From positions 25,778,225 to 25,842,224 of the forward strand of contig CM120640.1 of assembly GCA_051362555.1 (NCBI GenBank): a stretch of 64,000 nucleotides of DNA. Reading direction: 5' to 3'. The notes beneath the pieces are model-generated. The model was given only the letters and a program-made list of their open reading frames with translations, was not told the DNA's origin and did no database searches. Each line of letters starts with the position of its first letter. The first letter of the stretch is position 1. The position numbers and the translations under genes are program-made. This DNA comes from Lingula anatina. Its lineage: Eukaryota; Animalia; Brachiopoda. Positions 1 through 64,000 of the stretch are shown piece by piece.

Positions 1-212
1 TTATATGTACCCATCCCTACATTCAGTCCAATTGACAAAAATAGTGAAAAAGATGACAATTATTTGTGGTGGGCTCGGTTTTTTTATAAACTCTTCACAG
101 TTTATAGTTCATTTTAAAAACGGTTAAAAAAAACGCTTCTAGAGAGAATGGAAGAAACATTCGTTTCTCCTCTAACGCATCTGCTGTTGCTCATGTGACC
201 CTAGATTATGAA

Positions 213-222
213 CAAAATGGCG
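213..222 (+). promoter_or_regulatory. YY1-like motif CAAAATGGCG near the 5' end of the phosphoesterase gene
   Basis: Matches the AANATGGCG consensus; similar motifs at ~23406, ~34058, ~51750 (-) and ~51993, each near a gene 5' end. Confidence 0.35.
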
Positions 223-285
223 ACAGTAGTCCAAATGTGTTGGAATGACTTCCTGTGCTAAGTCTGATGCATTATCAGCGTGGGT

Positions 286-1456
286 ATGAAAAAAGTATTA
301 GTAAGGATGACAAAGTTATATGCCATATCTGATCTCCATGTGGATTACCATGACAACTGGGATATTATTGGAAAGTGGCATAAAGAAAAGTACGGGTCGC
401 ACTGCTTGTTATTGGCAGGCGACGTGTCGGACAATATAAACTTGTTGGAGAAGACTCTTCGGTTACTGAAAGAGAATTTCTTCAGAGTATTCTTTGTCCC
501 AGGTAAATGGGCAATGAAGCCTAGTCTCTCTCTCTCTCTCTCTCCTATCAGATTATATATCAGATATATACTGTCTGCAAACAGACAGTAGGCCTACATA
601 TCAGAATCGTCAATTGGAGTGCTAACGCATGAACTTTCGTGCTATCTCTCTCCCTACCCTGCGTTAATTCAATTCTTTATTTAATGTCGTTGGTAAATGC
701 CCTCACATTTTTTGTACTCCTATGTATGGTCTTGATTATTCTTCAGGCAATCATGACCTGTGGATTCGCAAACGAAGCAGCACCTCGGATTCCATTGATA
801 AATTCCATCAGATTTTAGACTTGTGTAGAACTGTCGGTGTTCTAACATACCCAGAGAAGATAGCGGATCAGTTCTGGGTTGTACCGCTTTTCTCGTGGTA
901 TACGACACCAGAAGAAAACGTCGAAGACTCCCTCTATGTAAGACCCACGCAATTTGTGGAAAATGCTGAAAAATCGAATCAAATCTGGATGGACAATCAC
1001 CTGTGTAAGTGGCCGAAGTTAGACCTCAAATCAAGATCTGAATATTTTACAAACATTAACAAGGAGAGAGTTGATAGGACTTACGATGCGCCAGTTATAT
1101 CTTTTAGTCACTTCTTACCACGAAAAGATCTTATTAAACCCGATGCAAGTGAAGAATGGTTATGTCAACAGGAACGGCTGTCCCTAGGATTGTCACCAAT
1201 TATCCCACCCGCTGAAGGGGGTGCCGTTGGGTTTAATTTCACACGATACGCCGGATGCACTACTCTGGAGTCACAGATTCGTAAGCTTGGTTCTGTATTG
1301 CATGTTCATGGACATCAGCACAGGAACCGCGACAGGGTCATTGACGGGGTGCGGTATGTTTCTCACTGCTTGGGTTATACCAGGGAACGCGAGCAAGGCC
1401 TTATGTGGGGATTACAAGAATGGGAAGCGGGCCCAAAGCAAGTGTGGCCACTGTAG
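286..1456 (+). CDS. Calcineurin-like metallophosphoesterase (resembles PptH-like phosphodiesterases); 2 exons: 286(or 307)-502, 747-1456
   Basis: Motifs ISDLHVD, LAGDV, VPG|NHDLW (joined across GT-AG intron 503-746), FSHFLP and HGHQH; the two ORFs splice in frame. Confidence 0.85.
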
Positions 1457-1956
1457 GCTGTTTTGTTTTGCAGTCCAGAAATGTATTTGAAGTAAAACAT
1501 TTTTCCAATCAGGGTTTGGAAAACAATCCTCGAATTATTAAGAAATGTACTTCTGCTAGGAAAGATATTTGCCGAATTTCTTCTGCAAAAGAACATAAAA
1601 AATGAAGAAAATAAAGAAATCACACAGCGACATTAAGATTCGTTCAAATGCATCAATTATATATTATGAACTATCTAAAAAGTAGGCCTTTTATACATTC
1701 ATCATAGACCGCAGACTGCATTGCATTATTGCTTAATGCCTATGATATGAATGTGGGATAATAAACATATTGTTTATGTCTGGTGTGTTTCTCTTTTTGA
1801 ATTAAAAAAATCAAAATAGATGCATGTAACCTGTAATATCTGACGATCCCCAGGAGTAAGAACCACGGGAGGGGTTTTTTTAACTACGCTAGTCATAAGG
1901 GGAATACATGTAGCTACATATTTTTCATAACAGCCTACCCCGACGTGCGTGCGATG

Positions 1957-1957
<1 letters not shown>

Positions 1958-1992
<35 letters not shown>
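1958..1992. repeat. (CA)n microsatellite
   Basis: Perfect dinucleotide run. Confidence 0.95.
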
Positions 1993-1994
<2 letters not shown>

Positions 1995-3611
1995 AAAAAT
2001 CGCATCCTATCCATCTGCTACGGAGGAGATTGTATCTTTTCTGGTGATGGTATTCCTTCTTCTTGGTGGACGAGATAGCTCAAATTTATGTTAAAAATTT
2101 TCATGAATTTATAAGTAGGTTTGAGCTACTCAGTAAGTAACGCTATGTGCATGAAGGTTCCCTTAAACAGCGTTGAACATGTATATCAATCGAAGCAGAA
2201 TAGCATTATATCAGGATGAGTATTAAAAACCCGAATATTAGCATGAACTTCTGAAGTCGGTCAAACATAATCCTGATTTGTCTATACGAGGGTCGTGAGC
2301 GTTTCAACTTTCGTAGGTCCTTGTTTTTGATTTCCTAAATCGGAGTGATATTATATCTTGAAGTTCGTCTTTCGCATGTTTTGTCTATTTTCAAATAATT
2401 CGTATTGCGGTGTCTTGAGTTCTACTTTTCTCCCAGGTTAGACCATAAATGATTTATTGACCCCAGCCTTCTTTATTAGTTTTAATGTATTTCATTTTGA
2501 TATATGCAGGGAATTATATCGGATACAATTCCCTGATATTTGTAACATGAACATGAATTTGATTTTTATTTCCTCTACGAAATGAGAGCACGTGACAAAA
2601 ATATCCATCGAAAGCGCCTACAAAACGATAGCATCCACATTGATAAATAGGGACCCACTCTAAAGTTTGCATTATCTGTTCCATTTATGAGAAAAGATTC
2701 ATAATACATTCAGTAAATTGTCAAAATTGTTCTAACTCTACAACGTATCCCGTTATTTCCTATCAGTGCAACAGTCTTTATGTACATGTAACTCCCGTAG
2801 TGATTAGATACATGTAAGTATACGACTGAACGTGACGATTCGATTATTAAGAAAGGACGCTGAAAACAATGTGCACTCTGTTTGCACATTTGAAAGGACA
2901 TCTTCCATATTAAACTCCTTGACAACTATTAACTGATTACATGTATTTCTATTCATCTTCAGAATAGCACTTGTCGTTTCATACAAATAGAGAAGCTCTC
3001 CTCTCCGACTTATTTTTAAGCCATCAGCCTTCTTTGATTAATCTACTGAAGCATGCAATTTTGATTTGTTGACTTACGAATCAATGCGTTTCTGCCTCTT
3101 GATCCCCCAAATCGATTTAGGATCCTGCGTTGCTTGATCACCACGGAAACGGCTTCCGACATGAATATTTACGATTTTTGTATGAAATACTTTTCTTTCA
3201 TTGAAGGGAAATTAAAAGCTTTTGTGAAAATTGATCTTAGCTAGCTGTCGGGGTAGGCCTTTAGCTGGTGGTCTTAGCGTCATCTCCGCTTTCTAATTTC
3301 GAAAACGTTCAGCCATGCTAGTTTGGTGCCTAAAAATATAACACAGAATTCGTCTGTCCTATCTATTCTTCACGTGTGCCGGAATTACACATATATCTCA
3401 AACTGCTGTTTGACAAATAAAGTTGAAACTGAATTTAAGAAATTACATTGTTAAATAGAAAAAATAATGCAATAGAAAAAGCGAACGGTCAAAATGCACA
3501 AAAGACTTGTCTTCGTTCGAATAAATGGACAAACCCTGGCATAATTTTTTGAGTAAATGTGGACAAACGACGAGGCAATGCATTCAACCACCAATTTTAT
3601 TTGTTTTGCTC

Positions 3612-4028
3612 TGACGTAGTGCTGTGACGTTGAAACTAATGGGTGTTGCATGCCGTATTGCAGGCCCTCTGTAGGCGATGTGCTCACGGGTACGTATATC
3701 TTAAGCGTACGTCAGATTAGACAATTGTTCTTGAGATTTTGAATTCGAGCTTTGCAAGCTTCGATCTGTAGGTTCATTTGGCGAACAACAGCAATCCCGA
3801 GAGGTGTTCAGCGCTCGCTGGGAGCAGGGAATTTTACGGGGCTAAAGTAAACACATCTTATTGGTTATAGACGTAAGCGGTAAAAGACCACTAAGCTGTC
3901 GTTGGGTTCGGTGTCGACTTTAATTAAGAACAGGAACTGACATCGAACGAGCGATAACTTCTAGCAAATTAACAAGCCTAAACCTCACCACGGAGACCAG
4001 AGATAGCTTCAAAAGGATTCGGAAGACA
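3612..4028 (+). promoter_or_regulatory. Putative VMAT promoter with CRE-like sites and a non-coding first exon
   Basis: TGACGTA 3612-3618, TGACGT 3625-3630, TACGTCA 3708-3714 in a CpG-richer patch; strong donor GTAAGT at 4029. Confidence 0.4.
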
Positions 4029-7000
4029 GTAAGTTGTGGCTTTGTTTTGTCTTATAAAAAGTGATATCCATGCGCTCAAAAAGTTCATGATATTATTCAT
4101 TTTTCTATTTGCTGTTGACGCGTTTGAAATCAGGAGAGAAACACCAAACCATTCACTGGGTTTTAAATGTACACAAAGTCAAATGATGTTTGATTCTTGA
4201 AGATAAAATTGCGTCTATGAAACTGAAAGATGCAATCTCATTTGAAGGATTGCCACTTTTTTTTACCCATAACCAGTTCTAAGACTTTTATCCACCCGAA
4301 TGGTGACGCCCACCTTGTTGTAAGACGGCGTGCTTGAAGCGAGTTTGTACTTTTACTACCAATGGAAAGGCAAAGACCATCACGATCGACGCAGCATGAA
4401 AAGTTGGTTCCATATCCATATATCTGAATGAAGAATCTTCAAACTATTTATGTTGTAATAAATCCAAACGATGATTTCCATTGCATGCAGCTTTAGCGAG
4501 AAGTCTTCAACCAGAAATCACAAGTTAATTGTTTTTGACACAAGTTTGAGTAACGGTGACTATTCTGGTTTTATGAAATTATTCGCAGAAATAAGTTGAG
4601 TGAATCAGATCCTTTTTTATTTAGGCTATTACAGCAGTAACTGTTACATACACATTTCGTCTTTGTCAGCGCACACAAGTGGATTAAGTATCAGGGTAAT
4701 TAAGCTTTGAATAGAATCGCAAGTTTGACAAGAATGCAACATTTCGCCTTTGAATGAATGATTGATTCATGCCATTTGGTCATTTGATGAAAGTAGTTGT
4801 GTAAGCGACATAGTAGTTCGTATTTTTTAAATCATTGCTGTACGTAGTGTTAGTTAATCGTGGTATCACGACAAAAATGTTTAAGACCAACATCGCAATA
4901 ACTAAGATTAGTCCCCAATTTCAAATTGCATCACGTGCAGCTAACATCTCGCAGCACGACCTATATTGTATAGAACATTTTACCTAGGCCAGTTACCTAA
5001 TGAAATGTCCTCACTGACGATATGGAAAGGGGGAATCCTTTTGCGGATAGTGAAACTAAACTGCCCACAAAGATATGAGAATGGCAGATATATAGGAATT
5101 GGAAAATCATTGCTTTAGCTAGCTTTGCTGTGTACATACCTAGCCAAAAAATTCATATAAACGCTATGGAGGCATTTTTAGATAAATGGCTATAATAGAC
5201 GGCTCCAAATAATATTTGGAAAGCAATTAAAAGTTGTGACATCAGAACAGTCTGGAAAGCAGTGACGCTTCGCATAATGTGCTCAAAGTATTGACTAACA
5301 TTCTTGCTTTACTTTGAAAAACAGCAATTAATAACTATCCCGTACAATTTTTTTCGCATAAAAGCCATTGCGAATGTAAACGCAGAATGACGAGAACAGC
5401 TTAAGAGACATCTTCATATCCACTAAATGTCCTATACAAGCACACTCCTACACAAACAAGGACAATGTTTTCATAATTGCCTCAAAATAGACAGCAATTC
5501 ACGATCTATAGATTTGACCAATCAAACGGTGGCAGAGTTTAGTTTTCAACTTCCCGGGTATAACAAACACGGTTAAAAATGAGGAAATTTCATGTATTCA
5601 CCAACTTTTATCCGGTTCAGGCGTTGGGAGTTATGAGAAAAGCAAACATTAACGTTAGAGATATTTGATCTCAATAAATAGCACTCTAATTGTATAAGAT
5701 CTAAAGTTAATCACTGCGAGGTATTGATCAAACCATGCACGGGTCTTAAGCCCGTCTGTTGCTATAATAAATGTCTAGTGCATTTTATATCGACGAGTAA
5801 TCAGCCTCAGAGCATTTATTGTTGTAAGATTTCTGTGTGAAGTGGAATAAAACCTCAGTCTTCGACGGACAAAATTTTTTCAATGTGCCTAATGAATAAT
5901 GTGCACTTGAGATAAAAATAGACAAATAAGATGGTCTTTTTTAAGGTTCTTCGATGCTGATTTGCAAAAATACCACTGTAAAGTATTATTGTGAACTATT
6001 ATGAACTAAGAAGAACTAAATGTTGTGTACTAAATCCCGATATTACTTTATACTTATAATATCTGGCCCCGATTTCAGTCAAAAGTTTCAAAGGAAACTG
6101 CATACCCGCATACGCCACTAGCATCTTGTTTATATGAAAATATATCTATACACATTGTTATTGAAGACAAATAGTATATAAAAAGTATGTATTACTTTAT
6201 CCGATTCCAAAATTTTAAAAATCAGTAGTAATTCAAGTAAATAATCGGCCAAGATGTTCGCCATTCATCTGGTTTCCATATTTCTCTTGACTTGATGTTA
6301 TGATAACTGGTTGAAGTGAACAATAATCAAGTCACTTAGTAGAGTGTGCTGAACGTGACGCAGCGGCAGGCGCCTGCCCACTCGGTTTCCATAAACGTAA
6401 AGCTTTCATTTTCTCATTGATCCCCTTGTAATAGCGTAGATATTGGTTTCTCGTCTGTTGTAATTAAAGCAATAACCTTTGGATATTACAAGCCATTAAA
6501 TCAGTTTGCAATAACGTATCCTGGTTTGTTAAACGTAATCAAACTTAAAGTCACGCAATCAAAGTTTTTTTTTTACAGAATTATTTGTAAGCAGATTTTT
6601 TTACTGATAATAAAATACTGATTAAGTAAATTTTGCTGACTCTGCCTTCGTCAGTCGAGAGGATGAATATCTCCTGAAGTTGACACGTCATTTGAAAAAC
6701 ATAACCGCTTTAAATCATTTTAATACTTTGATAAACAATTGTGCTACCACTGGGTACCACTCCTTAAGATACAAATGATGAATTTAAAAAGAGCTTCTGA
6801 GAAATTGAATGACGCAAAATTGTGACGTTTTGTGATTTTTAAACCTATATGATTTCCGTTTGGAAGGCGGGCTTGATAGTAACAGTAACTACCAAGGATG
6901 GGTTTATTTACACAAGCCCTCTTCACTAAAATAATGATTAAAACAATCAGTGTGCAAATTGGGCGGGCCAATATATATGCATTTATTGTGTGGATTCTCA

Positions 7001-7299
7001 ATTAGGCTAAATTCGGTGTTGAAGCCGCTAGAGGCGAATGTAAGCACGTGGTGGCATATAAGAGGAAGATATTAAGATTGTCTATGTGGCAGATTCTCTT
7101 GAAAGATGAGTGCAGTTTTAGTTTTTGTTTATGCGAGGGACATACCTCAATCTTTCTTAAATAGAGTACTAGGTGAAATCTCATTGATTAGTATGTTAAA
7201 GTCAAGTCGTGTTCCAATGATAGTCAGGTAGTTTCACTCGTCCTCCCTCGCTATGTTTAAATCTAACAGATTGTCAGTTTAGAATAATGATATATGTAA

Positions 7300-7494
7300 G
7301 ACCCCATTTCCATAGATTTTAGATCGATCTATCCCTGTGGGGAGTCTCACTAGATTACTGTCAGCTTAGCCGGCTTAAGCGTCTGTCCCGCCTACTGAAA
7401 GCTGTAAGGGGGTAATTAACTATGGAACGCGCTCGGCTGACTGTCGATCTAAATCTTAATCCCTGGATCGATCTAAATCTCTGGGAATACACCC
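7300..7494 (+). mobile_element. Tourist/PIF-Harbinger-like MITE, copy 1 (30-bp internal deletion)
   Basis: TAA on both flanks, imperfect TIRs (GACCCCATTTCCATAGATTT...AAATCTCTGGGAATACACCC), near-identical to 63627-63851. Confidence 0.85.
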
Positions 7495-7894
7495 TAAGTG
7501 TCGGGTACGGCGTGTTGAAGTATTCTGGTGGTGGTGTCTGTCGAGGAACAGTGGAATGCAATGCTCGTCATATGAAAATTATCATATTGATAAGAAAGTG
7601 CATAGCAATTCATATTAGGATCTGTGTTGTTTGACATAATTCCCTGTTTGGATGGTAAAATTCTGTTCAGAGTAATGGGTAGACTTAATTGTACCAAGTT
7701 GTTGGTGATCATGAGATTCCAACACAATCTGCTATAATATGCAGATGTTCCTGCATCACTGATTTCACAGGGGACGGGGGGGGGGGGGAATTACTCCGTA
7801 TAACTTCGATATCAGAATGCATGTCATATTAGCAAGCCCGTACATAGTGTTAATTACTAAGTTTTGCTTGAAAGCAGAGTGGGTAGATCCTCCC

Positions 7895-8280
7895 CAGCGT
7901 GGATTATGTGGGCCCAGTATATTCCCATAATTTTCGTCAGCAGAATTTTTGTTCTTATTTTCGTTGTGGGTTTGTGAGAGCTGCACAGGAACCTGTATAC
8001 ATTTGGAGCCGATGGTGAATGCTCTGTCAGGTGTAAAAATTCGCCTGTCTTTCAGATTTACCTTGAGAAGAGGACTATCAAATGTAGTGTACAGCGATAA
8101 TGCAAAAACTTTCTCCGGTGATCAGAGTGAGTAAAAAGAAGATATGTTCTGATCCCTTTGGCGGGATTCTTTAGTTGAGGACCAAGATACTGTCCCTGCC
8201 GAAATAGTGGGTAATTTATATGATAGAGGTAGAGAAAGCTTAAAACTTAATTTCTGACCCATTTGGTCTACTGAGCGCAG
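7895..8280 (+). mobile_element. Degenerate BEL/Pao LTR-retrotransposon integrase fragment
   Basis: Translated remnants VDYVGPVY, IHLE and RRGLSNVVYSDNAKTF match Pao integrase motifs (VDFAGP, VHLE, RRG.P..IYSDNA.TF); frames broken. Confidence 0.7.
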
Positions 8281-8961
8281 GATTTGTCATCTGAATGACA
8301 GATGTTTAGCACAAACATAGACCAACATACTTCCTAATCTGATTGAAAAAAGGTATGGTCTAATTAAAGAAACTGAACTATTTTGTAAATGCTTAAAAAT
8401 TGAAAAAAAAAATTAAAAACTATGAAACTCAAAGTCATCGACGACCGGCAATATTGCTGATGGCTGTTTTGTCAGTACATAGCTCTGTTCTTCAGAGGTC
8501 ATTGTTGAGGAAGTTCGCAAGCTCTGTAAATAAAACAACAGAGAAACCCGCTTGTGATACCCGCCATCAGCACCGCGGGCGGCGAAGGCTGTGGCAACAT
8601 GATTATCGGCGGCGAATTGAGATGGACATGCAAGTGCCACGATATTGATCAATACAAAGTAAAATATCTGGAATATCCCAATATGCACCAGGGACAGTGT
8701 TTCGAAACTTCGCGGGACGCATTATGACCCTGTTTGTTTATAATGCTTATAACGATAGGCACACGGCATGGTCTGTGTATTTAACATGGGTGTAATCGCA
8801 CTATATAAAATACTTATTACAGTGCGACTCGAATGGGTATTATATAACTGCCTTATTGTCTTGCCTTTTCAGGACTGAAGGTTTGTCACTGCATCTTAGA
8901 ACTGCCTGATTTGAGTCTCCCCAAAAATAAGACGCATCTTTTCTTTACCGCCGTCAGGAAA

Positions 8962-11900
8962 ATGACGCTAAATATTAAGGAGCAGCTGAGGAACTTTACA
9001 GTAAAGGATTGCTTCGCTAAATGCCGACAGTCACGAACCCTTGTACTGGTTGTGGTGTTTATAGCCATATTTCTTGACAACATGCTGCTGACAACAGTAG
9101 GTGAGTATCAAGTTTGAGCCAGTTTTCTTTCATTTTCATTTTCCCCTCATTCAATCTCACACCTTTATATTTTGATATTAATAGGCATTACATTTTGTTG
9201 CGATTTACCGTGATGATACTTATAATAATCCCAGAAAATTCGTGCATGAACATTTGACCTTATACCAGGTAGTTTACCAAAAAAGCGTTTCTTTGGCAAG
9301 AGAGTTTCATCTGTCACTTTTAGCATTATTAGTTTTACCTACCGCCCTCGGTATTGTATTTGCCCTCGAAGTCAAGACAAATGGTTTAATTCAAATACAT
9401 AACATTTGTAATCAATAATAGAAAAGGTCTATAACACCTCTAAAAACCAATTTTGTCCGTCTCCAAAATGTTAATCCATCAATCCAAACTATTATTGGCC
9501 TCACCATTGACATGTTAAGTGGAATGCCCGTTCAGATGCTGTTCTATTCATTTAATTTCATTGAGATAGTTTCTTTGAGTTTGCCATGCACTGTTCTTGG
9601 AAATACATGATGGGAATTTGATACCAGGCCATCTATGAAAACGAGGTATTGCGTGCAATTTGAAGGCACGTTTACAATGTGGGAAGTCCTGTATACTTAA
9701 ACGCGGCACGGAAAAAATTCTAGTGGATTCCTTTAAGGTTCTGAAATATAATAAATCTTATAATAATCGTACACCTGTCATATTTTGTCATTACCAATCC
9801 GCTCACACAGAACCGAAAGTTCAGCGAAATCCTTAAAATTTTTATAGATGTCCTTTATCAGAGGAACGACTTCCAAAAAAAGGGGGATATCTACACCCAA
9901 AATGTCTCTGACACCCCTGCAGGGTGTGAAGCTATTGGATTTTACGCAAATTTTAAAAATAATTCTCCAAACTAAAAACATCGCTATCCTTTCCAGAGAA
10001 ACTAGATATCCTATATCTCGTCTCACTGGTTGGAATTTCTTCTAGCAACTAGTCAATACAATATGGTTTTGCGTATTAAAATCAGCGCTGGAATAATAAC
10101 ATCCATTAGGGTTCATTCTGGGATTGTATGCCGTAGCAATAAAGACTGCAATTACATTCTTTGCTTATTGATTAATTGTGTTTGTGCAAGCAGTGAAGCT
10201 AAAATGTCAGATATCATCTTTTAAGGCAAAGTCTCAAAGACTCAAGGATAGGCGGCTAGATTAGGTATTTTGAGCAAAATTACCATTTAGATCAAACGCT
10301 AAGAGGAATTTTTATCCCAATCTTTAGTTCACCATAACACAGTCCACTAGTGTGAGGGATAACCTCAGTTTGCCAAGCATAATTTAGATCAATCCTATGC
10401 CTTACTGGAAATAACAAACGGTTAATATTCCTTTACATACGAAGCACTCCGTAAACTTCTTTTTTGTGTGTGTAAGACAGGCAATATTATTTTGGTTGAA
10501 TTTAAATTCTACTGCATATACACAAATAGATAGATAGGCCCTATTCCTGCCATATGACTAAGAATTCTTTTTTATTTTTCATTTCTTTCAGTGCCTATTA
10601 TTCCAAATTTCCTGTACCATTTGGATCATCCAGATTTAGTCGCAGCATCAAGGAACCTTTCTTCTATTAGGCACTCATTGAACATTAGCAGACAAGGCAA
10701 TGAGACCTATCAAAATGTCACGGTCCTTTATAAGAAACAGTGCACAGACCATAACGCAACCACGAGGTCTAATTTTACTTGGGATGACGTAGTGAAGCAT
10801 TATATTCCAAAGGCCAATCTACCAGATGAGTGCTACGAAATAAGATATTTAATGACTGTTTTGGCGGAAAATGCAACCAGTGTGGAGGACAATATCGACG
10901 TTGAGGCGGTCATGAATGCTACAGAGGAAGTGGCAAAAAAGCGACATTTGTATCTTGTAAACGAAAGTGTCAAAGTAGGATTACTGTTTGCTTCTAAGGC
11001 AGTTGTACAACTACTTACGAACCCATTCATTGGGCCTTTAACCAACAGGTGAGTTTCCGTTGACGTTATTACATATATGAATCCAGAATACTTATTTAAC
11101 ATATTGTTAATAAAACAATAAACACGTGAAGATCTACGTTTGGTAAATGCACCTGACACATAAGTTTGATGAAGGACCTTTTGTCATCATCTTCAGTTTT
11201 ACATGCACGTACATGCAGATGAAGTGAGTAGTAACACCCAAAATTCAAATGCGCTCTTGTGCACTCGGCGTGAAACTATATTGAAATCAAGTGGATAAAA
11301 ATCTTACCGGACTTTTTGATATTTAATAATTTTACATTTAAACATAGGCAACATACTACGTTGTGATATTTCTTCTCGTGCACATAAGTTTTAACTTAAA
11401 GCTGAAGTGATATATATCCCTAAGGCGTTCAGTTCAAAATTCACAGTCCAAAAACTCAATGTTTGCACTATATGGAGTGATTTGGGGATTTTACCTGTGG
11501 TGCGAGTAGGACTTTCTTAGAAGAGCTGATCAATCGATCAGCTTGTATACACTTGCGTGTACTGCTCTCAGTTTCTCTTCTGTCATGAAACATGTCTTTA
11601 TATCAGCAAATATCTTCTTAAACATCTGAAATAAGATTATTTTATTAAAGGAGCTCTCGGATAGGCAGACCCCAATTTTGTGACATTGGATTTTAAACAG
11701 AGTAATTGCAAGTCCAGACAAAATTTATTATGATTCAAACACAATATGTATTGTTGGCTCATCCTGACTGGAAGTGTAATTAATTTAACATAGGCACTGG
11801 CAGTCAGAAAGAATGCTATAATCTAAGAAACTAAAAACTTTGTAGAATCAAGTGCAATTTCGTTGAATTATGGGAGGCAATTTTCGAGAAATTAACATTT

Positions 11901-14900
11901 CTATTTACATAAAGTTAACTTTCAGTTTATGTAGATATATTTTGTGTGGATATTTTTAATCATGCAATAACTATGACGGTTAGATGATGGAATGATTTAT
12001 CTGTAACGTTAATTTGTTTTTGTATTCCTCCTACTCTTTTTACAATTTCAGGATCGGTTACAGCATACCAATGTTCACAGGATTTGTCATCATGTTTGTT
12101 TCAACAATAAGTATGTTTTCGTTCTTATTTTAACACATATTATGTAAATGTGCAACTTGAAAACACGAGTAATATTAATTTGCCATTGGAGAATAAGACG
12201 GAAAATTTATATATATTTTTTAATTCCATTTGAAGTGTTTAACTAGTAGTTTGAATTCCTGTTGTCATTTGCGTTTTGGGATCATTGTAAAGTAAAGAGT
12301 TGGATATTGTAGTTGTTTTAATTGAAGAGATAAAGTAGCTTACTATAATTAATGAAATAACATTGCAGTTTTTGCCTTCGCGGAGAGTTTTTGGCTCTTA
12401 CTGATGGCGAGGGCAGTTCAAGGCGTAGGGTCTTCCTGTTCAAGTGTGTCAGGTAAGTGTTCATTACCAAGTTCACTGGTCTTTAAAACAGTACCAAATA
12501 CTCGAGCGTAAGAAGTGTCTCTTGCATTATTACCTAACGAGCCAAGTTCAGAATCCAATCAGTTTCACTGTCTGAATTATCGATTCGATGAATAACCTAA
12601 ATGAAAAGGCTTTTCATGCACTCAACAATCGGATAGTAGATCAACAATAGTTTTGTGTGGTTTCAGCCTTGAATGTGGTTACAGTGATTCAAACTAGGTT
12701 CAGTTTATCAACATGATCAATGATGAAGCTATACACCGTTCATTATACAATGCACTAACGTGCCTGGGTCCACCACGACAGTATACATGTTGGGGTATTC
12801 TTTGTTGCAGGCATGGGTATGATAGCGGAGGTATACCCTGATGACAACGAGCGAGGACACGCCATGGGGATTGCTTTAAGTGGACTAGCTTTAGGGGTTC
12901 TTAGTGAGTTCTTAGCACAGGAAGCTCCGGGAGATTGAACAAAAACTTTATCGTTACTAAAAAGTGAAAGACAGAAGGATACAGGCTAAAGCAAAAATAT
13001 TTATCGTATTCAGTAACAATGTACACGTTTTTTATGATGAGTTTGCATGAATGCCACATTTTCGTTAAATATCCATCAAATTGGAGGACATACACTTCAA
13101 GGTTTATTGGATTTTGACTCAAAATAACACAAATATCGAATTTTTCTTACGTCATGACATTTTTTCTTGAACTTACCGACCGACACTCTTGTCCGATCGA
13201 AGTTCGCTTTAGATATGTTTTAACGTTCACTTTTCACTAGGCTAATTATAAGATAACGCTTACATGTATATTTGTACTTCTCACAAAAATACAATTTTTA
13301 TCGGGATAATAATATCTTTATTAAAAGGTATCTAACATTTTAGATAACTGCATAAACACGAGAAATTATGAAAAAAAGTATTTTAGGTTAAAATCCTACG
13401 GCCTTGTTTTGAGGTAGCAACATTTACAGAAACATAGTAAAATGTGGTATTTATCAAATTTTAGTTGGTCCTCCGTTCGGTGGTGTGATGTACCAATTTG
13501 CAGGCAAGGAAGCGCCTTTCCTTATATTAGCGGCATTGGCTTTATTTGATGGATGTAAGTTAACGCACACCATTAAGACTACAGTAAGAATTCAGATTAA
13601 CACGATAAAAACTGGATACAATTATCATTTACTATACTTTAATTTTTTTCTGAGTATGTACTCACTGTATTCCCATTTTAAGCGACCGTACACATTAACC
13701 CCATACCCATATTAATTCTAAATATTAACATATTAAAGAATATTTGTGCATGTTGCACGTTTAATTGTATATTTTGCCTTTCAGTATTACAGCTTATCGT
13801 CCTAAAACCCCGAGTAACTCCGGAGTGTCAAGAAGGAGCTTCCCTGAAAAATCTCTTGACAGATCCTTACATTCTTCTTGCCGCAGGTAGAATTTACTTC
13901 AACTATTATTATTATCATCATTATTGTTGTATAATTATTCTCATTTTATATATATAAACATTACCGTGTCAAATGATATCACTCTTGACAAAGTGCGTCC
14001 TCGTTACGTTCATACCGATATCTATAATTTAATCTTACTTCTGAGTCCGTTTTGCACTGTTTTAGGGGCCATTACCTTTGCTAACATGGGCATTGCCATG
14101 CTAGAGCCTTCACTTCCAATATGGATGCTGGATACAATGAATGCACCGGAATGGCAGCAAGGTGATTACTTTCTTGCTGAATGTTGTTCAGTACCCAGTG
14201 TCCCAGATGTCGAGATTGAAAATCTACTGTCGAAATAATATCTAGCGCATCAAAACAAAATACGTGTCTTAATAATTGATATTGATATGATACCCGTAAG
14301 TGCAAATGGAGATACCCGTATTTGCAAATGGCGTTATATCTATTGCAGGCACAGCTTTCCTCCCAGCCAGCATATCATACATGATAGGAACAAATACGTT
14401 TGGACCGCTAGCTAACAAGATCGGAAGGTGAAGTTTTCAATACATATTGTCTATAATTGTCCCAGTATCAAATCGTTTATTTTGTCAAACTGTCTCTCAG
14501 GAGCATGCATTCAGACCTCAATATATATTTATTTTTTAACGGATCGTTTTTCTTCTTCAGATGGCTTAGTTCGTTGATTGGTATGATTATTATCGGCTGT
14601 TGCCTCGTAGCGGTAGGTTATCTTGGTGGTTTGTATGACCAGTTATACGTAAACAGAAATCTAAAAAGATGGGTTACTCATAAAAGATATCCGAATAATT
14701 TTAAAAAAACTATAGTTTTCTTCACAAAAGCAGGCAAGTTGTTCTTTGAACAATAAGTTTTTACAATTTTAATTGTTTATCAACATATAGTGCTGTAATC
14801 TATCAAGATTTTGCACCCTCCCAAATTTTAAGAATAGTTTCTTTAATTCCTTCATTAATGTCTCCTTCATTAATACGATTAAAGTAACGTATTATTTCGG

Positions 14901-16255
14901 TGTGCCGTGTTGTTCAGTTCGTGACACATTTTGTGTTGTCAAGCTAACACACTTTGTGAACAGCATCGTGATGCACCCTCCACAGTGATACATTACTTAT
15001 CTTACACGAAAAAAAAATTTATGTCACTTCCCTTGTCACGCTTATTATAACGATTCAATTGCACTCTACCAATGAACGTTGTGAACGTCAGTGATGTCAT
15101 TGTGTCATTGCAGATCCCTTTTTCCAAGAATATATTTCACCTCATTGCGCCAAATTTTGGGCTTGGGTTTGCTATCGGTAAGTGACTGTAGGCATGCTTG
15201 ATGCACTGTTTATATATCAATGTATCCGTGTTCCTTATTGTTTGTAGACTCTGTTGTAGGAAATTGTATGTTGTTGCCTTGTTGTTAACCTTCAAGAGCA
15301 CTGTCAGAATCACTATTCTTAATTTAAAATCAGTTGATCAAGCTAATACATTTCAGGCAAAAAGTTTTGGTCCACACTTATCTCAATAACGGAATGGTCA
15401 AGTGCTGACCTAAAGCACAATTTGACAGTCGCTGCTGAAGTAGTCTACAGTACTAAACTTCTTATCGCCCTTTCTCGGTGCTCTCATTGCCTTATTTACC
15501 TGACAAAGCGGTGAATTCAAAATCCAGGCAAATTTTGCAGATTCCATTTTGCCGTAATCCGAATGTACTTGTTCCTTCGATGGCAGGTTTAGGCTTCTCT
15601 ATCGGTAAGTATCGCGTTCTCTAGTTTCATAGATTTCAGCTCCTTTTATCAGTTATTCTTTTCTTCTTTCTTTGGTCTTTCTAAGTGAAACCGTTAGCTT
15701 CTTTTTTGTTTAATGGCATTTCAATTAAACTGGTTGTTTTATCAATACCTTCATGTTACATTATCAATGCATGCATTCATGTTACATAAACGCAGTTATT
15801 GCAGTTATTAGTTTGTATGCCAAAATATAAGTCGAAAGGGTATGCTATGGTATGTATACCTCTTTTATTGTAACTAAAATGTGTTTTTCAAATAAATCTA
15901 CCAACGACCTGTCAACTCAGTCTTAAATTCTGTAAAAAAAACGTTGATCGACATTACTAATACAATCTTTGTCATAGGAAAATTGGACTCCTTGTTAAAT
16001 GTATTGAAAAATGTATCGCACACATTTGCGGTCAGGAATAAAACCTCTAGCTAGGATCAAAGGCATGAAAATCATTTTTTATTCCAGGAATGGTGGATTC
16101 TGCTATGATGCCTCACATGGGTTATTTGGTGGACCTGCGCCATACGTCGGTTTACGGCAGCGTGTATGCCATAGCAGACGTGGCATTTTGTCTGGGGTTT
16201 GCTGTTGGTACGTACAGAACTTTACGAAAAAATGGGTAAAATATTGATTCATCGT

Positions 16256-16302
<47 letters not shown>

Positions 16303-17432
16303 AAGGGAACTGTCAATTGTTATTGCTCTCGTGTTGAAATTCATTCCACACAAAACTATTGTAGATCGTAGATCGATCCAACTCCGCGAGGACTCTCGCT
16401 AAATGCAATTCAGCTTAGCAGATTAACACGCCTTCTTTTATTTCCAACGTACTCGTATGATCACAAGCTTTTCTGTATTCTATTCAACGCCAGGAGGAGG
16501 CGTGTTAATCTGATTGCATTCAGCGAGAGTCCCCACTGAGTTGGATAGATCTACGTGGAACGACAGTTCCATTTGGAAATGAACCTTTAGTCTCTGTTTG
16601 ATAATTGTATTTATTTTATAGGGCCGTCTTTGAGTGGAACGATAGTGAAAGCAGTTGGATTTTCATGGCAAGTTTCACTTTTTTTCACATTTCTTTTGAA
16701 ACCAGCAACGTAAAATTGACTTTTTTCAGGCAAAATTCTGAGGCACGCCTTTTGATGGCAAGATGTTATCAAATTAAGTTTATAAGGCAATTTATAGATT
16801 GGGAGACGCAAGGTGGTCGTATTTATTCATCCACTAATTAGTTTTTAATTCTAAACGGCACGAACGGCAGAATACATTCCACGTACTAGTGAATATGATG
16901 AACAGGTTTGTTATCTTTGTAGGATGCTTTGGGGGATGGCCATAACTGTATTCCTGTTCGCGCCGCTGATGTATTTCCTGCGCAACCCACCCGCTGTCAA
17001 AGAGGAGAAGATGGTAGGAACCATTATCATCGCTTGTGAGAATGCACAGGACCATGCACGTACACACTAGATACCAGGCTTATCAAACTGCATACACTAA
17101 GTGCACATCCTAAACATACACTTGTGCTCTACATTATACATGCATTATACATGCAGTTCTTAATATTATACTAAGTGTATATTTTGTGAATATCATTTAA
17201 AGTACTCTTTTCAATTCAAGTAATGCATTGCAAATTGAAATTGCATGTGTCGACATCACGATACTTTAAAAACCAGTTAGAACTATTTTTAAAGAAGTGA
17301 ATTTCATTTTTCCAGGCACTTATCATGAACGACAAATGCCCGGTCCAGTATGTGACCTACGCCCAAAACCAAAAGAGTGCGGATAATTCGGATGATGAGC
17401 CAGAAACCATGGAATCCTACAACGATTATTAA
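8962..17432 (+). CDS. VMAT: Vesicular monoamine transporter (VMAT, SLC18A1/2 family), proximal isoform(s). Exons 8962-9100, 10592-11048, 12052-12110, 12369-12452, 12811-12903, 13465-13554, 13785-13886, 14066-14161, 14349-14427, 14561-14612, [15114-15177 or 15541-15604], 16088-16207, 16622-16667, 16923-17013, 17316-17432
   Basis: [66 protein letters not shown]; exon phases are consistent throughout; AATAAA at 17789. Confidence 0.95.
15114..15177 (+). CDS. VMAT: VMAT alternative exon 11A ([22 protein letters not shown]), canonical-type
   Basis: cag acceptor, GTAAGT donor, 64 nt; closely matches the vertebrate VMAT2 segment [22 protein letters not shown]. Confidence 0.9.
15541..15604 (+). CDS. 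VMAT: VMAT alternative exon 11B ([22 protein letters not shown])
   Basis: ttttgcag acceptor, GTAAGT donor, 64 nt, same phase as and homologous to 11A. Confidence 0.85.
16259..16298. repeat. (TA)n microsatellite
   Basis: Perfect run. Confidence 0.95.
16340..16583. mobile_element. Long-inverted-repeat MITE-like element in a VMAT intron
   Basis: Arms 16368-~16424 and ~16498-16554 are near reverse complements; motifs resemble the TAA-MITE family. Confidence 0.7.
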
Positions 17433-18258
17433 CATCTGGCATAGCTTAATTTAAGGGCGATCCAATACCTTAAACTAGATATATTTATTGAAGCGTACCG
17501 CCCGTTATCAGACAATTGCATGGGCGAATTTGGTCGTATTTTAATGAATTATTAGTATGGACTGTAAGAATGTAGATGGGAGTAACATCACTTGTATTTG
17601 TAGATAAGTATTTCATTTTCCGGTAGGATGGGCAGTATCTATGGAGAGGGTAACTAGGATTCAGTGTTCAGATACTTTTGCATCAAAGTAATTATGTGGT
17701 GAAGGAATTTACTGACCAATCGCACAAATGTTTAATGTTCAAGTATAGATGCCTTTTCTTTGCTTCCAGCTATCCTGTCTATGAAAGGAATAAACAAATT
17801 GCAAATTTTATCATGTTTTATCAATTAAAAAATTGAAAAAAAAATCCACTTAAAATTGAGGCAAGTCAAGAAAAAAAATTAATTGAACAGTTTTGTTCAT
17901 CTGGTACATGATATTGACAAAAGATTTCCGGCAGATTAAAGATTAACGGCAAATATGTTTAAAATATGATCGAGCACAATGTCATCTTCAGCAAGAAGGT
18001 AAGCACGAACATGATTTATTATCACAACAAATTGAACAATGTTAGATAGTAAACTAACAAAACAAACACCATATAGAAACGACTCCACTAACAACCAACC
18101 AAAATTATACTTGTAAGTATTCTTGATGCTAAAAAAATCATTGTATTTGGATGTTGCTTTGCATGTTTAGGCTGCTTGGACTGTGTTAGCACATTGTGCG
18201 GGAATTCATTACTTTAAAAGTGGATAAGCGTTCAGCTTATGAGCATGTTTTCTTTCAG

Positions 18259-21200
18259 ATTCCTATTTGCGCAACTCCTGCTGCACTGATACCGCCAATG
18301 GCTGGACTTGGCTTTTCAATTGGTGAGTATGTACTTTCCAGCTTTCCAGCTTCTGCTATGCTGGTCAATTTTAATAAAAATGATATTGCAATCATATTAA
18401 CGTGCCGTCTGTTTGATGTTTAAAAACTTTTTAAAACTTCACCAAAGAAGCTACACGAGAAAATGTTGAGGGAAAGGATACGAATTATTGGCGCATAATA
18501 TTCCATGAAACAGAGTTCGATTTTTCCCTTAATGTTTAACTGAAATTCACCTTATTCATTTATTCAAAACAATGTTTACAAACTCATTTTCCAGATTTTT
18601 ATTTACCTGAGCGTGATCTCAATTTTTAATTGAAATTTAAATGTTTAAAATGAGACATAAGTCGTGTAATTAATGACAGTTACGAATCTCGCTATAATTT
18701 TAAAAAAGCTAGTTCTCTTAGTTGAGTACATAAAAACGTGCCAATATATTTTCTCTCTTATCTCAGGTATGGTGGATTCGTCCATGATGCCACACATGGG
18801 ATATTTGGTTGACACTCGCCATACCTCTGTGTACGGCAGTGTGTATGCTATCGCCGACGTGGCATTTTGTGTTGGATACGCTTTTGGTACTTTATTCATT
18901 TTTATTTTTTATCTATTATTATTATTATTATTAATTTGCAACGAGTTAAGGTAACATTTCATTCAACAAGTACTCTTATTATGAGTTTTTCTGGCATACT
19001 GAACTAAATGCTCTTCCTCGTTTGTGCGTTTCAGGGCCCTCGATGTGTGGAACAATAGTAAAACTGATGGGTTTCCCTTGGTAAGCACACTATTAAAGAA
19101 TTTATCTTATTATCATCATCATCATCATCATCATTTAGAGCCTATAGTGTTCCACTGTTGGACAAAGGCCTCAGCATGCTTTTTCCATTGTTTCCTATCC
19201 TGAGCCTCAGATTTCCAGTTTGGCCAAGGTTTCTTCTTCCAAGACTTCCAGTAGTCATCTAATTCATCCCTCCATCGTTTGACCGGCCTTCCTCTTTTTC
19301 TTTGTCCATACCTTGGGGTCCATTCTGTAAGCCTGATTGTCCACCTATTGTCCTTCATTCTTTTGACATGTCCTGCCCACCTCCATTTCGTTTCTTTAAC
19401 TGTGAGCAGTACGTCCTTAACTTTGGTCTGTTCACGTAACCATACATTCGTTTTCCGCTCTCTTGGATTGATGTTTAACATAATTCTTTCCATCTTTCTC
19501 TGAGCTACTTGTAGCTTGTGTTCCATGGAGGCATTCAGTGCCCAGGTCTCTGAACCATAGGTGATTGCCGGCAGCACACAAGCATTGAACACTTTCTTTT
19601 TCAGGCAGGTAGGAAGGTTGCTCTTGAAGATGTCATTGTGTTTCCCATATGCTGCCCATCCTGCTTTTATCCTTCGTTGGATTTCTTTCTCCAGTGTTCG
19701 ATCACTAAGGCTGAACCGTTGCCCAAGGTATATATACTCTTCTACTGCTTCTATCTCTTTGGTGTTGACCTTCACTGTGCAAGGGGTGGTTAGTGGTCCA
19801 AACATCACCTTTGTCTTGCTGGTGTTCATCTTTAGCCCACTTTTTGCGCTTTCATCTGCTAACGCCTGTAGCATTTCTTCGAGGTCTTTTGCATCATCTG
19901 CTACTATTATGATGTCGTCTGCAAACCTAAGGTGATTGAGCCTGGTACCGTCTATGTTTATGCCCTTGTCCTGCCAGTCTAGATCCCTGAATATACGTTC
20001 CAATGCTGCTGTGAACAGTTTAGGAGAGATTGTATCTCCTTGGCGTACACCTTTCTTGATCCTGATCTTATTGGTGGTCTTGTGTAGTTTGACTGTTACA
20101 GAGCTATCGGTGTATATGTCTCTGAGGACGTCTACGTATCCATCTTCGATCCCTAGATCTTGCAGGGATGCCAGTATATACTGGGTTTCTACTGAGTCGA
20201 AGGCTTTTTCATAATCAACGAATGCTACACATAGTGGAATGTTATACTCGAGACATTTCTCTTTGAGCTGGTTGACAGTGTGCATATGATCAGTAGTGGT
20301 GTACTGGCCTCTGAAACCTGCTTGTTCCTTTGGCTGCGCTTCATCTAGTTGTCTTGTTAGCCTTTCGGTCAATATCTTGGTGTAAATCTTGTACAAATTA
20401 GAAAGTAGGCAGATGGGTGTGTAATTCTTGATGTCTTTCCTATTGCCCTTTTTGAACATTATGATCATGTTGGCGTTCTTCCATGCTACAGGAATTTCCT
20501 TCAGATGTAAGCACTTTGTGAAGAGCCTGGCTAATTCCTGAGATAGGATATCTCCTCCTGCTTTTACCATTTCTGCTTTGATGTTGTCATTACCTGCAGC
20601 CTTTCCGTTCTTCATTTTCTGGACTGCTGACTCTACTTCCCAAGCTGTTATGTCTGGTAGATCGCATGCCTTTGTTGAGATTTCTATTCCCTTGTTGCTG
20701 TCATACAACTCTCCATAGAATTCTTCTACTCGTTCTAATATCTGGTCTTGTGTGGTGAGCTCATTTTCATCTTTGTCTAGAAGAGTCAGCATTCTATCCT
20801 GCCCTAGTTGAAAGGATCTCTTTGCTCTTTTCATGCTCTTTCCATTTTCGATGGTCTCTGCTATCTTCTTCATGTTCTGCTTCCTGATGTCTTCCCTTGC
20901 CTTCTTCTTGATGGTCTTATCCAGTTCTGCATATTCGATGTTGTTTCTGATGTCCCTGTTGTTGTTTACCTCCGTTTTCTTCATCATCCGTCTTTTCTTC
21001 ATGAGAATCCTCGTTTCTGTTGAGAGCTGTGAGTCCTTCATTTTACTGGCCGGTGCGACTTCTGATGCACATTCTAGGATGGTGGTCGTTATTCTATCGT
21101 TCATTTCATCTACTCCATCTTCGCCTTCTAGCTATAGTGCACTGAATCTGTTCGTTAGGAGGATTTGGAACTCGTCTTTCTTTATGACCAGTATTTATCT

Positions 21201-21970
21201 TATAGGAAAGTTTCCCATTTATCTTATAGGCAACGTAAAACAAAAATCCTCTCTTAGGCAACGTTGCTCAGGATCAGTGCACCTCGGATAATACTCATGC
21301 AATTGTCAGAGTGTTCTATGATACACTTTAAAAGCCTTGACAGTTTTTCTTCATATGGTGCAGTTTTTGAGTAAAAATTTGCCAATTCCACGAATACTAC
21401 CGTTTCTTTCAAGGATGCTGTGGGGTATGGCTATAGTAGTGTTCCTCTACTCTCCCCTGGTGTGCTTCTTACGCCAGGCGCAAGTGCGCGAGGAGACGCT
21501 GGTATGTACTGTATATTTTACTGTATATTAAAATGTTTTAGAAAGAATATTGCCACCATGAGATATTTATTTGTCAATTTGCCACAAGCATTTCCATGAT
21601 GAAGGGGATACAAGGAGTAGAAAACTTTCCATGTAAAACATACATCAAGATATTCTCAGGTGTCCGCGGAACACCTGTCAGCATTGCCTTATTATGGTAT
21701 TGACTTGGTGAAATTTAGTTTATTTTTATTGCTTAAAAGCAATACTCTTCAATGTAATAGGCAAGCATTATTGGGATAATGCACTCTCTTAAACAGCGCT
21801 TCTTGGTATCTGCGTAAATATACATGTATGTTAATTGATTTATTAGAAAGGAATTTTGAATCCTTTTCCAGGCGCTGATCATGAAAGATAAGTGTCCGAT
21901 TCAGTACGTTACCCAGGCTCAAAATTACTCTACGCTGGACGAAGCTGTATCCCCGGATGAACGCCCTTGA
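18259..21970 (+). CDS. VMAT: VMAT duplicated alternative 3' block: exons 11C 18259-18322, 12' 18767-18886, 13' 19035-19080, 14' 21414-21501, 15' 21872-21970
   Basis: Same phases as proximal exons 11-15 and identical sizes for the first three (64/120/46 nt); intact splice sites, open frame to TGA 21968-21970, AATAAA at 22062; no copies of exons 1-10 in between. Confidence 0.85.
19111..21192 (-). mobile_element. 5'-truncated RTE-clade LINE (RT domain), antisense inside the VMAT intron between exons 13' and 14'
   Basis: 657-aa ORF with [21 protein letters not shown] and LRFADD; (TGA)n tail beginning at the stop codon; ATTTATCTTAT direct repeat at 19100-19110 and 21193-21203 (TSD); no endonuclease N-terminus. 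Confidence 0.95.
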
Positions 21971-23874
21971 AATTCAGCTAAATTTGGAGGCAGTGTCCTG
22001 TGTAGAATTGCAGCATTGGAAACAACCATATTGAAGACACCGAGATTCAAGAAACTTTTAGAATAAAAAAAATGTACTGTTATGTCATATACCGTAGCAA
22101 TTCCAATAGTTACAACCAATCTGAAATAGCTCTATCTTGTGGTAATCGGGCTTTGTTAAACACTTCAATATTGAGTAATTTATAATTCTTATTTGAGTCC
22201 ATTGTAGCCGTCACAATTTAATTTTGTGGTTGAAAGAGTGGATGTCCATGCGATGTACTACAGGTAGATGCATGTCAATGTAAATGTAGGCCATTTCCTA
22301 CGTGTTGCAACGGAATAAAAATATTAATTATATAAGTATTGTGTTCAGTTCGAGTCTATGTTGTGTGAATAAACAGAATCACAATTCCGATCACAGGAGC
22401 ATCGGGAACATAGCTATCAAATGTGAGCAATGCAGTTTTTAAACGCAGCTTTAACTACTAGTAGTCGGTCAGCTATTAAATTAAAGCCGTTTTTAATTTG
22501 AATATAAGCACTTGCAAGTAAATTGACTAACAAGTAAAGTTATCTTGCACATTAGCGGGTATAGCGCCTGAACATATTGCTGCTTTTCAGAAAAATCGTT
22601 TCCCTATTTCCTGGTTGTTTTGTTTAGAGGGTGGCCTAACGCGAGAAAATCACTGGTTTGTCAGCCACTTTGCAATTTAAAAATTTTTTAATCAACCCCG
22701 TGAACCAGATAAAAGGAAAAACAAATTCACAATTTTCAATAACCGAACGGTCTCTGTATAAATCTTAAGATAATATTATATGTACCCAAAATTTTTGACC
22801 TGTTAAATCTGTTCGTTTTTAATATTGCATATTTTATTTATTTATTGGCTAAATAAACCTTATCTCTTGTCTGTTTATCTCTTATCTCTTAAAGAGATAG
22901 TGTGACACTGATACATGAATTTTGTCGATATTAAGACAGTAGGCCCAAATCGATATCCACTTCAATCTCAAAGAGTTTTTGAACAGTTTTGGGAGGGCCC
23001 TGTTCACAACCTCGAATGCAGTTCAGGCGTTAAATAGTCAAATTTCCCGAGGTTTAACTCAGCTTTCAAGCATCCCTTCCACACCCTTCTAAGAAAAAGA
23101 TGCGTCCAGTAAAACCCGCTCGTCCGTTTGGCAATTATTCATTGGCCGAACTTTATACCCATTGTACCTGGTAAATAGACTCCCTTTTTCACTATTTGAG
23201 GCTTTATGTCTAATTGGATTTGTGTCGTTGATTAAATGATTATATGATTAAAGTTAAAAAAAAAAAAAAAGAAATTAAATGTGTGATGACAGCTACCAGC
23301 CTAACCACAACTGCCTGTCCCGTTTTATGGTAAGATGCATTAGATGTGATCATAGAAGTGCGATTGCAAAATACCTACCTTTTTTCCCAAAAGAGTTCTA
23401 AGGTTGCAAAATGGAGGCGTCCATGGAAACCCGAATTTAGCAGGTGTTTGTAACGTCATTAGTGCATCAAGTAAGTTATATATTGTGTTTTTGAATCAGT
23501 CAAGTGCATCAGTCATTATTTCCATTATGATTTTTATGAATTTTTAGAATTTTGGAATAAACTGAACATCAAAGACGTTAAACGACAGCTATTTGTTGTC
23601 ACAGCGACTGAGCAATGAGGTGAAGGCATTTTTTATTTTACTGTCGTGCTGTGCGTACCTAATAGAATGCCAGTTATTAGACTTTGTACATAATTTCACC
23701 TTACTTACGTACGGTAAACGCATTGTCATATAATAAATGACTGGGTATGTTTTGAATTTGAAGGAAGTCATTTGCACACATACCTTATATGATTACCAAG
23801 TTATGCTAGTACTGACACTGAGTGAGATACACATTTATAACCCAATCTGTTTTGCATTGAATATTCAGCTAAGT

Positions 23875-26800
23875 ATGGAGGCAGAGCGTGAGGATCGAAT
23901 GGCCAACATCTTTGCCAAATTGGATGGCATGAAAGCAGACAGAGTGGAGCAGAATAAATTTGAATCTTCGTCAGAACAGAAACCTCCAAAAACGTATGAA
24001 GAATATGTGAAGTTGTATGGTCTGGTAAGGAAAATATACAAAAATATATTATTAATGTTGTGTACAGCAGGGTGTGCAATGTGTTGTTAGCAGTTTATTG
24101 GTCACACTGTTTACAGGCTTTCTGGTAAACTGTGTTTGATACATTGTATGGTGTAACACACTTTTGTTACTCATGTCTTAAATTTTGCCACTTGTGGTTA
24201 CAGAAAGAATGGCCAGAACGTCTGACCTCAGAAGGACCTCTACACTTGCAAGAAGAGGGTGGATTCCTTGGTGGACAGGAAGATATATACAACTTGCTGA
24301 AGGAGGAAGCACGTATCCTTGATAAAATCTGTATAAGTGGTCAGACAGATACATGTACCAAGCAAAACCTTTTCTATCTAAAGGCACACGATATACCCAG
24401 TATGTGTAAATGTTAACTGATAATACTCACTTCTTCCTGTATGAGACATTATACAAATTATGAGGGGTTGAAAGGGCAATTAAAGTGGCATATTTTGTCC
24501 CATATACATGTACATAATTCTGGTACTGTGTATATACTGCAGTATATATCCAAATGTTCTTCTGCAAAATACATAATTGTTTTATATTTTTATTACACGA
24601 TTAGCTTTTGTTTAATATATATATACCCCTTTTAGTTTAAGTTTTGTACTGTTTATTATACCACTTTAACTCTGATCACTTAGCCATTGACATGACTTTG
24701 TTGGATGACCTTGAAGACAGATTACTGGATTTGGAAAGAAAACTGAGACACTATGCAGATCAAATTATCACTGAAGAAACACGGTCATCCAGAAGAGCAG
24801 AAAACTTGTTTTATGCACCACCAAAAAGTAATGCTGCAATCATCAATATTTTTCCTTTGTTCTTATTGATTATTTTGTTAGCTAAGAGCTTAACGAAAAT
24901 AAATATTAAAAGTTATAACATTGATTAAGATGTTAAGAAAACAGGTTTAAATGTCTAGAATATTAAATACAGGCAGTAGTTCCTAAAATTATTTATAAAA
25001 TTATGATAAATAGTTAAGATCAGCTATTAAGATTGAAACCATTTACTTGGCAATGAGTACTTCAGGCATGCTTTAATAAATGGATTTCTTTTCAGCTTTC
25101 TTGACACAAATGGCAGAATCAGATGCTGTCAAAATACATCATAGCAGCAAAGCCAAAAAGTCAAAGGTAGTAATGTTGTCCACTATTATCAGATTTGAAT
25201 ATACAATTTTTTTAATATCATCAAAATGATACTGATTACTCATTGGAATTAAAATAATTATCACATCAGCCAAATCTGAAGATATTTCTTTGAACCATTT
25301 GTACAACATTCCCTCTCATTCTAATTATTTCAGAAACTTTTAGCAATGAAATTTGCCACATGGAAACCAGGGGTATATAGATAAATTGCATTATGATATA
25401 ATATTCTGCTTTATTATGATAATGCATGAAATATATTTTGGACGGCTGGGGCATGGTGTTTGCATGGATACTAGATTTATGCTTGCAAGCATTACTTCTG
25501 TAGTCTTGACATTCCCTTTGTAAGGATTTTTTTAAATAAGAATATGGACAGTTGAACTTTATATACGAGTATGTTTGGCACACCTTCTGTCTTTTCTTTT
25601 TTATTTAACTAGTATTTATGCTAGCATTTGTCACTTGTATTTTCGGACCTACATACACATGTAAATATAAATTAAAAGAAACTGCATGGATTTAATGAAA
25701 ATTTTACTCTTAATCTTATAGATTAGTCTTCCTTCCAACCTGCTGATCTGACATTTCTTAGTTTATGTGTAATAGCTGGAACTTTCCATTTTTGCTTTCA
25801 TTGTCAGGAAAATTCTTAACATGGTCTAAAGTATATTCTAAAAGCACATTCTTTTATTCTGGTAACTCATCCATTAATTATTCATTTTCCTTTTCTAAAT
25901 GCACATTTATGTAGAAATATGTCTTATAAAATGGTGTGGTAATGTGAGTCAATGAACACTGGCTTATGTCAATTGATATAATCATGTGAATGAATGAATG
26001 CAGTTTGATGCATGTCAATGGCTATGTGAAAAATGTCACTTTGGTGGAAACTAATAATGTTGGCCAAATTGCCAATTTATTTTGATGTAAAACTAATGAT
26101 TGCTTAGCTTGGATGCATTATTTGTTCTGAAAATGATGGTGTCCATTTCTGTAGGATCTGGCAGAGGTGATGCTGGAGACGAGGAAAAAAGGAGTAGAGT
26201 TTTGTACATTCCCTGGCTTCAGGAAGGGAGAGTTGACTGAGCTGCCAGCACAGCTAGAGACTCCACAAATTCTGCATAGAGTGACCAAGGCACAGGACTT
26301 TAATGTAAGCAAGTCAAAAATGACCTTTCAATAAATACAAAGAGAAAAGAGAATGGTCTTGTATGACAGATAAAGATAAACCTTTACAAAATATTTTTGA
26401 TTCATTTGAATGCTACATGTTTATGTTATATGATTGAGGTTATCAAAAACATAAAATTATATTTATTATATATGTAACCAATTTCTTTGCAATTTTAGCG
26501 TGGCTTCAAAAAGATGTGGAAGAAAGTTTTCTTATCAGAAGCATCAGTGGCATTGATGCAGGACACATTCTGGTGGTTTTTTATAAACAAGTATGAGGTA
26601 AGAGACTTGTATTTCATACTGTTTTTATCAGATAATGTTATGTGCCATTTGTGCATCTTTTTGGCTGAATTTTTTCAATTTTGACATGTCACTGTTATAG
26701 AAAGATTTTTTTCTTTTTGCATTTATTTCCATTACACAATTTAGAAATCCAAGCACAGCAGTGAGCAAGACCAACTGTTTGACAGAATTGCAGACAGCTT

Positions 26801-29607
26801 TGTTGCCCTGTTTTCAAGTATCCATCCTGATGTTAAGGACAAGTTTTTCCAGGTAAGCAACTACAAAAACCAGCAGTTATTGTAAGCTATGTAGCCACAT
26901 TTCCTTCACTTACATCTTTAGACTGAAGTGAAGTTATGATTGATAGTCATTATGGAACTGTTTTTTTTTCAGGCTCAGTTTAACCTTTTATGTGCACATG
27001 TATGATATGCTGCTTTAACTTTCTTCTTCAGGTGTATCCTGAGGCTCTTGCTCAAGCCATCTATTCTGCCTTCTTGGAGGCTTTCCCAGAGTCTAAAGTT
27101 CAATTCCATGATGGTTTCAAACAAGAACTGCTCAATACAACATATGAATGGATGACTGGTGAGGTCCCAGTCTTGTAACTATATGCAGTAGATCTTTTAG
27201 GCAATATCATGCAAAAAGTCTCAGTTGCTTGCTAATTATGTTTGACTGCTTTGCTGATAATTTAATAGTATAATCTAAATTTCATTATACTGCCATTATC
27301 ATGATAAAAAAATCTTTTGAATATTTACGTTCTATATCTTTGAACATCCAATATTTTACTGCATTTACTTTACAATAATTATGGAATTTTACATATTATT
27401 AAGTTGTCAAACATTACTGTCAAATAATATTGTTTGACCTTGCCAGGTGTTAAGCCAGTTCCTGGAACTCACAAGCAATGGAATCTAAGAAGATTGGAAC
27501 CAAAGGCCAAAGCTACGGATGATAATGCAAGGATGCTGAAGGCAGATCAAGAGAAAAATGGTACAAAATAATTAACTGCATTCAATATATAGTGCACATG
27601 TTAATCATGGAAACCCACGGATGTATTCTGAAATACAGTATGTAAAATAGTAAAAGTTTCCATCTGACCATTTGATGTATGAAAATAGAAATATTTAATC
27701 TGTGGCACATATCATTAATGCTGTAAAGAAAGAAACTTCCATCTTAACTGTAACCTTTATTTCATTGCCAGCAAAAGCCAAATCAGACATGGAAAACTTT
27801 GAGAAATATGTGATGAGCTTTGGCAATGAGCCGAGAGACCAGGATGCTTCCAGAGAAAGCACATCTAACAAAACTAGAGACCTGGTATCCAGGGAGATCA
27901 CCAAGGCAACAAGGGAAACAACAGGCTCCCTGCCAACACATACCCAGAATATGCTGACTCAATCAAGAGTGGCCACCTGTGGAACACCAAGGAGAAAGCC
28001 TGTGGAAGTAAGAATATATACCTTTACTGTTTTATAATCACGAAGTACCATGTTTTTTAATCTTCTCATAGATACATAGTTTACAATCATTTCCAGTAAA
28101 AGAAAAATGGATAAAGATCATTTCTAAGAGAATTAACTTTTTCCATAATTTAATATACTGAATAGCACATAATGTATGTAGTTTTTAAAACAAACTCCTT
28201 CATGAAATTTACATTTACAATATATTATACATTATATATACTAAAGTCCCTTTTCACATCGAGTTGAACAGTTTGCCATTTTGAGAAATTGACAACTCAA
28301 TAGTCTGGCTATTACAAAAGAGGGTAACGTGCACAGGACCTCTGCACTCAACACAGCAAGTTATAACCAGATTATTTGGCATGGTTTATTGGGGCTTTTG
28401 AAAGGGAGTAAAAAACATAGCTGGATTACTTATTGGGACCAGCCATACAGCTTGATGTGAAAAGAGCATTATTTTCATAAAAAGATGTTGGTTTGATATC
28501 AGACAATGTAATGGCTTTAAATTTTTATTTCAGTCTCATCAAATTGGACCAGGACCAGAATTTGAACGTGTCAAGTTTAACTTAACTGGCCAGAGTCCCC
28601 TGATAGCACACTACATGCACATGAGACAGTTACAAGACCTGGAACAACCAGGCAGGAGGATACGGAGGACAGAAATAGCACATCTGCCATATCCTTTCAT
28701 ATATTAATTTGTTAAAACCAGATATATTCTAAATATATTCTAAAATACCATCAGAGAAGATGCTACACCCAATTTTTCCATTTACCTACGTGCATTACTT
28801 AAAAAAGGAAATAATTGATACATATTTTTTCTTAACTGAGTCCACTTTGCCGGCACCAACCTATAAGCAGGTCATCAACAAATCCTTGGCATTTTCTCAG
28901 GCAATACAGAGGGAGTATCAAAGGTAAGACTGCCAATCTACTGCTTGTAATAGATGTTTTATACATCACCTCTTAATTTCAATCATTTACAGTAAGTTAT
29001 TTTCCCCCATTTATCTGAATTGAATACATAAAACATTTTTGACTCTGTAGACAAAAAAAAATAAAAAATGATAGTCGTAATGTAAAAAAAATATATATAT
29101 ATTTTAGCAAAATGGTGCAAATTACATGGATCTACAGTTTTTTTTTTTTTTAATCACTTTTTTTAGAATAACAGAGCAGACTAACCAAGAAATATTAAAA
29201 CTTGAACTGAAGCGTTTAGAAACAAACCGTGAGATATCTAAAATGAAGGACCAAGTATCAGCAGCCAGAAACAGCATGGAATTGAAAATGTTGCGGGAAA
29301 AACTGTGGGAAAAGAAAATGGTAAAGAAGACAATTTTGTTAAAATCTACAAAGATTTCATAGTCCTCATATTTATTAAAGTCATCCATCTTTGACATGAT
29401 GTACAATTTATGATATATCAGTGAAAACTTTCATATGGTTTATATCCAATGAAACAAAATCACAAAGACTAGACATTAGACTAGACATTCTGTTCTGTTT
29501 ATTCATTTCAGGAGAGACAAACCCACACACCTCTTCCATTGGGCATGGAGAATCCATTTTCTGGAGGAGATGATGAGGATGAAGATGATACAGATGGTGC
29601 TATGTAG
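23875..29607 (+). CDS. FAM227B: FAM227B-like (FWWh domain) protein. Exons 23875-24024, 24204-24312, 24684-24827, 25096-25166, 26155-26304, 26499-26597, 26745-26852, 27032-27158, 27447-27560, 27772-28007, 28534-28688, 28846-28923, 29167-29320, 29512-29607
   Basis: QDTFWWFF, LFDRIADSFV, YPEALAQAIY, FN..GQSPLI..Y and PTY motifs; the frame is continuous when two U12 introns are used. Confidence 0.85.
24313..24683 (+). other. U12-type GT-AG intron
   Basis: 5' site GTATCCTTG; CTTTAAC branch (24664-24670) 13 nt before the end of the intron; splice keeps frame (KEEAP-IDM). Confidence 0.75.
28245..28470. mobile_element. MITE-like element with terminal inverted repeats
   Basis: CCTTTTCACATCGAGTTG at left versus CAGCTTGATGTGAAAAGAG at right. 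Confidence 0.6.
28689..28845 (+). other. U12-type AT-AC intron
   Basis: 5' site ATATCCTTT; branch TTTCTTAAC ending 28836; ends CCAC; splice gives in-frame HLP-LPAPTY. Confidence 0.9.
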
Positions 29608-30415
29608 GGCAACATGCTAACAAATAAAACTTTCATATGATCAGTTTAAAAATTGGGCAAAAAGTTTTCACTGACATACAAAATTTATGTAAAGAACATT
29701 TTAGTAAATTCTCTAATAATTTTCAGCAGCATGACAAATTAGGTACATGTATTACATGCAAATCTGAAACAATGGCATGGCATCATTGGATTGTACTTGT
29801 GTTTTTCCACTTTACTTCTTAATCATTCTACATTTTAAAAAACAAAGTATTTTCCTTTTATTCTTTTATTAATGAAACAAAAAGCAGGTCAGTTTAGGTT
29901 ATCTGATATTTGTAAATACTCATGATGACATGTATATCATATTTTTAAATGATTAAAATCACACAATTCATGTAAATGTCTTAAAAGATAATAAACCTCT
30001 GAATAGTAACATTATTGACTTGTTACTGTATATAAATAGGTTTTGGAATGTTAGCTTCTCTAATTGAAAACGTACTGAACAAGCTCAGTCAAGTTATCCA
30101 CCATTATCACTAATTATTAATAAAAGCTTAGGAATTTTCATTATTTTAATTATTATACATGTATATCAAAATATATCTTCTTTAACTTTATAAATGACAT
30201 TTTTATTGATAGTGATAGCTCAGTCTGAGCAGAACTTCTGCAGTTCATATTTTAATCCTTCAAGCAAATCACAATACTTTATACAAATATCAAATCAAAT
30301 GTTAAAAATATATTGCTCTGATGAACACCAACTTTAAGACCGAAATGCAGTTTGGCATTATTGGTACCGTGTGTTCTTATAGCAGATTTCACACTCAAGT
30401 AAAACCAGGCTGTGG

Positions 30416-33400
30416 CTAATCATCCCACTTATAGATAACTGCACCACTTCCTGGAACAGTGGCAAACAAACTTTCCTTCACTCTGTCTTCTCTGGCTGGA
30501 TCTTTGGCATAATATTTCTGCTGTATGGCGGTGATGAATTCCTGTACGCAATCAGCTGGCACCATAGACACTGCACATCCTCCCCAGCCAGCACCAGTCA
30601 GCCTGGAGCCTAGAGCCCCAGATTGTCTGATATAATAAAATAATATGTCCCATGAGATATAATGTATATAAACTTAAGCCGGGATATCAATATAATTGGA
30701 AGTATGAATTTAATCTACTGGAAATGCTACTTGTCTGTAAAATGTGGATGTTATACATACATGTAAAATAAAATTTTGAAAAACAAGCAAATGTACTAAA
30801 TTCATGTGATGTTTTTAACAGAATTATATTATGTAGACATTGTAAAAGAAAAACAGGAATGCAGAAGTACATGAATCAAGACTGATATCACTGTTTTCTA
30901 CAAAGTAATCTCTTCCGATACTTACATGCAAAGGTCCACTAAGTGGTCAAGATCTGGACAGCTACATTCATAAAGGTCTCTGCAGGACATGTGACTGTCA
31001 TTCATAAGTTGACCAAGCATCTCCGAGGCATTGTGAGGCTGCTCATCACAAATTTTCTTAAAATCCCACACTCTTTTGGCCTCGCTATACACATGGGTGG
31101 CTCGATCATGCAACTTAAATGATTCAACTAAAATGATAAAACAATTTGATTATCAAAAGAATAGAGAAAAACTATAATTAAAGTGTTCAAAGCATTTATG
31201 AATCTGTTACATTTCTACCGCTTTTCATATTGTGCTGACACGATTAAAAATAGACACAATTATGTTACAAGTAAAAGAATAATTGAAGAAGTTATATCAA
31301 ATTATAGCGTATTTTTTACAAAGAAGATTACAAGATTGCTATTGAACAGAATATGAAGTTCAAAGAGAAAAAAAGGGAAGAAACCCATACCTGTCAGAGT
31401 GTTCTGGCTGAGACTTGTTTGTGCAAGTTCTTCAGCACTTACACCAAGAATATTGCACACTTCTTCTTTACTGTATGGTTCAGGATGGAGGACACTTTGG
31501 GTGAGCTTAATTGCATCTTCAAGAGTGATACCAAGAGTCTTCTGTAAGTCTCCTAGCTTTTTGATTTCCCTCCAGTTTAGGCCTTTTTCTTTTGCCATTA
31601 TCTGTAAACATGTGAGTTTAAATAGCATACTATGATATTCATAGAAAACATCCAATCTTTATGAATGTGAAGAAACAACTACACTATATCATTAATTTTA
31701 ACTCAAACAAAAGTGTTCAATTAAAAAGAGTTTAATGAAGCAACCATTTGTGGAAATACCACATGTAGTAAGAGAATATTATGATCAAGCATAACCTTTA
31801 CCCATATATACATGAACACATTTACCTGACATGCCAGCCTACATTCCACTACCCTGATATTGAAGTGGGAGGTAGCAGCCTTGTTCATCTCCACACAACT
31901 ATTACTGATAACGAACACCACTCCTTGAGGCAGGCTGACGTTGGTGGCTTTCAAAGGGTTAAACTCTACCAATTTTGCCTGAAATCATGTTCTACATGTA
32001 GGTGAACAAAAGATGGCATTTTTTTCTGTAATAATGTGCTACCATTTGGAGCATATTACTTTTTTTAAACTGAAAAAAATGAAGCATCTTTTATTGAATC
32101 TTGAATTTAAAGCAATGAATCAGCTTTTTGATAAAGGACCATCATAAAACAAATAAACATCACAGCACAGTCGTAACTTTTCCCTACCTTTCCAGCCTCT
32201 GCCAGGAAACAGATGGCCTGGTCCATCCCACCACCTATAGTTCCAATGTATTGTTCACAGAGGGCACACATGTCTGCTATCTCCACCTGAAACATACATT
32301 TTGACTTGTAGGGGAATTTGCATTCTGCTGTTAAAAAATACAATACAAATTTTCCCGGTGTCTTGCACAATGATCTACCAGAATCCAAAAAGACTAGATA
32401 CTGTTACAGTATTTATTTTCCTATAGAAAAAAATAATAGCTTTACCTTGCCCATTTGCTGTCCATTTATATGAGCTGTGGTGAGTGCAGCACAACACACA
32501 AGGGCACTTGAACTTGAGAGACCTGCACTTCTTGGGACAGTGCCATCTAGGACCAGATTCATGCCTTTGGGATTCTTAAGAGACAGATGCTCCAAGACAC
32601 CTTTGTATCCACACAGGAAATAGTGAAACCACAGAGGCTTAGACTTGTCAATTTCTATGTTGTCTGTTGCGCAGCTATACTCACTGAAAGGATAGAATAA
32701 AATGTATAAAATGTCTGAAATACACATATGTTAATCTATGATTTTGGTGTTCACATGTCGATATAGACTTTGGATCTGAATAGAGGACTTCCTTATTAAG
32801 ACAATCGTCCAGTTTAAAAATAAAGTAAAGCAAAAGTAAATCTGTAAAAGAGTTATACAGAAAAAAAATGAAAAATATATTTGATACTTACTAAGTGCCA
32901 ATAAATATCTTGACATATACTAGTACTAGTATAAAACTTCTCATAGTCACATACACATATATGTCATTTGTATAAATGACAGTAAAAATGTGTCATATAC
33001 ACACTGTATGACAGTACCTGAAGTTTGAATCTGTATTGCTGAGCACGATCTTTTCGCTATCATTTGCTGCAGCTGCTATGACAATGTCTTGTTCAATGGC
33101 CATGGGGAGAACTGAATAACCACAGTAGTCAATATGTTCACCTGAAATATAGAGAATAATATAATCCATATTAACAGCCAAGTCAAAATGGCAATCAAAC
33201 TTCTATTTTATCATCGTGCTAATTCACTGATGCTCTGCTTGATTATGCGTGTGAAGTTAATTGGAGAAAATTATCCTCAATTAACGAAATTTGTACCTCC
33301 AATGCAGTGCAGAACTTTTTTAATTTTCCACTATATCTCAATTTAAAGTGTCAATAACTGATCAAGAGCCCAATGGTTTCACTGATGACTGAGATAGGTC

Positions 33401-33847
33401 TTTGGGAAAACATCCTTTAGTCCCTCCAAAGGGATCTCAGTTTCAAACCAGTATGCTTAGTTTTTTCCTAATCTAAAACAATCATCTACACACTTATGGA
33501 ATTTAATGAAACGCATAATTACTAAATAAATTAAAGAATTAAAGACCTAAGGATATAACACCGCGGAATCCCATTTTTAAAATTGTCCAAACAGCTTAAT
33601 GTATATATATATCGCCTTCTAGTTCTAGTTTCACTTTTTTTTACTTACACCTCCCAGCACGGTAGGAAACTGTGCAAACTTAGCGCTTATAGTACTAACC
33701 TATGAGGTTGACTCTACCGGGAGCACGCACAAAGAACTCGGGATAGGTACCGTATTTAGCTACAAACGTTTCCTTCAAAGTAGAAAACCTTGGCATTTTC
33801 CCCTGAGGGATAAGAGAAACCGGCGGAGGTGTGTCAACCATGGTCAT
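30416..33847 (-). CDS. GALK2: N-acetylgalactosamine kinase. Exons 33847(or 33841)-33700, 33141-33018, 32683-32446, 32286-32188, 31978-31826, 31601-31391, 31127-30926, 30626-30416
   Basis: [42 protein letters not shown] and [12 protein letters not shown] (GHMP kinase motifs). Confidence 0.95.
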
Positions 33848-34060
33848 AAACCCATTCGGTGTGCAGATGTAATGTATAATTGTATTATCAAGATGAGCCA
33901 ATGTGCATATCAGTAATCATCAGAGAGTACACCTACTCGATAAATTATTGGGGGACAAAATGTTTGGAACAAAAAGAGAAATTTTACAAAAAATTAAACA
34001 TAACCTTTGTGAATTTAAAGATTAATGGATTATCTTGGAAATTTTCACCAAGAAGTAAAG
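33848..34060. promoter_or_regulatory. Compact bidirectional promoter between GALK2 and MRPS30
   Basis: Divergent start codons about 210 bp apart; YY1-like AAGATGGCTGCC overlaps the MRPS30 ATG. Confidence 0.6.
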
Positions 34061-36418
34061 ATGGCTGCCTGCATGCGGTTGCAACAATTTGCGGGTAAAA
34101 ATGCTGTTCAAATTTGTCGAAGACACTTATCTGGAGCCAAAATTAGAAAGAAAGTGAGAGAAAGGAATCCCCCTACAATAATTCATAAGAACACAACCAT
34201 GAAGGAATGGCCTTTCTATTCGGCGACGGCAAGTTTCGACTACCCCAAACCACAAGGTGATGTTGCTGAGTATCCTCCGATTAAGGAGAGATTCCCTCCT
34301 GGAAAATGGGGATGTATCCCCGACAGAAAAGCTTGGGTAATGTACGAAAAGGGAAAAGAGCTTCTTGATATACCACATGTAGCAGAAAGATTGGAGGAAC
34401 TTTGCTCTAAAGAACAAGTAATCGTCTACCAGCTTCCTCTCTGGCAGCGCGAACATGGCCTGGTTGAATTCTTCCAGTATATCACGAAGACACACTTAGT
34501 GAAAGGAGAGCTACCAGATATTTATGGCAGTATTGAAGTGGATGATGAAACCTTTAACTTCATCAAACCTTTGGTTTTAGAAGTGATCCTCCAAGAGAAA
34601 GCACAGGTGGTGCAATATGGACGCCCACACCAACCTATTAAACACCGCACTCCTTTACAGGAGAGAATTAAAAGAGAAGAGGAATCTATTCGCCAAATTG
34701 TGAATGTAATAAGGACTTCCTTATGCAGAAAAAAGCCTCACTTAATGAAGTTATTGCAAGACAAGAAAGTCCGTATAGAGGCTTACTGGTTGCGAAGTGG
34801 ATATGAAGCCATAGAAGATAATGGATATTTTAATACAGGTTTCAAACATCCGAAGGGTTTTGATCAAGTCACAAAAGCTCTCAAGTTCCAATCATCCCAT
34901 ACTGCAAATGTTGTTCTGACTGCAGAACAACCAATACCTGAGGTGTGTGCTTTTATTTTGAATTTTAGATGATATCATAAGGCACAGTTGCCGAGTTGTT
35001 GAATCATAGGCTGCATTTGAAGGCTCATGAAAAGCACACTAAAATCAGGACTTTCAGTAGCCCAGGACCAGCACCATATTATATGGGTAATTTTGGGAAG
35101 ATGAAGGTCAAGATGTGTAATTACTAATTAAATTTTAGTGTACTTTTTGTCTTTACATACTAATAAAAATGTGAAGACTCACCTACAAGTCAATGTTATT
35201 CCCTTCATCCCTCTTGTACTCTCAAATCTTTGGTAATTTGTTTAGATGTTAATAGTGTATTTTTATTCTTAAGATAATTAAGTTGCAAATGACTGGCCAG
35301 TCACTTACACTGCTTTATTTTTCTCTACATCTCAGAGGGAAATATATTAACATCAGGTACTTGTATTAGGATGGTTTTGATATTTTACAGGTCTGAATTG
35401 GGAAAGATGAGTAGCTTCGCAGGATATATAGGTATAAAAAGTAGGGGGAGGAAAGGAAGTGGACTTGTTGTGGCTAATTTTACTTTTGCATTTACAGAAC
35501 ATTTATTTCTCATATTTGTTACAGTTTATCTCAAAGGAAGATCCCCTGTGCACAGAAGAAATTCCCCAATTCAGATATAATCCTATGACAGTTGGACAAC
35601 ATACAGCACCAAGTAAACCAAGATTTGTGCCAGGTGGGACATCAATGAGTGGATTTAAAGAAGAACTTCTTATTTGTGCCTTTGAGGGACACACCACACC
35701 TGACAAGCAACTTTTGGACAGAATTATTTTTCAAACTCGTTTGAATAAAAAGCAGTACCTTACTAGCGACCCTTCAAAATATTATCTCTGAATCATACTA
35801 CGTTGAAATGAAAAATAAAGTTAATACTTTTTCAAATAGGTTACCACCTAGGTCAAGCCTGTGAGTTTGCCTACCTAACCATCAATACCCCAGGCAGAGA
35901 AATCGATGAAGCTTCCCTACCTCACCCAGATGACATGAAGACTATAACTTTGCAAGCAGGGATTGGAATCTCATTTTCACAGCTCCTAGCAAAGGCACAT
36001 TACTTGGGTATGTAATTTATATAGTACTTTTTTATGAAAATTTATGATCATTTTTATATATACAGACACTGTAAGTGCTGATCATGCTGATCGCTGTCGC
36101 TGTTCGACACATGACACTCGCCCCATAACTGCCAAACCATATTTTTGTTTTACGTAAAATTTACTGAGTGGCTTTGTTTGGTAAAGAAGTAAGTTGCTTA
36201 CAAAAAAGGGATGATAGCCTGGTTTACATTAAGAGTAATTATTATTATAATTTTTTTTTTTACAATTTTGGTGACGGTTGCCCCATAACTTCCAAACTGT
36301 ATTTTTGTTTTACTTTAAATTTACTGAGTGGCTTTGTTTGGGTTTACAAAGAGGTAGATTGCTTTTGAAAATCAGCATGATCAGTTTACATTTATGGAAG
36401 TTATTCTCTCTCTCTCTT

Positions 36419-36453
<35 letters not shown>

Positions 36454-37448
36454 TGTGTGTGTGTGAAATTTGCATTTTTTACACAGCATTTTTATTGGTT
36501 TTTAAATCCCATGGAACTGAATCACTTGCTAGTTTTTCAATGTCCATGTTACCTGTAGTATGTAAGGTAAGAGGGCGAGAGTGATTATGCCATTTTTGAG
36601 CTTTATGTAACAGTGGATCAAAATTGGCCAAAACGTGTGCCTTTTTCTGCATAATATACGTATGTTTGCCAGCTTTGCTGTCTAGTTACCTTTTACAAAT
36701 AAAATTTCTTTCAGGGCAGTGTGAACATAAACAGGCATTTTTTTGCTATAATAGATATGTATGTGTGCATGCTGTGCGATATATAATAAACAACTCCTTT
36801 GAAACTCCAGAAAAATGTTGTTTATTTATCTTCTGGGTATACTGTAAATACTGTGGATGCTTGAAAGTTTAAGCCTATTTGTGCCCTACTCTCTTAATTC
36901 ACTCAACTGAAATTGGCATCTACATCCAAGCCTTAATGGTTGACTGTTCAACTGGTCACTTATAAGTACATGCAAACTACTAATGCAGTAACCATATGGT
37001 CAAATAATATGTAAACCTACTTTTTAAAAATAATAAATAAACCTACTTTTTATAATAAATATATTGGTGCTATATCTATTTTTTTACAGGTTTTAGCATG
37101 TATCACAACTTGACATACCCTCTTACATGCCAGACTATTGTGGGTGATGGGAGGAGGTTCAGTTTTTTTGCATACCAGCTGAACACCCTTGAGCAATGGA
37201 AGTCTGATGAGGTTATTCCCCAAAGGAATATCTGTTGGGCTCTCGATGACCTCGCCCTATATGACACTGTGGAAGATGGAGAAGTCAAAGGATTCAATGA
37301 CGAGGTTTTGAAAACATTGATAAAATGTTTTCTTATTGAGCCAGAAGAAAGGGAATTTAATCTGAGGCCTTATCTGCCAGAAGATTATGAGGCTCCTGTT
37401 AACAAAAAAGAGTACATTGCAGAAGAAGTGAAGCATGGCAGAAATTAA
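34061..37448 (+). CDS. MRPS30: Mitochondrial ribosomal protein mL65/MRPS30. Exons 34061-34942, 35525-35633, 35840-36007, 37090-37448
   Basis: Basic N-terminal presequence, YPPI, FFQYITKTHL and DGRRFSFFAYQLNTL...RNICW...LY motifs (PDCD9 family). Confidence 0.85.
36119..36405 (+). repeat. Diverged two-copy ~160-bp direct repeat in MRPS30 intron 3, followed by poly(T)/(GT)n
   Basis: GCCCCATAACT...ATTTTTGTTTTAC...AATTTACTGAGTGGCTTTGTTTGG occurs at ~36120 and ~36280. Confidence 0.85.
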
Positions 37449-37997
37449 AAATCTCAAGAAGATTCTTAGTATGTTACAAGAACATAAAAAGGGTTGTGTT
37501 TTGAGACCAATTGCATGCAGCCTGAACAAGGTGCAGTTAAACTTGGCTATGGGTGAGCTGCAGTGGTTTTCATTAAGAAGTGTTTTAATGGCATTTTCTT
37601 TTCTTTATTAATTGTGGCACCCAAGGAAAACAAATAAATTATAATTTAATATGAAATATTGGTAAGCAATATTGGTTTATTTACATTATGTACAAGGTTG
37701 TTTACAAATTAATTTTGTAATGAACACATAAAATACAATGATTGTACAGTAATCATTTTCAACAATAAATTAAGTGGACGGAAAAGCGGAAAAATATAAT
37801 CAGAAACTATTATAGTAGTTTTCAAATAAATGTTAAAATGAGCATTGTTTGAAAGTGAAGTGTTTTTATATGTGCTTTAATTTATTGTTAAAGGCATCCG
37901 TTTGCAAATTGTACTATTGTAAGAGTCTTAATGTGTGAATGGTACAATAGCACTGTTCATTTGGTTTATAGAGAATTCAATACAGCATGTGTGTGCG

Positions 37998-40900
37998 TCA
38001 TGTCTGCTGTGGCAATATTGGCTCTAGCTGTGTCATCCTTAGGCCGACTGCATCTCTGTACATCTGTTCTTGTTCCAGTGCCTGCTGTCTCCTCTCCTCC
38101 TGTAACCAGTACAACATCTCTATTCTGTCCCATTTCAGCTTTTCTAGATATGGACGGCCCTGGAATATCAAAATACATCTGTTAATGTGTTCCTGCACAG
38201 GTATATGCTGTTTGTGTTAAATTTTTAGCTATCTAGCTGTGATGAGTTTCCCTTAATTTTACTATATGAAAACAAGATGCCTTTGGCAAAATATTAAAGA
38301 TGCCTGTTATTACTCTCAACAAACATAGTACATCTTTTCCATGTGATTTCTTTTCTGCTCTCAGCTTCAGATGTCAGCACAAGAACTACAAATATTGCTT
38401 CTATCTTGAAATCTGGCTCCCATGAATAATCCCTTTGTAAGAAATACATAGCTAGACTAAGACTGCATTCCCATAGATTTAGATCAATCCATCTAGATCA
38501 ACCTAACTCCCTGGGGGTTCTCGCTAAATTGCTGTCAGCCGAGCACGCACGGTAGTTAATTACCCCCTTACAGCTTTAAGTAGGCGGGACAGACACTTAA
38601 GCCAGCTAAGCTGACAGTAATCTAGTGAGACTCCCCACAGGGATAGATCGATCTAAAATCTGTGGGAATGGGGTCTAAATATCGTATTATTAGATTGTTA
38701 ACTTGTATGAAATACCCATGAAAAAACTTGAATAAAGAACTTTGTTTAAAAATCTGCAAACTAAAAAGAAATCATAAATTCAAATTCTAATGGAACAATC
38801 TGAGAAAATGCAGATATATGATCTTTTCAACTGTTACAGATATCTTGAAAACCTGTAGATATATGGTGTGTACACAAGTGGGTTGCCATCGACTGGTAAT
38901 TGCAAATAAAGACCTAGCATTCACAGCTTCAGCAAATGAGTGGCAGTCTTGCCACTATGGTGACAAAGTTAGAACAGATGGGTACCTTTTAGGTTCAATA
39001 TAAGTCGGAGTTTTAACCAAAACATAGTCCTGCCAATCCTAAATATCATATGCACTAATGTAGAGCTGATTAGGGTATTCTTTTATGAACCACCTGGAAA
39101 TTTCTCTTACCGCATATGTTATGACATCCTGGTACTTGTCTCTTACATTCAACACTGCCTTCTTCACTAAAGAATCCAGTTCTTCAATTTTCTAAAAAAA
39201 ATAATAATGGTAACAATAATTAAATAAATATAAATACAAATTAACATGGAAAATTTCCTTTGACTGTAGCTAGTTATAAATTAAAATGGAGTAGCAGCGT
39301 TTTAACACCACAAACCAATTACCAGCTTTTTAAAAAAACTATTTTAAATGCCAGTGTTGCTGCTGTAAAGTCCTGTTAGAATTTTTTTTATTAAACTTGC
39401 ATGAAACTCTGTGATCACCCCTACCTTATAAAGATAGCTCCTTTGTTTTGCCTCACCTAATCTAGCCACTGAAGAACCTCTGTAACCTGTAATTAATGGA
39501 GCAGAAGTTGAAAAACTATTTGTTACCTGTAATAACATATGGAAAGCAAACTGGTTCATTTATGAAGCACTTATCGTAAAAATGGCTTTATACATGTGGT
39601 CATAATATCTTCCCAAATTATCTTTTTCATTTACTTAAAACTAGTATAAAGCTCTAGTTTAGCCAAAATGTCAGATAAATTATAACAACCATCAAATAAA
39701 ACTGCTCACCTTTTTCAAAGAACCTGTTTGGGTCTGAGGCTAACCTCTCAAACTTTTCCAATTTTGCTATAAATCCTTCTCTTAACAAGATAAGGTCTGT
39801 TGACTTTTCCCAGGCTTCAATTGACTGCAAAATATAATATTACCATTAATCTAAAAAACAATACAGCAGTAATATGATCACATCTTCAAATTGCAGTAAA
39901 TAAAAAAGATTATACATGCTTATGTTACACATAAGAAAATGTAGATGTGCACAGTTATGTTTTAAACATGGGCATGGGCAATAGAGCTCAAGTGCATTCT
40001 GATCATACCTCTTCAAGTAATCCTATGTATTCCTCTGAACTGTACTTGATAGCCATGTCCAGCTTCTTGTTGTCTGGCATTTTCAGTGCAGTCCACACAC
40101 GCTCCAGGCGGTCCTGGGGGGTGCCCACTGTGGAGGGAGGGACGCCAGAGGCAGGAGTCTTCTATAAACAAATGATGTGTACAGCTGTATTAGTTATTTC
40201 AAAGTGCATGAAATTAATATATTTGAATTTTTTAATTATGGCATTAATTGTTCCCACCTCATTAAATAATTTACAAATCAAATTGTGTAAGTTTCTGTGA
40301 AATGCAACAAGTTCACATCTGATTAAGCTGATTATTTACTCCATTCAATAGAAAAGGGTGAGTGTTTTTTTTTTTCAGCATCATTAATATACTTAAAGAC
40401 TGACCAAAGTGGCACTTTCCCTGAAATATTTTAGTTTTTTAAGAAGCATTAAATAGTTTTATCTTACCATTCCAGTTACACTACTTTTCACAGTTTCTCC
40501 TCCTCTTGATTGTGTTGCTAATCTGGACGCTCCTCTGTCACTCAGTCTAAAATAAATTTATAAGCAAAAGTTATCAAAAATCTGCTTAAACCAAAAAATT
40601 TACTTGATTCATGATAAAAGATATCATAAGAAACCATGTATATAATGATAAAATATAATACAGTTCTTTATGGCCTTAGTAGTCTCATAGTCTCAGCCAA
40701 GTACTTTTTAGGCTACTTGCCCTTTGGGCTATTAGGGCTAGGATATGTAATTTAGTGTAAGCTTTTCTAGAGCTTAACAATGCAGACTGCCACAGCACAC
40801 TACATTTGGTGCTTTGTTGTGGATCTTTTTACCAAGAATATTATCAACATATCTCCATTTTATGAAAGCCCTATACCTATCTAGATGTATGAAATTAATT

Positions 40901-43900
40901 TTTCATATAAAACAAAATATGTAAATTTATTTTGTAATACCTAGATTTATCTCTGGGAGGCTGATCTAATGAGTCTTGGGAAACTTCTTTAGATTTCTTT
41001 GAAATCAAGGAGATTGATTTCTTGGGTTTCTCTACTGTTTCTTCTGCAGGCTTCTCCTTTTCTTTTTCTTCCTCTGTAATGAGTTAAAATAATATTATAA
41101 ATTTTCAGTAAATATAAACATTCCATTGAAAAAACTAAAGTTTGACATGTCTTTTCTCCTATTCTCATGATAACTTGTGAGAGATACATGCTAAGTCCCC
41201 TTTCTACAAGTAGCAAATGTGCCTGTATCAGTTTCCAGTCTCTTACCTTCCAACTCAGGATCCCGCCCAAGTCCTCCTAACATTATGGTGTTTACATTCC
41301 ACATTCCTGGTTGAAATTCTGTCTTTTGTACTCTCATCTCTTTTATCTTTTCCTCTCTTGCTCTAAAAAGGTTATCAATTATAATGGGTTGTCAGTAAAG
41401 TTCAATACTGTGGGATAAACTGATTTCTATCAAATATGAATAATATACAAAAATGGGGGGAGGGGGGGGGGGCAGCTAACCATCAACATAGAAAAGAAAA
41501 CCTCTAAGACATTTTTATCTTTTGGGGCAAGTCTTTACCTTTTTGCTGCTTCCTTAGCTTCTTTAGACTTAAGCCTTGCAGTCTCATCTTCATCACCTTC
41601 ATCATCAGAGTTGTAAAAATGACAAATGACTCCCATATAATCAGATTCCTATAATAAATAAATAACATTTTAAAAAAAGGTGAAAAGAGTGTGTTGGTAA
41701 ATCAATACAGTTTTTATGAATCATTGAATAAAATTTATATATATCATTATGAAACAGCTGAAACTATAAAAATATTTGTCGTATAAAATGTCTGAAAATT
41801 TAATCCCAGTCTAAACAAAAACAAATTTATAACTCCCAAACCTACATATTTTAAGAATAGCAACTAACCTGAGTTGACAAGTACTTCATGTAATCATCAG
41901 TATTAATGGTACTTTTCCACCACTGTAGCCAGGAGGCATAGGACCTGGACATTCTCTCCATCACAGCAGCAGGCATGTCCTGGACAGGTGCCCTGTAGGA
42001 GTCATCTCCCAAACCCCCTAGATCCATACCAAGACCCTCAAATAAGTGGGCCCCAGGTCTGGGGGGACCAGCAAGATTGGCCTTACTGGGAACCTGGAAC
42101 AGTTTTAAAAAACATTTTGAAAGACTCCCCAGAAAGTTGAAAATCCTTTATTATTCAAATAAGACTTTTGGCATTAACTGTATTTGGTCTTAAGAAACAG
42201 TTGACTGAATTTTTTAGGCTCCATATTTGTAATTATGTTGGGTTGATCTAAACCCATGGTCTTTGATTCAGACTTACTGTTGGATCAAAGTAAGTGTTTC
42301 CTTTGGTATCTGTAGGTGGTGTTGTTGGCCTGTAAGATTAAAAAACAACAGTCAAAATCTTCAATGTATGCATTGCAACAATAAATTGGAATATCCATAA
42401 TCGTCAAAGATAACAGATCTGTATTTTGTTTATTTAAACTGTTAATTTTCAAAAACCTAATTATATTCAATCTGACATATTTCACATCACAACATTTACT
42501 AAATTAACTAGTGAGAAGCCAAATTGGTTCATCTTATCTGCAAAATACATCTACCTCTTCTAGCAAACAAGCCAATTATAAACATCTAAATTACTTGTTT
42601 TACTTTGCAGCTAGATTTTTTGCTCTCAAAAAGCATATTTTAGAAGGTCAGATGCATCTAAAATATTATAAATTTAACTTCTACAATTTTAGATAATTAT
42701 TTAAAAATAGTTCAGTATATTTTGGAAAGGGTACATAGAGAAGTCAGATTAGAATAAAAAAAACAATGGTAAAAGTAACATGCATATGAGTAAAATAATC
42801 AAGTCAAGTCAAAAATAATTATGCAAAAATACATGGTTTAAACAATAATGGGATGGGTACTACCTGTACAGAGAATATAGAACTAGTGACCACAGAATAT
42901 ACAAAAAGAATTATGGGTATGTATATTTATATCAAAAGGGAAATGATGCAGTGTATATACAATTTAGATATAATTCAACTTATAGATAAAACAGTTTCAG
43001 TACACCACAGGACACCCTAGCTGGACAAATTAACCAGTTTAAAGTTTAAAGTACCCGATATATATATAGATTTAGAAAAAGAAGAGAACAATCATGCAAT
43101 TTTTAAAAACAAATCAATGCTAACCTGCAAATTAAAAGAAGCAAAAATTCTGAGCCAAAGAAAAGTCAACATGCAAATGAGCCTCTTGGCTAAATGCACG
43201 ATAACATGCCGCATGCATACAAAAAGACAGAATGAATAGCAAAGACCAAAGAACATGCTGTTATTTATGCCTCAATGACCCACCTTTGACTGTACATGGT
43301 ATAAAGAAAGACAAGATCACAAATTAGTACAAATATCAACCCTTTTACATAATCATTGCTACATACAACTAGAAGTACAACTGCTCAGAAGGCCAAATTT
43401 ACAAATATGCTACCAGCAAACAGGACAGTACACAACATATACCATTTACACATAACAAGTAAAATAATGATATGCAACAACATTATGCAGCAACAGGCTT
43501 TACTTAAGAATAAAAAGGATTTGCATCTCAAGCTGAATACGATATTTTGTGCTTACAAATGTCACTACAATAAAGTGTAACTTCAGACATGATAACAGCT
43601 TATGTTAACAGGCAAGATGACAACACCTACTGAAAAAGGGCTCAAAATGCATTACATGTTACTCACGTTTTAGCCCATTCCCTAACATCCAGTTCTCCCC
43701 ATGGAGGTTCTTGTCTGCTTCTTAACTCAGAGTTTATAATCCTCTCATTTTTCTTCTTAGATAAAGTACTAGATGCCAGCACTGAGGACAGGTTAACTGA
43801 GTCAGCAGAGGGCACCACTAATTCATCCTGAAATGGTGGGAAAAAATTCAAGCTGACAAACATGTATTGCCTAAAAAGGTCTGAAAGGAGACTGCACATA

Positions 43901-46900
43901 TGGAATTTCTTTTATATATTCTAATTGCAAAACGAGATAACAGTTTATCAATGAAAAATTAATATATATTCCATCTTATATATTTACAGACCAATATTTG
44001 CATTCATGAAAATCTAAGATTTATAATATGTTAAGGATTCACACATATTCCAGTAATATACCTGTTCAACATCTAAGTGAGTGGACGGCACTGTCTTCAT
44101 TATTTCACGATATACTTCCTTGATCTCTTCACCAAGGAATAAGTTTTTGTCCAAGTTTTTCACAGTTGCCTGATCAATCTGATGAAAGAGACAATAACTA
44201 AATGTGTCACTTTTTTTTTTCAGATAGATATTGCAAAGCTATGGAAATTATAACAATTCACTAGTAACTTAGAAACAGTTTATTAAATCAACATGTGCTA
44301 GATAAATACTGCTTCAATGATCTTATGTACAAGTCACTATTTAGTTATATTTAGTATATGTAGTCCCCAACCTAAAAAGGCATTAAAGTAAGTTCATGGA
44401 ACCGTCCATACCTCATCAGTCAGGTCATTGTAGACAGGATTATGTTTCTGGAGGGTAATGGAGGTCATGCAAACTCTCTCAGACACTCTGACATCTGATG
44501 TCCGCACAACCATCTGTAATATTCAATGCATTGAAGAAAGGTTCATCTGTCTTATAAAATTATTTCATTACATGTTTGATCAGATGTAAAACATTGTACT
44601 GGTGTGCACTAGTTTGCCTGATTGTGGGTTTTATTGTGTAAAACAGCTGGAAATTGAAAACAGACAAAACTGCATGCTACATACTGGGACACCATTCAGC
44701 ATTTTGCACACCATAAAGAAATTACTATTTAAACAGTATTATTTATTTAAGCATTTATTTCTGATAGTTTTTTAAAATGTTTATCTATCTTCTATCAAAT
44801 GTCTGAAGCTCAATGCTGACTGCAAACCTTCCAACTTCACATTTCTCCACATGGGCCAGATACTTACTTTATTGGGTAATTTAGATGAAACTGTAGCTGG
44901 CTGTGGATGTGTGGGCTCTTGTAAAGGAACACTGAATAAAACAACACACAGTGCAGTGCAAGTAATTTGTGACATCTCATCAATATAAAAATTATAAAGA
45001 TTTTTCAACCTCACAAACATAACATGCACATGCATCACATTAATAATCTAATGTTAACTTTGCACTTTCTGTGCTACATACATGTATGTCAACCAAACCA
45101 CAAATTCTCTCAATGCTTAATAATGCATGAATGAAAACAACTGAATACAAAAGGAGTATGAAACATAATTACAGTATCCAAATAATCAAGATGTACTGGT
45201 GAAAGATATCTGTGACATAAAGCTTTGGCTTTAACAATTATATTCAAACAAGCATATATTACAAATGCAAATCTGTGTGCATGAAAAATATTTTGTAAAC
45301 ATGCATCAGGTAATAAACAAATTAAAAATGCATAAATACATTTATACATATATTCCTTGCAATAATAAATAAACTTTAAATCTTACTTGTCTTTTTCCTT
45401 TTCAATTTGTTGTTTTTCTTCCAATTGCTTCAATTGCCTATCTAAAATAGCTTTCTTGCCATCATGTTTTGCAGGCCTTAAGAGAGCCTAGAAAGAAAAC
45501 ATAATTTTATTATGTAATTATAATTTGCAGTACAATTACAGGACTTAAGAAAATGCCTATAACATGATTGTAATGAACTAATAGCAGTGTACCTGTAGTA
45601 ATGGAGGCAAGGCATCAGCATCCTCAGGTTCCTGTGCTGTTTGCCTTTGAACCAGTTTCTCAAGATCATTTCGAAGAAACTGCCGCGTGCAAGGGCGTGT
45701 TGTCTCCTTCTTTTCTGAAATCTAATGGACACAAACATTAAAGAATTTATCTCCACACTTGTCTTCATCTTGCTTTTTTTACTAAAAAGTTTATGTATTT
45801 GTAGGGAGGCATTAAAATTCAAGCCAATCAAATTTTGTGGGAATTAAGCATACAATATTTCTAGGCATGATATTTTACTTCAGATCCAACTTTAAACAGC
45901 ATAATTCAAGCTGCCCCCTATTTCTTTAAAATTAGTCTTGAACTTCATATCTGATTATAATATTGTATGTGTATAATTAAAATTCTTAAAGCATAGTTAA
46001 GTTTATCTGCCATATCTGAATACCAAATGATATTTTACTTAGAAAATAATAATGATGTTACTTTTTTTGCACTTACAATAGATTTTCCAGAAATAGATCG
46101 CATTTCTAGGGCTGCCTCAGCTTTATCTGTCACAGTACTTCTAGTTTCATCTAAATTTATCCCCAGCTCCTCCAGTAATGTCTCACCCATTCCTGGGAGC
46201 CGCTGAAGGGAATGTGATCTCTGAAATGAAGTAAATAATATGTGATCTCTGAAATGAAGTAAATGAAATGTAAATCAATGAAGAGCACAATGTGAACCTT
46301 CATGCTATACCATCAATAACATGTAATGTACATCACATCTGCTTGAGTCAGAGTTCATTTACTGAGCACATGCTTTCAACTGAAGCTCAACAGAACAAAA
46401 GTGCTTATAGTTTTTCATAACACTTACCTTTAAAAGCACCTTTTGTATACTAGCAGCATCTGGATTTCTGAAAAAAATCATTTCATTATTATCTTGAATT
46501 TAAATTAACGCTGCTATATCAAGCCTCTGAATTTGTAAATTTGTCCAGATAGTACTTCACTGTGTATGTTTTTCTTAACTTTTTAGGAATATTGATTTAC
46601 ACACTTGAACTTGAGAAAGATATCTATGTTAAGTAATTCAAATTTGAAATACCCAGTATATCTATCAAAAATATCTATTGTTTTTTTTTCTCACTCTTTT
46701 TGTACAGCAGTTGTTTTCTTGGCAGATCTAGTCATGTCATCTGATACTGGGGTTGCCATACTCCTCTCAGGAATGTCAGCGAGAATTGAAAACAGCTTGG
46801 AAGTATCAAGGATGGGCATTCTGGACTGAATCTGAAAACGTACACATGAACTGTACTGACCTTTTATTAATGAGGCACAGAAAACACAATTCCATTTAAA

Positions 46901-49900
46901 TATAAATTACTACCACTGATCACTATATGACCAAACATGATTATACATTCAATTTGCAAAATAGTGTGTAAATACAAAGATATCATTATTATGGTTGAAA
47001 CTTTAAAATTTTATAATTAAAAAAATTCTAATGTTTCTCCTTTCAATAGAGATTGGCATTATTATTTGTAAAGAAGAAATTTAAAGCCCATACCTCTTCC
47101 AAATCTTCACCAACTGTTGTGAATCTATGCTTCTGAATTTTACTTTTGGGTCGACTACTCTCAATCTGAAATTCCAGTTTTAACCTATTTTATTCAAATT
47201 TCATTCATCCTGAGAAATTATTTTTTCTTCTTTCTGCCTAAAGAGATGGGCAATCCCATTTTGAATAAAAAACTTTTGGAACAAATAAAAGAATCATTTT
47301 AAAAATTAATATCTTATTGTTCAATATGTTTAGATTAGTAGCTGTTCATTAAAGTTTTAAAATTTACAGTGCTCTGGTACTTATATGAATCTTCATATCA
47401 ATGTTTTTTTTTTGTATCTACACATGTTTTTCAAAAATGTAAATGCCCACGTGTTAGGATCACTTCTAATATATCCACCTAAACCCCTATAATACTATAA
47501 CCAAAAATATTATAAGAGTACTTAAATATGTTTGAAGTGAAATCAGCCTCCTACAACAAAACTGTTCTACAATTTGTCATAAAACAATTCTGCTTAAGTA
47601 GCATATACATACATATAACTCCAAAGAATGTATATACTAATTGATGATAAACTATTAATTCATGGTCTTAAAGTATGAATCTGCCAAATAGTGAGCTAGT
47701 ATCAGTATCAGTGAAATTGTGACAATTCTACCCCTTTGGCAGTAACTGACATGTTTTGATCATGCTGCCAATACTGAACAAGTATACACTAACTGTTGTG
47801 ATATGACAGGTGAAACCTACATACTGTATATATTTACAACTTACTCTACCATCTCTACAGTAAAACTAATTTAAAAAGCAAGAAATAATGTGACAGGTTT
47901 ATAAAATATGTCTAAAAGCAGATGCTATTTTTACTATCATGGCAAATAATTTTAGTGTGGGATACCATTTTCCTCTATTTGCAAAAAATAAAAGTTTTTA
48001 AAAACTATCAAACTATATATACCACTATTGGGGTAAAGAGAAATCAACAGGTCCTAGCTAGCCCTATATTACAATGTTTTCTTCTATAAAAAAAACATTC
48101 ATAATTTGACCCTGTTCTATAATAAGCATTAAAACACACCTTGCCAATAATTTTAAAATGAAATAAATAGTAACACCAGGCTTCATGCAAGCACATTTAT
48201 AATGGTATTTCTACTGCAATAATATCAAAGTTAACTGAAAAGTCTTCCAAAGCTAAAAAAGTTCCCTGAAACATGAATGGCAGTAGATGTGTCTGAAAAA
48301 GAATGTTCTATGAGATATTGTGAGTTTATCTAAAAGGCAGGTTAAGGTTTTGGATTAGTGCACAGGGTGACAACAGTCACAGGGTTTAGTCAACTCCACC
48401 AGATGGGTTAGTGAGCTGTGACACTTACCATTCCTGGAGGCAACTGTGCAAAATTAAACAACACTATTAACATTTCACAAACATGCAAACGTTTACAACA
48501 AACATATACAAATGTACACTGTACCATATATAACAAACAGATATAATTGTTAATGATTAACCACTGGACCAATTACCAATATTACAATTACTGACACCAC
48601 GTGCATTAGAAACATAAAGTGTGTAGTTTTATAACAGATTATCTGTTAAACTAAAAAAGATGAGAGTTTGGGAATATTAATGATCTCAAAGACATGAACA
48701 TTTTAGTTACAATGCCGATGTTCAGTTAAGAGAGAAAACAGTGAAATTGAGCAATATTTTCCAAAGGAACTTGGATTGTCTGTAAGGGTCTGTAATGCTG
48801 TACATTATACAACTTATATATGTTAGGAAAGACCTGAAAATAGTTTTTACCATCACTGGCTAACTCACATAACTGTACATTTCTTTCATAATTCAGCCTG
48901 GGCACTCTTCTGCCCCTGGTTTGCAGCACAGCACAGGATTCTTTCTCAACATTTCTTTTAGCACCAAAATTCAGTAATAATGAAAATTAGTGAAAAATCT
49001 AAAAACAACTTAAAGACATCCATTTATACAATACCGCCTTATATCACGTACATCAGAAAGGTAAACTTACCAGTCCTTTGAATGATATTTCTGGGACAGC
49101 TTCTTCTACCATGGACTCCTTTTTACTGGGATAGATGTACTCCTCAGATTCATCCTCTATATCTTCTGCTTGTCTTCTTAGATCTCCAACTATGTATCTT
49201 CTTATAGTGAGGATATTCAAACTGAAAATAAATGCCTCTGTAACATGCAAACTCTGACCATATTTTCATATTTTCAATACTTTTATGTTTTATCAGGTGA
49301 TAGTGGGTAAATATGCATCAGCATTTAAGTTTTTTCAAAAAATGATGAATTGTAAAATGCATAAATTCTTACTATTTGTCAGCATCCAAAGCAAGCTGTG
49401 CTTTGAGTCTACTCATGTTTGCAGGACCACTGAAGACACCCCTTTTGTTCAAAACTGGAAGAAAAAATGAAAGATTTAAATTATGCATGGAATTGACATA
49501 AATCACATGAATTTGATAAGTTAGATGAACTTTTTCCACACACACACACAAGCTAAAACCAACTGCACAAATCTGCTAAGAAATGTAGCATTATGAAAAA
49601 CATAACTACTGAGTACTCTTACTTTGTGCTTTTTCTAAAAAATGCTTGAACAATTTTTCACAGACAGTCACAATATGAACAGTGATTCTTCTCTGTAACT
49701 CTTTGTTTTGCTCTGGTGTCTGAAAAAATAAAATATTCTTAAATATTAATGTTAAAACAGATTTACATTTTTCTTCAAAATACAATTCCATTTATTTACT
49801 CATAAGTCACAAAAAATGATTACAAATCATCAAGAAATTTTACCAGTGTTTACTTAAATTGCTTGCTTCAAAGCCATTTTTACCAGAAATGGATCATCTA

Positions 49901-51313
49901 CTTGTCTCCTGATGTCTCTCCATATTCCATTTACCTCACCAACCAGAACACCAGCCTAGATAATAAGAAATCCTATTACTTTACTTAGAGTAAATATCAA
50001 TTCAACTATAAAGCACAATTCAGGTTATTTATACAAATGCATAATTTGAAGAAATTATGAAATATTTTTCAAGAGTTTTTATCTTTGCATGTTCAACCTT
50101 TTTACAAACCATACAAATATTATCATAGAAGAAAAAAAATTACATTGTCTCCGGTTTCAATCTTAAAGGTGTTTCCACAGAAATATATTGAAAGACAACA
50201 CCTACCAAACTTTGTTGTTCTTCTATGGTCAGATGCTGGACCTCTGGCTTAGCAGCCACCCTCCTACGAATGTATTTTCTTAAAACATTGAAATCAGATG
50301 GTGGGGCTTTGATTTCCTCCTGTAATTAAGGACAAATGTTTCATTGAAATGCTTTGTTTTGATTGAATTATTGTTTAAGTAACGATTATCTATACTAAAC
50401 ATACTTTATCAATCTCTTTTAACCAATCAAGTTCTATATTCTATATGTTTTAATGTAATACATTGATGATAATATGTATTCAAGCCGTCCAATTTTATAC
50501 ATATAAAAAATCTTCACATCAAAATAATTTTTTTTCACACATACTGTTACATTAATTGCTTTTATAAACACCATACATACATCAATGGGTGTAACTGGTC
50601 TTTCCATTTGTATTGTTTCTGGAGGGGGCTCTGGAACAAACATATTGCAAAAACCATTTATATCACTTTTGATTTATTGTTCAAGAACATATTTTGTAAC
50701 ACCTAATCATACCTCTGAACCAAAAAAAAAATGTTGATTACTGTAACACAATGTGTATTTATTTAAGATAAATGATTAACATAAATAATACTCCTATTTC
50801 TACTATTTCTACTACTACGTACTACTGAATTCCTACATTTCTACTAACCATCTTCATGTGGATAAGGCGCAAATATACTAAGAGGACCCATGACACCTTC
50901 ATAACGGTCTTTGATTTCCTCCTGAAATATATTAAAATAATACATATTGTTATGGTTTTTTTTATTGAAAATCAAAAATTAACTGACAAAAGAAAGAAAG
51001 AAAGAAAGAAAGTTTGTTCTGCTGGTATCAGTATTGTGGTACAGCCATTAATTGTTCTCCACTATTAAAAGTACAATACACTATGTTATAAAATGAAGGC
51101 ATTTTACTTATTAGGATATAAGCAATGACTTCAATAAAATCAATTTCTATTGTTATATTCCTTACATAAAACTAACATTTATATTACCTGTGTTACAGGG
51201 AAATTTGTCATTGGATAGGTATCATCTTCTCGCTTTTCCGAGGCAAATGGCTTCTTTTGTTTTGTGAATTGGAACTTCATTCCTGCACTTCGCGGAGTTT
51301 TAAGATTTGCCAT
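37998..51313 (-). CDS. CCDC87: CCDC87-like coiled-coil protein, about 28 coding exons (first 51313-51188, last 38159-37998), with a probable non-coding first exon near 51650-51760
   Basis: GVFSGPANMSRLKAQLALDADKFLN, QDRLERVWTALKMPDNKKLDMAIKYSS and GRPYLEKLKWDRIEMLYWLQEERR. Confidence 0.8.
38461..38675 (-). mobile_element. Tourist/PIF-Harbinger-like MITE, copy 2
   Basis: Reverse-complement homolog of copies 1 and 3; TAA on both flanks; clearest TIRs (GACTGCATTCCCATAGATTT / AAATCTGTGGGAATGGGGTC). Confidence 0.85.
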
Positions 51314-53079
51314 TTTGCTTGAAAATCAACCATACATGCCTGTTAAAAGTGAGAAACTGTACTAGTACCTGTACATGTACAAAAGTTAATACTTATCAGT
51401 CAAAGGCTAGCTACTGGTGAAATATTTGAGTCTCTGTTAGTTCATTCATAGTCCTCTTGCTAGCACAAAGTTCATGCGTTAGCACAGCATACATATCAGA
51501 AACCGTAAACAGGATTGCTTTTCGTGCTAACTACTTGGAAAGCACTGCCAGTGCTTCTGAACAACTACAAATTGTACAAGTTCTAATTTGCAGGTTCTGG
51601 CTGTAAGTTTAAAAGTGTCATAACTTCAAAACTATAAAATACATACTTGACCTAGAGAAAAAACATTTTTTTTACATCTTAATTACATAATTTAACATTA
51701 AACGATGTGCGTCTACTTCTGTTTGACATCTCCGCCACTGGACACGGCCATCTTGTTTATCTTGGCGACCACCAATTTTACTCTCCTAAACAGTTAATTT
51801 CTTACATGTTATTGTTTCTCTTTCATCAGATACAATGGAAAAAACATACCAGTGGCTAATCTTCACGTTAAACGTCAAATTTCGGTTCACATTTTGTCTG
51901 TTAAGGTCTAATTACTTGTCCTACAATTAACTGTTGTCATGATCACTACGCAGATATGTACGCAACTTCCTTTACTTCATCCGGGTATTTCTAATATGGC
52001 TGCGCCCTATTACCCCTGTCCGATAACGTTAAATTTTTGAGTGTCTACGTTGAGTACAGTACTATCGTACTATCGTAAAATAGCCGTTTCGACCCTCTCC
52101 ATAGGATTACCCCAGACACTTTGCTGAGCATCAGTACTGACAGCAACCACTGTTCTCCACTTGAAAAAAAAAAAAACGTTTGCTCTTGGCTCGAAAATTA
52201 GCAGACGCACTGATCAATTTCAACGCATAGCTGGAATTTAAAGGAAGTATATTGAACATCATAGATTTGAAAGTAATTGGGAATGTATGACACGAATGTC
52301 AGGTGTTAACTTAGCACTGTTGACGGGGAAACTGGAGTGTGCGAGTTGAGGAGATGAGATGTAAGATATAATTCTGGGAGCTCCCGGTTGATGCGCAAAC
52401 TGGTCGGTATACTGTACATGTACTTTTTCGGTACCAGTACTTTCCGGGTTCCCCACTCAATAACTCTCTAATTTTTAATCTTAATCAAAATTAAGTCATG
52501 TGGTAACTTTGATCAATGTCTCTGCTATTTAAATAATTTTGTTTGGAATTTTTTAAAAACTTTTTTATCTTTGAGTAATAATTACAGCAATTAAATTGAT
52601 TTTTACCCCAGTGATGCCTCTTGGATACCTTAATGTTTCATGTTAAAAACATTATTAAATAAGTAAATGAATTAATTGCCATGCTTATTTTATTTGATTG
52701 TTTTTTATTTATTTATTTTCAGAATAGCAGAAATACTGCTCAGAATCATTGCACAAAATAATTTAGAGAAAGGTACAGAAAATCAAGTAGTTATATGTGG
52801 GGAGAGGGGGGGGACACTGCAAAAGTGCCTCTGGTCGTCATTTTACAATTATTAAGGCCTTTGCTTTCATGCCTTAACAAAGTGTACATACCCAAAATCA
52901 TCAGTAGGCGTGTTAATGCATGAACTTCCTGCTAGGGGATATATTAAAAGTGCCAGGATTTTTATAACCAGGCTGGTATTACTCCAGCCTGTTAGCCTTT
53001 CATGGGCTTCTTAATTTTTTTAGAGAATATGCAGCTGTGTTTAACTTATTTCTTTCAGTTTTGAGTGAAAAAAGTCCAG

Positions 53080-54440
53080 ATGAATCCTATTGGTTTTATC
53101 AGCTCCCCTTTCAAACAGAAGAATGGCACCCCCAGACAGCCATCCATTTGTGCCCAGTCCAAAGGCTCTCTGACAATCCTTAAGTCAGTATTTCCAAATC
53201 CAGAGCATGCATTAGATGGTTTGGAAGCATTTTCACACATATGGTAAGTGGTATGATAAACATCTTTTTTCTCTTCAAGAACTTTTTCTCTCAACATATT
53301 ATAGGAAAGATTTTGTAAAACGATGAAATTGAATTGATAATTATAGGTATATGCCATTGCACTGGATATTTGTCTTCCAGGGTTATGTTTTTGTTTCACA
53401 TGAATAATAACAAATACACAAAAGCCAAAGTTAGACCACCGAGACTGAATGGTGTGAAAGTTGGAGTTTTTTCAACGAGAAGTCCATATCGCCCAAACCC
53501 TATTGGGCTGACGTTGGCCAAAATTGAAAAGATAGAAGGTATGTTATTTAAAGGAATTGAAGAGTATCTATAAAATATACATTAAGTAATTATACATGTA
53601 CATAAAAAGTATAATTTTAGTTTTTTTAAAAGTGATAATGTGTAAAAGAATGCAAAGGAATTCAGACTTTTTTTTTCAGGTGCTACAATATATATCTCAG
53701 GGATAGATATGCTAGATGGAACTCCTGTGTTGGACATCAAACCATACATATATGACTATGATCTTCCTAGATCTTATGGGCAACACGAGCAGCAAGGGGC
53801 GTCTGATGTGAACAAGGAAATTAAACAATGCTTTCAACTTGATAGTGATGTTCACAGTAAAATTATTGGCATAAAAGATGAAATGTCATTTTTACAACCC
53901 ACAGAAATGTGTATGTCACGTGGTGGTGATAAAAACCAACAGGGAGAGTCACAATTGGATAACGTTTGTATCACAGATACCAGTTTAAGTGATGAAAATA
54001 CAGCTTTCCAAACTCAAATGAACGTCAAGGAAGAAAAACTGAGTAGTGATCTGCTGACCTCCGCTGAAGCTATAACACAAGCTGGGTGGATTTCAGCTCC
54101 ACCCATTTCAAAACTTGATGTGAGATTTAGCCCCACTGCCACGAAGGAACTTGAAATGTTTTCTAAAAGCTCATCTAACCCCCATTATGTATTTTCTCAC
54201 TTTGATTCTGTACAAGATGCAAAAAATGCCATAGCAAAAATTTTACAAGCAGATCCAAGGTCACCATACCGAAGGACGAAGTGTACTGACAAACTGTATT
54301 ATTTTGCCATTGATTCATTTCATGTGACGGCTTGGTTTGATGACGATGTTAATGTGGCTGAAGTTTTGAAAGTTAAACCTGTTAGCCTTTCTAAGCTGAC
54401 TTATCTGACAGAACTTGAATCAGAGGAGACAAATAAATAA
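53080..54440 (+). CDS. TRMO: tRNA (adenine(37)-N6)-methyltransferase. Exons 53080-53243, 53381-53538, 53680-54440; upstream exons (e.g. 52723-52772) appear non-coding
   Basis: KNGTPRQP, LEAFSHIW, PPRLNG.KVGVFSTRSPYRPNPIGLTL, DMLDGTPVLDIKPY and LQADPRS (TsaA family). Confidence 0.92.
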
Positions 54441-54724
54441 AAAAAGTTGATGCTGTAGCACTCACATTTTCTGTCAACTTATGCAAACGCGCACCCTGAG
54501 CTTCAGAGACTTAAAACGGCAAGGGTATCACATAGTGTAGAGGTACGTTTCAAGTTATCTCTGAAGCTCGGGTGCATTTCACGGAGCTATCGTTATTGTC
54601 CCACCACTGGCTAATAAGTGAGGTGGTCAGACCTTGGACTAATCATACGCATGCTTAAGAAATGAAATAAAAGGCTGCTTAGTTACTGTGTTTTGTCTTC
54701 ATGAAATATATTGACTGCTAACCG

Positions 54725-54946
54725 GTGTCATCGGATGGCGACACACCGCGAAAGTTTCACCTTGGAGAGTATTTTTTAAAGTCCACCACCGACAGTGACA
54801 TTTTTGTTAAGTTTCGCCTTACTAGAAAAGCGGTAGAAAGGACTGTGGAATTTTATGACGACTTAACACCAGAAACAAGAAGGTCGCACGTCCTTTTCCC
54901 ACAGGGACAAGATTTCTGTGCTCTACAATATTTTGCCTTACCGTAG
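54725..54946 (+). mobile_element. Degenerate Harbinger/PIF (HARBI1-like) transposase N-terminal fragment
   Basis: DSDIFVKFRLTRK...LTPETRRSHVL..Q...ALQYFA resembles the Harbinger HTH region; truncated, no DDE domain seen. Confidence 0.55.
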
Positions 54947-55481
54947 GTTGTAAAAGCACTGCCGCAAAAGCCACCCATAGAATGGTGAATTTGATAAAAA
55001 GATTTCAATTCTAAGATATTGCTATCAAATTCCCAAAAGATCGAAATAAATCGAAAGCGATGAAACGCCCCACCCTGCTCAGTAAAACTGTGTGTGCTTA
55101 GAATGATGAGTTTCTGTAAAAAAAAATTATGCCTTGCTATTATAATTTTTCAATCCATATAATATTACATTAATAAAATAGTTGAAATGGATATGATCAC
55201 TTTTCTTGCTTTTATTACATGCATAAGATATTGCAACACTATTCAAAGTCAGTTAATGACTAGAAAGGTATATAGGATCTTTTCACACCATGCACCAGTG
55301 GAAACTGACCACATCCCTTTATGTATTGTACCTCACAAATCTAAAACTGAAAATGCCTTAATGTGTTGAGCCCAACTTTGTCTTTTACGATCGTTTGCGT
55401 GGAACAATTTGACTAGCGATAAAACCGCAAAAGTTTCAATGATTCGATTTCAATGAACACGACGGTACATTTCACCCAAGT

Positions 55482-56492
55482 TCAACGAGCAGTTGGATAA
55501 GAAACTGGAGTACATGCAGTTGCAGTTCTCTTTTGAGGCGTATACAGCCTGTTGACTATTTCTGACACATTTGCACTTCTTCTTAGACCGCTTATGAGGG
55601 GTAATGGTTCCTCTTTCGTTTTACGTTTCTTTCTTGGTCTAAAATCAAATGATTTCGGTTCGGGCTCTGCTGCAATAACCTTATGTTCTAGTACAAAGGG
55701 AGTGCTTTTCTTACACTTTGGGATCCCACCTTCGCTTGCGTGGGTAGGTGTGCGGATACGTTCAACTATCTCTTCCAGTTCACTTTCGAAGTAAACTTTA
55801 TCGTCTGAATAATTTCTTTCAAAAACGGACTTGTCAGTTTTGTCGTCATCGCAAAACTGACAGGATCCTACTTGCTTTCCTCTGTAAGCTGTCGTGGGGC
55901 GCTGGAAGAGCAGTGTACCTGCACTTCCACTGGGCACAGGGGCTGACTTTGGGCGTGGTTTGGTTATTGCATACTTTGCCACTGGGTCCATGTTAGTCAC
56001 GTCACAGTAATAACCCACACCCGAAGCAGCGAGAGCACTGCTCAAAGTCGGGGTTGAGTACAGGCGATTAACTATCCGGTCTATGTTCTTTTTTGACATT
56101 TTCCTGTTGGTAAAAGATGATGCGCTTGGGGGAGAGTGCAACGAGTTTTGCGTCATTTGGTCGCTGTGAAGGTTGGAATCGTCATCTTCCTGGTCCGAGT
56201 CGTAATGTTGTAATTGGTATCCTTGCCAGTAGTCGCCTCCACTGTGAGACCCTGCATGCCGGTGTTTCACTTTCCTCTGCCGATCGCAAGTTACTGGCGA
56301 TGGAGATGAGTGTGAGGGCCTACCCTGTGTTGCTTTGCACTGTGCCATTTCATTCAGTCCTAATCTGGAGTTAAAGGTGTGCTTTTGCATCCTACTTGTT
56401 ATCATCTTGATGTCGTCCCAGTGAAGTTTTTGAAAGCCATACATTTTAGACGGCGGAGTGTCTTTTTGAATGTGGATGTACATAGAACTCAT
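55482..56492 (-). CDS. Uncharacterised 336-aa basic, low-complexity protein with three IV.R(L/I)..P repeats; single coding exon
   Basis: Long ORF; acceptor at 56539 and upstream donor near 57223 indicate a 5'UTR intron. Confidence 0.75.
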   Translation of the reverse strand: MSSMYIHIQKDTPPSKMYGFQKLHWDDIKMITSRMQKHTFNSRLGLNEMAQCKATQGRPSHSSPSPVTCDRQRKVKHRHAGSHSGGDYWQGYQLQHYDSDQEDDDSNLHSDQMTQNSLHSPPSASSFTNRKMSKKNIDRIVNRLYSTPTLSSALAASGVGYYCDVTNMDPVAKYAITKPRPKSAPVPSGSAGTLLFQRPTTAYRGKQVGSCQFCDDDKTDKSVFERNYSDDKVYFESELEEIVERIRTPTHASEGGIPKCKKSTPFVLEHKVIAAEPEPKSFDFRPRKKRKTKEEPLPLISGLRRSANVSEIVNRLYTPQKRTATACTPVSYPTAR

Positions 56493-58627
56493 GTTGGAGG
56501 AATTCGCTTTGATAACCCCTGTTTTGGTAAATATTCACCTGAAATGAAATGAGAGAAAACTTGTAATAACATACTAGACATTAGTTCTTAAAACCTAGTT
56601 ATATCAACTATGGGATTCAAGCGCTCTGAATAGTGACAATATTGATTAAAAACTAATTTAAAAACCGAAATATCGCAAGGAGAGAATAATGAGGGTTCTT
56701 TTCTGAAGGACATTTACACGGTTTTCATATTTTAACGCTATATCATGTATACGTATCATTTAGCAGTTTAGATTATTGATATCAGTTAAATCAACAATAA
56801 ATAGTAACCGGCTGGAGATGTTTTCTAACATTTAATCCGTCAAGCAAATATTATGACATTGTGTTGTTAACTATAAATAACCATAGAACGTTACGGTTCG
56901 AAATATATTTAAAATATGGATAGTGTGAAACACATGATCATTTGCGTTGACTGAGATTCTACTCTCTATCTCTTTTTATAGTGCGTTAAAACCTTCCTGA
57001 AGAGCGAGACACCCATAATGATTCAGAATCTAATAACATTGTATAGTCTCCGCCTTGTTAGTTACTAAATTAAAAAAATACTTGTGTGGTGATAGAGAGA
57101 GATTCAGGCGAGGGTTGAGACTAACCTATCCTATCACATACACCTTTATCTAAATTTACCAATACCCTGTACTCAAATAAAGATAGAATGGAATACGTGC
57201 CTCCGTTATCTTTGGACACTTACCACTTCCTCACTATTCGGCCACTGTCGTTCTCGATTATGATTTCAACCTTGTTTTGAATACCAATCTTTGTTCATTT
57301 ATTTTTTTCAGGGAACCCGTTTCTGGTCCTCAGTTTGTCCTGATTTGCGAGTATTGACATTGATCCCTTGCTTATTTCGATCTACACGTTGCAACCATTG
57401 TAACACACACTGTGAGACGTATTTATTTCCTCTCGCATTAAAAATCTACTGAATAAAATAATTATAATAATAAAAAACGGGTAGAATTTTTCTACGCTGT
57501 GGTTAAAGCCACATAATACTTTACATCGTATTGATCTTACCTTACAAGACAGCGACTAGAGTAGGACCTATGACTGAAATACGCTGGAAATGTCACACTC
57601 CTTTATACAACTGTGCATCTGTGTTATCACCTAGCAGTTTTATTAAAATAGGCCGAACAAATCCAGAACGGAATGTCGTTTCCATAATCAATACGTGCTA
57701 CAGACACTGGTTCCGAACACAAACGAGCACCTGTATTCTTCCTGTCGTGAATTCAGGTAGACTATGTAAACGTTGTTATGGTGATGATCGGGATCAATCT
57801 CTTTCAAGTAGCTGGGGTCGGCTTAGCATCGTATTCAGTGCTATGTCAATAAACTTCGTCGTTTTATTTGATGGTCGTACCTGTGGGACTATCGCTATTT
57901 GCAGAAAAACTTGCTTGGTACTTGGTATTCAAACATCGGTAAATCTCCTAGGCAAGAATCGATAACGTGACATCTTTACCCTTAATTTCCTCTCTTCTTT
58001 CCCTTGTAACACTGTTGTAACACTGCCAGCAACGGATCACTGGCTGTTTTTCCACGCGGTCACTTCATTTGTACATGTTGCTGGGACAAGCACAATAGTG
58101 GTAATTATTCTATACCTTTTCTTCTTTTCCCTTTGTTGTCCTATCCCGATCTTTATTTATGATCTTTACTGCATTATTTTCATAACATTATCCCTCCTGT
58201 TGTTCCTTCAACTGTAAAATGCTTGCATAACCAAGTACCATGCACGCAGGTTAATTTTCCCAAATAAATGCAATGCCCCATAAATACTGTTGGTCATGAA
58301 TGGGTTTGTTTGCTTTTGAAGCAGAGCTCGTTAGTCAAATACGGTATTTCACTCATGGTTAATATTCCTTATACAAAGAAAATTGGTAAAACTGGCGGTT
58401 AAAAACGTGAAAACGTGACAACTAAACGATTATGGTATGTAGACCTACCGTGAAAACAAATACACGCTCACATATATATATAGTATTACTTTCTTTTACG
58501 TTTGATGTTGAATGAGGCGGCATGTTTTAATAATTTAAATTCAAACAAATATACAGGCCTACATGCACCTTAATTCTTGCTCATAAATTAATACGCCCAT
58601 TGTCGTGATCGACGCATGTAAAAGCTA

Positions 58628-58628
58628 C

Positions 58629-58684
<56 letters not shown>
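58628..58684. repeat. (AAT)n microsatellite
   Basis: Perfect trinucleotide run grading into AAC. Confidence 0.95.
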
Positions 58685-58687
<3 letters not shown>

Positions 58688-59423
58688 CAACAATAGCATT
58701 ATATAATAATCATTAATCCCCCCGTAGGTTTCACGATATTAAATGGATGTTTTTAATTAATTTTTTGGCCTTTTTATTCCTCTGGTTTGTAATAAATTTA
58801 ATAAGTAAATAAATAAATAATAGTGAGTAAAGACAGATGCTGTTCTTGCTAACTGAAGGATTTCATTCTAAATCGTGATCTGAAAAAGGGAATTATATCG
58901 TAGATGATATAATTCTCTGTCTGAACTAAGGAGCTGTCTGAACCAAAGAGTAAGAAAAAGCATTAGGTCGCCTTTTGCTTTTTGTCAAATTTAATTTCTT
59001 TCATTGGAACATCGAGATCATGTAAGTCTGGCAGTAGAATTTTGTCTGCCTATTATGATGATGATCATATTGAGACTATGAAAGTTCAGGATGGGTTATT
59101 ACTGGATCTCATTGAAATACCACGACCTTCATACTCTCTATGATGTCTATAGCACAAGTCAATACATTTTTGTCTTATCTCTAACAAAAACACAAATGGT
59201 TATACCACCAAATGCTTAAATAAATAAATAACGCTTTATTTCACAAAATGTTGACTATTTTACCTTAATTTTTGTTGGAAAAAATTTGGCAGTTTCATTA
59301 ATTTATGTAACATAACGTAGTCGAGGCTATTTCTCTTCGATGTAAACAAAGTAGTCACCGCAACACGTGCTCGAGTTGAAGCCAGATTAAACTCAAAAAG
59401 TTAGCTGCATAGTTGGATTGAAA

Positions 59424-62071
59424 ATGCCAGAAGGTCCAGAGCTGCATCTTGCTAGCCATTTTGTCAATGAAGTTTGCAAAGGTCGAGTTTTCGCTGGAAC
59501 GATCGTCAAATCGGAAGTTAGCACGAAAAACCCTGACATTCCATGGCCGGCGGAAGCTTATACAATCAGTGCAACTTCTCGTGGGAAGGAAGTTCGCTTG
59601 ACTCTCACCTCAACGGATACGCAAAAAACGAAGAGCAAAAAACCAAAACCAAATGAATCCATTAACATTTTGTTTAGATTTGGAATGTCAGGAAAATTTC
59701 AGTTCACTGCAGTCAATGAAATGCACAAGCATGCTCACCTTAATTTCTACACCAGGGATGAGCCGAAGCAGGTGTTGAGTTTTGTCGACTACAGACGCTT
59801 TGGACGCTGGGAAGTCACGGATAGTTGGGGTGCTGACAGGGGGCCGTGCGTTATGTTTGAATATGACAAATTCAGGTGGGTTAAATATTTACAAATGCAG
59901 TTATTTAGGTGGTTGCACGCAGACTCAGTATTATAGCCAGTACTTAAAATTTTCATATGTTAAATTTTTAACAGTGTGTTTTAAAAATGAATGCAATTTG
60001 AATATACTATGTTTAATGTCTCATTTTCTTTGTAGGGACAATGTGTTGAATAATTTGAAAAATGCTGCATTTAACAAGCCAATATGTGAAGCACTGCTGA
60101 ACCAAAAGTTTTTCAATGGTATTGGAAACTATCTGAGAGCAGAAATTTTATACAGGTACCAGCATGAAATTTATGGCTTAGCACTGATATAATATATATA
60201 TATATATATATATATACAGTACAGTGTCTGATATGGACTGTACACCTACATCTCTATATACATGCCTTGCATCTTGCATAACCATGGAAGTATAATTATG
60301 TACTATATACCATGACCAAGGCTTTTCCCAGAGAGCCATCCAACCATTAGCCTCAAAAGATGGCCTGTATTTATTGGTTGGTTGAGCTTGCTTGGGTTGG
60401 ACTCCCTCTAAATGACCAAATTAAAGATTCACATTCTGGACTCCCTGTACCGCAAATCCCGGGAAATCTCCTGACCATGACTTTGGCATGTACTTGTAGT
60501 TCTTATAAATCACGTCATGTGTGCTACAGTCACATGTTAGTGACAGAGCTATATACATGTATACATCAGCTAACCACCCACATTACATAAACACAACATT
60601 TATAATAAAAGTGAGTATAGCAAGTAAAAACAAGGGTGTACTTTTCAAGTTCTTTATCTCTTGTGTACCCATTTTAGGCTGGGAATCCCTCCATTTGAAG
60701 GTGCTCGCTCTGTCTTGGAGCCACTGACCCATGACAGCAAAGTGAAAAAGGAGATACCAGATATTCTTGAACTTTGCAATATTCTACCTCATGAAGTTAT
60801 AAATCTAGGTATGAAGTATGGCATTTATAAATGTACTAAGAATATTGTTGTATTGATACATTTGTTTATAATAAGTATTTCTTGTCCTATAGCATTTTGA
60901 AAATTTGAGAGATATCAAGGGAATTACGATATATGCTTTAAATTTTAATATTGACTCGTCCTTAAAGTAGCTTGATTGTAATGAGACGGCAAATATCAAT
61001 AACCTTATTAAACTATCAGTTTATTTTAAGGTGGAAAAGGCTATGATCCTGAGGGAAGATCTGACGATTATGATGCATTTGCCAATTGGCTGCGTTGCTA
61101 CTACAACACCAGCATGAATAACATGGTTGATCATAATGGTAGAACTATATGGTTCAGTGGACCAGCTGGCCCAATGACCCCTAAAGGTAAAGCACTGATG
61201 AGACTTTTCAGACTTTTGTCAGAATTCCAACTTTTTCAGGGTCATTTGCGTGATGTAGAAATTAAAATAAAGAAACTTGAGAGATTAAATTTTAGATAGT
61301 CTCAAGGTATCACTTGTATTAAAAGGTAGTTGTTTTAGATTGAGGCAGAAATTTGTGTAACAGGGAACAGATTTAGGGCTCATTCTTAATGGAACTATGT
61401 AGATCAATCCAACTCTCTGAGGAATTTGCTTAATGCTATTTTTTCTTTTCTGTCAGAGGAAAAATCAAGAGGTGTAATAAAAAGGGCAAAAGGCAAAAAG
61501 TATGAAATTAAAAAGGAAGAAGAAAATTTGGAAGTGGTGGACACGAAAGCTAAGGTGAATTGAAATGTTAAATGTTGAAAAATATAAAAAGTGAGGTGTG
61601 TGAAATATGGCAATAACTGTAAGATGAGTGTGGTGTCATGTAAATGCTGTTAATTTTATTGGGGAAAAACAGCATAAAGAAGTCTGTGCTTCCTTTTCTC
61701 AGGTCAAAAAGCCATCTAGAGGGAGAAATAAAAAGTCGCCTCCAGTAGCCACAGACAAGCCAAGAGGTAGAAAGAAATTAAAGAGTGTGGGACCAAACAA
61801 CGATTCAATTAAACAAGAAAATAGAGGAAGTTCCAACAGAGTTACAAGAAGTTCTGTGAAAAAGACAGTTGGGACTAACACTGATTTGAAACAAGAACAA
61901 CAACCACACACATCTTTAAGAACTAAGAAGAGGAGTTCAAACACTACACAATCTACTGCCATCTCAAATGGGATAAGCAGTTTAAAGCGTGCAAAAACCT
62001 CGTCTGTGGAAACAGCAGAAATGCCAACTACAGCACCCAAACCCAAAAGGAGATCTGCCAAGGGTCACTAA
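59424..62071 (+). CDS. NEIL1: Endonuclease VIII-like 1 DNA glycosylase. Exons 59424-59875, 60036-60155, 60678-60808, 61031-61186, 61457-61554, 61703-62071
   Basis: Catalytic N-terminus MPEGPELHLAS, RGKE, FGMSG, FVDYRRFGRW, FFNGIGNYLRAEILYR, WLRCY and DHNGRTIWF; basic disordered tail. Confidence 0.97.
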
Positions 62072-62764
62072 ACACTCGCTCCGAGTGTCAGTTATTTTCA
62101 TAACAAGAGGGTGTATTACATGTCAGTACAAGACCCCAATCTTTGCATTTTGGTAATTGTCAGCATGTTTTTTATTGAGATTATGTACTTGAGTCACTTT
62201 AACTCTTAATGTTTGACTTAGTAACATCAGTAGAGGTTTATCAAACACGCTTGAAAAGAGTGAAGATGTGGAGAAGAACAACCTTAGAAAAGTATTTTAA
62301 ATCTGAATTCAAACAATGATTAACTACCCAGTGTCTTGTTGGGATACATTGAAGTGCATGAATCTCCCTGTAGTAATACACTGTACCTTTACAGAAAAGA
62401 AAAACATTACAACCAAGTACTGGCAATGCAATTAATAAACCAGAGGAAAATGTAGTTTAGGTACAAACTTTTGTAGAGGGTAGTATGTGATAATGAAATA
62501 TGCATGCTTCAAACATAATTGTCATTAGTTACCGTTTTACAATTTTTATATTTTTGAAAATATTAAAATAAACAACTCAGATTTTTAAGAATGAAGAATT
62601 TTGGTATTATTTTTTCCTTAACTGGTTGACAACAAACATTTAACAAAATTGAGTAACTTGATGTTAAAAGTATTTGCTATAAACTTAATAAGCCACAATA
62701 TGAAGTACTGGGCCTCCTTGTTTTTTTTCCGCCAATGACTTTTAGCTGATAAAACCAAACAAAC

Positions 62765-62795
<31 letters not shown>

Positions 62796-62838
62796 AATTA
62801 TCACAGCAGCCCGATAAAGTTTGCAGTATGTATGGCAT

Positions 62839-63387
62839 TTATTGCAGGTTTGTGGAAGGTAAAGGAAGACTGCTGCTTTGCTCTAACTTTGGTATTTGCG
62901 TTACGGGTGTACCTAGCATTTTCAGATTTGTGTACTTTATTTTCCAATTATTCTCACAGTGTGGATCTTTGACTAAGCCAAATGATTGTTCAAATATTCC
63001 CAAACATGTTTGCTGCCTGTGAATTGTACCACAGACCATCACAACCACCAAACCATGTGGCTCAGACAACCCCCTCAGACCCTCAGGACTAGTGTTAGGG
63101 TTGAAAGTCAATAATTCCTCCTGAACAAATGCTAGCAATCTCTGGCAGACCAATTGAGCCCCACCGAATTCCTCAAACCTGCTGTCTGTCGTGTCACATA
63201 CAAGTTTAAGTCTGCAGTCTTCAAAGAAGTGCACATGACTAAATTGATCCTCAGCTTGGCTTGGACAAGTTGGGTTATGAGAATTTAGCATGTTGTAAAA
63301 CCATGTGACAAAGTGTTCTGCCAATTTTTGACCCTCACTAGTGGGTTTTCTTTGTTCTGGAGCAGCTACACGTACATCAGTTTTGGA
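62839..63387 (-). CDS. Last exon of a C3orf38-like (NTF2-like fold) protein; gene continues beyond the window
   Basis: F..WFY.MLNS, FNPN...G.....PHGLV.V.VCGTIH....CLGIFEQ.FGL..DP...NNWKIK; acceptor at 63388-63390. Confidence 0.8.
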   Translation of the reverse strand, partial: SKTDVRVAAPEQRKPTSEGQKLAEHFVTWFYNMLNSHNPTCPSQAEDQFSHVHFFEDCRLKLVCDTTDSRFEEFGGAQLVCQRLLAFVQEELLTFNPNTSPEGLRGLSEPHGLVVVMVCGTIHRQQTCLGIFEQSFGLVKDPHCENNWKIKYTNLKMLGTPVTQIPKLEQSSSLPLPSTNLQ

Positions 63388-63626
63388 CTGAAAAAAAAAA
63401 AAAAAAGACGAGTTAAAACAAAGGTATCTTTTATATACACCGCAACAAAACTGGTCCTCTTCTTATATGAGAACATTTATCACTTAAGAATACCACACTA
63501 AATTAATTGATAATTTGATATATATTAATGTATTAATTTTGAGTTGATACACATATGCAAAATCATTTATCTGTATCATTTCCTTGGAAAATCATGGAAG
63601 TGAACCAGTTACTATCTAAAAACTAA

Positions 63627-63851
63627 GACCCCATTTCCATAGATTTTAGATCGATCTATCCCTGTGGGGAGTCTCACTAGATTACTGTCAGCTTAGCCGG
63701 CTTAAGCGTCTGTCCCGCCTACTGAAAGCTGTAAGGGGGTAATTAACTATGGTGCGCGCTCGGCTGACTGCAATTTAGCGTGAACCCCCAGGGAGTTAGG
63801 TCGATCTAAATCTTAATCTCTGGATCTATCTAAATCTCTGGGAATACACCT
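63627..63851 (+). mobile_element. Tourist/PIF-Harbinger-like MITE, copy 3 (longest, 225 bp)
   Basis: TAA on both flanks, imperfect TIRs, near-identical to copy 1. Confidence 0.85.
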
Positions 63852-64000
63852 TAAGGTGTTGGCATGGCAGTGTGAGCCTTTGAAAATCAAAAAAAACTTT
63901 TTAACCTTTCGCATATGCAATCGTCCGTGTGCTCTTAATTTCAAAATTCAATTTCTCAGAAATCATTTAACTTCATTAATACAACAAAAGAAATTGCCTC

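Follow-up and report, generated by a model that had tools for sequence, protein, structure and literature searches.

The VMAT gene of the brachiopod Lingula anatina carries two homologous sets of its last exons, each with its own stop. Based on the layout, splicing frames and conservation of these exons, the gene is best read (probability about 0.7) as one transcription unit in which exon 10 would be joined to either of two 3' cassettes, used in a mutually exclusive way, and probably also, as a minor form, to an additional exon (11B), giving two to three transporters predicted to differ in the substrate pocket and in sorting. Use of both cassettes is considered very likely. The sequence was taken from assembly GCA_051362555.1 (contig CM120640.1, forward strand, positions 25,778,225-25,842,224), and this whole stretch of 64,000 nt is referred to as the window.

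Gene identity and exon organization

By sequence comparison the gene is Lingula VMAT, a member of the SLC18A1/2 family. The two forms recorded in RefSeq matched Pfam MFS_1 with E values of 1e-47 and 3e-44, and the matching PDB sequences comprised 13 VMAT entries (E 1e-156 to 1e-174) versus three VAChT entries (1e-102 to 1e-104); judged by these matches the protein is nearer to VMAT than to VAChT. The VMAT2-type residues D33, N305, E312, Y341, D399, D426 and F429 are all conserved, the motif of D33 being present by alignment and the other six equivalents being the same in form A (10>11A>15) and form C (10>11C>15'). The position of D460 is V in both forms. Proton-coupled, reserpine-sensitive amine uptake is the function predicted from membership of the SLC18A1/2 family.

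Exons 1-10 are present once, exon 11 three times and exons 12-15 twice (Table 1). The initial annotation had described exons 11-15 as recurring in a second set with matching phases, open frames, and separate stops and AATAAA motifs, and this was borne out. The copies measure 64/64/64 nt for exon 11, 120/120 for exon 12, 46/46 for exon 13 and 91/88 for exon 14, and the phases after successive cassette exons are 1, 1, 2 and 0 in both blocks. All frames are open in the predicted products (562 aa for 10>11A>15 and for 10>11B>15, 555 aa for 10>11C>15') and in the four representative cross-cassette joins that were tried. The splice sites had been called intact; not all are canonical, exon 13 having a GC donor (ATG/gcaagt) and exon 14' an AAG acceptor, both in agreement with the RefSeq proteins. 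No second copy of exons 1-10 was found when three full VMAT proteins were searched against all 64 kb by tblastn, as had been stated, and Rfam gave no matches in 14400-22600.

Residues 1-417 with TM1-9 are encoded by exons 1-10, and the equivalents of N305, E312 and Y341 of human VMAT2 lie in this part. The region of exon 11A corresponds to the TM9-10 luminal loop and the luminal half of TM10. For form C the model from AlphaFold had a mean pLDDT of 60 and helices up to residue 529, the last four being H400-420, H424-454, H458-490 and H492-529, which agrees with the proposal that TM1-9 are common while TM10-12 and the tail are exchanged.

Table 1. Features of the Lingula VMAT locus (positions in the window)
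Feature	Position	Strand	Remarks
Exons 1-10, shared coding	8962..14612	+	GT-AG sites, open frame, single copy in window
Exons 1-5	8962-9100, 10592-11048, 12052-12110, 12369-12452, 12811-12903	+	
Exons 6-10	13465-13554, 13785-13886, 14066-14161, 14349-14427, 14561-14612	+	
Exon 11A (N-type, keeps N388 equivalent)	15114..15177	+	in RefSeq X1 XP_013411843/4
Exon 11B (M-type), additional exon 11 without annotation	15541..15604	+	64 nt, phase 0/1, AG/GT
Proximal exons 12-15	16088-16207, 16622-16667, 16923-17013, 17316-17432 (TAA)	+	RefSeq X1
Proximal AATAAA (candidate)	17789..17794	+	sequence motif
Exon 11C (M-type), first of distal cassette	18259..18322	+	RefSeq X2 XP_013411845, joined to exon 10
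Distal exons 12'-15'	18767-18886, 19035-19080, 21414-21501, 21872-21970 (TGA)	+	amino acids identical to RefSeq X2
Non-LTR retroelement, 5'-truncated, RT domain	19111..21192	-	inserted antisense, intron 13'-14'
Distal AATAAA candidates	22062, 22314, 22368 (region 22062..22373)	+	sequence motif

The retroelement is 2.1 kb long, contains a 666-codon stop-to-stop frame (19131-21131; Pfam RVT_1, E 2e-32), and by its features we take it to be RTE-like. Its 3' tail consists of short repeats, and a candidate 11-nt target-site duplication lies at 19100 and 21193. This LINE, which the initial annotation had left unmentioned, is a passenger outside the switch.

Age and history of the duplication

Over the 135 aligned codons of the whole block dN was 0.21 and dS 2.38 (ratio 0.088, Fisher p 1e-21), so that synonymous sites are near saturation; were one copy neutral, so few nonsynonymous changes would be expected with a probability of 3e-18. 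Of the 41 codons compared between exons 12 and 12', 13 differ synonymously and 5 by an amino acid, the numbers of an earlier hand count, and in all six pairs of introns or UTRs nothing better than a 12-nt reverse-strand word (E 0.026) was matched by blastn. The initial annotation had proposed an old duplication under purifying selection with dissimilar introns, and these values support it.

In a tree of exons 12-15 (32 rows) the two Lingula copies were sisters (99/87, starred) with branches of 0.078 versus 0.77, which suggests that, as sampled, these exons were duplicated inside the Lingula lineage. The distal copy showed an excess of changes at p<0.05 with six of nine outgroups, which are non-independent. 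This rate asymmetry was concentrated in the tail, and in the 77 transmembrane residues alone it was significant with none of the nine. A probable history is that exon 11 was duplicated to give 11A (N-type) and 11B (M-type), that the unit 11B-15 was then copied in tandem to give 11C-15', and that the tail of this second copy diverged faster.

Relatives were surveyed through protein records, the largest cluster being represented by 15 of its 27 members. Among the members listed for the 23 non-Lingula clusters, no species had exon 11 in two types or its 3' block in two diverged copies; the named hits included no other brachiopod or phoronid. Such records would miss unannotated exons, since 11B itself was missed by them.

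Transcript records and the proposed splice choice

RefSeq X1 (562 aa) and X2 (555 aa), assigned to one L. anatina gene, correspond to 10>11A>15 and 10>11C>15'. Variants in RefSeq are usually based on introns seen in RNA-seq. The isoforms of the window differ from X1 and X2 at only four residues, all in the luminal loop, and the RefSeq proteins come from a different haplotype or assembly. Two of the three proteins that the initial annotation had put forward are on record in this way, and the third, 10>11B, was found in frame in none of the four Lingula records listed. Raw reads from four of nine same-species runs (6-25% of each) were aligned to 13300-18888 and yielded no splice joint. In all four samples the depth was zero over exons 6-10, every exon-11 copy, 12 and 12'; in two runs the proximal exons 14-15 and the UTR were covered no more than 1.2x, and nearly all aligned reads belonged to a multi-copy repeat at about 16340-16580. 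The alignment is neutral on every isoform because the shared exons 6-10 were uncovered too.

Cleavage at the proximal AATAAA would compete with the joining of exon 10 to the acceptor of 11C, lying 3.6 kb downstream, and this would decide which cassette is used. 11A and 11B are neighbouring homologous exons, each of 64 nt and phase 0/1, and the frame is shifted when both or neither are included. The 363-nt intron between them permits joint inclusion; the two would be kept apart because such a transcript is out of frame, meets a stop at 15555 and would trigger nonsense-mediated decay. An ungapped duplex scan of the Lingula sequence alone, which short conserved pairings could escape, gave docking/selector pairing above shuffles in none of eight intron pairs (the best was matched by 11 of 100 shuffles).

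Types of exon 11

Over the 21 residues compared, 11B and 11C are identical at 14, and 11A agrees with each of them at 10. Exon 11A is identical to that of the chiton Liolophura (21/21) and nearly so to that of Mytilus (20/21). The M-type was found in the clams Mya, Mercenaria, Ruditapes, Mactra, Dreissena, Potamilus and Sinanodonta, which we take to be heteroconch bivalves; their sequences match 11B or 11C at 12-15 of the 21 residues. Their exon-11 region has Cys at position 4, has lost His at 9, and carries Met for N388 and mostly Ser for A394. In these clams the M-type is constitutive in the protein records and accompanied by extra changes elsewhere in the gene, and none with a second exon-11 type was listed.

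In the exon-11 tree, built on only 21 columns, six clam sequences fell together with 11B and 11C (96/93 and 98/99, starred). With the same 21 columns, and run without the Liolophura row (identical to 11A), the AU test rejected a Lingula-only origin under LG+G4 (p 0.006) and retained it under a mixture model (p 0.13). Convergence is a likelier reading of this resemblance than an ancient alternative exon because 30 of the 37 genera are without an M-type record. It is distinctly unlikely that the N-type and M-type of exon 11 are a splice switch inherited from the lophotrochozoan ancestor and acting on the glutamate that couples VMAT to protons; such a switch would presumably be over 500 million years old. 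If it existed, Lingula would have kept both types and expanded the M-type into a complete second cassette making a histamine-leaning, differently sorted transporter, heteroconch clams would have fixed the M-type, and other molluscs would have fixed the N-type or would hide an unannotated M-type exon.

Residues of the pocket

Lingula positions are those of human VMAT2 (PDB 8ucj) plus 43, so that 355 is E312, 431 is N388 and 476 is Y433. The N388 position is N in 11A and M in both 11B and 11C, and the Y433 position is F in the proximal and Y in the distal block. Form A thus has the pair N388 and F433, which is also that of human VMAT1 and of most invertebrates, form B has M and F, as in clams, and form C has M and Y433, a pair found in one of 274 records; the N388 equivalent is present in 258 of these. 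Across 37 genera position 433 is F in 32 and Y in 5. It is F in human VMAT1 (PDB 8tgg) and in the fish, frog and reptile VMAT2 among the records listed, and Y in human VMAT2 (PDB 8ucj). This pattern rules out F/Y at 433 as a general rule of VMAT1/VMAT2 identity.

In human VMAT2 N388 points at E312 (PMC10959523). According to PMC12721464, Y433 bonds E312 and the histamine amine, histamine is bound 30-140-fold better by VMAT2 than by VMAT1, and Y433F alone leaves tetrabenazine binding unchanged and is tolerated in serotonin transport. The shared protonatable E355 would have a different hydrogen-bond partner in each form, and Y433 in form C may favour histamine. A difference in substrate preference is possible, at somewhat less than even odds, because the F/Y site toggles freely and Y433F is tolerated.

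Tails and sorting

The proximal tail contains EExxxLI, YVTY and an acidic serine patch. In the distal tail EExxxLI is kept, YVTY is changed to YVTQ, YSTL is gained and most of the acidic patch is lost. YV[TS]Y (YxxY) was present in all 37 lophotrochozoan genera, and in Lingula in the proximal tail only. In dVMAT targeting to synaptic vesicles is ascribed to YxxY as the AP-2 site, and DExxxLI is described as the dense-core signal (PMC12772503); VMAT2 is retained on dense-core vesicles by an acidic cluster (PMC2199206). Form C, without YxxY and the acidic patch and with YSTL, would therefore go to another pool of vesicles or another type of cell, and a measurable difference in sorting between the forms is likely.

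Alternative explanations

It is rather unlikely that only two proteins are made and that 11B is a poison exon, lowering VMAT output through nonsense-mediated decay, or a decaying template of 11C. Besides the absence of in-frame 11B from the records, the older Lingula record P0126 joins 11A to 11B and ends exactly as the frameshift product does. The acceptor of 11B is the weakest of the three (2.1, against 7.8 for 11A and 7.6 for 11C), and the test of a neutral 11B, with P = 0.004 at a branch length of 0.6, is non-significant if the branch is only 0.4 long (0.11). P0126, however, looks like a computed model because the frame of its N-terminal extension holds a stop in the window, and 11B has kept exactly 64 nt, both splice sites and an exon-10 frame without a stop. 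In that frame 10 codons differ synonymously between 11B and 11C and 7 by an amino acid (changes at 13 of about 17 synonymous versus 10 of about 46 nonsynonymous sites, Fisher p 2e-4), and 11B is still identical to the exon of the clam Potamilus at 15 of 21 residues. From this frame-specific conservation, in-frame translation of 11B seems somewhat probable. A more serious, though still minority, explanation is that both cassettes are used with equal amine transport and that the duplication was kept only for the tails and 3' UTRs (sorting, localisation, stability), like Drosophila VMAT-A/B. The catalytic equivalents of D399, D426 and F429 are indeed unchanged in both cassettes, the rate asymmetry lies mostly in the tail, and changes of Y433 are tolerated (PMC12721464). 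On the other hand 11B and 11C differ at 11 of 21 residues, including the N388 equivalent, from 11A, itself 95-100% identical to mollusc orthologues, and a need for tails alone would leave 11B unexplained, which shares the proximal tail.

Very improbable is a distal block outside the splicing of the gene, as a partial duplicate with an internal promoter, the remnant of a second VMAT gene or an assembly artefact. That the distal exons can be modelled on their own is shown by XP_013389833.1 (125 aa, with the sequence of the distal block), which occurs apart from exons 1-10 on a different scaffold of the RefSeq assembly. Lineus likewise has an annotated 3' fragment that is free-standing and near-identical (P0128), and the search for other copies of exons 1-10 covered 64 kb only. 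Against this, an assembly artefact or haplotig is ruled out by synonymous saturation between the blocks, which together with a dN of 0.21 also excludes a long-dead pseudogene. In another haplotype, too, the arrangement is modelled as one gene, and the distal block begins exactly at a phase-0 acceptor fitting exon 10. A 125-aa product with under three helices cannot alone form an MFS transporter.

Comparison with known systems

The architecture is not as unusual as the initial annotation had implied. Tandem multi-exon 3' cassette clusters are a described class, represented by Drosophila PGRP-LC, CG42235 (six to eight exons in each of its five to seven cassettes) and Pip (Pan et al. 2018, PMC6191721). 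As in Lingula, homologous cassettes with the same entry phase and their own stops stand in tandem; in the flies they are spliced singly to a common upstream exon, coupled to alternative polyadenylation. Unlike these clusters, Lingula has just two cassettes, the first of which encloses an additional alternative exon, and swaps part of the substrate pocket of a 12-helix transporter. Its duplication is, by synonymous saturation, far older than that of CG42235 (~20 My), and the docking/selector pairing not detected here is also absent from some genes of such layout (same source).

Lingula resembles dVMAT-A/dVMAT-B in having a single invertebrate VMAT gene, alternative 3' processing and tyrosine/dileucine tail variants; dVMAT-B is glial and needed for histamine storage (PMC2570955, PMC10318446). 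dVMAT-B, however, arises by segment retention and differs at the extreme C-terminus only (PMC2570955), whereas in Lingula five duplicated exons replace residue 418 onward, including TM10-12. The F/Y alternative at 433 also separates human VMAT1 from VMAT2, but the vertebrate paralogues are separate genes, both human proteins keep N388, and their further pocket differences (L37, V232, I308) fall in the half common to the Lingula forms. A duplicated 3'-cassette architecture in VMAT/SLC18 was not found in the literature searched; genome-wide cassette lists in supplements could include the gene. What looks new is the occurrence of this known architecture within SLC18, together with the residues swapped.

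In most invertebrates a single VMAT gene serves serotonin, dopamine, octopamine and histamine, and to our knowledge its tuning to cells or vesicle pools is known mainly from fly tail variants. The Lingula locus is a natural experiment in which 417 N-terminal residues are constant and three defined C-terminal variants alter both hydrogen-bond partners of the E312 equivalent as well as the sorting motifs. It makes testable the contributions of N388 and Y433 to substrate choice and proton coupling, the possibility that splicing takes the place of the VMAT1/VMAT2 duplication of vertebrates, and the question of a common or a convergent origin of the altered TM10 in clams and Lingula.

Gene organization and existing annotation

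The VMAT gene model was rebuilt by coordinate from the window sequence. As the initial annotation had claimed, a second 3' block (distal) is present with exon phases identical pairwise to those of the first (proximal), an open frame and its own stop and AATAAA, and tblastn of three VMAT proteins against the whole 64 kb window located exons 1-10 only once. The splice sites, also described as intact, include two that are non-standard: the donor of exon 13 is GC (16668-16669), and exon 14' is preceded by an AAG acceptor (21411-21413). Translation of 10>11A>15 (form A) and 10>11B>15 (form B) gives 562 aa, and of 10>11C>15' (form C) 555 aa. Inclusion or skipping of both 11A and 11B shifts the frame. 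The frame is also open in 4/4 cross-cassette joins tested, and with the weak GC donor and AAG acceptor such joins could occur.

Features of the VMAT locus and its surroundings
Feature	Position	Strand	Remarks
Two-exon gene upstream of VMAT	307-1456	+	Pfam Metallophos (calcineurin-like phosphoesterase) matched weakly: E 9e-4, under curated cut-off
Shared coding exons 1-10	8962-14612	+	
Exon 11A	15114-15177	+	
Exon 11B	15541-15604	+	
Proximal exons 12-15	16088-17432	+	Stop TAA
MITE-like element	16344-16578		Intron 12-13; inverted arms of 66 nt with 77% complementarity
Proximal AATAAA	17789	+	
Exon 11C	18259-18322	+	
Distal exons 12'-15'	18767-21970	+	Stop TGA
Non-LTR retroelement, 5'-truncated	19111-21192	-	Intron 13'-14'; RT frame open over 666 codons (Pfam RVT_1, E 2e-32)
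Distal AATAAA motifs	22062, 22314, 22368	+	
Next downstream gene	~23860-29550	+	One 32-aa exon without Pfam match; presumably FAM227-like, by motif
Multi-exon GHMP kinase gene	~30400-33300	-	Pfam GHMP_kinases_C, E 9e-6; taken to be galactokinase-2-like

The retroelement, with a short-repeat tail and a candidate 11-nt target-site duplication, is probably a recent insertion. Hundreds of divergent RNA reads, continuing into unrelated sequence, stack on the MITE-like element in 4/4 runs, which marks it as a multi-copy repeat.

Exon 2 matches Lingula anatina XP_013411845.1 at 97% identity, and this protein belongs to a Lingula cluster of four members. Isoform X1 (562 aa) matches form A and X2 (555 aa) form C except at four residues, the same ones in both, in the exon-2 luminal loop; the same layout therefore exists in another haplotype or assembly, and an automated annotation already contains models linking each cassette to exon 10. 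RefSeq-type variants of this kind are normally supported by RNA-seq introns. The third member, XP_013389833.1 (P0125, 125 aa), is identical to the distal block and lies on a different scaffold, while the end of the fourth (P0126), apparently a computed model, is what the 11A>11B frameshift would produce. Thus, of the three proteins proposed to diverge after exon 10, those through 11A and 11C are modelled, whereas in-frame 11B appears in none of the four members. Lineus XP_064630010/1 (P0128) is also a stand-alone 3' VMAT fragment, one residue from the Lineus main gene; P0125 and P0128 may be haplotigs or recent partial duplicates.

In the simplest model, proximal cleavage/polyadenylation would compete with splicing to 11C, and exclusivity of 11A and 11B would be enforced by frameshift and decay. 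Docking-type duplexes above shuffles were found in 0/8 intron pairs, and there was no Rfam match.

Divergence and history of the cassettes

Of the 41 codons compared between exons 12 and 12', 13 differ synonymously and 5 in the amino acid encoded, reproducing an earlier hand count (about 13 and 5 in 40). Over the whole block (135 codons) dN was 0.21 and dS 2.38, a ratio of 0.088, and none of six paired intron/UTR regions showed alignable similarity, bearing out the old duplication under purifying selection and the dissimilar introns previously described. The duplicated block is real, old, under selection and partly auto-annotated.

In a tree of exons 12-15 (112 columns, 32 rows), the proximal and distal copies were sisters (support 99/87, starred), with end branches of 0.078 and 0.77, respectively. 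These exons would thus have been duplicated in the Lingula lineage, as sampled with Lingula the sole brachiopod or phoronid. Unique changes were in excess in the distal copy (p<0.05) with 6/9 non-independent outgroups when the tail was included, and with 0/9 on the 77 membrane residues alone.

Since 11B and 11C share 14/21 residues and each shares only 10/21 with 11A, the unit copied in tandem most simply would have begun with 11B; the 11A/11B pair would then predate the cassette duplication. Comparison of 11B with 11C in the exon-10 frame gives 10 synonymous codon changes and 7 that alter the amino acid (Fisher p 2e-4). Neutral evolution on the 11B branch can be rejected if its length is 0.6 (p 0.004), but at a length of 0.4 it cannot (p 0.11). 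Using a leave-one-out matrix built from splice sites of the VMAT gene itself, the 11B acceptor scored lowest (2.1, versus 7.8 for 11A and 7.6 for 11C), fitting a minor exon.

An exon-11 region with M at the N388 equivalent, as in 11B and 11C, was found in 7/37 genera, all bivalves of one clade, presumably heteroconch, with 12-15/21 identity to 11B or 11C and 11-14/21 to 11A. On 21 columns, 11B and 11C clustered with six of these clams at 96/93 (LG+G4) and 98/99 (C20, bootstrap still unsettled); Lingula-only monophyly of 11A-C was rejected under LG+G4 (p 0.006) but not under C20 (p 0.13). Arthropod-like records carry M too, in a different context. Either M evolved repeatedly, or lineages differ in whether they retained an old alternative exon; protein lists, which miss Lingula's own 11B, cannot separate the two, and in those of 23 non-Lingula clusters neither a second type of exon 11 nor a diverged 3' block appears. 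The clam VMATs P0131, P0133, P0142, P0169, P0171, P0181 and P0290 also have changes in common outside exon 11, for instance in TM11, suggesting that the pocket chemistry of VMAT shifted across the whole lineage.

Exchanged membrane residues and sorting signals

In the AlphaFold model of form C, which has a mean pLDDT of 60 and low values at 449-489, TM9 spans ~400-420 and TM10-12 span 424-529, in agreement with the proposed swap of TM10-12 behind a shared TM1-9. Based on alignment with PDB 8ucj (offset 43 to human VMAT2), forms A and C agree at the equivalents of N305, E312, Y341, D399, D426 and F429. Position 431 (N388) is occupied by N when encoded by 11A but by M when encoded by 11B or 11C, and position 476 (Y433) by F in the proximal and Y in the distal block; human VMAT1 has F at the latter. 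Among 274 usable of 320 redundant records (46 fragments or misaligned records were dropped), the 388+433 combinations were N+F 235, N+Y 22, M+F 14, M+Y 1 and other 2, the lone M+Y record being the Lingula distal form. Excerpts of the structural literature describe N388 as directed toward E312 (PMC10959523), and Y433 as hydrogen bonding to E312 and the histamine amine, with histamine bound 30-140-fold better by VMAT2 than VMAT1, serotonin transport tolerating Y433 mutations and Y433F retaining tetrabenazine binding (PMC12721464).

Tails were compared with 37 lophotrochozoan genera (one named, author-chosen record each). YV[TS]Y occurs in 37/37 and in the Lingula proximal tail. In the distal tail it is replaced by YVTQ, and there is a new YSTL, which presumably conforms to the classic YxxPhi adaptor motif. 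The best-6 acidic count is 2 in the distal tail and at least 4 in the proximal tail and 35/37 genera, and EExxxLI is kept in both tails. According to the excerpts consulted, fly YxxY is the AP-2 site for targeting to synaptic vesicles, with DExxxLI as the dense-core signal (PMC12772503, PMC10318446), and the mammalian acidic cluster keeps VMAT2 on dense-core vesicles (PMC2199206).

Drosophila VMAT-A/B, as described in part of PMC2570955, differ only at the extreme C-terminus, through a retained segment, whereas the Lingula cassettes also exchange TM10-12. The layout, unfamiliar to the initial annotation for this transporter family, is already known in other genes; in a search of mostly non-subscription papers, supplements excluded, no account of such a cassette in VMAT/SLC18 or of Lingula VMAT splicing was found. 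The interest lies in a known architecture exchanging pocket residues and sorting signals in a neurotransmitter transporter.
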